Source of the DNA: Blasia pusilla
Taxonomy: Eukaryota
Length of the DNA: 64,000 nt
Direction of reading: 5' to 3'
NCBI GenBank assembly: GCA_050084515.1
Contig: CM114271.1
Coordinates: 16,554,001 to 16,618,000 of the forward strand
Shown here: one piece after another, positions 1-64,000 of the stretch
Layout of the letters: each line of letters starts with the position of its first letter
Numbering within the stretch: position 1 is the first letter of the stretch
The notes under the pieces: model-generated
Databases searched by the model: none
Told to the model about the DNA's origin: nothing
What the model saw: only the letters and a program-made list of their open reading frames with translations
Position numbers and translations under genes: made by a program

Positions 1-3000
1 CACGGCGCCCACTTTTTGTAGGATAGTGAAAGGCCCAATATAGGGAGGATTAAGCTTACGAACTCCTACTAATGATAAATTGGTTGTTGCTAACCAAACC
101 TTGTCTCCTTCACAAAACTCGACATCTCGACGATGAGCATCTGCATATTATTTTTGTCGATTTTGGGCAATAACCAACTTCTCCTTATCAAGTTGAACCC
201 CTTTCTGAATTTGGTCCACAAACTCATTAACTGCAGCTACCTTTATAGGTTCCCTCTTACTTTTCCCTATTCGAGTGAGACTAGAAGGAATTGAGGGATG
301 CTCGCCATGCATTAAAAAGAACGGTGTGATCTTAGTGGAAGAGTTCATGGAGTTATTATATGAGAACTCTACTAAGGGTAACAATGAGTCCCATCCTTGT
401 TGATCCTCCAATGTTAAGGCGCGTAGCATATCCTCAATAGTACGGTTGGCCCTTTTAGTTTGTCCATCAGTTTGAGGGTGATAAACCGTAGACATGGCTA
501 GTTTAGTTTGGAGCAATCCGAATAAAGCCTTCCAAAATAAACTCGTGAAATGGGTTCCCCTATCAATGATAAGCACTTTAGGAAGACCATGATGGACAAA
601 GACTGTCTCGATGTAGATCCTAGCCAACTCTCGTGCAGTCACAGTCTTCTTGGTCGGACGAAGGTGTATCAACTTGCTTAGTCTATCCACAAAGACCACA
701 ATAGAGTCATATCCCGTGATCGTACATGGTAGCTCACAAACAAGATCTATAGTGACTTGTTTCCAACATTTTTGAGGTATTGGGATCGGCTGCAACAATC
801 CTGCTGGTTTTGTGTTACTAGCCTTGATTTGTTGACAAATCCTACAACTCCTTACATATATGTCAACATCTTCTCTCATTTTGGGCCAATAGTACGCTCG
901 TTGTAATCCCTCTAAGGTTTTTCTCAGCTCCCATGTGACCCGCAATGACTGTGTCGTGAGCTTCAGACAATACTTCAGTGCGTAATTTTGGATCTTGTGG
1001 GATCCATACTTTATCTTTATGGAAAACCAATCCTTGAGCCTTGTATACTCTATTGGCATGAATAGCCACGGTAATTTCTTCATCCTCCTTTGTGGCTTTG
1101 GATAACTTTTTCCACCAACTAGAGTGAATCTCCACTTCATTTATGTTATTCATCTGTGGTATACGAGTCAAGGCGTCTGCCAACTGCTTCTTTCCTTCCA
1201 CATAGACAATTTTCATCATGAATTGTTGTCGCCATTCTGCCCATCGAATTTGACGTTTGGAGAGCTCCTTCTGGGACTCTAAGTAGACCAAGGGCTTGTG
1301 ATTAGTCTCCACCACAAACTCCTTATCGCCCAAGTAATGTTTCCAATGTTTGGTTGCCAACACAATAGCAAGTTCTTCTCGCTCAGTTGTATGGTAGTTT
1401 TGCTCCGCTGGCAATAGCTTGCAAGAAAAGAAGGCAATAGGATGTCATCCATCCTCCCATTCTTGTTGTAGTACTCCTCCAATACTAGTACCTGAAGCAT
1501 CTGTGGCCAACTTGATGGGTCGATTAGGATCATACCACTTCAATATAGGGGCTTTGATCAAGGCATCCTTTAATGATTGAAAAGCAATCTCTTGTGATGT
1601 GCCCCAATTCCATTTTTGTCCTTTCCCTAGTAAAGCTGTTAAGGATTGTGAAATTTGAGCAAAACCTTTGACAAATCTTCGATAGAATCCTGTTAACCCT
1701 AGAAAACTCTTCAATTGAGTTTGATCCTCAGGTGCACTCCATTTTTGGATCGCTTCTACCTTCTCACTCATCACTTGAATACCTTCTACGCTTACTCGAT
1801 GCCCTACATAATCAACTTCTGTTTTACCGAACTCACATTTTGACGCTTTAGCATACAACTCATTATCTTCTAGGATTTGAAGGACTTCTCGTAGATGATT
1901 TATATACTCCTCTATCGTTTTACCATAGACTAAGATATCATCTAAGAATACAATGACAGACTTGTCTAAATATGGACGAAAGATATCATTCATTAGGCCC
2001 ATAAAGGTTGCAGGTGCATTAGTAAGACCAAATGGCATGACTAAGTATTCAAAGTGTCCATACCTAGTATTTAAAAGTCTTGTGCACATCTTCATCCGCA
2101 ATTCAAATTTGGTTGTAGCCGCTACGAAGGTCAAGTTTTGTGAAGTATTTTGCTCCTTGTAGTTGGTCGAACAAATCATCCATTCTTGGTAATGGATATT
2201 TGTTTTTGACTGTTTGTTGATTCAGTGCTCGATAGTCGATACACAGTCGCATGCTTCCATCCTTCTTTTTCACAAAAAGGACGGGGGCTCCATATGGCGA
2301 GACGCTTGGTTGGATGAAGCCTTTTACGCAACATCTCCTCCACTTGGGCTTTGCATTCTTCTAATTCTCTTGGAGCTAAGCGGTAAGGAGCTTTACATGG
2401 TGATGTGCTTCTTGGAAGGATCTCAATCTTGTGGTCTACCCTCCGTTTGGGTGGTAACCCTGATGGTAAATCATTTGGGAATACATCTTTGTATTCCTCC
2501 AATACTTCTCTCCACTTGTCTGGTACCTCTGAATATTTTTTCAAACCATAAACATCTCTTATTAAACCTAGGAAACATACAACTTGATGTTTGATGGCGG
2601 TTTTTCCTATTACATATAGGGGTAGGGTTCTAGGATGTGATCTGACTCTGTCTCCGTAAAGCTTCCACTCTCGAGTCGTCACGAGTCTTTTTTCTCCAAT
2701 CTACCTCTGGATTATACTGTTCCATCCAAGGCATTCCCAAGATAACATCATAACGTGCTAACCTAATGACCTTCATCTCCAACTCTTCCAAATACTTTCC
2801 TATCCTCAACTCTACCCTTCGAGGAAGCTTCTCAATCTTTTCTGTTTGCCCATTTGGTAATTCTACCTCTTCTTTTTGATCCCTCTCTAAAGCTAAGCCC
2901 AATTTCATAACTATGGCTCTTGAAAGGAAGTTTTCTGTTGCCCCATGATCAATCAACACTCTAACTTGGGATCCTTCTACTTCCCCATCTATAATAATGA

Positions 3001-4302
3001 GACATGTTTCTCCTCTCTTCAAACCATTTACCTCTACATATTTGTGTCGACCCTCGTCTTTCCTCCTTTTGTTAGAACCAATATATCCGAGAGGCACGAT
3101 TACTGGTGGTTGGCGTTTCCCTGAGGTCCATCTTCTTCGTCATCTTCCTGCATATGCCCTCCTTCAAGATGATTAAGGGGGCGTCGATATGGCCTATTTT
3201 GAGCCTACGAAGACGACAATTCATGGATATATGACCATATCTACCACACTCAAAACATTGGCGTGTATCTCTTCGGACTTCGAATTCTCTCCCTCCTCTA
3301 GGAACCCCGACCCCGTCGGTTCAAGGAGCAATCCCTTGTATGTTGGGGTTCCGATCTCTCTCCATTGGCACCCTTCCATTATACCTTCGCGGCGCATAAC
3401 CATCTCGTGCTTGAAGGTTACCCAACTCCATGGGTGTGGGTCCGTAGTGGTTGTTCATGGAAGCAACCACCTCTCCTCCTCCTTCGTACACATTTGCCAT
3501 ACGTTGGGCACATGCGATTGCTTCATTGATATCTTTTGGGTTGTCTCGAATCATCTCTTGACGCACCTTCTTCTTCAAACCTCTCTTAAACAGATCGAGA
3601 GCTTCTGGCCCACTCATGTCACGGATTTGTATCTACAAGTCACGAAACTCTTCGATGTAGTCCTCCATAGTTCCTTTCTGCTCCAGTCGCCATATTTCAT
3701 TCTAGCAGTGAGGATTGGATTCACAGCTTGGAAATTTTGCAGCAGCCCTTGCTTCATTCCGCTCCATGTAATTTGTTGAGTTGTTTCAATCAAGGATCTC
3801 TCCCATCCTTGATACCATGTCAATGCTCGATCGATTAACCAAGATCTTACGAACATCCCTGCAATATGATCATCAATGTTGAAAAGGGATAAATGGATTT
3901 CCATCCGAGTGATCCAACCCTCTAATACCCCCATGGCTCGACTTCCTTTGTACGGTTCTACCTTGCATGCCTTTGTCATTTTCAATATCAATGAGGCTTG
4001 AGCATTCATCTCCATCACTCTTTGTGCTGCTTGGGCCTCCAATGCTCGTGCCCTTAAGGTTTCGTCACTCTCCCCAAAAGTCACGACACTCGTGGTTTCC
4101 GTCTCCATCCCACCTATCGGTAGAACTCTCTCTCTCTCTCTCTACTCTCATATTTCTGACCGAAGCAACTTCTTGCGCTAATTCTTGGACTTGGTTTTGA
4201 CTTTGATCAAATGCAACTCTCAACTCTCTCAATTCACGAATCATATCCCTCAAAGTTTCTTCCATGATCGCTCCGACTTTCCCTTGATCCTTTACTATCA
4301 CT

Positions 4303-4611
4303 CTAATATAAGATCAAGATATACACCTGCCAATTTCGCACAATAGGGACTACAAAAGGCGGTGTTGAGGCAATGACTTCATTATAATACTCTTGGCCAA
4401 ACTTCCTCACCATAAACTCTCTATATGCTATCTTAGGTTGACAAACCACATGGACTATACATCGAGTGTTAAAAAACACTTGTGAGGGCCTATTCAAATC
4501 CATTCCCCATATCTCCTCTAAAAAATATATATAAATAGTGCAATCCCACACACGATCATATGTAACAATAGGGAGGATCACCGGATAGCGAGACTCCATC
4601 ACTTGCGTCAT
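4303..4611 (-). CDS. Extra ORF upstream of gag in Gypsy A, unknown function
   Basis: 102-aa sense ORF between PBS and gag; protein-like with an internal repeat. No recognisable domain. Confidence 0.3.
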   Translation of the reverse strand: MTQVMESRYPVILPIVTYDRVWDCTIYIYFLEEIWGMDLNRPSQVFFNTRCIVHVVCQPKIAYREFMVRKFGQEYYNEVIASTPPFVVPIVRNWQVYILILY

Positions 4612-4875
4612 GAAAACTTCACCAAAGTGATATACGAGATATCTCGTGAATCAGTGTCTATCTACATATAAGAGTTTGATGGTGAAGGGATTAAACGGAA
4701 ATTAGGAGCCACTCTCGCTCCCCTCCATCCATTACGCAAAAGCAGCCCTTCCCCTTACTCTACTTGCGGCTCTATAACCACCGACCTCTAACAACCTATC
4801 TACTCTAAAAAAGTATATCATTACTTAGTCATCCTTCCAAGAGGGGTAATCCACTCTCGTTGGAAGAGCAACCTT

Positions 4876-4887
4876 GCTCTGATACCA
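4876..4887 (-). promoter_or_regulatory. Primer-binding site complementary to tRNA-iMet 3' end
   Basis: Minus strand reads TGGTATCAGAGC one base inside the LTR's terminal CA. Confidence 0.92.
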
Positions 4888-4888
4888 T

Positions 4889-5241
4889 TGTAACTCTCCA
4901 GCTCACAGAACCACTCTAGAGTTGCTCAAAGGTAGAATGCCCTCAAGGCCTCTCCTCTTCCTTTATATACTTAGAGATAGGTACAATGAAGACAAATTAG
5001 CTCTACCTATCCTTATGCCACATGTCCTACTCTCATAGCATGAGAGAATCTCCTTTGGAGTCTAATGTCCCAACCTCATCTTCCTCGACCTCATCCTTAT
5101 CTCCCTTTTCACCAACCTATGGCCCCACTCTCATCTTTATCTCATGTATCTTATCTTTTCTCTTTTTGGTTGATTCTTTCCCACTTATGCGCTTCATGTC
5201 ATAGATTCTAACTTAACTATGACTAACAAAGGATGGTTACA
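4889..5241 (-). repeat. 5' LTR of Gypsy A (353 bp)
   Basis: Bounded by TGTAAC...GTTACA inverted termini and directly adjacent to the PBS. Interrupts the pol of Gypsy B. Confidence 0.9.
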
Positions 5242-5501
5242 CCTCCCAACGGAACCATCTGGCCCGTTGTAGGATCCAATCCCACTCTCTAGCACCCACG
5301 GTGCTCGCAACGCTGCCAGTACAAAGGTACTCCAAGATTACTCCATCATCATGAATATCTTGGCCACTTGTCGTCTCCTCACTGGCCTTGGGATCTAAGG
5401 ACTCTCCACTAGACCTCGCCATCAAAGTCTCCACACTTTGGCTCTCCATAGCCAACATGCCTAAACAAGCCTACGCATGCCATCCTGGCACTAACTCCTC
5501 A

Positions 5502-6900
5502 TCACTCTCTCCATGCCATCGAGCTCCAGTCGCATCTTCGCTGCCTCGGGCATGGGTTACAACTCAACCCATCTGCATCTTGGCTGAGCGTCTTAGGTCT
5601 ATGTACCACCTGAAAATCATACTCCTGCAACAATAGAGCCCATCTCGCAAGCTTCTCTATAAGCTTGTTGGACTCCATCAACCATTTCAGTGGTTGATGA
5701 TCAATGATGATGGTAAAGGGGTTGCCAAATAAGTAACACGTGAAATGCGCGATAGCCCACACTGCAGCCAAGCACTCACCCTCATATGAGTTGTACTTCG
5801 CCTCTGCATCGTTGTTCGAGCGGCTAGAGTAAGCCACCACGAACTCTCTACCCTTCATCATCATGCTGGGTGAGCACCGCTCCAAGCCCCAACATGCTCC
5901 AATATGTGTGCAACTGGAAAGGACGTCCCCTGATCGGTCTCCTCAAGATGGGCGCGGACGTCAACTTGTCCTTGAGGAACTGAAATGCTCGCTCTTGCTC
6001 ATCTCCTTAGTGCCACTCGTGATCCACCTTGGTCAGCAAGGTTAGCGGCTTCGAAATCAAACTGAATCCCTTGACGTACCGCCGATAAAAGTTCGCCAAT
6101 CCCATGAATGTGCGAACACGGCTCACATCTGTAGGGCGTGGAATGCAAGAGAGATAGCTTCTACCTTTGTCTGTTGAACACCAAGGCCCCCTGGGTATAT
6201 TGTATGACCCAAGTACTCAATCTGTTCATAGAAGAACTTGCACTTGCTTGGATGTAGCTTTAGCCCATGTAATTGCAATCGTTGAAACACCTCCTCTAGA
6301 TGTCGGTCATGCTCCTCAACCGTGGCACTAAAGACTATGATATCATCAATATAACACCTAGCAAAATCCAGACCAACCAAGATCCTATCCATGATCCTCT
6401 GAAACTCAGTCGGGGCGTTCTTTAACCCAAATGGTAAGAACCGCCACTAGTACAAACAATCCTTCTCATAAGGATCGATGCCCCAAAATTCCGTCTTCTG
6501 TCTGTCCTCCAATCTGATAGGCAACTGATGATATCGGGCTCGCAAATCCAATAAACTGAAGACCTTTGCGTGACCAATCGCATCAAAGATCTCCTCAGGG
6601 GTGGGCATGGTATACCTATCGGACTTTGTCTTCCAATTGATAGGTCAATAATCCCCACACATCCGTCTATCCGTCTAGTTGCTATGCACATCCTTCTTGG
6701 CGGGCATGATAGTGGCGGATGCATACTCCCCATGCGACATCTCCACTACTCCTGCTCCGAGCAAGTCCTGGCTCCTACTCTAAATCAGAGCCCTCTCCAT
6801 ATCACTATACCTGTAGGGAGGTCGAAAGATCGGCGTATCACTCAACAACTCAATGCGGATCCCCAGTCCCTTCAGCGTACCCAAATCCTCCATGCTAAAC
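5502..6900 (-). pseudogene. Reverse transcriptase-RNase H of Gypsy B
   Basis: CYIDDIIVFS, LKLHPSKC, YLGH, then RNase H AYSSRS/YEGECLA/DHQPL/RWALLLQEYDF. Confidence 0.92.
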
Positions 6901-7344
6901 GCAAAGCAACTCCTATAACTCTTGAGGAACTGATGTATTCGGCGCTGCTCTCCTCCTGTCGACTTAGGGCCTATATTTGGCTCTCAAGTCTCCATTGTGA
7001 CTATGGTAGGACTCTCCGGCGCGGGTATCGGTGGTTGCTATGGTGCAACCCCGTCTCAAACAACAACACTCAACCACTCTCTTGCATCCAACTGCAAACT
7101 CTGATCTCCTCCACATGAAGTGCCCAAAACCACGCTCAATATTGTGGCTATCATCTCCTGGCGTACCTGCAAAACATCCCAAGAAGTCCAAGGGTGTCTC
7201 TCCCGATCTCCCCTCGTGTGTCAATCTCCTCGGGTCTCGCCCCCAACCACTGCCTCCACCGTCTCGGTAGGCATGGGGCTCACCAACGCAACCGCTGTGA
7301 TCTGTCGCGATCTCATCCGACGCTGCTCAGCCACTTGCAAGCCG

Positions 7345-8280
7345 AAGATCCATGTCAAGTAGTTCAGGTCCATCGCCTAACCCAAGACATGGCGTCGTGA
7401 GGCCTCTGATATTGACGGTTCTGCCATCACTCCTGTGGGAAATCCCATCACCCGCTCTCTCTCGTCGGCGTTGGGCTCCACCAACCTCTAAACTTGGTCA
7501 TCCCAAACCAATCCAGGACTTGCCTCCTTGTATGGATAGGAAGTAGGAAAACTCACAAACGTGGGAAAGGCTGCCCGCGGCTTGCCTACCGTGTTGACCA
7601 CAATCAACGGTGGTTGATCATCGTGCCTCACTACCTCTGAGCGATGACCTGGATCCAGAATGGAATCCACTAACAAATGGGATGGGCGCTCCACTCTCGC
7701 ATACGCCCTCTATAACATCGCATGGGGCACCAAGTTGGTCCACCATAGACGCGGGCAATGGGCTCTAGAACCTACACTCGCCGCATCCAAGAACACTGTT
7801 GGGCGATCCAGGCACCCACCTGGTGAGCACTCGTCACCACCCGTGATCTGGAGTCTCCTAAGATTGATACATTCTCCAGAATGTAGGCTGGAGAAAGAGA
7901 CTGGTGCTCCTGCAACTACCGTAAGACCCTCAACATCTCCCAAAATAACCTGGACTGAGTGTCTGCCAAACCGCTGCCTCGTCCAGCACTCGATTGGCCC
8001 TGACATGGCCAACCGGCAATGACCAAATCAATGGTCCCTACCCTTTCTAAGTCTTGCACCCCCAGCAACAAAATATCCCTCGGTAGGGAACTCTGGTACC
8101 CCTGTACCGCGGACGCAGACAATAAGTCGGGAAAATGTAGGCGTAATTGCGCCACATGTTGTAGTGAGATACACCTCGTAATGTCATCACTCTCCACATA
8201 CAGGTACCACTGCACTTGCACTCCTGCCTGCAAAACAACAGCTAACCAGTGTTAATCCCTCCAAAGAGATCTAACACTCA
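7345..8280 (-). pseudogene. C5-cytosine DNA methyltransferase domain (DNMT3/DRM-like motif style) within Gypsy B pol
   Basis: Motif I VLDLFGGI (~8254-8277), motif IV DLVIAGWPCQGQSSAG, motif VI YILENV (~7870), motifs VII-VIII LDAASVGSRAHCPRLWWTN, motif IX ERERVMGFP (~7440-7465), motif X RRHVLG*AMD (~7370-7400). Canonical order; stops and frameshifts present. Confidence 0.9.
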
Positions 8281-9307
8281 AATATCCTTCTTCGGCGTAC
8301 ACCACACAATGGGTGTGGTATCCAAGGGTGTCATCGTAGCACTCCCTACTACCTTGGGTTCCTCAAATCCGTCAGGCTCCGTGCAAACGCCTCACTCCAC
8401 GCGGTCTGCACATGCTCATCTGCCAATCGTCGAAGCTCCTCAGTCGAGCCCCACAGCGGCACCTCTCCTCCACGGAATGATGCGGCTACCATAACACTCC
8501 TCTCGATAGAAATGTTAGGAACGGGAGTATCCTCTGCATGGACATGTCCCTCAATCAAATCACTAAGCCAAGTGATGGCACTGCTAAATGCTGCTAAGGT
8601 CGCCATCTCTCCTGGCCGTTGCTCAATCACTGCATCTGTGAATCGAACGGGTAATGAGCTAAGGCGCCCATCACTTGATTGCCATCCTGGTCTCTAGGTG
8701 GCTGACTCCTCCCAGTAATCCAGGGAAAACCCCATCGGGTATAATAGTGCTCCACCAACCGAGACGTCGTAGGACTCTACATCAATCACTATCGCCTTGG
8801 CTCGCACCACGGACTCATCTGTAGGATGTCCCAGGCGAATCCTCACCACAACCTCATGTCGGGTGATATACTGTGTGGTACTCGCTCCACCCAAGGATGT
8901 TTGTATCCGGAATGGACAACGCTCCACATCAGCTCTCATCAAGCCCAATCCTCTAAATGATGCTTTTCCCAACATCAGGGGTTGCGCTCTTGAATCCAAC
9001 AAGACGCGCTACGGACTAAAAGCTCTACCTCAAGGGACTCACCAACTGGAAGACCTCTCCTCAATTATCCAGCAACACAACATCAGGAGAAGCCATGGTG
9101 TTGAGCATCAACAATAGGAGTCGTCGTACTCGCTTCTCCCATCACCCTCCGTGCCTGCACACCAACAACATCACCAACTCTCCACGAACTTTGATGAGGA
9201 CCCATCGATGGGGTCCTCATCGCTTCGGACAATGTGAAAGATTGAGGAAGCCTAGTCTATTTTCTGGCTTCCCCTCACTGTGGATCCAACTCTATGGTTG
9301 CTCCACG

Positions 9308-10326
9308 CGTCACAACTGCGGCGGCTTCCATCTGGGCAACCCCGCACATCCAACCAAGATCCTCCACATCTGTGGTTGCTCCATATGATGTCGATGCCAC
9401 AGATCCGACATCGGGTAACCTCAATGCCATAGCGGCAATCTGCTCCTATAGCTGCTAGTAGTAGAAGTAGCAGCAAACTTCTATTGAGTACTATTTAGTT
9501 AGCTAGTTCTTCTAAAAAAAACCGCAAATAGTAATTAAATTAGGGAATTTTGAAACCTTCCTTTGGATGGACCAGATGGTGTATCAAGATGAAAATCAGG
9601 GTTAGGAACTCATGAAAAATTTAGCTTAACTCATGAAAAATCCTTGTAAAATGAAGAAGATAAGTTGTTTTGTGAACTACTTAATTTTTATCTCCTGGAT
9701 AGTAAAATTTGTACATCTAAATTTTTTTGGCTCATGTTGTGCATTTACAATTCTAAATCTCAATTAATTTTACGTCCAAAACATTCATTTTATGGTAGGT
9801 TGAAAGTGGTTTCCTTGACATTTTTAACAAGGCTTTCACAATCATGTCATTTTGGAAATCATGAATAACGTTTTTCTAAATGATCTATGCATATATTTTT
9901 TCTTTTCCAAACTAATTTCAAAAACATGATCTCATCGAAATAAGTGATGAAATTAAATAAGGTTAGTGACTATTACTTCTCAAGCGCACCTTGGTTTTTA
10001 AGGTCTAGAATTTTACGACTAGCTTCTCCTAAGGAAAAGTGATCATTCCTAAATAAATGAGTACTAGTAGATGACAAGAAAATCTCAATGGCCTTAACTT
10101 CCATCCACATGATACTATAGTTTCTTCTTTATTCTATTTCGAAGAAAATGCGTAAAAAATCCCCTTAATTTAAGCCGTCACAACTGCGGCGGACTTCCAT
10201 CTGGGCAACCCCGCACATCCAACCAGGATCCTCCACATCTGTGGTTGCTCCATATGATGTCGATGCCACGGATCCAACATCGGGTAACCTCAATGCTATA
10301 GCGGCAATCTGCTCCTATAGCTGCTA
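9308..10326. repeat. 150-bp direct duplication (9308-9457 and 10176-10326) flanking a ~720-bp AT-rich insert
   Basis: Both copies read CGTCACAACTGCGGCGG...CTCCTATAGCTGCTA with only a few differences. Confidence 0.9.
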
Positions 10327-13620
<3,294 letters not shown>

Positions 13621-14674
13621 GTGAGTGCTGACCATAAAGTGTTAGTGCAGAGATTCAAGTGTTATAATCGTTGGTGGCTGTTAGAGCTTTGAGCTTCTCT
13701 GGATGTCATCAGAGTGATGGCGGGTGTTTCTTTCCAACCAATGGTTCAAAATGACTCTGGGTACTTTTTGTCCAGATTAAGGAGCCTTCCTTTTGAAGTG
13801 AAGGTCAAGATCTTTACCATGAGCAGGCCTACTAGTCTCTTGGACCGTAGCCTTGCCCTCCCAGAAATTTGCAAGGGCAAACATTTGTTACTTTCGTGCT
13901 TACTCTGACCGTTATTGGACCCCAAATAGGCGACAAAGGCAGACTAGGAATTGGCTATTCCGTTGAGAAGATCGTCATGTGTATGTGCGATTTGTAGACA
14001 TTGTTATATGGAGGGAGGATAGAGGAGCACTATTAGCATGGCTAATGCTTGGGGTCACCCGCAAAGTCACTCTTCATATCTGTCATGATGTAGGGGGGAT
14101 TCTCCTTGGCGAGGATCATCCCATTGTTAGGAAAGCACGAGCCATCATTGAATATACGCGTTCTATTGGTGGCCACACGGTAGAGGTTATTCTTGAGTAT
14201 TGTAATACTTTGGAAGTTGTAACCTCGGGGGACTTAGTATGCATTCGCTCAAGTCGTAGAACGATTTCTGGGAAAGTTTGCATATGTTGCCTAAATATAT
14301 GTCGTGATGCTGCAGTATGGCAATGAGTCAGATCCGTAGCCTAACTTGAGGCCCCTCATATGGCAGACGGATAACATTTGTAATTGTAAACATGAAGACA
14401 ATAAGAGGATCCATTTTTGCCAATCATGAATTGAGTCACCGTTATTTGTCTTCATTGATGATATTGGGCTTATTTTGAGGGGGCATGGTGTGTGTACACT
14501 CTTGACCTTGGACGATAAAAGATGATGTTACGGGGATGTATGCAACCAAATAATTAATAAGAAGTAATGATTTCTATAGAAACAATTGCTTCTTATGTTA
14601 CTTAACTTTAATTTGTTAATCGTTGAATTTCTACACCTAATAGTAATCTTATTGTCTTTTGTCTCTACATGTAG

Positions 14675-15350
14675 GAGTAACCAACGTACAAGGATAGCGC
14701 GCCCAAAATACAAGGCCAAGAGAACCCCCGAGGTGAGCACTTATGCGCCATATAGTGCACTGCAGGTTCTGTAGAAGGCAACCCACATTTGTGCAATCTG
14801 TGATGATGGGGAAAACCTGGTTGTTTGCGATGGGCCTTGTGCAAGACACTTCAACGCAATTGCATAATCAACCGGGATTATAGAGAACTCTTGTCTAGGG
14901 TTCAACCTCCCACCAAACCACGAGGGGAGCTGGTTGTGCGAGGATTGTGTGAAGCAAATGGCCATGTGTGCCAAGTGTGGTCTAGAGGGGAGTTTTGCAG
15001 AGAGCGAGGATTCTAGGGTTCGTGTGAGAAAGTGCCCAGATACCTTTTGTGTGAGGTTTTTTTGCTTTACTTATTTGCCTACGGGATTGGAGTCTTGCCC
15101 CATGCATTATTGCCCAGAATGCCATAAGCATGATAAGGAGTTGTGGGAGGACATGGTCATTTGCCCTAGGTGCCCCACGGCATGGCATTGGACTTGCTTG
15201 AAGAAGGCTATGAGCAAGGTTTATGCATGCGATTGGATTATATATGACCATGCTGCATGTGGTGAGGATAGGTGGTGGTTCTATTGCCACCTGCACAAAG
15301 TTGATCCCACACTTCAGACTCCTTTGAGAGATCATATTTCATGGATTTGA
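14675..15350 (+). pseudogene. EDM2-like tandem PHD-finger module, with in-frame stops
   Basis: One frame reads HICAICDDGENLVVCDGPCARHFN...WLCEDCVKQMAMCAKCG...CPMHYCPEC...ICPRCPTAWHWTCL...FYCHLHKVDPTLQTPLRDHI, which matches my recollection of the EDM2 PHD region. Stops at ~14772 and ~14865; probable splice acceptor at ~14674. Confidence 0.75.
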
Positions 15351-15939
15351 TTTTCAGGTAGGCGGATGAGAGATTCGTGTCTGAATAGAATTCCGTGGCA
15401 CTTTGGTGGAGAGTGCAGGGTAGCCACTTATGATGTAAAGAGGGTCGAGGCTCTAAACATGCTTACTAGGTAGGTGGTATGACTTCGTATAGAGACTCGT
15501 TATTACCTTATCTCTGATTTTGAGAGTTCCAATCTTTTGAAATTTTGATTCAACGTCCATAATTGCGAAACTATATAATATGGAGAAAAATATCAAATTT
15601 ATGCAGTTTTTTTGTTTAGGAAGAATGAAATGTAATCGTGGTGGTTTTTAAAAGACTCTTGTAATTAGGCTCTTGATTAGGATGTGTCTGGTTGCAGGTG
15701 GAATTCTGTATTCATTCGTCATCCATTGCCATATCCAATCATGCAAGTATAGCTTTAGAGCTAGGTAGTCCATCATGGAAAATCATTGGCAACATAGTAC
15801 CAAAATGAGAATTGTTGAGCTTCCCCCACTCCCAAGTGGCGATATCTCTAAAGTGTTAATGTGTCATGAGACCTCATCCGGATGCGCATCGGGTACGATG
15901 CCAACCTCTCTTTTTGCAGGGATTGTATCTTGTATCATG

Positions 15940-16057
15940 GCCTCTTAAAAAAAAAAAAAAAAAGTATCGCTTTGGGTTGAAGGTAGTTTCCTCTCTCCTC
16001 TCTTCCTCTCTTCCTCTCTTCATCTCTTCCTCTCTTCCTCACCTCTTACCGCACCTC
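15940..16057 (-). mobile_element. Terminus of a MULE related to the 23812-36571 element, body extending leftwards
   Basis: Reverse complement GAGGTGCGGTAAGAGG...GAGAGGAAACTACCTTCAACC...(T)n AAGA matches 23812-23880, and the similarity stops at the same terminal base. Confidence 0.75.
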
Positions 16058-17045
16058 TAAATCTTGCAAGGGGACATCCATCTAGTATCAATATGTGCTC
16101 TGCCATTGGAAACCAATAAATCCCAACTCCAAAACGCTTCAATCAAGTTGGCTCCAATAAATCTTTGAACTCACTCGTCATCGTCCGAGAGATCTTCCAA
16201 TAGTACTGTCGACTTTGCCCTCCCGATTTTTGAAATTGTAGGAAGTGACAATGGTGTCACTATCAATGGTGGCTCTGGAGCTGGAGCAGTTGGCTTTAGA
16301 AGCAAGTTGTATACTCCCACTAGCCTCTCGTAATCCGCCTTTGGCTCTTTGCAAACGTCGAAAAGTTTTGACCTTCCCTCAAGGTAGAGAATGTTTCTGC
16401 CACTCTACTAGGTGTCTCTGATACTCGCCCCTAATAAGCCCACTAAGTCAAAGGCCAAGTCACCCAGCCTAGAGTAGAACTCCATGAGCGTTTGCATCAA
16501 GGAACATGACTTCTCCCTTCCTCCAAGTAAGGGGGTCCCTTCTTGCATGAAGATTCTCGAGGGGGAATTGTAGAGACTATCTAAGTTGTATCCATCGGAG
16601 CATGGATCCACTGGATCCGGGATTTGGAACACCTGGAATTTGTGCTCGGGCCTAACAAAGCAGTAGACAAATGAGTGGTCCATCTGTGAACAAGCAAGTG
16701 GAAAATAATGTCATCAAAAAAAGAAAGGTAGTAGATTGTTGGTCTACTCTCCATATAGTGACACAATGTGTTACTCGTTGATCCGACGGGTTGCTCATTT
16801 GGCTAGACACAATAGCAATCTGTCAGAGTCCGACGGGTTGCTTTTCAAATCAAATAGGAATCTATGGTGATTAGCAAGCCGTTGGAACCGGACAGGTTGC
16901 TCAATAGGCCAGACACAATAGCAACCTGTCGGAGTCCGACGGGTTGCTATACAACTCAAAAAGGACTCTTTGTTGATGAGCAACATGTCGAAACCCGACA
17001 AGTTGGTCATTTTGGTGGACAGAACCGCAACCTATCGGAGTATGA
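16058..17045 (-). mobile_element. Inverted fragment of a related ParB-MTase MULE copy (last MTase exon, palindrome-rich intron, 3' region)
   Basis: 16683-16170 encodes MDHSFVY...GGREKSCSLMQTLMEFYSRLGDLAFDLVGLLGAS..., homologous to 34228-34735 with the same TTCACAG acceptor; six palindrome copies at 16772-17041. Confidence 0.88.
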
Positions 17046-17349
17046 ATGTTTGAATCTGTTTCGTATCAACATAACTATCAACTTCACATAAACGACACAC
17101 TTTAAACTTAATTTTCCGATAATAGTGATCCTCTTGGGGATTGAACTCCATAAATCATCATAAAAAGATAAATTCTTTTAACTCTTGTACATTACACAAC
17201 ATGCCACATTAAACATATTTTGCAACCTACAACACCTTCAATGCCACCTTAGAGCCATGTCCTCACAAGTACACAACTTAAATCTGCTTATATATTAAGT
17301 CCTAGAGTCATTTTTTTTCTATTTCTCTATGACCAAAATGCACACGTTT

Positions 17350-19790
17350 TAAAACCTCTATCTTTTCTTACCTTCTCTCTAAAAACTTTTCCTTAAAACC
17401 CTCTTCTTCTTCTTTCTCTCCCATCTTTTCTCCCCTCCTCCTTAACGGAGTCCAAAAATCAACATCCAATGGTGAGAACAAAATATACTTCAATGTGAAC
17501 ATAAAATTGAAACAAAGACTTGGAACAATCGTACTCAAAGCCCTCCTTTTCCTTCTTCACCCCTCTTTTTCTCCCCTCCTCCTCAACCAGGGGTTAAAAT
17601 ATCAAGAAACTTTACCCAAAGGGGGGCACTCCAACCCCATGAACAAAAAAAAAAAAAAACAAATGACCACACACACATGGAAACCCTAAACAAGGTCTCT
17701 CATTTTTGGTTTGAGCATGGAAGCTAAGCTGGCATATCTAAACTGTTGAAGTGGCCAAGGGATTTAAGGCAAGGACATGTGCCAAGTTTCAACAACATCC
17801 TATGGTGAGAACAACATATCCTTCAATGGGAACATAAAAATGAGAAAAAAAAAGACTCGGAACAATCATACTCAAAGCCCTCTTCGTCCTTCTTTATCCC
17901 TCTTTTTTCTCCCCTCCTCCTCAACCAACTATCCAAAAACTAGGAAACTTCTCCTAGAGGGAAAATCCAACCACAAAAACACTTGGGAAAATAAAAAACT
18001 TGAAATAATCACTCACACATGGAATTAAAAAATTTAAACCCTAAACAAGGTCTTTCATTTTTTTATGCGCATGGGGGTTCATATAGCAGATCTGAACCGT
18101 TGAACTTTTGGAAAGGTCTAATGAAAAGACATAAGCCAAGTTTCATCACCATCCAATGGTTGGAAGAATAGATAGCTCCAAGATAGCTCCATGTTGACAT
18201 GAAAATGACACAAGGACTTACCCTAAGTCCTTCTCCTCCTTCTTGACCCCTCATTTTCTCCCCTCCACCCTCAACCAGTAGTCAAAAAATCAGGAAACTT
18301 GTCCCAATGGGGGAATCCAACCATAGGAGCATAGGGGTAAAGAAAAAACTTCAAATAATCACTCACACATGGAATTAAAAATCGTAAACCCTGAAAATAG
18401 TCTTTCTTTTTGGTATGAGCATGGAGATATAAATAACATATCTGAACTGTTGAAGTTTTGGAGAGGTCTAATGCAAAGGCGTGGGCCAAGTTTCATCACC
18501 ATCCAATTGTTGGAAGAAAAGAAACCTCCATGTTAATATGAAATGACACAATGACTTGAACAATCTTGCTGAAAGTCCTCCTCCTCCTTCTTGACCCCTC
18601 ATTTCTGCCCCTCCATCCTCAACCAAGGGTCCAAACATCATGAAACTCTAAAGAATCCTACTCAAAGCACTCTTCCTACATCATGCCACCTCCTTTTCTC
18701 CCCTCCCTCGTCAACCGAGGGTCCAAAAATCAAGAAACATTTCCAAGAGGGGCAATCCAACCACAAGAACATAGGGGAAAAGAAAAAACTTTAAGCTACC
18801 ACTCATACATGGAATTAAAAATTGTAAACCCTAAACAACATATTTCATTTTTGGTATGATCATGGAGGTTTAAATGCCAAATCAGATACAGTTGAAGGTT
18901 TGGAGAGTTTTAGGGTTTAGGGTTGGGCCAAGTTTCATCATCATCCACTGGTTGGAAGAAAAGATAGATCCATATTACATGAAGATGCCACAAAGACTCG
19001 AAAGAATCCTACTTGAAGCCCTTTTCCTCCTTCATGACACCTCCTTTTCAACATCATCCAATGGTTGGAAACAAAGATACCTTCCATGTTAACATGAAAA
19101 TGGCATAAAGACCTAAAACAATTCTATTCAAGTCCATCCTCTTCCTTCTTGATCCCTCCTTTTCTACCCTCCCCCCTCAACTAGGGGCTAAATGGGAGAT
19201 CTGAACTATTGAAGTTTTGGAGAGATCTAATGACAAGGATTGTGCCAAGTTTCATCACCATCCACTGGTTGGAAGAAAAGATAGCTCCATGTTAACATGA
19301 AGATGCCACAAAGACTCGAAAGAATCCTACTTGAAGCCCTTCTCCTCCTTCATGACACCTCCTTTTCAACATCATCCAATGGTTGGAAACAAAGATACCT
19401 TCCATGTTAACATGAGAATGGTATAAAGACCTAAAACAATTATATTCAAGTCCATCCTCTTCCTTCTTGATCCCTCATTTTCTACCCTCCCCCTCAACTA
19501 GGGGTCCTAGATGGGAAAAGTTTTGGAGAGATCTAATGAAAAAACAAGTTTTCACCATCCCTGGTTGGAAGAAAAGATAGCTCCATGTTAACATGAAGAT
19601 GCAAAGACGAAAGAAATGCCCCTCCTCCTTTTTTTTTCATCAATGGTTGGAAACAAAGATACCTTCCATGTTAACATGAGAAAAAAGACCTAAAACAATT
19701 ATATTCAAGTCCATCCTCTTCCTTCTTGATCCCTCGTTTTCTACCCTCCCCCTCAACTAGGGGTCCAAAAATCAGGAAACTTTTTCCGTG
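17350..19790. repeat. Complex AT-rich tandem/satellite-like repeat (~300-500-bp diverged units)
   Basis: Recurring blocks CCAAGTTTCATCACCATCCA..TGGTTGGAAGAA, CACTCACACATGGAATTAAAA, CTCCCCTCCTCCTCAACC; near-identical copies at ~18925-19190 and ~19245-19500, plus a deletion-riddled third. Confidence 0.8.
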
Positions 19791-22123
19791 AGGGGCACAA
19801 ATGTTTTTTTTTGTGTTCTTGGGGTAACAAGCAACAGAGAGAAAAAAAGTGTGTTGAAACTTAGGGTAAGAAAGGATATCCCAACAACAATAAAAAAAAC
19901 ATGGTAACATTGGAGCATGAAATCATTTAAACATATCATTCGATGTTTATGACTCAATATTACTAGGCGAGTGAAACAAGTATGACTCGTCGTGAGTAAA
20001 GGGTATTGATAAATACCTTAGTCATAAACAAATGACTAGATGAGTTGTACGAACCTAAAATTTATGACTAAACCATTTTAGTCATAATTTGAGTTATTCT
20101 TTCGGTGAGTCATCTAAAGTCTAGTCATAAAAACCACCCATTTCTTCTAGTGCATTGCGGTTATGTGATGGAAAAAAATTGCATGGTGGACTAAAATGGA
20201 GTTGATGGAACATTAATACAACATGAAGGAAGTAACATCGCTTGTCACTTACTAATATTATGAAAAATTTGTAGAATGGAGGAGTAGAAAAAAAATCGAG
20301 GAATAGACAAATACTAACACGAAGCATGATGAGTCAAAATGTCTTTATTTTGGCTCACATATCCATTTACATCAAACGGATGAGAAATCATAGTGGAATA
20401 ACTTGCATTATGCAACCCCTGCACTTCAAATTGACTTAGCGCCCAAGTGACACCAGAATACGTGGTAGCAAGAGAGAGAGAACCAATTAATACGACTTAG
20501 TAGTAGGGGCCGTAAATATAACTATCCTTACAAAACACATTAATAACATTGTAAAATTTATGTATTTTGTCAAGGATCTTTCGATACCAAAATTTAAATT
20601 TCTCTAAATCTAACTAAGTGTGTGAATGGATTCTTTTTATGGAGAGTGTACCCTTGAAAACATGGGAAATTATGTTAAACTTTTGAAGCAAGAAAAGAAA
20701 ATATTGTTTAAGATGAGAAAACAAATTATGTAAGTTTGCATAGCACATGCATGCCCAATAATAAATTTGTATCCATCTATATCTATATTATTATTGGAGA
20801 GTGTCTTCTTGATTTGCAAACATCTATCAACTTGACACTTAGCACTTGGACAACAAGAAAATGTTTTCCATTCTATGGGCAGCATTCCATTTGTGAATTA
20901 GCCCTTTCACTTGTGTGCATGGCACGGGTTGTACACTAGTTTTTATTTAGTGGGGAGTGCCCTTTCATTTTGCAAACACCTCTCATCTTGACACTTGGCA
21001 CTTTCAACCAATTGGATCATTCGCCTTCTAAACTAATAAGATCATTTGAAATTAATTTAAAATGGTACTTGGGAACTTTGAAAGTTAATTATGGGAGGTA
21101 ATTGAAATCTTATACTAGTAGAAATTTAAGGAGGCTTGAAGAATTTCCATTATTTTCTATCCCAAGTTAAAAACTTGATTTTCCAAGGCTTGTCTATAGT
21201 GTATGATGGCAATTAAGTTTGGTCTTGGAAACTAGTTCATCATAACTAAAACTTTCGAGAAGCATCCCAGAATGTCCAACGTGTCTAAGCTAGAGTTGAG
21301 GGACTTTTGTGTATTGTGTATGCTGACAATTTATTTTAGTCTTGCTAGCAATGAATGGATCTGACCCTATTTTGTGATATTAAGAAAGACCTACAGATCT
21401 CAAAAAGTGAAATTAAGTGCGTGAGGGTGCTGTAGAATAGTGGAATTGATCATTGAAGGTGTTTGCAATCAAGAGAGATCAAGGAGGAGTTTGAAGACCT
21501 GCTGTTAATGGAGAATCTAGAGACCGTGCCTGCTGTTAATGTGATGTTTCCCGATCTGTGCTTGTTCGCGCTCTTGTTTGATTTTAAGCCTTGTGCAAAG
21601 TATGTTTGGTTCTTGTGCCTTTGAGCTGCCGCCTCCGTCGGCTCAGTTTGCTTATGGTGGTCTATTGACATTGTAGCTCATAGTCAATCTCCAACTCTCC
21701 AACCATCTGCCTTAGGCTGACACTCTGCTGATCTTCCACTATTTGTCTTTCCGTTGTTTTTGTCGAGGGTTCCAACATTGTGTCGTCTTGACAGACTCTC
21801 GTCGTTGTGTTGTATTTCACAGATGGCCCGGCCTTGTGCGTTCTCCTTGGGATGTCATAGCTAAGCTACATTTTCTTTAGGGATATTCGTTTCTGCCTAT
21901 TCGATTATGTGCTCCGATTGTTGAGTTATGCTCTCGGCGCTCGCTTTTCAGTAAAGCTTTGCTATGTTGACCCTCAACGCAGGTCCTTTTTGCATGTGTT
22001 TGACAACTTTTTATTAGGACTTTAGGCAGGCTTAGGGTTTGGTTTTTTTTGTTGTACACACATAAAAACTCTTGTGGCTCGACTCTACACTATTAATTAT
22101 GTGTCTCTTTAGTGTGTACTAGG

Positions 22124-23340
22124 GTATGCGGGCTACATTGACATCAATTTTTAGGTAGAAAATTATCTGCATAGTGGAGTGCACAATGCTGTATTACCTA
22201 GCAGCACGGCATTGTGTCCTCATTGCCAAGTGTGCGCGGTTCTCAACCCGGGGATCTGGTTTGTCTGAATAGCATGTGGTGAGAGGGTTTTTGTATTTTT
22301 CTTCCATTGGCAGAGGCCTATCCTTGACTGTCAAGGAGTCTCGAGAGTCTCAAGAGTACGGGATGCTCCAAGAATTTTGGTAAGTTTCTTCATGCCCTAA
22401 AACAATTCAATGGCTTAGTTTGTTTGTAGAGAAATACAACTCTAGTAATCTATGTACTCCATTTCTGGTTCAATTGCTTTCTGATTATTGTGTTCCGTTT
22501 GGTATTGTGTAGGATTCTATATCAGTTGTATTTTTCCAATTCTGCAATCGACATTCTTCTTCTTGAGCCAGTAGGGGAGGTAGGTTAAAGGTTTAGCCAA
22601 GGAGTTGGAAAACATAACCATGTCTACCCTGCCTAAGTTCCTCGATGCCGCAGGGTTGTGTTCCTTACAAATTAAGGTAAAAATCCAAAAATGTGACAGG
22701 TCTTCTTTTTGGGAACCAAGGTGTCCTCGAAACATGGGTCAGCCCCATGGTACATAGCAAATCTAGTGTAGATTTCTTTTTAGCCTGTATAGTTTGCAAA
22801 CAATCGCATTCCCACTCTACAATGTACTTGGAAGATTGGATTATCTTAGGATTTCCGCTGGAAACTTATAAGTGTCTAGAACAAGCGGCGAGAGATGCCA
22901 GCTTCAACATTTCCTTCTCACCCAAACCACGATTGGTAGGGGACCATGTTTGGTTAGACTCGTAATTTCAAAAGAAGGGTATGAAAGAATTTCTAGTAGA
23001 GGAAAACCACATAGATAAGATGAATGTCGTATGAATTAAGGACATAAAAAATTTGATGGGGGCATTGAATAAAAACATGCTTTCCATGAGAGTATGTACA
23101 ATCCGCCTAAAGAGGAGAGTGTCCACCTTTGAGGAGAAGGACCTTGTTCCTTGGGTTATTGGAGTGACTCCCAAAATTTTGGGAGTCTGGCCTATAAGGT
23201 ATAACCAGACCGATGTGGATGATAGAGGACCTGTTGGGAATGAGTTTATTTCAGATTTGTCCAAAGTACTAAGTTCCATGGCCCTTCTGAATCTAGATGA
23301 GCGTAATTCATTGTACCTAAACCCTAAACATGCATAAGTC
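22124..23340 (+). pseudogene. 5' part of an unidentified decayed spliced gene (probably TE-derived), interrupted by the large MULE
   Basis: Protein-like broken frames with plausible splice signals (~22124, 22380, 22514); appears to continue at 36577 after the MULE. Confidence 0.3.
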
Positions 23341-24202
23341 TATAAAGCGTTACCAATACATATTTCGGATTAGGAAGTAGGGTCATACTTTATACTTTAT
23401 ATGTGTATGAACTCTCAATTACTTACAGGTAGCAATATATGGACATTTTTGTAGGTATACTATACATAATATCATATTTCTGCCCCAAACTGAATCTGGG
23501 CAGGTTGTTCCTGAGCAATTTTGGCTCAAGTGCGTGTAGGTTAATCGAAAACTACATTGCAGTGGTTGTTTAGGAGCCCACATGTACACAAATGGGGTCC
23601 ATGATGTAGGTTGCAGTGGGGCCATAGAAGTAGGCATTTAGGGTTGCATTTGCAACACTCAAAGTAGTTGCAGGTTTAATTTTTCAAATTTTGTCTTTAC
23701 TTCCGAGCCTTGCCTTGCAATCCTTGCTCTGCATAAGTGATTTATGTTTGAATGGGAAGATAACTACCCTGAGCATTGCTTATATGCTTATATATGTTGA
23801 TGCGAAGGTGTGAGGTGTGGTAAGAGGAGAAGAAGAGAGGAAACTACCTTCAACCGAAATAGATTTATTTTTTTTAAGACAGTTTCATGTGATTTGAAGA
23901 GAGTGTCCGTTGGGTTGAAGAGAGGAATTTTTTGTGTGAATATTTTGGTACTTTTCTGCTCGGTTCTTGAGCACTCCCACCATTTTTTTTTCCTCTTCCA
24001 TATTTTGGCAACTTTTGAGTCCGACGAGTTGCAAATTGCACAAGATTTATAAAATCGTGTGGAATCATAAGTGTGGAAGCAATCATTTTTATCATTCAAA
24101 GTCTAGAAAAAATTTATTATTTGCCCTCGGCTGAATAGAGTTAAGTTCACAGTGAAGATTTTGGAAAAATGAAAGTATAGTCTAAAATCTCATTTTGCAT
24201 CC

Positions 24203-27200
24203 TCAAAGTGGTTTGATTAAAATACTCCTCACTTCTTTGAGGGACACAATCGGTTGGTGGATTCTTACTCCTACCTCTGATTCTCTTAGAATTACAAGCA
24301 ACACATAGTACATGTGCTTACAAGGGAAATACTTTTCGCCATTTGTTTCTCTTTGGATAAAGTTTTCATATGAACACGTGGGAAAGTAACAGGTGTGCAC
24401 CATATACACCTCTGCGACATTTGAATTTACAGTGTTGTTCCTGACCCAATACATCCTTTCTATTCCATCGTCGTTGTTAACATCTTTTGTGGCGATGATC
24501 TCCATTTTTGCCTCTAGAGTTGATGCAATTCGTTTTGCTCTCTCCACTATTGGTCGACACAATCTGTTTCTCTTCACCCCATTTCTAGACTCAAACAGAA
24601 ATAGCGGATTGAGATCATCCATCTTCACCGGGCACATGTTGACGTTAATCTTGGGTTGAATACGAAATGCAAAGGTCTCTGGAATGCAAACATGCTTTGA
24701 ACTTCCTCCGTCTACGAAGTCTAAAATCGGCACTTGTAAGATTGTCCACTTCATCTTGAGTGCAATTCATACCTGCGGCGATGGGCCAAATCGTGGGGAT
24801 ATTCCCCGGAGCTCCAATGGTAGGCGGATATGACTTGCGAAATGTGCAAGATTCATTTGGGCAGAAGAAGTACTTCATTTGATCCCCGGTCCTCTTGAAA
24901 CGATCAAAGGTTTTGAGTGAGTGGTTCATCCTTATGATTCTTATTTAGGAAAGTGTCGATGATCTCCTAATGCCATCAGATCCTCAAGTGGATCCACGCC
25001 GAGGGTTGCTCGAGATATATGCCACCGTTTCAGGTTGCAATCCATCTCCATGACCATTCCATATTGTTGAACCACCCCAACGACCGGATGTTGCAAACTT
25101 CCAAAGAACGGAGGGCTTTTGAAATAAAACATTCATGATTTTGGAGAATTCCGGGGTCCCCGAATACTTGGGCGGCGTAATTTCCTCATCCAAATCAATC
25201 ACCGGATTCGTTCCTCGATGGTGCCTTCACCTACCAAGTCAAGATACTCATTGGTCTCCAAGTCTCGCTCATTTGCTCTACCACCATCTCAGATGGGACG
25301 TCTTGAACGCGCCTATGAATATCCCCACCAATATCGTCTTGCTTGAGGGGAGTTCCTCAAAGGTTGAAGGCTTCCACATAGAGTTTCTCATCACCCGATC
25401 TCATAGCCGCCCTGACATAGAGCTCGTAGATCAAAGGCCCTCTTCCTTTTGTTATGCCTTTTGTGAGGAAGATATGGGATATTGCAGACTGTAGCATTGC
25501 TCTTGCCTGGTCTTGTTGGCATGCCTCCACAAGTGAAATTCTTTGGCATATTTGTGACGACCTCCACGAGGAATGAACACTTTCTGCTCCACTTGTGTTG
25601 GGGTAGAGGGCATTTTCATGAATGTTCAATCCCTGCAACAACGGCACCGTGAGAAGGGAACCAAAATAGCTCTATGAGCAAAGAAAAAAGCTACATGTCG
25701 GAACCCGACGGGTTGCAAGTCGGAGGCATCCCATGAATGACTCTGTAACCCGTTGGTTTCCGACGTGTTGCGACACCCAGGAACCACCTAGTGCAACCCG
25801 TCGGATTTTGACGGATTGCAAGTAAATTTGGCCATGCGACTTGCAACCCGTTCTTTTCCGACTGGTTGCACTCTCAGGCAACCTGTCAACCCGTCTGATT
25901 CCGACTGGTTGCAAGTAAGTTTGGCCGTGCGACTTGCGACCCGTCGGGTTCTGACTAGTTGCAAACTCAGGCAGCCCGTCGATAAGCGACGGTTTGAACA
26001 CTCAGGGAGGCAACCTGTCGCATCCGACAAGTTGCTTGGTTTCTATAGTGCCCATGCTTCTCACCTTTAGCTGCAACTCTTCAAACAATTTTCAGCGAGA
26101 TAAATTATTGAACTCACCTCCCGCATGAAGTTTCCCCATTGTCTCATTCGTACAGTCCACCAACTCAACCAAGAGCATAACTCTTTGTACTTCCCCTCAA
26201 TCGCATGTTTCCTCCACCATCCATGAATTTCTTCTTGGCATTCCATGGCCTGTTTCAAGGTTTTGCTGTCCTTGCAGCGTTGGAGTAGAGTGACATGCTC
26301 CGTCCTCTTATTCTCCTTAATGCAAGATTTGGTGTAGCGAGTCACAGAATGTTGCCAATGGAAAGCATCCGACCTTTCTCTCTCCGGTTGAACCTCCCCA
26401 TCCCAAAACACTTCCCTGATAGCAATCCACCCAGGTTGTGCATTATCCGCCATGAACCCATAAATTTCCAGAGGTAGCCTTTTGTTTTCCTTCACCAGCT
26501 CCAATAAGAGTAACCAACACATCTTCAAACTGCCAACTTCTTCTGCTTTTACTTCACAGACAAATATAGTTTTGAGTCCCTTCTCCACATGGTCATAAAC
26601 GTGAGCATCCATTGTCAACCATCCGTTCAGCACTCTGTAGCAAATATCAAAGCTTACCCAGCTGCCGTAAAGATCTTTCCCTTTCCTCATTCGATCTATA
26701 AGATCGAGACCACTCGACGGACCTGTCGTTGACATTTTGAAGACATAGGCCCTAGATCCTCCGCCTCCCTGGCCCATGAACTGCCATCTCTGAATGAATG
26801 GAAATCTGGAGTTGGCCTTGATTCTGGCAATGGCATCCATTTCGGCCGTCTTTCCATCCAGTACCCGTATTTGACGCAGCAAATTTCGGAAGTATTCAGG
26901 ATCAGCGAGAAATGCGAGATTTTCCCAGAGTTGTTTCTCCTCAGCAGTCTGTGATCTCGCCTTGTCCAAGGATTCCAAGCAGTTGTTCACAAATTTGTGA
27001 TGCTGTTGTAAGTTTGATCACTCCGGGCTTTGAACCCGGAGAGTTTTTGAAGACCTCGGCCACTTTCTTTGCCACATCCTCCTTGATGTGTCTCTGAATT
27101 GCATCGGTCACAAGATGAGTGTGGGAGCCAACATGAATTTCCAGCCTTGTTTACTCTGACATGGAGCCAAAGTCGTGGATAATGAAAAATATTTATGCAG

Positions 27201-28129
27201 GACAAGCTCCAACGCAAAAAGGGGATGCTTGACAATGAGGATATCGATGGCCTCTCGACGGTATGGTGGCATCGACCTCATATGGAGTTTCTCCATTCTT
27301 GGGGGGGAATTGCGACATATTGACCCGCCCGTTGCGCTCTAGATACGGGCATGCTGGACTTCTACACTCCAAGGTTCCAACGCATTGGTGGCGGGAGACA
27401 ATCCAAGGACCATGTGGAATTGAAACACTAGTCTGTTGAAGCCTACACCATCGATGAGAATCAGACTTTTTGTCCATACCCTTCAGGCGTCCTCCATTTT
27501 TCTTTTGAGCAAGAGCAGCAAGTGGAGGCAACTCAAAAATGCAATTACCATCGTACGTGGGCGGCAGCTCGTCGACAAGAATGTGCTTGAACATTTTCAA
27601 GGCTAGAGACGATAGCAAACTATTGCTTGATATTCGCAAGAGGAATGAGTAGGCGGATAGAGGGCCCGGTTGGTGTCCGACCGATCCACTGAGGTAGACA
27701 ATATCGGGAATTTCTTCAGGAAGTACAACATTATAACGAACGTGTGAAGTTGGAGTCAATGCGGACCCTTGAGCTAGGATTTGCAAACGTAGAGCTCAGT
27801 GCAATAGGAAATTCTCAACCATCTACTTGGGAAACAGAGGAATTCAGAGGCAAGCCGTAAACTTTGTATTGACCATTTGCTAGAGGTAGGAGATTCCATA
27901 CTTTACGGTCTACAATCACTGACTGGATTGTCTCACCTATTATGTCCTCTGTACCGTCCATCCTAACATCCTTGGACACAAAGATGGTTCCAATTTGGAG
28001 AAGAAATCGAACTGAGAGAAAAATTTCATCCACAGGTATGAAAGACTCACGAGCTTGCAATCGAACGATTTCTGATTGAGGAAGGGCTGCCAGATGACTG
28101 CCACAAGTGAGCTTCACATAATTATCCAT
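24203..28129 (-). pseudogene. MULE transposase: WRKY/GCM-like Zn DNA-binding domain, DDE core, SWIM finger
   Basis: CVGTLECRSPACPY...HCQASPFCVGACPA...HVGSHTH (GCM/WRKY-like); VSFDICY (D1), FMADNAQ (D2), ERSDAFHW (CxxH position), NTSGAESVHSSW (E), PTCSYENF...CKHMYYV (SWIM). Intron ~25634-26117. Frameshifts and stops. Confidence 0.85.
25690..26036. repeat. Cluster of 8 degenerate 27-bp palindromes in the transposase intron
   Basis: GCAACCCGTCGGA-N-TCCGACGGGTTGC-like copies at ~25690, 25745, 25793, 25843, 25887, 25936, 25971, 26010. Confidence 0.9.
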
Positions 28130-28314
28130 TCCTAGAAGATTCCACTGGGAGGAGACAGAGAATAAGAATGAGGATAAGAATGGGTGGGAATGAGAATGAG
28201 AATGAGAATGTTCAATTTATAGTGAATAGGGACTCAGATTCTCCTCACCTAATTTGACTGACAAGATGAAGTTTGGTAGGTGAGATTGTCTGACATGATG
28301 GATTCAATTCTATT

Positions 28315-28931
28315 GCAACCTGTCGGAGTTCGATGGGTTGCAAAATTTGGGAATCAGAGACGTGGGTTGCGAAGCACCCAGTTCCATTTTTTGTTTCCTT
28401 GTCCCAATGCAAATTGGAAGCCGTCGGAGTCCGTTGGGTTGGTACCCCCTTCATGCCGACCAATGGTCTTTTGAGACAATTTTGCTAGCATCAAACACGA
28501 GACATCGCTTGCATTTGCTAAGGTAACTAATCGATGGGGACTATTATGGGATTGTCCAACTCAGGGTAGACCTTGTGACCCGTCGGATTGCAAGAGGTTG
28601 CCTCAGAACTATCCATTGTCGCATTGTTACCCGAGGGATAGAAAAGAGTGCAACGTGTCTGTAACCGACGAGTTGCCCATGTACCTCGTCTATTACCCCA
28701 AGATGAGGGAAGCGTGCAACCTGTCGGCCTCCGACGGGTTGCGCAAGTGCCTCGCCTTGTTATCCCAAGACGAGGGAAGGGTGCAACCCGTTGGTCTTTG
28801 ACAGGTCGCGTGGGTACCTCGTGTTCTTCCCCCAAGTCGGCGGAGGCGCGCAACGTGTCGGACTCTGACGGGTTGCCAGGATAGCTCGGCTAGGACGGAT
28901 GCCTCCAACCCGTCGGAGACCGTCGAGTTGG
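28315..28931. repeat. Cluster of 8 palindromes in the divergent promoter region (partly 67-bp period)
   Basis: Copies at ~28315, 28417, 28576, 28650, 28716, 28783, 28850, 28905. Confidence 0.9.
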
Positions 28932-29020
28932 TGGTTTTCACGTCGAGACCTCCATAACGGCCGACACGTCGCCGTCGGAATGACGGTGCGACCCAACGGT
29001 CATCCCAACGGCTTGAAAAG

Positions 29021-29027
29021 TATAAAT
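29021..29027 (+). promoter_or_regulatory. Putative TATA box of the MULE accessory gene
   Basis: TATAAAT about 220 bp upstream of ATG 29239, just downstream of a palindrome cluster. Confidence 0.5.
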
Positions 29028-30494
29028 AGGCTAGGGTTTGCTCATTTCAGGTTTTTTGTTTTGCGATCTCGATTGCTCTTCAGCGCAGCAGCGGACCAAA
29101 TACCAAGGGGCGCTTTACACGGCGACTCATCGCGAGACGATTCAAGCGACTCATCAAGGTGACTCATCGAGGCGACTCATCAACGCAACTCATCAAGGCG
29201 ACTCATCGTGCACAGAAAGTAATGTTGTTGTCGAGGAGATGGCATTTTCGGGAATAATGACGAGGAAAAAAACTCAAGCAAGCAAGATTGGGAGCTTCAC
29301 TCCCAAGTCCAAGACTCCTGCGTCACCATCTCCAAGGCCTTGTTCGGCCAATGAGATAAGGCAGCAAGAGATTGAGGAGCGCGATAGGGAAGCGGAGATG
29401 CACATGCATGAGCTTCTTGCAGAACGTGTTAAGGAGGCAATTGAAAAATAGAGCTTAGAGGTTGAGGCATCGCAGGCCTTGAGGAAAAGGATCGCCGAGG
29501 AGAATCGTGAAAAGAAGCGTTTGGACGCGTTGGTGAGGAGAGTAGAATTGGCAAAAGCTCGAAGGGAAAAAGTGATTTCCATTGAAGAAAGCCCGCTCCG
29601 TCCAACCAAAAGTGTTGAGATGCAGGAAATGTCTCCGATGAAGTCCGGGGACACAATCAATATAAAATCGACTGAGGAAACGGGCAAAGTTCAAGTGATG
29701 GACGATGAGGTCATGAGGACCGCTAGCGTGGAGATGGTGGACATCTCTGAAGAAGCAGGAGAGCGGTCTTCCTCGTCTCTTAGCCCTGCGGAAGAAATCA
29801 ACCTCTATCGGATCGACGAGTTTCCAGTGGACTTGCTAGCTGTTGTCCGAGAGCAGTTGGCGGGCCAAGACACCGACCCAATCTTCGAGCGGGTAAGATA
29901 CGATCTTTGTTCTTTGAATTATGTGAAGGCCCATGTTGCAGTTCATTGGCAATTCAGTGTAGTTTATTGAACTTTTCCCGGTTGTGACATGTGGTAAAGC
30001 AGATGGCACTGATGGAGGGCCAGAACGCCCTGAGAATTCCACTTTTCCCATTGCGGACAATGGAGTACGTCCGCGAAATTCAGTCTGACGAGGATATTGC
30101 GAAGCTGAAACAATCGGCAGCGACATCATCCTATGTCGATAGCTTCCCTCCGTTCTATGTTCAGCCTTACGATGAACATGGAACCCAAGCGTTGGTGAAG
30201 GAGGAGGACTTGGAGGCGCTCGACACATTCTGGAGGATGAGAGATCAGGAATTCAGAAGGGCGATTGAGGGGACCGAATTCAGCTGGATGCGGAACCTGT
30301 ATTTCTTCATCTGGGATGGAAACCACATATTCATGGCGTGGACCCAGTTTGCAGAGGAGCGCCAAAACTCATTGGAGGCGCATTTTTGCGTGAAGGCAAT
30401 CATGCTACATCCATACCCTCATCACATGGCGACGGTGGAGATGGCCATGCATGCCATGAACATGTAAGTTTCCTCTTCCTTTATTTTGATTGGT

Positions 30495-31118
30495 GCAAAT
30501 CGTCGGACTCTGACGAGTTGTTTAACTAGTGGTAACAAAACTCGTTGAAGTCCAACGAGTTGCTTGACTGGACACTATTTTTTGGATGTTTTTGGCCGAA
30601 AGCAACTCGTCGGAGTCCGACGAGTTGCTTGACTGGCCGTTGTTTTTAGGATGTTTTTGTCCAAAAGCAACTCGTTGGACTCCGACGAGTTGCTTGACTG
30701 GCCATTGTTTTTAGGATGATTTTGGCTGAAAGCAACTCGTTGGAGTCCGACGAGTTGCTCGACTGGCCGCTGTTTTTGGATGTTTTTGGCCGAAAGCAAC
30801 TCGTCGCACTCCGACGGGTTGCATTCGCTGGCACGGTAAGGTGATCGGAGTAGGGGAGCTTGATTTTTGGCATCAAATTGCAGCTTTACTTGAAATTGCG
30901 CAACCTGTCGGACTCCGACGGGTTGATATGTTCACTTTTCTCGCGGAGAACACTCTCTGAATATAAATTATCGACAACCCGTCGGAGTCCGACGGGTTGA
31001 TACTAGGCAATCACAAATCTGAATGCAATCCGTCGGACTCCAATGGGTTGCAAAATTTAGCTCGTAGCTACCATTCCGACCATGAGGTGTGACGACCTGT
31101 CTGAGTCCGACGGGTTGC
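30495..31118. repeat. Array of 10 palindromes in accessory-gene intron 1 (65-bp tandem units at ~30537-30822)
   Basis: GCAACTCGTCGGAGTCCGACGAGTTGC repeated with near-identical spacers (TTGACTGGCC...TTTTGGCCGAAA), then dispersed copies at ~30900, 30974, 31025, 31092. Confidence 0.92.
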
Positions 31119-31685
31119 AGGAACCCATATAGCTTGCAAAATTTCTTATATTGAGTTTGGATGTGCATGATTGTATTCGAGGGGAATGTCACCCACCACT
31201 AGATCTAGGATTGCGATCGGGTGAAGAAAGTGCTAACAACGCACCCGGCAAAGTACAAGGGGTTCTTAGGCCACGCCCTTAGAAATGAGATGCTGGCAAA
31301 GGGGGCTCAAATAAAATAAAAAAACTTGGGCAAATACATTTATTTTCCAAGATGCAGCCGTGACAATTCTTTGCTCGTCAAAGATAATGGCCGCCAAGAA
31401 GAGCGCTTCATTGGAGCTGGAGCGGAGGGAGAAAGTGTGTGTGTCTGAGCGTGCTAAGTTCATCCAAGCTGCAGTATCTTCAACTACGAAGTACATTGCA
31501 AGCAAGATGCAGCGCTACATAGCCTTTCTCAACCCTGAACTTGGCCCCGATTTCTACAAGGAGCTGAAGGCGATAATCAAGCGCCAGCGGAAGAGGGATG
31601 AAGATCCGCAGGGTCGGATTGGGGAAAAAGTGTCTCTCCAACGATTTTCCTTGTCTAGAATTTCAGAATTTAGGAGAATCCGATT

Positions 31686-32503
31686 GATGAAAATCAATCT
31701 CGAGGGCATAGAGGCTCTAAAAAGAGGCTCCGTGAATGGTCATTCACACCATCCTTCTCGAGAAGTCCATGGTGTCTCTGATCCTGAAAAAAATCTCGTT
31801 CGGAGGAAGCAAACTGGAGAGTGTTGAAGATTTTGAACTTTGGTTGAATGGTCGGACGATGTTCAAGGATCACATCCTCCGCACACCTTGATGAAATTTA
31901 GTCTCGAGGGCATAGAGGCCCAAAAGGGCGGCACACCATCCTCCGGTGTCGAGAAGATCTCCCATGCTCCGTGAATGGTCATTCAGGGACGCGTTGCGGC
32001 TTCTCGAGAAGTCCATGCTCGTGGGTCTCCAAGCGAAGCTGAAAAAAATAGAGCCCGTTCCGGAGGAAGCAAACCTGGAGAGTGTTGAAGATTTTGAACT
32101 TTGGTTGGATGACATGCGGGACAAGCCCATAAAAAACCCAGGCTTCAGGACGATGTTCAAGGATCACATCCTCCCTCAGGCACACCTTGATGAAAATCAG
32201 TCTCGAGGGCATAGAGGCCCAAAAGAGGGCGACACACCATCCTCCGGGTGTCTCTGATCCAGTGATCTCCCACTGGCTCCGTGAATGGTCATTCGGGGAT
32301 GCGTTGCGGCTTCTCGAGAAGTCCATGCTCGTGGGTCTCCAAGCGGAGCTGAAAAAAATAGAGCCCGTTCCGGAGGAAGCAAACCTGGAGAGTGTTGAAG
32401 ATTTTGAACTTTGGTTGGATGACATGCGGGACAAGCCCATAAAAAACCCAGGCTTCAGGACGATGTTCAAGGATCACATCCTCCCTCAGGCACACCTTGA
32501 TGA
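31686..32503 (+). repeat. ~310-bp tandem triplication inside accessory-gene exon 2
   Basis: ~31970-32195 and ~32280-32503 are near-identical (LEKSMLVGLQA...KDHILPQAHLDE); a first copy from 31686 has many small deletions. Confidence 0.9.
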
Positions 32504-33763
32504 AGAAATAGAGGCGAAGAAAAGGGATTTTGCAAAGAAAAAGTGAGATCTTCAGGAGCAGGTGGCCGATGCATCTCGACTAAGAGCTGCCCAACGCATG
32601 GTGTTCAGGTACCTCGTCCATTGTAAGAATGCAGGTTCATGGAGAAAAATACCGGCATCCTACAAATTGTGGGCTTCTCCGCCTGATGGAGTGACATTTT
32701 CCATGTACGACATGGAGATGGCTCAAAGCATGTCCGACTCGGAGGTGGAGAATTGCCCGATCTGGCTGGACTTCAATGACCCTGAGGACATATTCGAGAA
32801 AAATCTACGCGTGCTCTATGATGCAGTGGCCGTAGGTAGGGATGACATCCCCAATTTTGTGCAGCCTGAAGACTTTTTTGAAGGAGATGCGGAGGAGCAA
32901 ACCATCGAGACAGCGGAGTTGGTGTCCAAGGTCGTCGCCGCCAAGGAAAAATCTACACTGGGTCTCAAATCCAAGGCGAGTGGATCGAAGAATTCCGAGG
33001 CCAAGTCTTCCCAAAAGAGGCTGAGAATTCAAGGCGAGAGGCGGAATCGTCCGGGCAAGCGAGGAGAGAGGGTCGGACCAGGTCCTCCACAAAAAAACTC
33101 CACCAGAGTCTGAGGTAATAGAGACCCCAACAAGCCAACCCCAGGCTCGGAAGAAGCGGAAGCGAGAGCTGCCAGGTTTGTCCCAAGGAGCAGATCAGGA
33201 TGTGGAATACACTCCATCATCCTTGGGAAGACATAGAGAAACAATGACCCGGACAAGCGTCATCATTCACTCCACGAATCTTCTGGATGAGCTGAAAAGT
33301 TTCAGTTCCCAAGCGTCGACACCCGCCATCGACAAATTGACAACGCTGGGACGGAAGCTTCAACGAAATGGGCACGCTCCTTGGATGGTCCATGGGGAGG
33401 TTGAGGAGGTGGCGGTGGATCTCCTTATCGCTGATTTGCCCTCAGGGTTGCGCTTGTGGGACGAGAATCCGTCCGACGGTATCCCAGATTGGAATGTCCC
33501 TCTTTCTTATGACCAGATCGCGCTCCTATTTTCCTTTGCAGACGCTTATCTCAGTGACAGGGGCTGTTTCTTGGTTTTGACTAGAGGGAGCGAGGAAGAG
33601 CTCTTCAACCTGTTGTGCGTCAAGAGGTCGCTGAAGTGGAGGACGGCGCAATCGTGGGTCATCAAGAACGAGTACCCACTCCGATCCGCGACAAGTCAAA
33701 TCCGTGTAAGGGCTCTAAATCCATATCCAAATTGTCTTGCTCCGACATGTTGCATCTTTGCAT

Positions 33764-34065
33764 GCAACCCGTCGGATTGTTTGAGGTGGAGACTTCGGTG
33801 GTGCAATTCGTCTGAAAGCGACGGGTTGCAAATTTACCGCAAGTCTCCATTGGGTGAATGCAACCCGTCGGAACTCGACGGGTTGCAAGTGCTTATGCTT
33901 TTCCTTGTGTTTCTGGAATGATGCAACCCATCTGAATGTGACGGGTTGCTCTTAGCCAACCATGGGCTGCTCTAAGCCAGCAACCTGTCGCCTTCCGACG
34001 AGTTGTTCATGGCAAAAAAATCACTAACACTTGTAAAACAACATGTCGGACTCCGATAGGTTGCT
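33764..34065. repeat. Cluster of 6 palindromes in the intron splitting the MTase-like domain
   Basis: Copies at ~33764, 33803, 33860, 33923, 33980, 34040, all within intron 33706-34227. Confidence 0.88.
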
Positions 34066-34804
34066 CCAATGTTAGGACTATAACTAAGTTCTCTGGGGTT
34101 AAGCGAAGTTCTTTGGGAATGAGATGCACATTGTGTCACCATTTTGATAGTATACCTTTCTTGTTGTTGCATATTGAAATTAGCTCTTTCTTGTTGCTGA
34201 CATTTTTTCCAACTTGCTTCTTCACAGATGGACCACTCCTTTGTCTACTATTTTGTAAGGTCCAAGAAAACTTCCAAGTGTTTCAGATCCTCGATCCAGT
34301 GGATCCATGCTCTGATGGGTACAGCTTAGAGAGTTTATACAATTCCCGGGAATTTACATGGAAAATGGTACCCCCTTACTTGGAGGAAGGGAAAAGTCTC
34401 CGGCGTTGATGCAAACGCTCATCGAGCTCTACTCAAGGCGGGGTGACTTGGTGTTCGACTTAGTGGGCCTTTCAGGGGCGAGTATCAGAGGCGCATGGTA
34501 GAGTGCCAAGAACATTCTCTGCCTTGAGGGAGGGCAGGAATTGTTTGACCTTTGCAAAGAGGCAAAGGCAGATTACGATAGGCTAGTTGGGGTGTACAAC
34601 TCTCCTCCGAAGCCGACAGCTCAGGTTCCAGACCCACCATTGGTAGTGACACCATCGTCACTTCCCATGATTCCAAAATTTGGGAGGGCAAGGCGGACAG
34701 TAATTGTGGAAGAGCTCTCGGACGATGACGAGTGAGTTCGAAGAACTCAAGGACCCAGCTTGACTACGGCGTTTTGGAGTAGGGATTTATTTGATGAGGA
34801 GGCA

Positions 34805-35880
34805 GAAGAATTCATAGAATAGATCAAATGTACAGTTTCAAGCTTCCTTTGGATGTAATAAAGGACAAGATTTTTTCAAACGATGATGGTGTTTGTAAAA
34901 GTTTGTTGAATATCTTTTTTGGTCTTGTCGAAGATTCTATCTACTCAACAATTCATATTGGTGTTGGATTGTAAAAGGTTGCAACTTTTCACTTTTTGAC
35001 CATTGCACCTTTTTAACCACTTCTAGGCAACCTGTCAAATTCCGACAGGTTGGCTGCGTGAGTGATCGGACTCTTTCCCTGTTAGTCCAACTTTAAAGGC
35101 ATTTTGGCGGGCTTCTTCACTTTGGCACCTTCCCCTAGTTTCGTCAAACAAGTCTTAGGCTTCCTCTCTTCTCTAAGACGTGTTGGATTCCTACTGCTTG
35201 GTTGAGGACATGATGGTCTCTCCAAGGACGGAGCACATATTGATACTGGATGGGTGTCACCTTGTAGAGCATACAAGATTTACTGCCAAGGAAGGTGGTG
35301 GGACTCAAATCAGGTTACATGGGACCGTTATAGTGTACCAGGGGGATGCCAAGGCTCTCAAATTTGCCAACATTTTCGATCCCCGTCTATAATCGGCCAA
35401 AGGAGCCACTTGTATCCCAAGATATTCCTTTTGTATAGGAACCTAGGAGAGTTAGGAGTAAATTTGTAAATGACGAGGCTGAAGAAATCATAGACTAGAT
35501 CAAATGTACATTTCCAAGCTTCCTTCGAATTTAATAAAGGAAAAGATTTTTTCAAACGATAATGGTGTTTGTAAAAGTTTTATGAATATTTTTTTGGACT
35601 TGTCGATTGTGTTCGTCTAGCAACTCAAAATGTTTATTTTGCAACCCGTCTGATTCCGACGGGTTGCAACTTTTCACTTTTTCACCACTGCAACTTTTTA
35701 ACCATTTCCAAGCAAGCTGTCAGATTTCGACAGGTTGGTTGCTTGAGTGATCGGACTCTTTCCCTATGAGACCAACTTCTGAGGCATTGTGGCGGGCTTC
35801 TTCACTTTTGGCTCGTTCCCCTAGTATTGTCAAACCAATCGTAGGCTTCTTTCTTCTCTAAGACGTGCTGGATTCCTAAA
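34805..35880. repeat. Diverged direct duplication in the MULE 3' region (~34805-35190 vs ~35480-35880), each with palindromes
   Basis: Shared TAGATCAAATGTACA...TTTTCAAACGAT..TGGTGTTTGTAAAAGTTT and GAGTGATCGGACTCTTTCCCT...GGCGGGCTTCTTCACTTT blocks. Confidence 0.8.
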
Positions 35881-36576
35881 GCCTGTCGGATTGCCATTTC
35901 AGATTCCCAACCAGTTGGATCTTCGTGGGTGCAGGGTGGAATGGAATCATTTCTCAAAATCTTTCCTTTGTTATGGTGAACTTGGTTGCAAGGGGTGCAA
36001 GCCATCTAATTTTGATGGGTTGCAAGAGTTGCAATCTGTAAAATTCCGACGGATTGGGAGGGGTGCAGCTTCTCGGTTTCTCAGATTTAGGATCTGAATG
36101 AAGGGACATCAGTTCCTCTTTACTCCAGACAGCTAAAAATCTTTTGGTTTAGTTATCGTCTCTTGTGTTCACATTTCACAAAGTTGGTCTTTATTTGAAC
36201 CTTTCATTGAGATGAGATTGCTACTTCTGGTCATATTATTTGCCAATGGTCCTCCAAAAAATAGTCCTGGGCACAGCTTATTGTAGACTGAGACAAGCAA
36301 TGTGAAAAAACTTAGGCTCACATGGAGAGTGATGGGAAAATGTTTGTAGTGGTGTTATGATGTCTACTAGTTTTTTTCCCTGTGGAAAAAGGAGGTTTCT
36401 TTAGGCCCGAACGTGGACCACTACCTACTCTCTTCTAAAGATTTCATGAACTTGAAAGCAAACAAAAATTTCAAATATGTCAAAAATTTTGAAGAGAGGA
36501 GGCGGATTTGGCCCCTTTTTTTTAAGAGAGACTCTCCTCTCTTCCTCTCTCCTGCCAGAATACGAGCCCCCCGTAG

Positions 36577-38250
36577 GTGTTAAGGTGAGAGCTCGATGTG
36601 GATAGACGTCAGATTTCAGTCCTATCAGCAAACATGTTTGTTGCATTCTTGGGCAAGATCCCCACCCCGGCGAAGAAACCTGCCTTCCAAACCTCTCTTT
36701 GGCGGGATGCGGTGGAGTGGGTTCATTATTGCTACTCTAAAGAGCACAAGAAATTTTTATGCTTATGCTCCAAGTGCATTGAAGATTGTCGCGGCCGTGC
36801 AACTTTCAACTTGCACATTGCATCCCATTGGTTGAGGCCGGTGCGTGGAACAAATGCGATGAAGACAAGGTGGATGATGATGGTAAGCTAGGGTCTCTTT
36901 CCCCTCATGACAAATGGTTTGAAGATTACTTTCTTGATAGGATGGAAGTAGCTTATGCTTGCCTATATCTTTTGATGGTGTGCAGTGTTGCAAACACCAT
37001 CAGCACACCAACAAGTTTGCAGCTGATGGTGTTGCATAGTGCTGCAAACTTGCGACTTCGAGGCACGGTGCAGCAACGTTGGGCCAACCAAAAAAATCAA
37101 AAGAAGGCCGGGCTCCTAAACAAAGCCAAAGAGCATGCTAGAAGGGCGACTGGCCCTTTTTGTCCCCATGCCAAACTTGCCGGACTTGCTGATTGGGTTT
37201 GAGGCCTTTAGGACATAGGAACATCGGCAAACCTCTTGGGCAGGTTTAGCTAAGATAGACGAGTATGAGAAGGCCTGCGAGGAACTTAAATCCACACTAG
37301 TGCGGCCTACCACGACTATGAAAGGATGGATAGAGGCATGGCGTAGACTTCTCCCTTCCACTATCTATATAGATAGAGCTCACCATTCTACATATTGGAG
37401 ATGCCTAGTTGTTTTCCATCACCTATATGCAGTTTGGATCATGGATAAAAAAGAGCCATAACGTTGGGATGCTGGAGCAAAAACTAGGCAACAGCAGGTT
37501 GAACATGCCTTGGCTATTTTAGATGGCATGCGTCGAGCACAAAGGCATCACTGGTACATTAGTGAAGAGTATTATCTCCCACGCTTCAAATATAACTACA
37601 AGATATGGAAGGAAAAGACTAAGCCCATCATACTCGCCAAGTTCATAGATAAAGTCTCTCGCATGTATGTGGATGGAGTTGGCTGCAACATTGCCCACGC
37701 TTGTATGCAGGTACTATATGCTGTTTGATTTCATGATTGTTTGGATGTCATTGAAAAATTGATTGTGGTCTTTTTTTTTCTTGATATTAATGAAGGTACA
37801 ATTGTTACCTATCTATGTGTACATGATGTGAAGGATGGGCTAGATGTCCCAATTATAGATTCTAGTGACTCTTACGGTAGTAACACGATGCTCCCAAGTC
37901 CCCAACCCGACATCTAGAGGAGTGCATGCCAAGTCAATGAGGAGGAAGAGAGTCCTGAACTTGACGATCATGTAGGCGTTGAAGCAGGCACTAATGAAGA
38001 AGATCCGATTCTGCCAAAGAGGCGCCCAAGACCACCAAGGACCAATGTTGAACGGGTTCAAAAAGCAAACATGCGTAGAAAGAATACTGTCCACACTCAA
38101 AAATCTCCTTGATTGAACCCTACGCGGGAGTTGGCTACAGCGAGCACACCTTGTAGGAGAATTCAGAGTCTGGAAACAAGGGATGTTCGTGAGGTGGATT
38201 GCTCCCCTACCCTTGATGGAGTGGTCTTGCAGGCTGAACCTCAATTATCA
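36577..38250 (+). pseudogene. 3' part of the unidentified decayed gene interrupted by the MULE
   Basis: Broken protein-like frames (36598-36891, 36786-37202, 37510-37728). Removing the MULE restores an intron-like T-rich tract ending CGTAG|GTG in frame with 36598. Confidence 0.35.
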
Positions 38251-39752
38251 AGGACTGCATCTTAGGGCATGACAAAAGAAGAGAAAGTGCAAGGGAGAAA
38301 GATGATGATTGAGTCACAGCAAGTTACTATGCCCACTTTTTTTTTTCCTTCATATTTGCTTGTTTTCGTTAGGGTGTGGATCTAATTGCATTTGTGATAA
38401 TTTTGTGATAGGTCCTTGAGCTTGGAGGTGGGAATTGCAAGGACCAAGGCAAGGAGGTTGATGAAAACTTAGTGACTTGGGATCTGGAGGGTTATGTAGG
38501 GATGGAAGATGGAGACTTCTTGTCCACACCATTGCCTGATTTCTGCAGGCTTGCCTTACGGCCTTTGGATATGTTTAGAGAGTCCACAAGGGCCAATGAA
38601 GACCAGTAGTATGAAGATACATATGCAATTTTTGAGTGTCATCTTTCCTTGTGCTCTTGTTTCCCATTTTTTGCTTCTGCTTATTGTTCTCATTACTTTG
38701 TACTTTTTTGGACTTGTGTATGTAGTGACACAACAAAGGTGGCACTCTCATTTTCAGCATTGTAGTCTAGATTGTAGTATATGGAATTTGGCGGATGAAG
38801 CGGTGACACAGCCATGTTGCTTGCAAGTAAGGGATCTTACCCTTTACCTGTCGTGATCCTAGCCGTAGGTATTCAAATAATTACATTACATGTGAGAATT
38901 GATGTTGCCAATGTGTGTTTGGATGAACTTATGCTGCCATGACGCTACATTTTGGATATCTTTTGAGCATGTTTCAGATTTTTTTAACATTGTGGAGGTA
39001 AGCTTCACTTGCAATGTGACCTCCTTTTTTTGCTGCTTCTGCTCATTTAAAGTCCAAGGCTAACATTTCTTCAATGATTTTGTTGCAGGATTGAAACTCT
39101 TATATATTACACATCCTGACTAATAATAAGCTGCATAGAGGATGGAATGTAGCACTTATATCCCTTAGTTCCATCAGCATAGTCAATGAAGATATATCTT
39201 TCAGACTTAAGGTCTAATTTCTGATGTTTCTCAAAAGGAACATGAGCATAACAAATATAGCCAAATACTTTCAAGAGGGAAAAATCAGGTTTACTTCTTG
39301 TGAAGACTTCAAATGGAGTTTTATCATGAACTCCTGCTATTGGAGATTGGTTGATTAAGAAGACTACACATGCTACAGCCTCTGCCCAATAGATCTTAGG
39401 CATGTTCTTCTCCTTCAGCATAGCTCGTGCCGCTTCAACAATATGTCGATTCTTCCTCTCAGCCACTCCATTTTGGTATGGAGTGTAACGGCAAGTCACT
39501 TGATGTTGGATGCCATTCTGACGTAAATAGTCATCAAACTCTGTTGAAAGATATTCTCCTCCTCCATCACAACAAAATTTCAGAATGTGTTCTCCAGTCT
39601 GCTTCTCTACTAGAACTCTGAATGTTTGGAACATTGAGAATACCTCTTACTTGGCTTTCAGAAAGTATACCCATATATACCTAGAGAAGTCATCAATAAA
39701 TCAAATAAAGTACTGGAAATCACTAAGGCTATGTTGTGATGTTGTCCACACA

Positions 39753-40709
39753 TATATTGTATAAGAGTTTCAATTTTACAGTCGTTTACTGAGTTTGATC
39801 CCCAAGAGGATCATTGTTTGATGAAAAGAGAGTTCGAAATTACAATTCTGTTGTAATAATTGTATTTAAGTGTGTATGATTTAAATTCAATGTCTTATCA
39901 ATATCTTCGGATCTTTCTTAGTACCAAGGTTTCTTTCCTCTATTCTCTCTAGTGGAGTTGACAGCACGCTCAGATAGATTGCCTCTCGATATCAAGAAAC
40001 CTCACAGAGACCTCAACATGAAAGATGGCTTCTCCTACTTTCGGAACTCAATCCGTCTCGGTAGGCTACTCTCTGTCAAACATATTTCCTACAACTCTAT
40101 GTTGATTAGTCCATTGATGAGAAATGTTTGCCTGATTCACTCTTCAATCTGCATATCCAAAAAGAATACTCAGTCATAAGCATCGCACATCAGAATGAAT
40201 GAATGAGTGCTTTACTACTCCATCAAGAATGAAAAAGCTTCAAAAGTGTATACAAGTTTGAGAGGGTAATACTCCCTTGCTCGGACCATTCATACAGCAT
40301 GAAGACTTCGTAAGAGAATGATGATGATAGCTACTTCTATGCTTCTTAAATACTCTGTGAAGTAGGAGTGATCCAAAGATTCGAAGCGTTCTTGATGAAG
40401 CTGGTGTCTCTTCAATATTTGTAACTACCTAGATATATGGTGCTCTTCTCTTTTCCTAAGATCCCTATGAATCTGCAGAACAAAATTGTCTTAACTACCT
40501 ATCTGATACAAAGAGTTGCGCCTTTTCCTATTCTAACTATGTGTCACTTGAAATCACTATCAATCCTAGCTTCGCTTCGCTGTTAAGTCTGGACCTCTTT
40601 TGCTTTGCTTGAGGACGAAGCTCTCTCTCTTGATCTGAAGACGAAGCGCTTCATTCTTTATTCTTGTCCCAAGTGCTTTCTACTTCGAGCTTCGTTCAAG
40701 AGCGAAGTA

Positions 40710-40740
<31 letters not shown>

Positions 40741-41073
40741 TTCTTCTTCTTCTTCTTCTTCTTCTTCTTCTTCTTCTTCTTCATGCTTCCTTAAGAAGCA
40801 AAGCACTTCATAGACAAGTTCTTAACAGAGCTTCGTTGTCCTTTCGAAGTTTCTTGCTGGGTCTTTAGACTTAGTTATTGTATTCTCCTCTCCTCTTAAG
40901 CAAATCCTTGATTTTGTATCTCTCTGCCTTGTCCTTGGAGCTTCGTGATTCACTTTAATCTTACTCATTCTTCTCCATAATAATACATAATAATCAAAAT
41001 CATAATGTATATACAAGTCTTCGTTGAATAAAAAGATGTATTTCTTCAAAAGTACAAAATTATGGGTATCACA
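39753..41073 (-). mobile_element. Solo-LTR-like insertion (~1.3 kb) in Copia integrase, containing (CTT)n at ~40720-40782
   Basis: Splits the IHSD-VWG motif; minus strand starts TGTGATACCC; imperfect 5-bp TSD ACACA/ACCCA. Confidence 0.65.
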
Positions 41074-41909
41074 ACCCATCACTGTGAATCAACTCCAATA
41101 TCCTAGATGCTCTTCTACCTTGCTTTGGAAAAGGAAATCTAGCTTGTTTTCCAAATTGGCAAGGAGGACATACCTCTAACGTAGTAGGACTCGCTAGTTG
41201 AGGGAGTCTTATTACTATATTAGATGATGAAAGACTCTCTAATATTTGAAGATTTATATGTCCAATTCTTTTATGTCACGTATTTAGATATTTGACTTGT
41301 TGGCCGGTTTGACCATACATTACTTTTTGAATCTCTAGCATAGAAACATCTAATTTGAATATTTTTCCAGATCTAGTTCCTTTGGCTATCGTAGCCCGGT
41401 CACCCAATGTTTCAATGAAACAACGATTTGCGTTAAACTTCACTTGATAATATTTTTCTACTATGTGGCCTATAGAGATCAGGTTTCTTGCAATGGTAGG
41501 AACATAGAGAACATTTCCAAGAGCACAAAGACCATCTGATGCTATTGGAACTTTACCGGTATGCGTGATATGATGTTGAGTGTCATCTCCTATGAGCACA
41601 ATTGCAAGATCTTTCACCGGCTCCAAACTACTGAACCATTTAGCTTGTAAAGTCATGTGATTTGATGCACCAGAGTCAATGTATCAATCTGTTGTCGAGT
41701 CTTTCTTGAACATTTCTCCCATATGATGAGTCATGACCAAGAGATGCTCCGTTTGTGAATGTGGTTGTTCTTGGTACTGCTCTTGGTGTTGTTGCTCCAC
41801 ATATTTTTGTTGTTGTAAGGCTCGTGTTCTCATATTTACCTTTTTCTTGAAGCAAAACTTTGCATAGTGATCCTTTATCCCAAAGTAATTGCAAGATCCA
41901 AGGACCCTA

Positions 41910-42570
41910 TGTTGCTAACCTCGACCCTAACGGTTTTCACCATCATGTCGTGCGCATACACATCGCTACACAACAAACATCTCTGTCACCGAACACGCAC
42001 ACAAACACGCATGATCCCATGCTAACTCATGGCATCCAAACAACGAGACAAGAAGTACCAAAATATCTCCAATAAAGTAAGCTCCAATCTCTCTCTACAC
42101 CATCTCACACCATAGCTCTCAAAGGTGTGCACTCTCTCTCATGTCAAACCAAACCCACTCTCCTAATGAGAGGCTCGGGTTATATTCACAAGGCAAGGGA
42201 CCATAGCTCCGCCGCCTCATGCCAAGAGGTTCAACAAAGAGAGAATGAGCTCTCAAGCTCTCTCTCCTTGAGGTATACCCTTCCCCTCTCCCAAGCTCTC
42301 TCCATGGTAACCTATTCTCCCAAGTCACCTCCTTGGCTCTTGACCTTATGTAGGAGGTCAAGGGCCACTTACCAAAAATATAAAGTCGATAAAATACTCA
42401 AAATGGTACTTACATAAAATAGTAAGTTCCTCAAAATGGCTCCAAATGAGCCGAAACGAAGGGGAAACCTACACTCTCAGGTTTCCCGGTGCCTCAGCGC
42501 GTCATCCGCGACCTACTGAGTGTGTTCTCCACTACTCATGCAGGCGCTCTATTAGATCTCACCGATCTAT
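41910..42570. mobile_element. ~660-bp LTR-like insertion in Copia gag
   Basis: Interrupts gag just before the zinc knuckle; flanked by CCTA repeats (41906-41909, 42571-42574); starts TG but lacks a terminal CA. Confidence 0.55.
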
Positions 42571-44329
42571 CCTAAAAGACGTGACAATCACCACCTTGTG
42601 ATTGTGTGTGATATTGGTTTGTAGTTGATTGTGTGACGTTATATTGAGTGCCTCTTCCTCCATATGCTTGATATCCACCATGACCATGGAAGTTTCTGCC
42701 ATGACGCTTGCCTCTGTTTGATCCATAACTTGCAAATAGCGCACTCTCTTGCAGACTAGACGAGCTACCGTTGCCTACTAGGCGCATCTCCTCACTGATC
42801 AACAAAGGAACTAACTCTTGAAAGGTTGGATACTTCTCTCTCACAGAGATAGAGGTCTCAAAGGACTTGTAATCCTTTGGAAGGCCTTGAAGAGTGAATA
42901 AAATCAGATCATCATCTTCTATTGTCGATCCAATGCTATTTATTCAATTGATCAACAATATGTCTGATACTCAAAATATAATCATTGATGCTTTGAGATC
43001 CTTTCCTCACTTTGTTCAATTGAAGTTTTCTAGCCTTTGTAGATGTCTAGAACAGATTTTCCAATGCATCCCAGGCCTCCTTCGGAATATCAACATCTTG
43101 AATGTGACCTATCATTGGCGAACTGATCGTTATTGAAATATAGTGAATTACTTGCCTTGCGCGTTTGTTCTAGGCGCGAACATTCAAGTCTGTTGAGTTA
43201 CCTTCTGGCTTGGCCTCATCACCTGTGACAAGTTCCCATAGTTCTTGACCCATGAGAAATTGTTTCATGTGAAACTTCCAGACATTCTAATTTTGCTTAT
43301 CTAGCTTCTCTATTGTGATTATTGTTGAGGAATACTCCATGATGAACGATTTTACTCACAAATACATAATTTCAGGCTTTCTACTGCTCCAATTGAAGCA
43401 TAGACCACTCCTTCACAGAAATTGACGTGAAAATTTCCAAAATTGATCAACTGTAAGAAAGAACTAGTCGAAATTGGCCTCTATAGAGCAAACTCCACAA
43501 CTTTTCTTCACTAATTGCACTTTCCTACACTGAAATTGCTACTGCATGAGCTTAGAATATCAAAATTGAGCAATTTTGGGTGCGTTGGAAAGCTCTCAAC
43601 GAGCTCTACAAGATGACTAAAACCAGCCTTAGGTGTCAATCCAGCCGTTATAGATTCGGACGGCTAAATCGACCGGGAAAGCCTTAAAAAATGCCTCCAA
43701 AGTTTTATCACCGTCAAAGCTCCACATGAAATCTGCACCCACTGAGCTCTAAATAAAACTTCCTTCTCCCAAAGTGAAATTTTACCTTCTCTTGCCTCTC
43801 TTCTGTCCTCAAACACCAAGAATTTCAAGTGATATTCTTCTATCACTCTGATACCATGTGGAAAATTGTTAAACAAGCATAACTAATGGAAAACGACTCT
43901 CACACACATACACCATCATGGAAAACAAAATTTGCAATGAGAGAATGAGTGGAGGCTCGTCCCCTTCTCAATTATATAGGGTATGTACAAGCAACCCTAA
44001 CCCTAACCTTAACCATAATCTCAAGTTATACTAATTGTGATTAACTAACCCTAGTTAAGATAATCATGCTTAAGTGACTAACCAAGATTAAGTTTTCTTA
44101 CTTCGTGTGAGTACCAAATATAGCAATTGAGGTATCTCATGAGCTTGATTGTAACTCAATCTTCAATACCAACTCATTTTTTATAAGTTTCAACTACTCT
44201 CGTAGTCTTTACTAAATTAGATGATAGGTCTAAATTGTAGATCATGGCGTAGCCAACATAGCCAATGTAGAGTTCCCGAACGCTAGCTAACGTACAGTTC
44301 AGGAACGTGACTCCGAAGCCTAGTGCGTC

Positions 44330-44570
44330 TGATGCTACAATGGTACAATGCTTACTATGGTTCGCCATGGTTAAGTGTGCATGATGCTACAATGATACGA
44401 TGCTTATCATGGTTCGCCATGGAAAAGTGTGAGTGGTCTTACAATGATACGATGCTTACCATGGTTAGTATGCAGGATGCTAGGTTTCTTACCATGGTTT
44501 CTCTACACGATGCTACGTTGCTTACCATGGTTTGGTTCAATCAACACAATGCCTACCATGGTTCATAGCA
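44330..44570. repeat. Degenerate ~30-45-bp tandem repeat (GATGCTTACCATGGTT core)
   Basis: About six copies of TGCTTACCATGGTT with ATGCTACAATG variants. Confidence 0.8.
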
Positions 44571-44779
44571 TATTACGCTTTGTGATCCTGTGGGCTTCGG
44601 ACTCCGAGCACGCATTGGCGGCCAAATTTTGAAGCTCGTCCATTCAGGCGTTCATGATTTCTACGTTGAGTAATGCTTGATTTATTGAAAGGTAAAAATT
44701 TAAGATAAAAAATACCACATAGTGGCCACTTTTTAAATCATGGTTTTCCAAAACGGTTATCTTCGATCAATTTTCAATA

Positions 44780-45010
44780 TGAGAGTCTTGGACCTACAGA
44801 GAAATCAGGGACTCTTGGTAGAGAGTCTTGGACTATAGAGATATCATGGACTCTTGGTAGAGAGTCTTGGACTATAGAGAAATCAAGGACCCTTGGTAGA
44901 GAGTCTTTGGACTATAGAGACATCAGGGACTTTTCAATCTGAGAGTCTTGGACTACAGAGAAATCAGGGACTCTTGGTAGAGAGTCTTGGACTATAGAGA
45001 AATCAAGGAG
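44780..45010. repeat. ~39-bp tandem repeat x6
   Basis: GAGAGTCTTGGACTATAGAGAAATCAGGGACTCTTGGTA units. Confidence 0.9.
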
Positions 45011-45118
45011 TCTCAGTTCACCTCTTTGGCCACTTCCATCGGAAACTGGATGCTCTTCATCTAAGAGGTTATCAAGCATGGCTTCCACGGTGGTTCTCTT
45101 ACTACTATTCTTAATTTT

Positions 45119-47843
45119 CTAATTTTTATGTGGTCTCGTATCTACCAAAGGCAAGTGTAAATGAAGAGTATTTTTGTGTATTTCCTTGCTTTCATATTGG
45201 CTAACAAGAGCATCCAAGTCTAGATGCATACATGCATCCGCTTCCAATTCTACCTCCATGTTCTGAAATTTTGATCGCTTAACTCCAATGATTGCCTGCA
45301 AAAATTTATCTACAATCTCTTGAACATCTTCTATGGTAGTTATATGTGATGTTGATGTAGGTGTCGTCAAATGGGACACTTCAGGATAACCAACATCGTC
45401 CATAAACTTCGATTCCACAGCAGTGCCACCTTAGTCCTCTGCATACTTTTGTGTCAGGTTTTCTAACCCACCAGCTTTGCTTCCAAAATGTGTGCTCAGG
45501 AAGGACAACAAGTCGACTTCACTGTGCCCACTCAACAATAAACACTTTATATAACAGGGAAGCAATTTTTAATAGGATGCATTAAAATTGCAAAAAAATA
45601 TATAGGTCATGAATGGGGCTATCAAAGAAAAATTGGTAACATCAACGTAATGATAAGTTTCCCATAAAACAGACCTAATGTTTACAAGTGAAGTCTTTGT
45701 TGGCATGTGAACATGTACAAGCCGCATCTTTCAAGTCATAGTCAATGACATCATGCCAAACGTCCGTCTTTGAGCAACTCTTAACTTGAGCACATTTCCT
45801 CCCATTTAGCATTTTAAATGTAACATGGTTGTCTGGGATATCATTTGCCCTTCGAATAGCCATGAGCATGACTTTCTGTATTGCCTTGTTCTTGACCATA
45901 CCTTCTCGTTTAAAAAATCCCAAGTGCCAAATTTTTTTCTATTTCCCGGTATAACATTTGCACAAGCCATATGAGCTTCCTTGTAGGCTTTGTGGGCATG
46001 CTAGAGGTGAGATGCATTTTGAGGGTGTGGTCCCATCTTTCGATTAGTGCATTGGTGTCTTGATTGGACCGAGCATGCTTACGATAGCCTTTTGCCCAAG
46101 TAACAATCTTTGGATGCCAATAGTATAGATAGTATTTCACAAAATGGCGTTTTGTTCGTGCCCACTTGCGCATGAAATAGTCGGAGGCATTAACAAGATA
46201 TGGGATACAAAACAAACAAAGAATTAGTAACCATCAGATATCTCCTTTAACCTGAGTAATCTCTTCGCACCATGGATTGAAAATAAATGAAAATAGAGTG
46301 ACTAGTACTGATTTTGAACATACCTTCATCGCGTGAGTACATGATACCACCCAAGTCTCTCTTCATATCACCTTTTGTAACTAGACAACCGACCCGTTGG
46401 TGTAGATTCTTTAACCAATTCTTTCTGGCGTGCCATAAACAGAGGTCTATAGGAACATCAGGGAATATTTCTCTGATAATATATTGTTCCTCTTTAGAAT
46501 AGTCAACTATGAAGCATGATGGTGTCCAAGCAAGGCTATCAACCTGGGCACCAGCTCTCCTTATGTAACTATCTGCCCAGTCCTTGATATGGCTCAATGT
46601 CTCCACCAGATCCCGATGTTGATGTCTTTGTAGGATGGCCCATATTAGAGGCAATCCGTTTTGGAACTTGTCAAAACCCAACAAGGTGAATAGCTGATAC
46701 AATGAACATGGAAATACAACTGTTCAGAATTCGGATTGTTCAATGAATAGCTGATACAATGAACTCAAAATTCTAACTATTCGGAATTTAGACAAGTGGT
46801 GCATCGACATCATGGTGACACAAATTCTTTAATGTAGCATAGGTAGTCCAAGAAGAGAATCCTATTATGGATGTTTGGACCTGAATTGACCTCATATGTG
46901 TTCGTACCATGAGTTGCATCCATGGAGATAGCTCCACCGTCACCAAGTAGCAAGAAATTTTGAAGCATCCAAGGTGTGGAAATGACCAGGCTGAAAGGTT
47001 GCCCTGAGCTAGAGATGTCCTCCTTGTAGTGTATGAAATTTGTAGGATGATCTGCAAAACAATTTTGGATTGCAGTAGCATCATCGGTTCCATCATACCC
47101 CCCTTCCCGTCTTCGCATTGAATGTTTGATATTTAGAATATCTTGCAGTTTTAGTATAGCATCCGTGCCCCACGCTGGTTCCTAATTAGGATTCTCTCAA
47201 ATGTGTTCACGAATCCATCTCCTGTGCTCTTTCATTATATTTAAGGAACTCAGGTTGACTCGCAATAAGCGCTCTACAAAGTCCTGGAAATGCGAACTCA
47301 ACTTCGGGGCAACTACTGCGTTTGCAATGTCAGCGGTCTTGTCTAAGTCCCCATAGCATATGTGCCTTGTCTTATCCACATGCTTCGAATGCATATGTCT
47401 TAACATAGCACAATCAAGACGGTCTTTTGAGGTTATAAGGGCAAAATGGAATTGGCATCCATGTTCTTGAGAAGCCCAAGACGTCTACTTTGGCTTTTTG
47501 GCCTACTACCCTTGCCTCCTTTGTGGCGAAGGTTCAAATTAAATACCTCTTCGGGCAAAGAGGTCCAAACGGCCTTCCTATAATCCTGGGGTCCATATGC
47601 ACACCAGTATCGAACGATAACATGTACATGCTCGGATTTGTCTGTCTTAATCTTGCGAAATGTGGTATGGAAATGAGCTCTTTGTTCTTCACCATTAATG
47701 AAGTCTTGAACCCTATCTGAAGGAATCCATGCCTCTTTTCTATCACCATACCAAATCAAGTGTTCATTCAGGAAAGGGCCAGGAAGAGGAATCTGGATTA
47801 CATCACATTGGAATGTACCCAAATACTTGGTGAATTTCACCAT
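45119..47843 (-). pseudogene. Second MULE transposase (different family), DDE plus SWIM, spliced and degenerate
   Basis: ISMDATHGTN (D1), YQLFTLLGFD..NGLP, CFIVD (D2), LCLWH (CxxH), DTNALIERWD (E), CTCSH...TCKH (SWIM). Confidence 0.9.
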
Positions 47844-50789
47844 TACTATGTGCTAACGAGTTCGCGAGGTGCGAATAACAGGTGGGTGGGTGATACAAGT
47901 TTCCTTATGGACAATTCCTACTCCAATTCAAGAGAAGGGTGTCAAAGATTTCCATTCCACTTGATTGGAAACAAGGGAAAAAATATGTAAACATAATTGT
48001 GAATATCTTATACACAAACGGTGACATTCAACATGCACGAAACTCATTCCACATACATGATTTTATTCGAATACGGAAACGTCAATCCCATCCACACGGG
48101 GAGAGTACAAGGCCACCTTGCGATTTCAAATTTAGGACTGGACTACATATATTTCAAGCTTACGGGACTACGCACATCTAATTGCCAACCCACTCGCCAA
48201 CCCACTTGGAATTGGGTTCCAATTTGAGTTAGTCGCAGAACTTCCGATTTGTATAACACTTTTAACCCTAATCGATCAAGTGATTAGTAAAGCCCACTAA
48301 GGAAGCACTAAACCTAACGCCGTCGGACAAGGTGACAGACGGCGTCTGTGGTAGACGGACACCGTAGACGGCCCTAAACAACGTCCGTCTGCTCAGTCCG
48401 TTGGGACAAGGAGGTCGGACGACCTCCTTGTAGCCCGAACCCTATCCTGGCCACCAATATCCACCGTATCTCCCGCCCGCGCACTGCTGTTACATCCGAT
48501 CCAAAGCCCAGGACTTCCGCACTCCTGACGCTGCTAACCTTAGCCGCTACTTTACGTTGCCTTTAATGCAAGGCAGCGGCAAAGTATGGGCTTCACTTCT
48601 TGTCAAGGAGAACTGAGCCCTGAATTTTGTAACCCAAAGTTCAGATTTATAGTGATTTGAGTGGTGAGTGGCGCGTGGAAAAGTGTCTTATTGCCAAAAG
48701 TTTCAATTTTGTCAATAAAGGTCACTTGGTTTTGGCATTTGGTAGTATTTTTCCGCTAGGGGGGGATAATTAATTATTACACTCGAGTGAAGGACACATG
48801 CAAGCATAGGAGGAAAAAAATGCAAATGCTTACAAAGGCTAGTAAAGAAAAGTACTAATAAGATAATGATTATGTTATGTGCATACAACAGATTATACAC
48901 TACACTAGTTACTTTTAAAATGGTGGAAATTTTCATATTTTAAACCCAATTAAATATGATTTTTTCTTAATTTTATTCCATAAATTCTCCTAAGATTCAA
49001 ACTCTGAATTTGGGACGTATTCTTGGTTTTTCAATGCGTCATTGATCTCCCCAAATGCTTCCCATTTGCTCCTCCAAAACGCGTTTTAGTCTCCCCTAAC
49101 TTATCCTTCCAAATCATCTCTAAGGGGCTTTTACCATTTGGCTATATTTGAATGGTATAGACTTTTTCTTTCTTCCTTGGTCAATCTTACTACTTGGTCA
49201 ATTTAACTCAAGTCATTCTCCTATTTCTTTGAGATTTTCTCTTGACCAAATATTTACCAAGATTCTTTGGCCGTTCATAAGATTCCAATAGCACCGTTAC
49301 TTTTTGGAGGACAGTTTCCCGTAGTTGACTTCCACCTTCCATCTTCTTTCCTTCTTAACTTCAGAATTCTTATTCTTACTTTACGGGAGTGTAGCCTTCA
49401 CATTTCTTCTTGGCTAACACTTATAATTTCCCCATAAGTATTACATGAAATGCCCGTCGGGCTTCACTATGACTTTCCTTATGAGATTCTCTAGTTTAGA
49501 CTTCTAAGGCTCTAAGTCTCGACTTATTTGATTAGATTTACTTGTGGTATGAATCTTCATCGCCTAGTCAAGTTTAGAATATACCTACGCACTTAAAATT
49601 ACGAATATTAGGTCGTGTTTGTTTTATGTACTTGACGCGTCGCATCGACTATTTCACGTGTAGAAGTACAACGACAACCCCCACACCCTCCTTCTCTCAA
49701 AGGGTCGTAAACTGGTTTCCTTATTTGATCAGACTTACTTGTGGTATGAATCTTCATCACCCAATCAAATTTAGAATATAAACTGGTTTCCTTGTTGTCA
49801 ACCGAACCAAAACATTTCTGGTACTATTCTCATAGGGATGTTTTTGTAATAGATAGGCAGGTCCTCACAAATCAAGAAGCAATGGTGTAGATTCTCGGAT
49901 TTAGTAGGGATATGGCCGTTTCTCCGTGTTGAATTGTTGTAAGTCCACTTTCGTTGGTTTCCGATTCTTTCTTTTCCTCACCCTCAAAGTGAAAACTAAC
50001 ATGTGGAAATTGTGTCCAGTTTCCAAGAGATTCAAAATGGAATGCAGGCATTCACTAGGCCCGCACCGACGCAGTTCACTCAGAAAGCGACCGGTTACCG
50101 CACGCTGCACCGAGGGTACCTGACCTACAGCTGTGTTGGTGCCCGAGGGCGGTGGTGACAAGTCACAACGGATTTAGCGTGACGCCATTGACTGGGATCG
50201 TGCCGTCCCGTCGGATGGAGACCGTAAGAGATAATAAATATTCACTATTGGGCGAAACTTGGCAGCGAGGCGCGTCATGGGTGGGGCAGACATGACCGTG
50301 TCGCCGTAATTAGTAACTCGTGGCAGTAATTAACCGCCACATGGGTGGCGTGGTGTGGTTTGAGTAGGCTCGCTCGCACTCGGAGTTCACTGGCAACTTC
50401 CGTTGCGTCGGGGAAGATAAAGTCCGAGTGGGAGCTAGGACTCGACTTGGGGAGGACTTGTCCCGGGAGAAATCGTAAATCTAAAGGGGGAGGTATTCGG
50501 GACGAGAAAGAAGGAAATTCGTGAAGGGCGGGGAAAGGGAGAAGAAGGGAACGTGGGCGAAAGGAGAGGGTAGGGAGGGACGGAAGGTAAGGGAGAGAAG
50601 TGACAGAAAATGCTCTGCGGGCCGTCAATTGGGAGGTGGAATCGGGTGCTGGGGGCAGGAGGAGGGAGTGGTGCGATATCTGCGGGAGGGAAGAGCGTGG
50701 GGAGGCAGAGAGGGGTGGGAAATTGGGAGCAGGGGAGCGATTTTTCGGCGCGCTTGGTGAGCGGGAGCGAGAGGTTCTGTGAGAGGAGG

Positions 50790-53700
50790 ATGGCGAAAAG
50801 TGGTGAAGGTGCGGCAGCGGTGAGTGGAGCGGAGACCGGATTCGGGGCGGGAGAGGTAGCCGGGGGAGAGCAGGGGAATGGAGTGGGAGGGGCCAGCTTG
50901 CAGCAGACGGGATTAGGAGGAGCAGGAGAGAGCGCAGTGGTTGTGGATCAGGGGTTCACACGTCCTGAAATGTTTACGAAGCCTTTGGTCGGAAGTGTGG
51001 AACATTATGACCGTCATGTTTTTCTGTGCTACAAGGAACCCGAGAGCTGGCCAGCTAAAGTGGAGGCCGCGGATTTTGATCGCCTACCTCGGTTCTTTTT
51101 TGCCGCTCTTCTGGCACGCAACAATGATATGCCCAAGAAGGTTGGTCGCAGTTTTCCCCCCTTCAGTCTTTCGTAATTGGAAGAAAACACCGCTTGTTGT
51201 CTTCCTCCTCGGATTGCGAATTCTCAATTTGTGGGAGCTGTCATCTGGATTGAATCTCCTTCCTGAAATGCCGAATCCATTGAAACCATTTATTTTTTTG
51301 GGTTTTAATTGACTGCCGACCTGTAATCAAACATCCTAAGTTTTCTGTGCATTTCATTGGATCGGAGACCGTGTGTCGAAGGTGAAATGATTGTTCCTCT
51401 CTTAAAAGTTTGTAATGGTGTCAAGAATCGGTTAGCAAGCAAGGCTCTATAATATATTTGTTCTGTACTGAGAGTTCTACGGGAAGTTCAAGAAGACGTA
51501 ACCTGACTCATTTTTCTACCCAGGTTCTTTGTGAACCATGTCTCTCCCATCCCGGACACAATTTCGGCTTGTATCATCAGTGCTTGTACACTTCATTTTG
51601 GCCGGTTAGGCTGTGAGTGTCGTTGAAGGGGGGTCTCCACAGTGTACTTTTTCTGAGCGTCTTTATCGAGTTCAACTGGAAATGAAAATCCATTCGAGGC
51701 AGAACTTTTTGAGCATGTCCGAGTACGTGAACATGCGTTTCTTGGGATCCCGTAATTACTTTTCATGTCCAGACGATTCCCATTGTACAATTCTTTGGAG
51801 TTACCTTCCACCTTTTTCGGCTCGTGAAGATCAAATTGTTCTGAAACAAATTCAGAACTATCTGTTATCGTGCATGAACTGATAAGGGTTTTCTGTATCC
51901 ATGTATGGGCCAATTTTGAAAGTATCACCAGATCGGCTCTTTGCTTAGAATGGAACGCGACTGTATACATCAGGAAATCTCGATCTTGTCAAAGGGGCTG
52001 CACAACAGTTAACGAGTAAGAATGAAAGCGGAATTTTTTCTGGCCTGTTAATGGCCGGACAGTCGTGCTTAAAGTTTTTGGGGTCTGTCGGTCTCCCGTT
52101 TTATCCTCAATTTCGGGTCAAACAAGGACAGTATGGTTCCAACTGCTTGCCAGAGATAGTCACATCGTCTGCCCTCAAAAGTGCTTCAGCGTGGGCTCTG
52201 AAAGATGCATCATCACTGGTGTGTCTGATTGCTTGCAGTGCGTACTCTATGACACGTTTTAGTAAACATTTTAGCTGTCGTGTACTATGGTCACCTCTCC
52301 TCTGATTCCTGGAGGAGTCTCTTCTTCAGCAAGTCCTGCCATGATCTTATCAGCTACGTATTCTTGAGACGGATGGCCTTGCAGTAGCCCGAGAAACTAC
52401 ACTCAAGCCTGTATAAATGTTTCTTTCTCTTTCTCAATCGATGAAGAGACAAAGCTTGCTACGACTCTTGTGTGGATGCAATTCAAGGAAAACATAACAA
52501 GTAAATGTGTTTATATTGTTGCTCATGTACAGACTCGATTAACCATATGTGAAGGTCGTGATGGGACTGATTCATCCAGTGGAGATGTCCTCATCTTTCC
52601 AGAAATGGTCCGATATAGGTGGGTCTGGGGAACAGTCTTCGTGTTGAAGAGTACTATCTTCTTACATCTGTGCCTTTCCTTCTTGATTGAGTATGGCAGT
52701 TCTTTCATATCTTTGTGAATCAGCACTTGATGGATCCTGCAAAGTTTTGAAATTCGGTTGTCACTGAATACACATCCAGGTGCTGAAGACATTATGGGTT
52801 GTATTTTGTTACAGGGGTTTAACGCACTTCGACGTCGACAGCTTTGTTGAGGATGTACTGGTGAAAGGGAAGGAGTGGGTGGGCTCCTCCAAGCCAGAAC
52901 CTTTGACTGGAAGCTTTGTCTTTGTCTGTGCCCATGGAACCAGGGATGCAAGGTGTGGTACGTGTGGGCCTGTGCTCATAGAGAAATTCCATGAGGAGAT
53001 TGCTTTGCGGGGACTCAAGGGTCAGATATCTGTGAGACCTTGTTCTCATATTGGAGGGCATAGGTATGCGGGGAATGTCATTATATTCAGCTCCACAGGG
53101 ACTGGGTCAGTCTCTGGGCACTGGTAAGACATCTATACTAGTACTTCTCTTGAAGTTATCCCTTGGTTTCTTCTCTTTGAAATGTTAATATCCAATCCAG
53201 CAAGACATATAACCGATCTAGTACTGTTTTGAGTAGAAACATGAGCACATCACCAGTCTTCAGCAGCATCTATCAACAAACTGTGTGTGTTGTTGCCCTT
53301 GCTTGGTCTTAGCAGTAAGCTTCTCTGTCAAGAGGAGTCGCGACTGATATATGCCATTGGTGTGATGCCTACCATATGCTGAATTGAGGCACATGATGCA
53401 TGGATGTTAATCCAAAAAGGAAGACCATTAGATGAACTGCTGCGGTCTTTTCTGTGATTGTTGAGGAGTAAGCTTTTCATATGAAGAAAGAGATCTGTGC
53501 TCTCCTTACACGATGATGAGTGCTGTAAGATGGAGTGGATTTTGCTGGGTCAGGTATGGATACGTTGTACCAGAAGATGTCCCTGCTCTGTTGGATGGAC
53601 ATATCGGCAATGGTGAAATCATTGATCGTCTTTGGAGGTAAGTCTGGTTCCGGAGGTATTATATTACTGCAAGTAGAGTAAGGAGCTTGTCTTGATGGGC

Positions 53701-54295
53701 AGTTACAATAATTTGTTGGATTCTCACCTTATGCTGCTGTATCTAGACTTGAATTCATTGCATCAAACAATGGTGCAGTAGGACTAGCAGACAAATAACT
53801 ACTTGCCATTGGTGCCTTTTTCATCCGGGCAAGTCTAAGCTTTATTTTCTTGGTGTGTGTGCTCATTGTCTACTTCACAGGGGACAAATGGGTCTTGCTA
53901 AAGATGAACAGAAGCTAGCACAAAAGGAGAGGCAATGCCAGCGAGGGGGGCAAAATGGTTGTCCTTGCGTTGAAAGTCAAGAGAGGGGTGTTGATGCCAA
54001 GAGACAAACTGGGTCTACCTGCTGTCAAACAGATAAGTCGGAGAAAGCAGTGAAATTGTATGATGGGAAGGTGAACGGGCATACGAATGGAGACGTGGAC
54101 AGTCCCAAAGCAGAATATACAGCTCCTCAAGTGTCATCAACTCAGCCCATGACTTTGACCTCCAGTTTCCTCAGATGGCCTAAATGGATCCAGACTTGGG
54201 AGCGAGAAGATACACAAGCTGCACTCGCAGTAGCTGGAGCAGCTGCATTTGTAGCTTTAGCAGTCCATGCATTCAGAAGGTCATCCTCTGCTTAA
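50790..54295 (+). CDS. Sucrase/ferredoxin-like (thioredoxin-like 2Fe-2S, Apd1/Aim32 family) protein; exons 50790-51140, 52533-52618, 52815-53123, 53554-53637, 53881-54295
   Basis: YDRHVFLCY, DVLIFPE, FVCAHGTRDARCG, CSHIGGHRYAGNVI, WYGYV.PEDV, LWRGQMGL motifs; GT-AG introns keep frame; hydrophobic C-terminal anchor. Confidence 0.95.
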
Positions 54296-55479
54296 GATGT
54301 TATCCCACCATGGAGAGCTCTGACAATTAGAAGGAACTCCAAGGTGATTTCGGAAGTTTCATCTGCTGGCATTTTTGCACAAAGTCTGGCTTTTCTCTAG
54401 GTGGCGTGGATTCGCAAATGCAACCAAGCTCCCTGTACTAGATATGTGACCTTTGATTTGAGCTGGAGATACATATATATTCATACTGTCAAATGCTTGG
54501 CTCTTATGCTTCCACCTACCTGTCACCTACAGTTTCTGCCCTTACTCACCCAAACTTGACTGAAGCAAGTAAGGCGTATACACAAGAGAGCCATTCAATA
54601 GGGTGCTGCTGCATCCTCTCCTATATGGCGGAGGAACCGTGTGGAGTTACTGCATCATCACATCATGGACCAAAGATTACTTTGTAAAATTGTCTCTTCC
54701 AGGGGATGAGAACTCCTAGCTATGAAAAGACTGATATAGTGTTCATTACATCAGCTACTAATACGGCGACATATGACTTAGCATCAGGTTATTATTTAGA
54801 TTTTAGGATGTGATACTTCTGAAGAGTCTGATGACCGGGTTTCACTTAGAGTGGCCTTTATTTGTGTACAGGTGGCATTGAAAATTAGAATGTCGTCACT
54901 ACTCAAGAAAATGTTTATACTTGATTTACTGGTTATGGTTCTCATCCCAGTAACAACACATCTCGAGAAGTCTATGACTCGTGCTTGCTTGCCGGAAATG
55001 CTTCTTGAGTTTGTCCAGATACTGGCACAGGCTTCGTTTTTTCTGAGTATCAGCACAATCTTGTGAAATCTCTCTCTCAGGCCGAGTCTTAAGCTTGTTC
55101 GCCATGAACGTATGTTGAGCATATCCAGATGCTGGCACAGGTTTCTTTCCCTCCCCAGATGCGTGCAAGCCTTTATTTTCACCGGTGTATTGCACGCATA
55201 ATAACTGTATGTAATGCAATTTTCTTCAATCTCTGGAGTAACAGTGCAGGAAATGTACTTGCCATGAACAAAAATCCAGCTGTGTTTCCTCTATTTTAAA
55301 AGTTCTTTAACGTATGCTTACTGGCCCAAGCTCACATGAGGAGAAGGTGCCCTCTATTACATTGAATATGATTGGCCTCCAACCTTGGCAGATGTCAGTT
55401 GAGGAGGATGTCTCAACCTTCCAAAGTGGAGGGGTGTCCACCTGTCCGGGTAGGAGTTGAGAATTGGTTCGATTGGTGG

Positions 55480-55850
55480 TTAGTTGGACATGAACGGTCG
55501 GAGGGAGACCCAAAAAGTGGAGTCGCTGTCAATTCCAGACAACTTCCCGGCGAAGGAGGTCTCAAATAGTGCCGAACATAGATAACAATTAACATGTGAC
55601 GTGGAAGGAGGGAAGAGGACCCCAAAGGCGGAGGCGCAGTCAATTCCATACACCTCCCTGTCGAAGGGGTAGGGTGAGGTCTCAAAGTAGAGCCGAACAT
55701 GGAGAACATTTATCATCTGAAGGTGAAGACGTGGAAGGAGGGAAGAGGACCACAAAAGTGGAGGCGCATTCAATTCCATACAACTTCCTGGGGAAGGGGT
55801 AGGGCCGATTCGGTCGAACATGGAGAACATTTAACATATGAAGGTGAAGT
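55480..55850. repeat. Three diverged ~110-130-bp direct repeats
   Basis: Recurring GTGGAAGGAGGGAAGAGGAC...CAATTCCATACA...GAAGGGGTAGGG...GAACATGGAGAACATTT. Confidence 0.75.
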
Positions 55851-58384
55851 CGTGGTCTCAAGTGGAGCAGAAATCCGGATAGGGCACGTGTAACTTCCAA
55901 TATTATTAGGTGGTTGGAAAACACGAAACTCCTGACTGGAGGAAGAGGTCTCGAAGGGAAAAGCTGAAGTTAAAAGAGAAATAGGTGATTCCAATTAAAA
56001 GATTTGAAAGTGGAGTGATGGATAGGGGAGAAGATATGGAGCCAAGAGAGAAGCCAAGATGGAAATCAAACTTTAGACTTCACTTATTGGTTTGTGAAAT
56101 TGTCTCTACAAATGTAAGATGAAAGAATTGGGATCTGAAAACTTTTAGTGTATGCTTTCCTTTTTCCCACATTCATTCCAAAAGAAATTAATTGAATTTC
56201 CTTGTAGCAAGTGGGGATTGTAGATTCCCCTTGGATGACAAGATCATGAAGATTGCGTTATTAGAGGTACAATATCAATTCCAAGTAAGAGATTATTGGA
56301 CTACCTCGACAAGCCCCAATCTATCTTTTATCATGTGGGAAGACATGTTTGAACACGAAGAATGCTCAAAATATTTTCTTGTTAGAAGATAGTTGGGGGA
56401 GTAGAAAATTTGAGCATTCCTTTTGGTCCAAAAAGTTTATTTTGAGCGTTCTTCTTCATAGTTGAGGAATAAGAGATCCTATGAAACTATGAGGATCTAT
56501 ATGAACAAATTGCGTGTGGGAAGACATCTTTAAATAATGGATAACTAGTAAGGTGCATGGCACAGGAGAGATGAAGGGTTTGTTTTCAAATCATCATATA
56601 GATGATGAAGTGAGTCGTGAGAAAGAAAGGCTTTTAGAGGATAGAAGATAGAGGCTACAAGAGCAATAGGAAGGAACAAAATCAACCCTAAATGAAGAGG
56701 AGAAATTAGTAGTAGAATGGAATTTTTTCTTTTTTTTATTGAAAACTAAAGAAAAAAATAAAAAGTTAGAAAAAAGATTGAAAAAGTTAGAAGAGAGTGG
56801 TCAAAATTAGGGTGGGAGGAAAAATTGGAGAAAAAATGGTTCAGAGAGGGTTTAGTTTTATTTTCTAAATTTTAAATATAAAAAGCCTAAGTTCGGTTGC
56901 CCAAACCTAGGCCTAACCTAGTCTACCCAACCCAACCCCTCGTGCCGCACTTGCCGCCTCCACACGTCCAACGGCCCTCTCCCCTTGACCTAGATCTAAA
57001 GGCCTACATTTGGCTCAAAGATGCCCGCTCAAATTAGCGGCAGCCGCCGCAAACCATTCCCCGCTTTCTCCTACCCCCTCCGCTCACCACAAGCTCCGCC
57101 ATTCCCCTCGCTCCTGCCTTTGCTTTTTGGTTCCTATCTCCAAGCCCGCCTAGTTCGTGCTCCCTCGTGCTGCTGTGCGCTCCTTGAGAGCTCTTGGCAC
57201 TCGAGAGCCCAGTGTACTCAAGGGCTCTTTGCACTGTCTTTCTGCTTTTGGCCTGGTCGTGCTCGTGCTCCGTTCGCAACGCGTCCTGAGAAACTACCCC
57301 ATGTGCGCGTGCTCTGTTTGTGTTGCTCTCAGGATGCACTCGAGAAGGAGGTCTGTGTTTGCAGGCGCAATCCTATTGCCATGGCTTCATCAGGAGGGCC
57401 CGGATCCAGCTCATCACCTTTCTCTGTGGCCAAGCTGGGGCTAATCCGAATGTTTGCTAAGCGCCTTCTCTATCCGAGAATGGTAGTGACGTTGCCTTGC
57501 TGCCGCAAGCATCGAGAGAGGGTAGATCCACGCTCTCCTGCGTTGTCGCTCCACCTAGTTTGGCTATCCTCCGTCGGCTGCCTGGGTGGACGCGCTAGAG
57601 AGCGCCTGGTTTGCTTTCCACTTTCCCTCTCGAGCACGTCCGTCCGCTCTCCCTTTCCTAGTTTCTAGTTTCCCTCTCGAGCACGTCCGCCCCGCTCTTC
57701 TCCCTATTTCTCGGCTCTCTTTTCCCGGATTTGCTGTCCTTTACTTGCATTGAGCTAGGGGTAGAGTTTCAAGGGTGCACATAGTTGCAAGGCTCCAACT
57801 GCACCTTTGCTTCCATGCAAACTCGCAGCGGACGACCACTCTCAAGACGTGTTATGGAGCAGGACTTGGCGCCTATTGCGCAGAGTGCCGGGAGGGAGGA
57901 ATACTGGGGTGACTTTTCTAGCATAATCCTAGTGCGCTGATTGTCTTGCCTTGCCTAGCCTAGAGAACCAAGTGCGATTGGGCTTCAGGTTTGTTGCATC
58001 TGCTTGCAGAAGTTGGTAATGTTTGTCCGAGACGTTTGACATGATTCATACATGTACTCTAGAGTACTCGAGTTGAATAGTTGGCAGGGAGAGGCCGAGA
58101 TAACAGTCATATACATGTCATCTCACAACACTCATTGCCAAGAACCTTTCATTCTCAAGTAAGCGTTACATGTGTGTAGATTGCTATGCTACCTCTGATC
58201 TGTGGAGTTGGGTCTTCCTAGCTGCCAAGTGAGAGCACAATTTGAATATTTACTACAACACCTTTCCCCTTTCTCTCTTTCTGAGGTGACTTTTCCGTCG
58301 CATGAGGATCTGATTTCCCTTCCCTTGTGTAGACTTCTCTGTTGTGATTCTCATTGCCATTCTGCTCCGTTCTGTGCAGTGGTT

Positions 58385-58640
58385 GAGAATGGTCGCACGG
58401 TTGGGAGTAGTTCGAGAAATTTTGGAGCTCAAGCTGAACTTGAACGTGGAGGGGCACTTCAAAGCTGGTGTTGGTGCAGGATCTCCTACCGACGCGAGAG
58501 GAGACTGTAGGAGTTGTTGGTGCAAAAGGAGGAACAGGGGTAGTTCGAGAACTTATGGAGCTCAAGCTGAACTCGGACCTCGAGGGGCACTTCAAAGTTG
58601 GCATTGTTGCAGATTGGAGTTGCTAGACCGACGTGCGAGG
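58385..58640. repeat. ~130-bp direct repeat x2
   Basis: GTAGTTCGAGAA.TT.TGGAGCTCAAGCTGAACT...GAGGGGCACTTCAAAG.TGG at ~58407 and ~58540. Confidence 0.75.
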
Positions 58641-60438
58641 AGATTGCAAGAGCTGAATCCGAACTTGAACCCGAAGACAAAGCTATTCAATGATTGGTCG
58701 ATTTCATGGACTGCAGCAAGTAGATTGACTGATTTAGTAAAGCTTCATGAATAATGCACTCAATAGTATACAGTAGTGTTCTAAGATCCCTTACGCAGCC
58801 TACTATAGAGTTGTCCTCTGACATGCAATGAGATTTTCGTATCAGTGCAAAACACCAGTAGAGCTTTATAACCGACTAGAGAAAGCAATAAATCTCAGCA
58901 GCTTAAGCCTCTATGGCTTGTGGAAAACGAAATGCAAAAGCAAACCTCACCTAAGCAATAGCTTGGAGTGCGCACGATGAAGGAAGTCTGTTTATTGGAT
59001 GCACACAATAAATACAGTGTTGTGTAAGCTCCTAAACCCTAAGCAAGGCTTTGGTAACTCTTCAAAAAATGAGAGGGTAATCACATGGACGGATATCCCT
59101 GGTTAGATCATAATTGTCACGAAGAAAGAATTTGAATATTTAAAAAAAATGCAACGTTAGAAACTAATGCGGCGAATCCACGGATACCTAAGAGGTTAAC
59201 ATGTGAGAAAACCGCGCCCGAAAGGTTCACCTGCGAGGAAAACGCACCCAAAGATGTACAATGGCCACATGTCAAAGGTGCAAGGGTTGGCACTGAGTGA
59301 GAGACGACGCGGCTAACATATCCTTATTGGCGTTAAATGCCATGTGTCAAGATGACAAGGGTTTGCAGTGCAAGAAGGCACTCTCAAATAAAAGTACAAA
59401 TATGCTATTTGGAATGTTATAAATTTAAGTTTAAAAATGAGAAAATGCAACTGCTTCATTAAGAAGCCAAAGTTTAATTTCAGGCTCAAAAGTAAGAAAA
59501 TGATATTATACTTATGTAAAGTTATGATTTCATTATGACATACAAAATTTTTATTTTATTTACTTTTCTAACTTTTTTTTCCATTGATAATTGTGGTAGA
59601 ATGGGATTTTTCTTTTAATTACATGAATCTTCTTCTAGGAAGTGTAGGGAATCAAGGAGATATAACTTCAGATGCTAAATCATCCATGATAGCTTCTTCA
59701 TTACTAGATGGAGGATGCACAACTTATTGACAATTTAAGATTCGTTGGTATCCTTCAAAAAACTTCTATTTGGAAGTATGAGTCCAAACCTCATAGTTGG
59801 AAAGTTGTAGAAAGCGCATCATAGAAATAAAAACTGGCTTTTTGTGAAGTCTCTCTCTCTCTCTAAATCTTGTTAGTTTTGGTCACTATGTCATATGGAA
59901 GTTTAAGCATATAATCTCTCAAATCTAAACTTAGAGATATGCAACCTTCGTCCACATCTAATAACGAGTTGGTAAAACCATGTCAGTGGAGAGGTGTAAA
60001 GAAAAACAATGAATTACACTTTCATATATTTTGAGAAACACAATGACAATAAACAGAGATATCATGCCTTCTACGTCGACATAAGCCCAAACTTGAGATA
60101 TCCGATATAGATTCACATCCTTAATAATAAGCCTTTCCCCCATAAAAAGAGTGGGGGAAAGAAATGCTAATAGCATTGTGTTAAAATCCCAATAAACAAA
60201 ATTTTTTACATATATGTTGCTTACAGGAAAATTTTTTGATAAAATATCCTATAATTTAATTTTTAAAATTAGAGCTAATACTATAATTTTCTTCTAATAT
60301 CATAAAAAAGTAACACTTTTATAATATAGATTTAATAAAAATTGGACAAAGAAAAAATTTAGAAAGATATGTTATTTTTATTGTGCATAATAATAAAAAT
60401 AACATAACTTCAGGTTATATATAGAGAGAGGTGATTAA

Positions 60439-61048
60439 CATTGGAACAAACCAATTTCTTACATGAGTGATTACTTTGTTTTACTTTCTGCGGGGCGGGT
60501 TTATGCGCCGATTTTATGTTATTAGGGTAATTCGTGCTATTTCGGTTCTAAATTTTATTATTATTAATTTTTAAAAATTTTGAATATTATTTTTAATTAA
60601 ATTTTACTCATTTTACTGATTAATATCAAAAAGAAAAGAATTTATAAAATGAAAAGAAATTTTCCAATAATAATATAGATAAATTAAAATAATATTTTTA
60701 TATTATGCAAGATCTTTAGAAAGAAATGTTATTTTCTTTATTATGCATAGATCTTTAAAAAAGGTCTATGTATAATATAAAAATATTATATTAATCTATC
60801 TATATTATTATTGGAAAATATTTTTTATTTTATAAATTTTATTTTTGATATTTAATAATTTTAATCAGTAAATTTTAATTAAAAATAACATTCAAAATTT
60901 TAAAAATTTATTAATAATAAAATTTTAAAACCGAAATAATACGAATTACCCTAATAACATAAAATCGGCGCATAAACCCGCCCCGCAGAAAGTAAAACAA
61001 AGTAATCACAGTAAAATCACACATGTAAGAAACTGGTTTGTTCCAATG
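60439..61048. mobile_element. Foldback/MITE-like element with ~270-bp inverted arms
   Basis: CATTGGAACAAACC...TTTCTGCGGGGCGGGTTTATGCGCCGATTTTATGTTATTAGGGTAATTCGT has a reverse complement ending at 61048; AT-rich arms continue to a short centre (~60710-60770). Confidence 0.8.
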
Positions 61049-62665
61049 GGGTGGGGACTCGGGGAGAGGTGGTGTCTTCAGGTTATATATAGAAAGAGGA
61101 AAAGAAGTTATTAGAGTTTTTCCTCATTTCACGAGCTCCGAGTGATTGTTTGTGCGGAGAAACTGGAGTCTGGGCAAAGAAGGGATGCAACGCCGGCCAT
61201 TGAGATCGACGGATTGTAAGGGAACACGTAAGGCACGGCAGAACGGCTCTATTGACCGTCCCTGTGCAAGGGGCCCGGAGAGCATATGCCCAGCATTTTC
61301 TAGATTCTCACTCCTTGTCCGGCAGCCGTCGATCGGGACATCGTCGATGGCCTTCTCAGTCGACTGTGGACTTGCGAAGGGCGGATAAGGAAAATCTCAA
61401 CGGAGTGTCTCATGAGGTGAATGAATGAATGACTTGCCATTCGTTCCGTCCGGATGGAAACTCCAGACGGAGCGAATGGCAAACCCATTCATTCCGTCTA
61501 TCAAATGTGGTAGGTTCGCTTGTAGCCAAACGTCAAGCTGACCCATGTTACACATAATAAACTTCTTACACGTCATCTAATTTGGGATGACACGGACGTT
61601 CCTTCTAAAGAGAATTTCTTTTCTTCTTTTCCCAAAGCCATGTTATTTAGGTAATTTCTCTTATATTATGTTAAAAATAATAATGTTTCTTTTTCTTAAG
61701 CCATATTCATTCGTCTTCTTTGGTTGGTACTCATGTTTCAGTGTACAAAGAACATACACCCGGTTGTAGGAGGCTTTCTCCATTAATTCTCCAGTTCCTT
61801 TCTCTCCGACTTGTTCTTGTACGGGTACGAAGGGTTTATTCCAGTTTTTTTCGTCATGTGGGATGTATGTGGTCGAAGAATGGGGCGGACCTCAACGAGT
61901 CGCACAAGATTGGAACTTGGAACGCAACAAGAGTGATCATGGATGAGAACCGAAACGATCCCATCGAGTAAACATCGCGAGGGCATTTCTAAGCGGAGAA
62001 CAATTAAACCCTAAACGGGCACGTCGTATTGGTGCCGTGTATGGCTCGGGGGCCGTCCACTCCACTCCATCGGCACTACAGAACGCCGGAGTCGTGACTT
62101 TATCACTGCAGACCAGACCGTCGTTTTGGCGTTTCCCAGTCGTGCGAGCTCGCGAAGCGAAACGTAGTCGACCTCAGTAATCATCCGATTACTGGGTCCT
62201 CGAATTGGGCAGTACTATTATTATGACGGGAAAGTCGAATTAGGGGTGACTGGCTGGCTCGCTAGCTGTTGCTCTCTGTTGCTTTCGTCGTCCCAGTTGT
62301 CCGGCTGTTGGGAGGAAGAGGGTGGGGGGGTTGGGTCGGGGGCAGTGCGCCGCTAGCGCTTCCTTGGTTTAGAGACTGAGGTGAAGAGAAGAGAAGCGAG
62401 GGCGGCAGGCGAGGCTGCCTTTGAGTGATTCGCCGGCCATCGACAGCGGATGGAGACGGAGGGAGCGGAGGTGTTCGGATGTGTCGATGACCGACGAAGA
62501 GAAGATGTAAAGGATGACTACGGGATCGGGATCTGAGGGCCGATGGACATAGAAGGCTGGTGATTGGTGAGGAGGAGGAGGGGCGGGAGGAATGCTGTAG
62601 AATTGCGCGTGGGAAAAAGAGGAGAAGATCACAGGGGCGCTAGGGGCGTGGAGTGATTTGTGGAA

Positions 62666-63445
62666 ATGGAAATTCCAGAGTGCTTCAAGGCCATGCTGAA
62701 CGATTCGCCATTGTTGTGGAAGTCGGTGGCTATGTTTATGGTAGTGTATTTGTTTGGGTATTGGGTGATTTTCAGGAACTGGAAGGGCAGGCCTCGATAC
62801 GATGCAGCGAGTTGCGGGATATCTCTTGCGCATGGAACGCTTGTGGCTCTTTTGGCAGCGCAGGACATTTTTTCGACGGAATGGAAACTGGACGCGGTTA
62901 ATAGCGATAGGCAGAAGAAGATCATGGAGTACAGCATGGCCTACTTTATTGTGGACTTGATGAACTACATGTACGCCGCTCCGGATGACTTCCTTTTCAT
63001 CGGGCATCACATTGCCACTCTCACGTATATGTTCTCCTGCCGTTATTACACGGGCTATGGTGCTACTTCGGTCATGTGCCTGATAGCGGCCGGTGAGATA
63101 ACTAGTCCTGTGCAAAATGTGTGGACTCTGGCGCGAATGGCCCGGACGGAGTCTCCTTTGGCAAAACGAATTTACATTTCCTTGTCTCCCTTCTTCACCT
63201 TTTACTTTACGCTTGTGCGCGGAGTCTTCGGGCCCTATTTGGTTTATGAGCTCGGGAAATTCTACCTGGTAGGGAAGGCAGATGCCGTGGTGCCAAGGTG
63301 GCTGGCGTATTCGTGGATGTTCAAGATGTCGTTTGCCATTCTTGGGAGCATTGTGTGGGTGTACAAACTTTGGGTTGGGTTGGCCAAATTCTACAGCACG
63401 AAACGGGAGAGGCAAGTCGAAGACGCCACGAAGAAAGCTGCGTAG
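62666..63445 (+). CDS. TLC (TRAM/LAG1/CLN8) domain membrane protein, intronless
   Basis: Intact 259-aa ORF with multiple TM segments; AASCGISLAHGT, YSMAYFIVDL, FIGHH, GEITSPVQNVW, FYFTLVRG motifs. Confidence 0.92.
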   Translation: MEIPECFKAMLNDSPLLWKSVAMFMVVYLFGYWVIFRNWKGRPRYDAASCGISLAHGTLVALLAAQDIFSTEWKLDAVNSDRQKKIMEYSMAYFIVDLMNYMYAAPDDFLFIGHHIATLTYMFSCRYYTGYGATSVMCLIAAGEITSPVQNVWTLARMARTESPLAKRIYISLSPFFTFYFTLVRGVFGPYLVYELGKFYLVGKADAVVPRWLAYSWMFKMSFAILGSIVWVYKLWVGLAKFYSTKRERQVEDATKKAA

Positions 63446-64000
63446 TCCAAATCGCTCCTTCCTCATGCTCAAGAGCAGTGTCATGTATTGCGAGAGCTCC
63501 TTCCTCCTACATTTAAAAGTTCTTTTTGCATTCGTTTGGCATCACTCGTGTGATCCCAACTCACACATGGGTGCCATCTATTCGACAGATTTGCCTCTCG
63601 AGGGTCGATTAGGGTTTGTAATTTTCTATGGAGGCACCGACTTGCATTGTCTTGGAGAACGCTCTGTAGACGCTGTGACTATGGTATCTGTCGAACTGCC
63701 AACACCTCCCAATTGTCTTGCTTGCTAGGTTTCATCTCGGAGAGAATTGAGCCGGCCTTTAGGACGATTCAATGCCCTGGAGGAGATGGCGTAGTTCAGA
63801 GTCCCCCCCAAGGCCACCTTTTGGGTTGGCGAGGACTCGAGATTGCCAGGGAGTGTCCGCGATGCGAGTTGCACTGTCCTTGTCTAGATATCGTGTACAG
63901 ATAGACCTGGCTGCGTTTGCTGGATGTATGACAGGAATTGGAAGATTCTTGAAAGACATTTTCATTTGATTTTACGAGGGTCCATCGTCTGTAAATTGCG

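Follow-up and report, generated by a model that had tools for sequence, protein, structure and literature searches.

A decayed Ty3/Gypsy retrotransposon copy with a DNMT3-like methyltransferase between protease and reverse transcriptase in a liverwort-like genome

The window, by which we mean the whole 64-kb stretch of DNA that was analysed, holds on its minus strand the remains of a retrotransposon with detectable homology over 5240-9454, matching the coordinates 5242-9457 of a preliminary description made from the same letters. Read from 9454 to 5240, the order is gag fragment, aspartic protease (PR), C5 cytosine methyltransferase (DNMT), linker, reverse transcriptase (RT) and RNase H (RH) (Table 1), and the central claim of that description, a Gypsy element in which a C5 DNMT separates protease from RT, is borne out by this layout and by the Pfam matches of both enzymes. 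The Gypsy-type hallmark is present, namely an RT with YIDD followed by an RT-linked RNase H, and no integrase lies between PR and RT in the window copy. The DNMT C-terminus and the RT are covered by a single reading frame running from 7796 to 6126.

Table 1 Features of the DNMT element and its surroundings; profile values refer to a family profile built from 13 bryophyte gag-PR-DNMT proteins (1246 positions).
Feature	Positions	Strand	Remarks
Gag fragment, middle part only	9173..9454	-	3 in-frame stops; profile positions 372-466/1246, i-E 8.8e-14
Retropepsin-like aspartic protease	8376..9032	-	3 stops; profile i-E 3.2e-75
DNMT motif I (VLDLFGGINT)	8246..8358	-	separate reading frame; 1 stop; profile i-E 3.7e-8
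DNMT motifs II-VI, catalytic GWPCQG (IV) and ILENV (VI)	7799..8245	-	1 stop; profile i-E 6.2e-72
DNMT motifs VIII-X and target-recognition region	7332..7796	-	3 stops; profile i-E 5.6e-92 over 7802-7143
DNMT-RT linker	6987..7331	-	contains TAG at 7040-7038
Reverse transcriptase, YIDD	6126..6983	-	4 in-frame stops; Pfam RVT_1 E 9.2e-29
RT thumb/connection and RNase H	5505..6159	-	two frames; tblastn with P0006, P0173, P0005
Short tail 3' of RNase H, expected integrase place	5240..5548	-	1 stop
Different Gypsy, 5' LTR	5228-4889	-	TG...CA, 340 bp; read from sequence
Different Gypsy, primer-binding site TGGTATCAGAGC	4887-4876	-	read from sequence
Different Gypsy, gag-PR-RT-RH-INT ORFs	4313-148		
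TLC gene	62657-63445		

The gag fragment is 48% identical to residues 77-162 of the relative P0177 (tblastn), and a profile search for the gag N-terminus (profile positions 1-371) gave no match anywhere in the 64-kb window. Neither the protease nor the gag pieces of the window have a Pfam match, and the window protease was identified solely through aligned relatives and the D-S-G-A motif. An alignment with 27 relatives gives RVLLDSGAQPLMLGK as the protease family motif, and RVLLDSGAQ of the family has become RVLLDSRAQ in the window, so that the active-site DSG reads DSR. In the relatives P0006, P0219 and P0216 the aligned protease region matches Pfam Asp_protease_2 at an E of about 1e-4, below the curated cut-off. 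DNMT motifs I, IV, VI, VIII, IX and X, reported earlier to lie in canonical order on one strand, are all recognisable in that order in the window (8358-7332, minus strand) and in the family, and the PF00145 search that had been proposed as a check gave E 2.2e-11 and 44.2 bits (cut-off 22) on 7799-8245 with the one stop read through. Motif I of the window aligns with LELFGGIGTGL of the family and LSLFDGIATGL of DNMT3A. The C-terminal DNMT piece, 58% identical to Calypogeia fissa CAM6104272.1, reads DAASVGSRAHCPRLWWTN, ERERVMGFP (IX) and RRHVLGxAMD (X), and its motif VIII is SRAHCPRLWWTN where the family has SRAHRPR. The RNase H is matched by Pfam RT_RNaseH (PF17917, E 5.6e-25) and RT_RNaseH_2 (PF17919, E 2.9e-11); no homology to an integrase was detected beyond it, P0005 aligning over residues 1-482 only (tblastn).

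The window copy is a dead, partial fossil without functional consequence. Its 1377 codons include 21 in-frame stops (13 TAG, 7 TGA and 1 TAA), the frame changes at least 7 times and the active sites are damaged; 5 of the stops, 2 of the frame changes and an R to C substitution in motif VIII fall in the DNMT part. Catalytic motifs are at least 90% conserved in the family, and the window deviates at 6 of 75 such columns; the CpG observed/expected ratio is 0.67 in the copy versus 0.94 in the host gene. Because of these stops and frame changes, and with no integrase and no LTRs, the copy is unable to methylate anything. No LTRs, flanking direct repeat pair or target-site duplication were found around the DNMT element in the window, which says little about the family because other insertions and the window edge cut both ends. 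With the LTRs, integrase, gag N-terminus and target-site duplication missing, the term LTR retrotransposon therefore rests, for the window copy, on homology to complete relatives. Directly past the RNase H a different Gypsy has inserted into the DNMT element and continues beyond the window start; its RT is 34-39% identical to that of the DNMT element, and we take its primer-binding site to be of the tRNA-iMet type. On the 5' side lie a duplication and then a 5'-truncated LINE. This different Gypsy is all that a search of the window for a second copy of the DNMT element returned, and an Rfam scan of the window gave 0 matches. The land-plant host, assumed conditionally in the preliminary description, is supported by the TLC gene, whose top named matches are liverworts at identities of 77% (Marchantia), 76% (Riccia) and 74% (Calypogeia), with Physcomitrium at 70%, an affinity drawn from one tested gene with small margins (77% vs 70%).

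The preliminary description had suggested looking for intact family members; full-length relatives of 2138-2374 aa have the order CCHC-PR-DNMT-RT-RH-INT, the integrase being H2C2-rve and placed after RT-RH. In Copia elements the integrase precedes RT. Among the best 150 library matches to a query of the DNMT C-terminus plus RT, 57 carry DNMT. Across 253 proteins, DNMT precedes RT in 28 and follows RT-RH in 47, and a further 40, being gag-PR-DNMT pieces or other fragments, show no match to RT; the family has two architectures, PR-DNMT-RT and RT-RH-DNMT-INT-PHD. The earlier claim had been set against the case that other copies lack the DNMT; they carry it at the same place. Among copies with a named source, the nearest are found in Marchantia polymorpha, Riccia, Calypogeia and Sphagnum, all as uncharacterised proteins with 50-63% DNMT identity; more distant relatives come from Closterium algae. 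To the same element family belong Marchantia MARPO_0091s0058, MARPO_0008s0049, Mp_4g09160, Mp_8g17980, Mp_6g11220 and others, as well as entries of Riccia sorocarpa, Calypogeia fissa and Sphagnum spp. These bryophyte relatives are collinear with the window over gag-PR-DNMT(-RT-RH) and are annotated as hypothetical or unnamed; several are long open gene models, in contrast to the stop-ridden window copy. We found no literature on Mapoly0008s0049. In the clusters of 30 relatives Klebsormidium does not appear by name, the named sources being Closterium and Calypogeia only. The earlier suggestion that the element extends the range of such retrotransposons stands as far as land-plant members are concerned, and does not stand as something special to this window, since in Marchantia polymorpha alone no fewer than 10 proteins annotated as 'hypothetical' belong to the family.

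RT and DNMT trees, a comparison also proposed beforehand, agree. The DNMT-bearing rows form one clade in an RT tree of 150 rows (FastTree, 99) and in one of 63 rows that we selected from it (IQ-TREE, 100/99), and fully covered rows without DNMT inside this clade number 0/24, in a sequence set that was seeded by a query holding both DNMT and RT and is hence enriched for fusions. The window RT is sister to Marchantia MARPO_0091s0058 (100/99 in the 63-row IQ-TREE tree; 74% identity), in a DNMT tree of 90 rows the window groups with Marchantia, Calypogeia and Sphagnum in a clade of 22 rows supported at 100, and the nearest neighbours are the same by either domain. As judged from these trees, the methyltransferase belongs integrally to a Ty3/Gypsy lineage and has been inherited along with it.

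How often the enzyme was acquired is a separate matter. Bryophyte elements could have captured a host DNMT3 independently of the Klebsormidium elements and form a convergent new family, a reading that we consider improbable. It would fit the placement of DNMT at two different polyprotein positions, a comparison set in which Closterium is the named charophyte, and more than one capture of DNMT in eukaryotes, as presented in the relevant parts of PMC5890265 and bioRxiv 10.64898/2026.05.21.726589. Bryophyte and Closterium elements of both architectures nevertheless share the single RT clade described above, and their DNMT domains can be aligned end to end at 30-64% identity. A chance juxtaposition, in which a host DNMT3 fragment or pseudogene came to lie among unrelated retrotransposon fragments in nested repeats, is very improbable. 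The patchwork neighbourhood of nested Gypsy, 5'-truncated LINE and local duplication and the several frame changes of the copy would suit it, but it is contradicted by the fusions in relatives, where the same PR-DNMT-RT order and spacing recurs in 28 proteins of other genomes, including the single ORFs of 2138-2374 aa, by the collinearity of MARPO_0008s0049 from gag through PR to DNMT, and by the identical nearest relatives of DNMT and RT. Equally improbable is a domesticated, host-serving DNMT gene of retrotransposon origin: relatives are listed as genes, some of them named DNA (cytosine-5-)-methyltransferase by UniRef, but the window DNMT is broken by stops, frame changes and the motif VIII substitution, and the relatives retain gag, PR and RT around theirs.

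By profile score and fold, the predicted methyltransferase is DNMT3-like, in the sense of similarity and not of phylogeny. A PDB sequence search with the window piece 7799-8245 found DNMT3A as best matches (E 2.3e-4), and the C-terminal DNMT piece by itself gave 0 matches. With a 31-row family profile against the PDB, the best 29 of 59 matches are DNMT3A/3B/3C (E 2e-20 to 2e-14), which align in three collinear blocks; DNMT3A scores 76 bits, tobacco DRM 38.6, HhaI 30, Arabidopsis DRM2 29.5 and DNMT2 20, and no DNMT1 or chromomethylase was found at E 0.01 or better. The family profile also matches the Ty3 RT structures 4ol8 and 7q5b. An AlphaFold model of the relative P0174, 60% identical to the window (pLDDT 69.5, pTM 0.75), returned DNMT3A/B/C in all 36 rows listed by Foldseek (ranks 1-49), with TM-scores on the target chain of 0.72-0.80 for catalytic-domain-only chains. 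In common with the catalytic domain of animal DNMT3A/3B, its best profile and fold match, the family has the motif order and the blocks LFGGI, ENV, IDA..AHR.R.W.N and ER..GF; it differs in having about 20% identity, PCQ instead of PCN in motif IV (from the alignment) and a longer motif VIII-IX stretch. Host DNMT3s carry PWWP/ADD chromatin-reading domains. Pfam found neither PWWP nor ADD in the relatives scanned, and a catalytic domain without them is as expected of a captured module. In the ESM Atlas only generic PF00145 clusters were seen, one streptophyte and the rest phage, which we regard as a lead only. Of the DNMT3/DRM-type resemblance noted earlier, the DNMT3 half holds and the DRM half does not: a rearranged, plant DRM-type enzyme, to which the weak matches of DRM structures might point, has a negligible chance of being right, being ruled out by the un-rearranged motif order in window and family, where DRMs have VI-X before I-V (PMC5890265, in its description of DRM), and scoring half as high as DNMT3A.

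Overall, we put at roughly 85% the probability that the locus is a decayed, partial Ty3/Gypsy copy, in a bryophyte host that is most likely a liverwort, of a streptophyte lineage with a DNMT3-type domain between PR and RT (gag-PR-DNMT-RT-RH-INT). In live members of this lineage the DNMT domain would be translated as one product with Gag and the protease and taken into the virus-like particle. Its substrate there could be the cytosines of the freshly made cDNA or else DNA close to the site of integration, so that each new copy would carry the host's methylation mark from the moment it entered the genome. We infer both the enzyme activity and the self-methylation of cDNA by the element. The TAG in the linker of the window copy aligns with the natural end of the gag-PR-DNMT proteins of 7 relatives (the ORF1 end), and such a conserved in-frame stop after DNMT in bryophyte members suggests that gag-PR-DNMT may be produced abundantly, with RT-RH-INT arising by read-through.

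More tentatively, a single ancient Gypsy lineage may have carried a DNMT3-type enzyme through the streptophytes into land plants. It would persist in many copies both in Sphagnum and in liverworts such as Marchantia polymorpha, in two architectures, and its bryophyte members would make a gag-PR-DNMT product upstream of a conserved leaky stop. We think this possible and hold it with more doubt than belief. If true, transposon-encoded de novo methyltransferases would be a regular, so far unreported part of bryophyte genomes, and could mark the cDNA of the elements themselves, contribute to host methylomes or swell counts of host 'DNMT' genes. A retrotransposon equipped with its hosts' own class of silencing enzyme turns the usual arms race around, a rare case that has so far been detailed only for dinoflagellates and one charophyte alga. 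With a many-copy Gypsy-DNMT3 lineage in land plants, including the transformable Marchantia, the gain that a transposon may draw from carrying a DNMT would become testable through methylomes, expression and genetics. Annotators should beware that, among bryophyte gene models labelled 'DNA methyltransferase', some are transposon polyproteins.

The preliminary description was also right that DNMT-carrying retrotransposons had been reported before: de Mendoza et al. 2018 (Nat Commun 9:1341, PMC5890265) describe KnitGypsy-Dnmt3, a Gypsy retrotransposon of Klebsormidium nitens with a DNMT3-like domain, and DIRS elements of dinoflagellates with one. By layout and by that description, the window element is of the Gypsy-DNMT3 kind. 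The survey, as set out there, covered 8 streptophytes, with no liverwort and no Sphagnum among them. In the literature we found Gypsy-DNMT3 or KnitGypsy-Dnmt3 by name only in that paper and the 2026 preprint, and no report of a land-plant Gypsy-DNMT3, although supplementary figures of PMC12344493 may show retrotransposon DNMT3s from bryophytes. Like KnitGypsy-Dnmt3, the present family has an un-rearranged DNMT3-like domain inside the Gypsy polyprotein ORF of a streptophyte and catalytic residues conserved across copies; unlike it, the host here is a land plant and not an alga, and the window copy is dead, the likeness being drawn from the published description. We found a single published assay of a domain from a Gypsy-DNMT3: the Klebsormidium domain, tested in yeast, produced no methylation, a result that its authors considered inconclusive (PMC5890265). 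SymbioDIRS-Dnmt3 of dinoflagellates likewise joins a DNMT3-like domain and RT in one Pol ORF and occurs in two domain orders, but as a DIRS element with a tyrosine recombinase it belongs to another retrotransposon class and host lineage, and it is for its domains, not for those of Gypsy-DNMT3, that the paper reports methylation in yeast, de novo and at CG.

A C5 DNA methyltransferase (DNMT) domain lies between the protease (PR) and the reverse transcriptase (RT) of a decayed Ty3/Gypsy retrotransposon on the minus strand. The DNMT motifs listed in the preliminary description were all found in the window translation in canonical order: VLDLFGGINT (I), GWPCQG (IV), ILENV (VI), SRAHCPRLWWTN (VIII), ERERVMGFP (IX) and LGxAMD (X). 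The Pfam check proposed there was also borne out, with the middle DNMT frame, its single stop read through, matching PF00145 at E 2.2e-11 with a score of 44 bits (cut-off 22). RVT_1 matches the window RT (E 9.2e-29) and RT_RNaseH the RNase H (E 5.6e-25). Against a profile of 13 bryophyte relatives, the three DNMT pieces reach i-E values of 3.7e-8, 6.2e-72 and 5.6e-92 and the protease 3.2e-75, so the domain matches of this copy, judged by sequence, are far above chance level. The protease gave no match in the Pfam scan and was recognised through an alignment with 27 relatives, which have the motif RVLLDSGAQPLMLGK in common and in which the active site reads DSG, whereas the window has DSR.

Features of the DNMT element and of the Gypsy element nested in it (window positions, each group in element order)
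Feature	Position	Strand	Remark
gag fragment	9454-9173	minus	first in element order
Retropepsin-like protease	9032-8376	minus	
C5 cytosine methyltransferase	8358-8246, 8245-7799, 7796-7332	minus	three reading frames
Linker DNMT/RT	7331-6987	minus	
Reverse transcriptase	6983-6126	minus	with YIDD
RNase H	6159-5505	minus	
Short tail after RNase H	5548-5240	minus	
Different, better preserved Gypsy	148-5228	minus	inserted in DNMT element; continues past window start
Nested Gypsy 5' LTR	5228-4889	minus	340 bp, TG...CA; read from sequence
Nested Gypsy primer-binding site TGGTATCAGAGC	4887-4876	minus	read from sequence
Nested Gypsy ORFs (gag, PR, RT, RH, integrase)		minus	after primer-binding site

The window copy itself is dead, without any function left. 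The 1377 codons of its homology path include 21 in-frame stops (13 TAG, 7 TGA and 1 TAA), the path changes frame seven times, and the motif VIII arginine is lost (SRAHCPR, against SRAHRPR in the family), although 69 of 75 family-conserved DNMT columns still match. The observed/expected CpG ratio is 0.67, similar to other repeats in the window, compared with 0.94 for the host gene, which encodes a TLC domain; this low value is the pattern expected of long-methylated DNA.

On the 3' side the DNMT element ends at approximately 5240, directly adjoined by the 5' LTR of the nested Gypsy, the primer-binding site of which we take to be that for tRNA-iMet. Because this second element runs past the window start, any integrase or 3' LTR belonging to the DNMT element would fall outside the window; no LTR pair was found within it. 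On the 5' side gag homology stops at 9454, and positions 1-371 of the gag part of the bryophyte profile have no match anywhere in the window. A 133-base stretch of the gag fragment is directly repeated at 97% identity (9325-9457 and 10194-10326) around 736 AT-rich bases; either a local rearrangement or an insertion whose target duplication was unusually long may account for this. A 5'-truncated LINE on the plus strand (approximately 10327-13650) adjoins the duplicated gag fragment; it contains a partial endonuclease, a 453-codon RT ORF (11568-12929) and more ORFs to 13391, and a (CT)n microsatellite comes next, at approximately 13520-13620.

To place the copy among its relatives, the single-frame read 7832-6126 (DNMT C-terminal half, linker and RT, with stops as X) was searched against 1.84 billion representative proteins. 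Among the best 150 matches, 57 also align with the DNMT C-terminal half and 48 with the N-terminal half. Word-index searches and cluster members enlarged the set to 253 proteins, a sample enriched for fusions since the seed query held both DNMT and RT: the DNMT precedes the RT in 28, as in the window (type A), and follows RT-RNase H in 47 (type B); another 40, either gag-PR-DNMT pieces or other fragments of the DNMT, do not match the RT; and 138, including 30 homologues of the TLC host gene, lack a DNMT. Pfam scans of representatives give the order CCHC-PR-DNMT-RT-RH-INT for full type A polyproteins (2138-2374 aa) and RT-RH-DNMT-INT for type B, in many cases with a PHD finger at the C-terminus. 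The type B arrangement, with the DNMT between RNase H and integrase, is seen in P0010, P0008, P0047, P0020, P0027, P0012 and 41 other related proteins. The PHD finger occupies the C-terminal place that the chromodomain has in chromoviruses.

A FastTree RT phylogeny of 150 rows (nine near-duplicate cluster members being left out, as was any row with <200 aligned RT residues), with the nearest DNMT-less RTs in the protein library as outgroup, puts all DNMT-bearing rows in one 73-row clade (support 99), and this clade contains none of the 24 DNMT-less rows whose length would reveal a DNMT in either of the two positions. An IQ-TREE phylogeny of 63 rows that we picked from this tree agrees: support is 100/99 for the DNMT clade and 100/98 for type B, which forms a single RT clade, and the window RT is sister to Marchantia polymorpha MARPO_0091s0058 (100/99; 74% identity). 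In a DNMT-domain tree of 90 rows, made by quick search, the window DNMT belongs to a 22-row clade (support 100) with Marchantia, Calypogeia and Sphagnum, and type A is joined with bryophyte DNMT fragments (support 99). The RT and DNMT trees are thus concordant: the DNMT domain was inherited together with the element rather than inserted separately.

The preliminary description noted a resemblance to DNMT3/DRM-type enzymes, and of this pair the DNMT3 half holds. In PDB sequence searches with single window pieces, the best solved relative of the N-terminal DNMT piece is DNMT3A (E 2.3e-4), and the C-terminal piece has no match. With a family profile from a 31-row DNMT alignment, the best 29 of 59 PDB matches are DNMT3A, 3B and 3C (E 2e-20 to 2e-14), aligned in three collinear blocks corresponding to motif I, motifs IV-VIII and motif IX. 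Other structures score far lower (tobacco DRM 38.6 bits, M.HhaI 30, Arabidopsis DRM2 29.5 and DNMT2 20), and neither DNMT1 nor chromomethylase appears among PDB matches to this profile at E 0.01. We modelled P0174, an intact relative with 60% identity to the window domain (AlphaFold pLDDT 69.5, pTM 0.75). Foldseek returned DNMT3A/B/C in 36 of the 36 PDB matches listed (ranks 1-49), with target-chain TM-scores of 0.72-0.80 for chains containing the catalytic domain only. By similarity of profile and predicted fold, the family DNMT is therefore DNMT3-like. The rearranged DRM type is excluded because the motif order is canonical.

Seven gag-PR-DNMT proteins (P0208, P0209, P0176, P0177, P0175, P0178 and P0181), including two from Marchantia and one from Calypogeia, share a C-terminal end at one aligned site approximately 50 residues past the HPW(S/T)xW block. 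At this site the window carries a TAG (7040-7038, minus strand), the DNMT and the RT sharing one frame; P0150 has a leucine and reads through. RT-first proteins of the P0005 cluster start just downstream, and Marchantia gene models spanning DNMT and RT omit this stretch. The protein ends suggest that a conserved in-frame, possibly leaky stop divides gag-PR-DNMT from RT-RH-INT in bryophyte members. The main product would then be gag-PR-DNMT, with RT-RH-INT made by read-through.

The closest named DNMT relatives (50-63% identity) comprise at least 10 M. polymorpha entries, Riccia sorocarpa, Calypogeia fissa and four Sphagnum species, in every case annotated as hypothetical or unnamed proteins. 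MARPO_0008s0049 is collinear with the window from gag through protease to DNMT, and remoter type A members occur in Closterium strains NIES-53, -54 and -65. The TLC-domain gene (62657-63445, plus strand) is intact and has a single exon; its identity is 77% to M. polymorpha, 76% to Riccia fluitans, 74% to C. fissa and 70% to Physcomitrium, and 29 of 30 homologues carry PF03798. This gene, the only clear host gene in the window, points to a bryophyte host, most probably a liverwort other than M. polymorpha. Elsewhere the window contains a tandem-repeat block (17400-19800; periods of approximately 318-350 and 440 bases, 60-99% identity between copies), a 229-base direct repeat (31966-32194 and 32276-32504; 99% identical, 310 bases apart) within a long-ORF region (29452-33921), and a 179-codon minus-strand ORF (39107-39646) whose translation, by eye, looks like a Copia-type integrase core.

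Throughout a deep Gypsy clade, the polyprotein retains a DNMT3-type catalytic domain that looks intact. In live members the enzyme may be produced and packaged with Gag, and could then methylate either the cDNA of the element or the DNA where it lands, in which case new copies would bear the host's methylation mark. This idea was put forward by de Mendoza et al. for DIRS-DNMT3 elements, the DNMT domains of which gave CG methylation in yeast; the Klebsormidium Gypsy DNMT domain gave none in the yeast assay, a result the authors consider inconclusive (PMC5890265).

Gypsy-DNMT3 elements were first described in 2018 in Klebsormidium nitens (PMC5890265), in a survey of eight streptophytes, none of them a liverwort or Sphagnum (supplementary file 3). 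A 2025 paper (PMC12344493) and a 2026 preprint (bioRxiv 10.64898/2026.05.21.726589), in their available text, give the case merely as ‘streptophytes’ and cite the 2018 work. No report of such elements in land plants was found in the literature searched, a scope outside which lay subscription journals, bioRxiv supplements and the supplementary figures of PMC12344493. The latter labels streptophyte retrotransposon DNMT3s ‘LTR Copia and DIRS’, whereas the 2018 paper it cites says Gypsy; the integrase after RNase H in the family polyproteins fits Gypsy. The window element is a dead, newly found Gypsy-DNMT3 copy of a kind already known, and its value is that it points to a land-plant-wide Gypsy-DNMT3 family, unannotated in public genomes.

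Follow-up and report, generated by a model that had tools for sequence, protein, structure and literature searches.

A decayed Mutator-like element with a methyltransferase-like accessory gene and arrays of one palindrome in Blasia pusilla: a candidate self-marking transposon

In a 64,000-nucleotide stretch of Blasia pusilla DNA (contig CM114271.1, positions 16,554,001 to 16,618,000; hereafter the window), we found what we are, on balance, inclined to read as a decayed, once autonomous Mutator-like transposon whose methyltransferase-like accessory protein would have acted as a self-mark on the element's own palindromes against silencing (Table 1). Two gene units would be transcribed outward from a central region of ~1 kb, with a putative multi-exon DDE transposase on the minus strand and an accessory unit on the plus strand, the C-terminal ~300 residues of which are predicted to form a divergent beta-class (PF01555, N6/N4) amino-methyltransferase domain, probably of phage or bacterial ancestry, with recognisable SAM-binding motifs X-I-II. 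The palindromes in the element's own copies would be recognised by one of its proteins, of which the methyltransferase-like accessory, binding the dyad as a dimer, is the likeliest; the sites would then be either atypically methylated (as 6mA or 4mC) or just occupied. Such a self-specific mark may counteract silencing by the host, much as in VANDAL/VANC. The transposase could equally well be the palindrome binder. The proposal of a preliminary description, in which a methyltransferase-like gene of bacterial/phage type and beta order is an accessory of a Mutator-like element, is supported by atlas neighbours and PF01555 matches.

Table 1. Features of the candidate element and of the second copy, in positions of the window
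Feature	Position	Strand	Remarks
Second, truncated copy	16115..17006	-	Exon 3 and 4 palindromes preceding it, colinear with main copy
Candidate element	23812..36571	.	Limits as first proposed, approximate; no significant terminal inverted repeats
C-terminal transposase piece	24203..24766	-	ORF; SWIM-like C-x-Y...PCKH, motif read by eye
Transposase exon with NTSGAES	25357..25632	-	ORF; adjoins RNA-supported intron
Transposase intron	25633..26117	-	GT..AG; 7 palindromes at 25690-25997; RNA joint
Transposase exon, DDE core	26118..27017	-	ORF; ..FD.., ..FMAD.., ..DAFH..
N-terminal transposase pieces	27193..28216	-	ORFs 27815-28216 and 27193-27795; RNA depth on matching strand
Intergenic region between divergent genes	28315..28931	.	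8 palindromes, including 67-bp tandem array
Accessory exon 1a	29239..29892	+	ATG 29239; charged coiled-coil-like stretch; in-frame TAG 29449
Accessory exon 1b ("ParB/Srx-like" segment)	30003..30463	+	WDGNH 30312-30326; ends at GTAAGT donor
Accessory intron	30464..31168	+	RNA joint; 10 palindromes at 30495-31118; 65-bp array
Accessory exon 2	31352..33705	+	Conserved middle region and N-terminal half of methyltransferase-like domain; DLPSG 33433-33447
Predicted intron	33706..34227	+	GTAAGG..CAG, phase 0; 5 palindromes
Accessory exon 3	34228..34735	+	C-terminal half of methyltransferase-like domain, motifs X-I-II
3' non-coding part	35027..36057	.	5 palindromes

The palindrome, GCAACCCGTCGGA-N-TCCGACGGGTTGC, is a 27-bp dyad-symmetric motif that is often centred on GANTC. 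With up to 3 mismatches, 16 sites were detected (14 in the element, 2 at 16815-16947) vs. 0 expected. With up to 7 mismatches there were 39, of which 35 fall in 25690-36057 and the other 4 at 16815-17006; the rest of the window has none, and none of 20 shuffles produced a single site. These counts bear out the earlier observation that one palindrome fills the non-coding parts. The sites occupy the divergent promoter region, one transposase intron, two accessory-gene introns, and the 3' part, which also holds a ~400-bp internal direct duplication (34794-35193 and 35470-35878), and two array-bearing introns are spliced in RNA of related copies. Conservation is restricted to the core (1.25 bits/position vs. 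0.10 in the flanks), a contrast that arises partly by construction because the sites were selected by their core. An unlikely, though not negligible, alternative takes the palindromes as transposase sites or as hairpin repeats that simply expand like a satellite; the methyltransferase-like gene would then be a passenger, horizontally acquired or captured, whose catalytic motif is dead and which does nothing for the element. Array copy number that differs among copies (RNA joints 30627->30772 and 30785->30598) and a palindrome-to-palindrome RNA joint (28342->35637), of the kind that repeats prone to recombination produce, would fit such a view; however, the palindromes are internal, 0.5–1.9 kb from the proposed element ends, unlike the known sites of MULE transposases, which are terminal, and arrays of differing period (50, 65, 67, and 93 bp) have just the 27-bp core in common.

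Judging from its sequence, the C-terminal part of the plus-strand gene is genuinely homologous to PF01555-type (beta-order) DNA amino-methyltransferases, although divergent from them. Both motifs were located in the order initially described, IV (DLPSG) before X-I (34382-34498), and relatives of the domain were found in Riccia sorocarpa, R. fluitans, and ENA contigs. The Riccia members matched PF01555 (E 1.4e-5, 25.6 bits), PHROG DNA methyltransferases (E 2e-7), and NCBIfam methyltransferases, while exon 3 of the window (P0015) matched PF01555 with an E-value of 0.011 and a PHROG DNA methyltransferase with 1.3e-3; the PF01555 scores (25.6 and 16.1) lie under the Pfam gathering score of 26.7. 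The family profile aligned with a phage PF01555 enzyme (hhalign 95.1%, E 3.3e-8, 183 columns) over the whole domain of the Riccia relatives, with a pairwise blastp E-value of 3e-9, so the homology to PF01555 anticipated for exons 2-3 was found by way of these relatives; the N-terminal half of the window's subfamily alone reached 1.6% in hhalign. AlphaFold modelled the methyltransferase part with a pLDDT of 34. Motif IV reads D-L/V-P-x in 9/9 distinct aligned members and not DPPY (D/S-P-P-Y/F); with neither its second proline nor its aromatic residue, it makes catalysis doubtful and favours a captured gene with no role, while the bona fide phage PF01555 enzyme (103 bits) has DLPYG. Against a gene with no role stands the conservation of the domain in at least three lineages, with the SAM-motif and motif IV-neighbour residues invariant (family-wide D, P, W-N, D.G, and GGR.K..QTL.E), which speaks for selection at some point.

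The accessory gene had been described as having three exons; a multi-exon plus-strand gene is indeed present, with more introns than that, namely one predicted in phase between exons 1a and 1b (29893-30002) and the RNA-supported one that follows exon 1b. No family was found for exon 1a. Exon 2 is matched by the Riccia gene models P0003 and P0004, which align to 31357-31707, 32154-32942, and 33352-33711, and its relatives in the representative search had E-values of 1.9e-15 and 2.9e-13. Exon 3, with the motifs GGREK..QTL..GDLVFDLVGLSGAS..LE, was matched by tblastn of P0005 and P0009. For the predicted intron between exons 2 and 3, no RNA joint was seen and RNA depth was near zero. The pseudogenisation noted earlier was confirmed: exon 1a has its TAG, exon 2 is interrupted by a tandem duplication of 310 bp (31854-32504), a length that is not a multiple of 3, by TGA 32544, and by a frame change near 33025-33113, exon 3 carries two frame changes and TAG 34499, and the element's coding pieces hold at least three frame changes in all. 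Both copies in the window, the main one and the second fragment, are dead, and one and the same codon reads TAG in each, so the accessory gene may have been broken before the copies arose, unless CAG>TAG occurred twice; this common defect, too, would suit a gene with no role.

The "ParB-like" exon is a candidate for either the same transcription unit as the methyltransferase part or an adjacent same-strand gene. The improbable reading in which one spliced gene joins a ParB/Srx-like N-terminal clamp to the methyltransferase-like domain, loading on the palindromes like ParB on parS and spreading, draws on the correct order of both parts on the same strand, on the GTAAGT donor of exon 1b being used in RNA (joint 30462->31169, 6 reads), on a G-x-x-x-x-x-A / DGNH stretch, and on tandem ~43-67-bp units with an inverted repeat that, we assume, resemble plasmid centromeres such as sopC. 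The one lead towards ParB, a weak one, comes from the 30 nearest clusters of the language-model atlas, of which 2 carry ParB_N (the cluster shown has it on 11% of members) and 3 carry DUF6551. The earlier statement that fusions of ParB-N with N6_N4 methyltransferases are typical of phages and prophages is borne out by the available part of 10.1101/2025.10.10.680097, in which phages are enriched in ParB plus PF01555 fusions; 6/6 annotated genes among the phage and plasmid matches examined here were stand-alone, not ParB-fused. Of the "DGNH-type ParB/Srx-like" designation, the WDGNH letters stand, but ParB identity gained no support in any search: exon 1b returned nothing in Pfam, PHROGs, NCBIfam, a PDB sequence search or phage tblastn, a word search of 5.8 billion proteins at near or longer lengths gave no homologue of the segment, and comparison with three plasmid ParB N-domains, a low-power test, gave 0.2% in hhalign, so the proposed match of exon 1 to ParBc/Srx did not materialise. 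Further points against the clamp are the pLDDT of 38 for this part in AlphaFold and the Ile at the Box II arginine position in this copy. A single fused transcript of exons 1-3, as had been expected, is not borne out by the RNA, which splices exon 1b to 31169 and not to the conserved exon 2; in this copy, a stop follows the landing site after 11 codons, with an AATAAA, ~180 bp before exon 2. Moreover, 3/3 Riccia gene models (P0003, P0004, and P0009) begin at or after exon 2 and are without the ParB-like part.

The other gene of the proposed transposon, on the minus strand, is supported as a MULE-like DDE transposase by its neighbours and motifs. The atlas neighbours of the ORF with the DDE core were PF10551 MULE or ZSWIM1-3 RNaseH-like (language-model scores 0.89-0.93), and the adjoining exon has NTSGAES, which we take to be the likely third catalytic E (MULE motif). 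These two exons are linked by an RNA joint (25635->26121, skipping 485; 6 reads of run X5) that, against the sequence, corresponds to a canonical GTGAGT...CAG intron, offset by one mismatched codon. The SWIM-like stretch has a Tyr at one Cys position, Pfam recognised neither MULE nor SWIM in the transposase, and a Pfam family search with the N-terminal pieces gave none; the "MULE-SWIM" label therefore holds for a MULE-like DDE by neighbours and by motifs read by eye, but not by Pfam. RNA strandedness agrees with the divergent layout of the two genes.

All coding pieces and the 35 palindromes fall within the proposed limits. Their description as bounded by a target site duplication could not be maintained: the 9-bp flanks cgaaggtgt / cgtaggtgt are identical at 8/9 positions, and by our own arithmetic, chance alone would yield tens of matches this good when both ends may shift over a few hundred bases. 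The best end-to-end alignment of terminal inverted repeats (score 26 vs. 19.7 ± 2.8 in shuffles, maximum 38) was not significant, and no longer inverted repeat was present at the element ends within ±3 kb. An RNA joint at 23808->36626 (7 reads, shorter side just 26 letters) is an independent, though weak, pointer to the limits. The second copy has 81% DNA identity with 34186-34791 (tblastn E 2.5e-7) and links exon 3 and palindromes only, so that transposase, accessory gene, and palindromes are linked in just one full copy; two metagenome scans were negative, and the query itself was the sole match in the last homologue search. A nested or composite arrangement, in which the methyltransferase-like gene belongs to an unrelated element beside a MULE-like transposase locus, would fit the single full copy and the non-significant ends, but is very improbable, as the same palindrome occurs in the RNA-verified transposase intron and in the accessory-gene introns and, except for the colinear fragment, does not occur in the other ~50 kb.

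Among known systems, the layout of the proposed transposon parallels the one drawn in the preliminary description, VANDAL, the non-TIR MULEs of Arabidopsis: in the part of PMC10398659 available, VANC binds motifs repeated in tandem in the non-coding DNA of VANDAL and removes silencing marks, and palindrome arrays in the element's own non-coding DNA match this arrangement. Both are Mutator-type, without good TIRs, with accessory genes beside the transposase and a short specific motif tandemly repeated in their own intergenic region and introns. They differ in that the accessory protein here, likened to VANC by layout, is a PF01555-type methyltransferase homologue and that the motif is a 27-bp palindrome, known here from sequence alone. 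Other bacterial-type amino-methyltransferases act on eukaryotic DNA, such as bdelloid N4CMT and, in liverworts, Marchantia DN4MT1a/b, which makes 4mC in sperm (10.1101/2021.02.12.428880, available part), but these are host genes that keep TSPPY. They were absent among the 5 representative-search matches of the window's domain and in PDB searches, and we see no sign of close kinship in the sequences. Phage N6_N4 (PF01555) methyltransferases share whole-domain homology and the motif order IV..X-I-II, while the gene here is eukaryotic, intron-containing, and transposon-borne, and has lost the motif IV aromatic (DLPSG vs. DLPYG in the cyanophage enzyme).

The combination, once thought undescribed, has been overtaken by a 2025 preprint (10.1101/2025.02.11.637652), the available part of which reports PF01555 and ParB-like accessory genes beside inverted-repeat arrays in red-algal Plavaka and Mutator elements, and already proposes self-targeting for them. 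In that Plavaka/Mutator/Zisupton cassette, PAG2 combines PF01555 with SET and PAG3 a ParB-like part with a 2OG oxygenase, the ParB call being weak there as well (HHpred E 0.29). Compared with PAG2/PAG3 by description, the element here has in common the PF01555 accessory gene, the weakly ParB-like part, and the tandem inverted-repeat arrays; unlike them, it has no detected SET or 2OG domain, its motif IV is non-canonical, and its methyltransferase and "ParB-like" parts share a strand, whether in a single unit or as neighbours. Its host is of land-plant type, and it is apparently the first such methyltransferase- and palindrome-carrying transposon for land plants.

Between ~23.8 and 36.6 kb, the window, which is overall plant-like DNA rich in transposons, contains two sets of open reading frames (ORFs) on opposite strands. 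These represent two divergent gene units, i.e., a putative transposase (minus strand) and an accessory unit (plus strand), with one common promoter region, and the same dyad-symmetric site recurs both in this region and within introns of the two units. The site, GCAACCCGTCGGA-N-TCCGACGGGTTGC, was found 16 times in the window with ≤ 3 mismatches (0 expected), and when ≤ 7 mismatches were allowed the number rose to 39 sites in 64 kb, compared with 0 in each of 20 shuffles. Thirty-five of the 39 lie inside the proposed element, in five clusters (see table), and the palindrome arrays that the preliminary description saw filling its non-coding DNA are thus real. The remaining four are located at 16815-17006, adjoining a truncated second copy of the last accessory exon, while no palindrome with ≤ 7 mismatches was found in the rest of the 64 kb. 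The array units differ in length (50/93, 67 and 65 bp) and have a 27-bp core as their sole common part; the information per position was 1.25 bits in this core vs. 0.10 in the flanks, a contrast that arises partly by construction. The centre of the palindrome reads GANTC in 15/39 sites, and CpG-type transitions account for 50 of the 163 mismatches to the consensus, a share in line with an old methylated repeat. In the array at 30539-30822 a matching change is present in both arms (ACTCGTC / GACGAGT for ACCCGTC / GACGGGT); it preserves the dyad symmetry and, because the array units are tandem copies, was considered one event.

Palindrome clusters and predicted exons of the proposed element (window positions)
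Feature	Position	Strand	Palindrome sites
Transposase, C-terminal piece	24203-24766	-	
Transposase, exon with NTSGAES	25357-25632	-	
Palindrome cluster	25690-25997		7
Transposase, DDE core	26118-27017	-	
Palindrome cluster	28315-28931		8
Accessory exon 1a	29239-29892	+	
Accessory exon 1b	30003-30463	+	
Palindrome cluster	30495-31118		10
Accessory exon 2	31352-33705	+	
Palindrome cluster	33803-34064		5
Accessory exon 3	34228-34735	+	
Palindrome cluster	35027-36057		5

The METHYLTRANSFERASE-like part of the accessory unit was searched with HMMER (query P0001, translated from 33025-33771) against 1.84 billion representatives, which returned five clusters only: two Riccia proteins (P0003, E 1.9e-15; P0004, E 2.9e-13), a Riccia sorocarpa cluster with the UniRef name DNA methylase N-4/N-6 domain protein (P0005; its member P0009 is longer), and two ENA clusters. 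The middle ORFs of the window (31357-31707 and 32154-32942) also align with P0003 and P0004, and a homologue search with P0003 recovered P0003 itself only. P0005 and P0009 run beyond the equivalent of the DLPSG-bearing exon into GGRRK..QTLLENF..GDIVIDFVGGWGAT..VAE, and both match the amino-methyltransferase family PF01555 (P0009, 25.6 bits, E 1.4e-5; P0005, 24.5 bits) below its gathering score of 26.7. This stretch matched PHROG DNA methyltransferase families (E 2e-7 and 2.4e-6), NCBIfam methyltransferases and, by tblastn, 44 phage records; the plasmid tblastn with P0005 gave 8 records, 7 of which were weak motif-I matches on annotated DNA methyltransferase genes, and the four plasmid matches inspected were all stand-alone methyltransferase genes (0/4 ParB-fused). 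A stretch of the same type was located by tblastn at 34382-34549 in the main copy and at 16677-16357 in the second fragment. Exon 3 of the window (P0015, with an X at the stop) reached E 0.011 and 16.1 bits for PF01555, again below the gathering score, and E 1.3e-3 for a PHROG methyltransferase, and exon 3 of the second fragment gave no PF01555 or PHROG methyltransferase match.

The placement at family level comes from P0017, the adenine methylase of Synechococcus phage ACG-2014f (L002:938-1708), which with 103 bits is a full member of PF01555. Its blastp alignment with P0005 (E 3e-9) spans motifs IV to II, and its hhalign alignment with the family profile A2 (probability 95.1%, E 3.3e-8) covers 183 columns; the N-terminal half of the window subfamily alone reached 1.6% in the same register. 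Motif IV precedes motifs X-I, as DLPSG (33433-33447) lies upstream of GGREK..DLVGLSG (34382-34498), and P0005 and P0009 share this order. The earlier reading of a beta-order amino-methyltransferase-like domain was therefore right at the level of the family, with scores under the Pfam threshold. Motif IV itself has the form D-L/V-P-(S/T/K/E), being DLPS, DLPT, DLPK or DVPE in all nine distinct aligned members, and the canonical catalytic (D/N/S)-P-P-(Y/F/W) is absent from 9/9; the family lacks the aromatic residue for stacking on the target base. P0017 has DLPYG, not DPPY, exactly at the DLPSG position of the family, which shows that a recognised PF01555 member can have leucine at the second position. 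Motifs I and II read DFVGGWGAT..VAE in Riccia and DLVGLSGAS..CLE in the window, with a TAG in between. Invariant residues near motif IV (D..D.P...P.WN...D.G) and in motifs X-I-II (GGR.K..QTL.E) speak for past selection on the domain in the family. Searches of PDB sequences with P0001, P0005 and the family profile gave nothing relevant, metagenome scans with two family alignments yielded no confirmed member, and the AlphaFold model of P0005 (10-row alignment) had an unusably low pLDDT of 34. Judging from these alignments, the methyltransferase-like domain is real and conserved across lineages.

For the transposase, motif order and protein neighbourhood are in keeping with the MULE-SWIM type of the preliminary description; Pfam returned no match for any minus-strand ORF even at E ≤ 10, MULE (PF10551) and SWIM included. 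The 316-residue DDE ORF (26067-27017), with which a PDB sequence search found nothing relevant, has protein atlas neighbours annotated as PF10551 MULE and ZSWIM1-3 RNaseH-like (scores 0.87-0.93); PF10551 is present in every family-bearing set shown, and one MULE-bearing set made up 19 of the 30 nearest clusters. By eye, this ORF contains FD ... FMAD ... DAFH, followed by NTSGAES in the next exon, an order which agrees with the MULE transposase catalytic signature D-D-[C/D]xxH-E, and the last ORF contains a SWIM-like C-x-Y..(16)..PCKH. The possibility that a Plavaka/CACTA element had been misclassified was set aside, since the protein placed by the atlas was the transposase ORF itself and CACTA ends are absent. 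Three raw RNA-seq runs with the same species label were also used; their reads were 90-99% alike, most aligning only partly, and are therefore from other copies or another strain. Over 25.3-27.5 kb their strand was as expected for a minus-strand mRNA, and 6 reads skip 485 bases (25635 to 26121), which corresponds to a canonical intron, GTGAGT(26117)...CAG(25633), with an offset of one mismatched codon. The 7-palindrome array makes up most of this intron (25633-26117).

The plus-strand accessory ORFs begin at ATG 29239. A frameshift between 29970 and 29988 was rejected in favour of a phase-0 GTAAGA...CAG mini-intron (29893-30002) predicted from the sequence. The WDGNH stretch lies in exon 1b, the end of which is marked by a GTAAGT donor, and 6 RNA reads join 30462 to 31169, so that the 705-base intron with its 10 palindromes is really spliced. 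From 31169, the window copy has 11 codons to a stop, followed by AATAAA near 31310, and the conserved exon 2 begins at ~31352 in a phase other than that from 31169. No RNA reads bridge the 31169 region to exon 2 at a local depth below 1, and none of the three Riccia gene models begins upstream of the exon-2 equivalent or includes the 'ParB-like' part. The proposed single gene fusing a ParB-like part to the methyltransferase is unproven, with the spliced joint ending short of exon 2, and we lean slightly towards two neighbouring genes rather than one protein. Further downstream, the phase-0 boundaries of the next intron are CGT followed by GTAAGG at the end of exon 2 (33705) and ...CACAG before the start of exon 3 (34228), because of which the five-palindrome cluster at 33803-34064 is predicted to be intronic.

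The first accessory part had been described as a DGNH-type ParB/Srx-like segment, and the WDGNH is present, yet the segment (P0002) had no match in Pfam, PHROGs, NCBIfam, PDB or phage tblastn, and homologue searches at near and longer lengths found no relative. As ParB reference, only 3 loci were obtained when phage and plasmid records were searched with PF02195, and hhalign against three plasmid ParB N-domains returned 0.2% in what is a low-power test. The position of Box II (GxxRxxA) reads G-N-H-I-F-M-A, in which G and A are kept and Ile (ATA) stands at Arg in this broken copy. A single-sequence AlphaFold model had an unusably low pLDDT of 38. The sole positive sign for ParB is the language-model neighbourhood, with a ParB_N set in 2/30 nearest clusters (ParB_N was annotated on 11% of the members of the cluster shown) and DUF6551 in 3/30, and the ParB identity of this part is possible but unproven.

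The accessory unit is pseudogenised, as the preliminary description stated. It carries in-frame stops (TAG 29449, TGA 32544, TAG 34499), a tandem duplication in exon 2 (31854-32504; 310 bp, 2.2 copies, 93% matches) that breaks the frame, and frame changes, one near 33025-33113 and two in exon 3. The 310-bp duplication doubles the conserved protein stretch REWSF...ILPQAHLDE. The second fragment (16115-17006, minus strand), which has 81% DNA identity to 34186-34791, retains nothing but accessory exon 3 and, upstream of this exon, four palindromes. It shows TAG TAG at the codon position of the main copy's TAG 34499, indicating either descent from an already broken gene or parallel CAG>TAG changes, CAG being a CHG methylation site. 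A cysteine/histidine-rich ORF, PHD-like by eye, adjoins the second fragment at 14868-15350 (+).

The preliminary description also gave a 12.76-kb element bounded by a target-site duplication; the element stands, and its exact ends are putative. Its flanks form a candidate 9-bp duplication (MULEs have 9-11 bp) that is 8/9 identical, which is not above chance with both ends free. The ends have in common a short purine-rich inverted stretch and nothing more, the alignment score of which (26) falls inside the shuffle range (19.7 ± 2.8, maximum 38), and no longer inverted repeat was found within 3 kb on either side of the proposed ends. Seven RNA reads join 23808 to 36626 in the manner of an empty site. 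Since the shorter side of this joint has only 26 letters and its right breakpoint lies ~50 bp outside the proposed end, the limits 23812-36571 are graded as plausible only. If the element is a MULE, it would be of the kind poor in terminal inverted repeats, which are lacking in VANDAL-type MULEs.

The palindrome sites would be recognised by a dimeric protein encoded by the element, for which the accessory protein would be the best candidate, because beta-class enzymes read short palindromes, because a binder or an enzyme of unusual type would fit its motif IV, and because the layout copies that of VANDAL/VANC. The beta-class members of the CcrM and HinfI type read GANTC, the centre of many of the palindrome sites. 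It is also possible that the transposase is the binder, or that there is no binder at all. On the side of the accessory protein, the element has the target motif tandemly arrayed in non-coding DNA of its own, as VANC-type systems have, and VANC binds tandem motifs in VANDAL non-coding DNA and removes silencing (excerpts of PMC10398659). By this analogy, an anti-silencing-type function of the accessory protein together with the palindromes would be a reasonable reading. We give little credence to the full scheme, in which a land-plant Mutator-like family would encode its own DNA-marking system, with an atypical amino-methyltransferase, perhaps with a ParB-like loader before it, recognising the GANTC-centred palindromes of promoter and introns and writing 6mA/4mC or shielding them, which would spare its own copies alone from host 5mC silencing. 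If this were true, transposon-borne PF01555 genes could be the route of the bacterial-type 4mC enzymes of liverworts (DN4MT1). These PF01555-type host enzymes have TSPPY (excerpts of 10.1101/2021.02.12.428880) and were not among the relatives of the window domain (five clusters from 1.84 billion representatives).

No land-plant Mutator-like element combined with ParB and a methyltransferase was found in the literature searched; the suggestion that the combination is undescribed is superseded by a close precedent, the PAG cassette of red algae. According to the excerpts of the study available (10.1101/2025.02.11.637652), Plavaka elements of the red alga Bostrychia carry PAG2, a PF01555 DNA methylase with SET, and PAG3, ParB-like by HHpred (E 0.29) with a 2OG oxygenase; tandem inverted-repeat arrays adjoin PAG3, and the authors propose that its own sequence is what the transposon binds and modifies. 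The same excerpts place related accessory genes on Mutator elements of Chondrus crispus, and they report PAG2 and PAG3 from Zisupton elements and Fanzor-encoding elements of Bangiophyceae. Several eukaryotic adenine methyltransferases were traced by Iyer et al. to phage ParB-terminase loci (excerpts of PMC4738411). In contrast to the red-algal pairing of PF01555 with SET and of the ParB-like part with 2OG, neither SET nor 2OG was detected in any window ORF or Riccia relative, and host lineage, transposase family context and the degenerate catalytic motif differ as well. To our knowledge, the red-algal cassette has so far only been described, and transposons with their own epigenetic tools are rare, VANDAL/VANC being the only worked-out plant case. 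Land plants would join this theme with a Mutator-like family from a bryophyte-type genome that combines a homologue of bacterial-type amino-methyltransferases with a dense set of palindromes resembling cognate sites, and one protein plus one 27-bp site would make a compact testable pair. Such a family would also bear on the origin of eukaryotic 4mC/6mA enzymes and on whether degenerate methyltransferases get reused as sequence-specific DNA binders. As the window copy is dead, its value is that of a pointer to the family and not of the locus itself.

Several further observations concern the structure of the region. The 3' part of the element contains a ~400-bp internal direct duplication (34794-35193 / 35470-35878, 82% identity), and RNA reads skip from 34744/34789 to 35221, where related copies seem to differ in structure. 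Other RNA joints run from palindrome to palindrome (28342/35637, 30796/35637, 34224/35659), some on opposite strands, and may represent deletion derivatives of the family, palindrome recombination or template switching in the libraries. Two stretches of ~33 bases (30050-30084 and 36630-36662) were matched by 34-69 RNA reads per run with flanks unlike the window on both sides, and may be short motifs in common with abundant transcripts, or chance matches. Remains of other transposons, recognised by eye from their ORFs, comprise a Ty3/gypsy-type protease-RT-integrase (148-4141, minus strand), a LINE-type reverse transcriptase (10530-12929, plus strand) and a copia-type integrase (39107-39646, minus strand).

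Follow-up and report, generated by a model that had tools for sequence, protein, structure and literature searches.

The window analysed here, a stretch of 64,000 nucleotides from Blasia pusilla (GCA_050084515.1 CM114271.1:16554001-16618000), holds a plant DNA transposon of a very abundant family. The copy is dead, and a 27-bp palindrome recurs in it about 40 times (Table 1). A transposase gene and an accessory gene diverge within the element, and WGS depth of the family reaches ~1250 at ≥90% identity, compared with ~18 in the left flank. The window's copy is a pseudogene, so its own palindrome sites are decaying. The related fragment that the initial annotation had noted at 16.8-17.0 kb, with six palindromes, was recovered as a reverse copy of the element's 3' part; it includes the exon of methylase (MTase) motif I (tblastn of P0103/P0101/P0104 at 16677-16270) with 2 stops, and its array of four full sites (16815-17006) and half-sites at 16782 and 17027, the latter two added by a single-arm scan, matches the 33.8 kb array unit by unit when the two are aligned.

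Table 1 Features of the element and its fragment in the window (positions counted from the first nucleotide).
Feature	Position	Strand	Evidence or remark
Fragment of element 3' part, equivalent to 34186-34791	16115..16727	-	blastn, 81% identity
Palindrome array, 4 full units and 2 half-sites	16782..17047	.	In reverse-oriented fragment of a second element copy
Leftmost palindrome copy, weak, left arm decayed	24007..24034	.	By eye; outside the 41 sites
Transposase exon 3' of the palindromic intron, motif N-T-S-G-A-E-S-V-H-S-S	25483..25638	-	tblastx to L001 1390-1545, 50% identity, E 3.5e-12
8 palindromes, period ~50 bp, 93-bp two-unit repeat; fills transposase intron	25690..26035	.	
Transposase core exons, 2 in-frame stops	26115..27582	-	tblastn of P0001-P0003, 44-47% identity
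8 palindromes, period ~67 bp in core; between divergent transposase and accessory genes	28315..28931	.	
Exon with predicted ParB/Srx-fold domain	30033..30463	+	97 homologues; donor GTAAGT at 30464
10 palindromes, period 65 bp in core; accessory-gene intron 1	30495..31118	.	RNA fold z -11.1
Middle exon blocks, helical region	31315..32924	+	tblastn of P0020, P0016, P0049, P0103
Exon with MTase-like putative motif IV region, D-L-P-S-G-L instead of DPPY	33118..33708	+	tblastn of P0103, P0020, P0104, P0105
6 palindromes and a half-site, spacing 57-63 bp, unrelated spacers; accessory-gene intron 2	33741..34064	.	
Exon with MTase motif I region, one in-frame stop	34382..34636	+	tblastn of P0103/P0101/P0104 over PF01555-matching stretch
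Five dispersed palindromes, 3' region	35027..36057	.	

The palindromic intron of the transposase gene runs from a GTGAGT donor (26117-26112) to an acceptor near 25639. No Pfam family was found for the transposase, PF10551 included, and hhalign against the window's own MULE fragment returned a probability of 0.2. No terminal inverted repeats (TIRs) were found to mark the ends of the element; WGS depth of ~325 persists beyond 36173, and reads mutually agree past 36191. With neither a Pfam match nor a TIR, the earlier description of a "GCM-like" transposase with "degenerate TIRs" found no confirmation. By eye only, Mutator-like transposase motifs can be picked out (FMADN...DAFHW, GAES and a CxC...CxH stretch). 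The element's ORFs gave no Pfam match to an EnSpm-type transposase, a 2OG oxygenase or DUF1985/DUF287, and the accessory homologues likewise matched no Pfam transposase or 2OG family.

The accessory gene is a single gene of ~1200 codons; the initial annotation was right about two introns carrying 10 and 6 palindromes, which belong to this one gene and not to two. The AF2 model of its N-terminal domain reached a pLDDT of 90.9, and the best Foldseek rows were ParB-CDP, Noc, KorB and Srx (best E 9e-3, probability 1.0; none at E ≤0.001). Similarly, VIA gave KorB at Z 8.7 (rmsd 2.2 over 91 residues), PadC at 7.8 and Srx at 7.3; the 8 best chains were all of ParB/Srx type, and only 16 of 48,161 chains reached Z ≥2. 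The N-domain is thus predicted, on its structural model, to have the ParB/Srx alpha-beta fold, although PF02195 (ParB_N) matched neither the window ORF (E up to 10) nor 22 homologues (E up to 0.01); an Atlas lead pointed to a cluster with ParB_N in 11% of its members. Across 70 homologues the consensus is WDGNHR, with G111, N112 and H113 near-invariant; the window copy reads WDGNHI, consistent with its decay. Named homologues of the accessory protein occur in a liverwort and a fern. The middle exons contain an internal duplication of ~540 bp (31727-32194 and 31966-32504, 83%), and the model of homologue P0020 is confident over residues ~130-570, with a helical region following the ParB domain, and falls below pLDDT 50 at the C-terminus. 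The ParB N-domain binds nucleotides and is not a sequence reader; beside it, no HTH or other DNA-reading module was identified, Foldseek of the P0020 model matching the ParB N-domain only. A Pfam search of 15 element ORFs gave no ParA-like ATPase partner, a weak negative given that the copy is dead.

The C-terminus of the accessory protein is N6/N4 DNA-methylase-like, with scores just under the Pfam cut-off: PF01555 matched three of the five long or C-terminal homologues (P0103, 23.7 bits; P0101, 26.2; P0104, 24.8; cut-off 26.7) at E 9e-6 to 5e-5, over profile positions 165-218 of 221 only, and did not match P0102 or P0105. Atlas leads to methylases scored only 0.75-0.79. At the putative motif IV, assigned by our own reading and not by a profile, the window has D-L-P-S-G, while P0020, P0103, P0104 and P0105 have D-(L/M)-P-(S/T)-G; the canonical (D/N/S)PP(Y/F/W) is absent from the aligned stretch in the window and the homologues alike. 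The enzyme may be inactive, because of its sub-cut-off Pfam scores, non-DPPY motif IV and low C-terminal pLDDT. The initial proposal that the element encodes a protein of ParB-MTase type is supported by the KorB match and ParB/Srx best rows at one end of the protein and these PF01555 scores (23.7-26.2 bits) at the other.

The palindrome consensus, GCAACCCGTCGGA-N-TCCGACGGGTTGC, had 16 matches at up to 3 mismatches, compared with 0 in 100 dinucleotide-preserving shuffles, and 41 sites in the window at up to 7 of 26 mismatches, in agreement with the ~40 copies first reported. That threshold leaves out the copy placed initially at the left end (24009), which we located by eye at 24007-24034 as a weaker one. 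The remaining locations were reproduced: eight sites in the transposase intron, eight in the divergent promoter, 10 and 6 in the accessory introns, the latter six at 33764-34064, and five in the 3' region. A scan of the window with single arms (up to 2 mismatches) gave 57 matches, 56 of them within palindrome arrays and the last (33741) adjoining the 33.8 kb array, whereas 50 block shuffles averaged 0.68 and never exceeded 3. None of the 41 sites overlapped homology-supported exon blocks (tblastn), an observation that is statistically weak in itself since there are only ~6 independent arrays and about one third of the element lies in exon blocks. Palindromes occur in the window only in non-coding parts of the element and its fragment, as the initial annotation had claimed. 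No exact match to the core palindrome was found in 185,579 prokaryote genomes.

The palindromes form tandem arrays with periods of ~50-67 bp (TRF periods 50/93, 67, 65 and 106). Spacers are homologous within the 30.5 kb (82-89%) and 28.6 kb (62-79%) arrays, those of the latter containing a second small inverted repeat. At 25.7 kb (91%) and 16.8 kb (75%) the homology is between every other unit, whereas spacers in the 33.8 and 30.9 kb arrays are at shuffle level; the sites at 35027 and 35712 fall in an internal duplication of ~400 bp. By eye, spacers also differ from array to array. The statement that most spacers differ accordingly holds only in part. Comparing the two copies in the window, palindromes are 75% identical, flank 76% and spacers 42%: the spacers are non-homologous between copies, and the dyad is conserved no better than the flank. 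Arrays therefore turn over fast between element copies. The consensus is retained at 851 of 1014 palindrome bases (84%), and its retention across arrays, at 33.8 and 30.9 kb amid spacers no more alike than shuffled sequence, lends support to a recognition-site reading.

Symmetric arm variants had been taken to indicate selection on the dyad. We observed 16 compensatory arm cells, compared with 8.5 ± 2.4 in shuffles; five of these trace to a single CTCGTC/GACGAG change that tandem duplication has copied, and another two fall within an internal duplication, so that ~11 events remain after collapse. One-sided changes number 119, most of them C>T or G>A at CpG. The case for arm covariation is a weak one, and so is the argument for dyad selection built on it. 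Because one-sided changes so outnumber compensatory ones, base identity appears to be kept rather than pairing, which fits protein read-out better than hairpin selection.

A distant relative of the element was found on a metagenome contig of 2078 bp (L001), whose transposase is 43% identical. Its gene has an intron at the same codon, with the splice donor after QWGN(F/Y)(M/I)R(E/L) as in the window, and its downstream exon is homologous to the window's (tblastx, E 3.5e-12). This intron contains three tandem copies of a different palindrome of 26-28 bp, at spacings of 84 and 90 bp; the window's motif is absent from the contig and the contig's motif from the window. On these alignments, the palindrome array appears conserved in place, not in sequence, between the lineages. 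A functional reading gains support from a distant relative having its own tandem palindrome in the homologous intron; since that intron belongs to the transposase gene, the transposase would fit equally well as the reader.

We tentatively propose that the palindromes are lineage-specific cis sites read by the element's own putative ParB-MTase, activating cognate copies only. ParB-parS and F plasmid sopC offer the general model, palindromic sites at a fixed tandem period being read there by a dimeric ParB-family protein, and the predicted ParB/Srx fold of the accessory N-domain is the point of likeness. The element differs in that no ParA partner was seen among the ORFs searched and no HTH was identified; nor would a chromosomal transposon be expected to act in segregation. 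To our knowledge, the palindrome sequence does not resemble parS, sopC or KorB operators.

An alternative that we consider unlikely is that the cysteine-rich N-terminal domain of the transposase binds the palindromes, as internal or subterminal sites for synaptic-complex assembly or for activation of cognate copies. The only feature found conserved between the lineages is the array within an intron of the transposase gene itself, TIRs that might otherwise serve as binding sites were not found, and the mapped region has palindromes close to either outer limit (24007; 35997-36057); most of them, however, are well within the element, in introns and in the region preceding the accessory gene, and with WGS depth continuing beyond 36173 those limits may not be its true ends. 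A dyad of 27 bp points to a symmetric dimer of the kind usual in ParB or HTH proteins and not known for WRKY/GCM-type fingers; Pfam supplied no DNA-binding domain type for the transposase. The AtMu1c transposase, according to a preprint, binds its TIRs and activates cognate copies.

We likewise assign a low probability to functionless arrays, that is, palindromic minisatellites that arise and grow in non-coding DNA through slippage, gene conversion and hairpin-promoted repair, persisting only where exons are left unbroken. The tandem-duplication signature is clear, family copies have gained or lost units (28760>28703 in 84 reads is one case), and many rearrangement junctions fall at palindromes (28742>30898, 47 reads; 30996>25697, 49 reads). 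The near-equal identity of palindromes and flank between copies and the lack of a clear excess of compensatory changes after collapse agree with this, and any tandem repeat would be expected to be confined to non-coding DNA. Against it, the same 27-bp sequence occurs in at least 6 separate arrays with unrelated-looking spacers, and the tandem palindrome in the same intron of the metagenome relative means that neutrality needs repeated independent origins; furthermore, the abundance of the family indicates that the arrays have not prevented its success.

A role as RNA, with intronic hairpins or 24-27 bp duplexes between palindromes affecting splicing or small RNAs (as self-limitation or a trigger of host silencing), is very unlikely: three arrays are intronic, but the 28.3-28.9 kb array is intergenic and no mapped intron contains the 3' copies; for the intron 30464-31130 the folding energy is -303.9 kcal/mol, with long inter-palindrome pairings (shuffles -199 ± 9, z -11.1), a strength automatic for any palindrome array; accessory-sense reads cover 30492-31365 (depth 1-4.6, three runs), yet over the array they carry variants nearly absent from DNA (31017 A>G, 0 of 263 DNA reads) and so point to one odd locus; no Rfam match was found; and, as above, the arms keep sequence and not pairing.

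Published transposons provide closer parallels to a self-encoded reader. In VANDAL21 of Arabidopsis, tandem repeats of the VANC21 motif occupy introns and upstream regions (Hosaka et al. 2017, PMC5735166). The two systems share an accessory protein, element-specific motif repeats in the element's own introns and upstream of the transposase, fast turnover and motifs that differ between lineages; the element described here has such a tandem motif in introns and upstream, turning over between copies. VANDAL21 differs in its motif, the 9-bp non-palindromic YAGTATTAY, and in VANC (DUF1985/DUF287), described there without a ParB or methylase domain; binding and hypomethylation were demonstrated for it, whereas the site role here is read from sequence, and no protein homology was found. 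In red-algal Plavaka elements, tandem inverted-repeat arrays adjoin PAG3, an accessory gene with a ParB domain (bioRxiv 10.1101/2025.02.11.637652); this too is a eukaryotic DNA transposon with a ParB-like protein and inverted-repeat arrays, and on its authors' proposal the protein would bind to the element that encodes it and modify that element. In the preprint's account, the fusion partner of ParB is a 2OG oxygenase, a separate SET-domain protein (PAG2) carries the N6-methylase, and the transposase is of EnSpm/Plavaka type; here, ParB is fused to a methylase-like domain, the transposase has no Pfam family, and arrays lie in the introns of both genes as well as between them. Sola1-1_Ec32 of the brown alga Ectocarpus encodes a ParB-like and DNA-methyltransferase accessory protein of 1104 aa (PMC12477816), and resembles our element in the domain pair, similar protein size, transcription opposite to the transposase, giant DNA transposon format and the idea of self-modification; its transposase is of Sola1 type, and "palindrom" occurs 0 times in the main text of that article.

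The idea of a self-encoded ParB-type protein acting on its own element is thus already in print for red and brown algal transposons; its combination with arrays is, in the accounts cited, so far noted only in algal transposons. For the element in Blasia pusilla, we infer a comparable arrangement. Tandem duplication would have built up the palindromes within its promoter and introns, and their likeliest reader would be the accessory protein of ~1200 residues, with its predicted ParB/Srx and N6/N4-methylase-like domains, acting as a dimer. It may dock on the arrays as ParB does on parS or sopC, and, once docked, could mark or remodel the element's own DNA or chromatin, either by methylation or by shielding it from silencing. 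The outcome would be an activation limited to cognate copies.

The 27-bp palindrome described in the initial annotation was confirmed, and its interpretation was supported in part. The consensus, GCAACCCGTCGGA-N-TCCGACGGGTTGC, matched the window 16 times at ≤3 mismatches (0 matches in 100 shuffles), and a looser threshold of ≤7 mismatches in 26 positions revealed 41 sites, listed in the table with a weaker copy outside this set. A single-arm scan of the 64-kb window at ≤2 mismatches returned 57 matches, whereas 0.68 were expected from shuffles; 56 of these lay within arrays, and the remaining one (33741) touches an array. The rest of the window is transposon-rich eukaryotic DNA, and the motif was absent from all of its Ty3, copia, LINE and MULE fragments, so that the claim that other elements lack it holds within the 64 kb. 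An exact scan of prokaryote genomes for the palindrome core gave 0 matches. A separate, ordinary MULE transposase fragment (46250–46723, minus strand; PF10551, E 1.3e-7) carries no palindromes and is unrelated to the element, and one ORF alone, at 62657–63442 and encoding a TLC (TRAM/LAG1/CLN8) domain, is a likely host gene.

Palindrome sites and accessory-gene exon blocks in the window
Feature	Position	Strand	Basis
Palindrome array, 4 sites	16815–17006		≤7/26 mismatches
Weaker palindrome copy	24007		outside the 41-site set
Palindrome array, 8 sites	25690–26035		≤7/26 mismatches
Palindrome array, 8 sites	28315–28931		≤7/26 mismatches
Accessory-gene exon blocks	30033–30461, 31315–31761, 32163–32924, 33118–33708, 34382–34636	+	homologue matches
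Palindrome array, 10 sites	30495–31118		≤7/26 mismatches
Palindrome array, 6 sites	33764–34064		≤7/26 mismatches
Palindromes, 5 sites	35027–36057		≤7/26 mismatches

The copies form tandem arrays (TRF periods of 50/93, 67, 65 and 106 bp), an arrangement that adds to the earlier description. Spacers were 82–89% identical inside the 30.5 kb array and 62–79% inside the 28.6 kb array, and alternate-unit spacers were homologous in the 25.7 kb array (91%) and in that at 16.8 kb (75%). Inside the 33.8 and 30.9 kb arrays, spacer similarity was at shuffle level. Between arrays, spacers appeared unrelated. Independent insertion of the palindromes as mini-elements was rejected, as no flanking target duplications were visible by eye and spacers are homologous in several arrays. 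At 28650–28850, the spacer of each 67-bp unit holds a second small inverted repeat, CCTCGTC..N..GACGAGG, which reuses the CTCGTC/GACGAG core of the variant arms.

Over 39 palindrome copies, the consensus was retained at 851 of 1014 bases, best at positions 2–4 (CAA) and 8–9 (GT), and substitutions were mostly C>T or G>A at two CpGs. Arm pairs comprised 366 with both members consensus, 119 changed on one side, 16 with compensatory changes and 6 altered on both sides asymmetrically; right-arm shuffling gave 8.5 ± 2.4 compensatory cells, with ≥16 in 27 of 5000 shuffles. Five of the 16 cells represent one C6>T pair shared by five adjacent units of the array with the 65-bp period, and two further cells fall within the internal duplication 34794–35193/35470–35878, so that about 11 independent compensatory events remain, several of which are CpG transitions that recur easily. 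Set against 119 one-sided changes, these events lend little to the earlier argument that symmetric arm variants reflect selection on dyad symmetry; base sequence is kept rather than pairing.

We compared two copies of the array directly, the fragment at 16.1–17.0 kb being a reverse copy of 33.8–34.8 kb (81% over 613 columns). Four of its palindromes align unit for unit with the 33.8 kb array at 75% identity (81/108), and the same alignment gave 76% for the flank (97/127) and 42%, with 15 gap columns, for the spacers (35/83). In these two copies, the palindromes are thus no better kept than neutral DNA, and the spacers have been replaced, indicating array turnover around a constant motif.

Abundance was assessed from a sample of roughly one in 100 raw WGS reads of run X12. 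Summed depth at ≥90% identity was ~1250 in the transposase core, ~18 in the left flank and 158–292 in array bins, and 95 of 37,687 DNA reads were ≥99% alike; these values indicate that the family is very abundant and that the window copy has diverged. Depth stayed near 325 past 36173 and reads agreed mutually beyond 36191, so the right limit initially assigned is not the end of the element. Repeat search, blastn and blastn-short found no TIRs, and the strand-switch joint 23834/36532 showed only a 15-nt 93% match (E 0.42), its 23.8 kb side being purine-rich by eye. The WGS joints included unit gains and many array-to-array junctions at palindromes, such as 28742>30898 (47 reads) and 30996>25697 (49 reads), which suggests that inter-array recombination produced deletion derivatives, or that mapping is ambiguous where the 27 bp are shared. 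Further array-joining or strand-switching joints at palindromes were seen at 30925/28965 and 35983/36049. A skip of 431–476 bp at 34744–35221 was present in DNA as well as RNA reads, and its ends are not GT..AG; it represents a deletion carried by some copies and not an intron. Internal duplications were also observed in the accessory gene (31727–32504, ~540 bp, 83%) and the 3' region (34794–35878, ~400 bp, 82%); the palindrome at 35641 has a duplicate near 34975 that retains only the right-arm end.

The minus-strand transposase matched three homologues (P0001–P0003, 660–742 aa) over 27582–26115 at 44–47% identity. No Pfam family was found for these homologues, and MULE-like and SWIM-like motifs were recognized by eye only; aligning the transposase profile with the MULE ORF of the window by hhalign yielded a probability of 0.2. 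The 25.7 kb array fills the transposase intron (donor GTGAGT at 26117, acceptor near 25639). The window's copy is dead: the transposase contains two in-frame stops, a further stop falls between 29451 and 29452, and another lies in 34382–34636. Three RNA runs contained 0 reads ≥99% alike (among 261, 374 and 313), and none of the 15 joints listed, beyond which there were 252 others, was a splice across an intron with palindromes. In the transposase exon at 26119–26274 (minus strand), RNA-read variants in three runs were nearly missing from DNA reads (26135 C>T in 40/52 RNA reads versus 7/1194 DNA reads), indicating that the expressed locus is one rare family relative, possibly a domesticated transposase gene.

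On the plus strand, two homologues of 1191–1207 aa (P0020 and P0103) matched window blocks in order, revealing one accessory gene where the initial annotation had two. Its N-terminal domain has 97 homologues, with the motif WDGNHR, by full HMMER search; word-indexed protein searches with the ParB-like and MTase-like ORFs gave no match. The domain model (pLDDT 90.9) matched exclusively ParB/Srx proteins, with VIA Z scores of 8.7 for KorB, 7.8 for PadC, 7.3 for Srx and 6.3 for pNOB8 ParB-N, among others, and Foldseek top rows of ParB-CDP, Noc and KorB, none at E ≤0.001. For the C-terminal domain, PF01555 (N6_N4_Mtase) was detected slightly under cut-off in three of five homologues, and the presumed motif IV is D(L/M)P(S/T)G in place of DPPY; in the full-length P0020 model, the C-terminal third had pLDDT <50 and Foldseek gave ParB rows only. 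Pfam returned no family for 15 element ORFs or for 22 accessory homologues, and at E up to 10 four ORFs yielded only a meaningless AnfG_VnfG row (E 0.088). PDB sequence searches returned chance-level rows only. The name ParB-MTase is thus fair, but catalytic activity is doubtful. The named homologues of this protein occur in a liverwort and a fern. The donor GTAAGT at 30464 precedes the start of the 30.5–31.1 kb array by 31 nt, the exons carrying motifs IV and I flank the 33.8 kb array, and the 28.3–28.9 kb array separates the divergent genes. At 30050–30084, 34–53 RNA reads per run matched only 35 bp, followed by unrelated sequence on both sides; this part of the ParB-domain exon resembles a piece of a well-expressed transcript elsewhere.

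Transposase relatives numbered 0 in viral contigs and 0 in prokaryote genome contigs, and metagenome contigs yielded a single one, L001 (2078 bp), whose transposase is 43% identical to the window's. Its donor GTAATG follows QWGNYIRL, the same residues as the window's QWGNFMRE, and the next exon is homologous (L001 1390–1545 versus window 25638–25483; 50% identity, E 3.5e-12). In the L001 intron, another palindrome, TATTGCTAGCGCC/GGCGCTAGCAATA, is present three times at spacings of 84 and 90 bp, and one copy extends to perfect 29-nt arms; the window palindrome is absent from L001 and the L001 palindrome from the window. With the same intron and a different palindrome, the place is conserved and the motif replaced, a pattern that neutral repeats would hardly explain and that looks like co-evolving protein–site pairs, whichever protein reads them. 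This lineage-conserved array sits in the transposase gene, which speaks for the transposase itself as palindrome reader, an alternative we consider unlikely. Functionless palindromic minisatellites, to which we give a similarly small chance, would fit the array dynamics but not the L001 result. An RNA role is very improbable: intron RNA is predicted to fold strongly (z −11.1), but one array is intergenic and pairing-preserving change is lacking, and Rfam returned no family.

Our preferred reading, held tentatively and with somewhat less than even confidence, is that the palindromes are self-recognition sites, which the ParB-MTase-like protein would read in its own element and then mark or shield that element. 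The consensus centre, GA-N-TC, is retained in 15 of 39 copies; inner positions 11–13 are among the least conserved, the rest of the element shows no GANTC enrichment, and the L001 palindrome lacks it. We regard GANTC as a selected core only as a lead. According to a Bostrychia preprint, red-algal Plavaka elements carry tandem inverted-repeat arrays beside a ParB-2OG accessory gene, with self-binding proposed (bioRxiv 10.1101/2025.02.11.637652), an Ectocarpus Sola1 element encodes a ParB plus DNA-MTase accessory protein (PMC12477816), and VANDAL21/VANC is the proven functional analogue (PMC5735166, PMC10398659). In the full texts searched, which take in a minority of subscription journals, we found no such elements or arrays described in land plants. 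A bolder proposal, which we consider unlikely, is that a land-plant transposon family took over ParB/parS logic of the bacterial type: a ParB clamp, gated by nucleotide and carrying a fused DNA adenine or N4-cytosine methylase-like domain, would load on promoter and intron arrays, spread across the element, and write or protect a 'self' mark through which host silencing is overcome, while protein and palindrome would change together between lineages so that each family activates its own copies only. In this proposal, the central GA-N-TC could be the methylated site.

Transposon self-recognition and escape from silencing are understood in very few cases, chief among them VANC of Arabidopsis. 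The element described here is very abundant and combines dense, readily recognized candidate docking sites with a candidate bacterial-type reader-writer protein, and its distant relative L001 keeps the arrangement with the motif swapped. If the protein is programmable by its palindrome, it would be a potential sequence-directed epigenome tool. The idea of such self-recognition, raised so far for algal transposons only, would extend to a family with liverwort and fern relatives.
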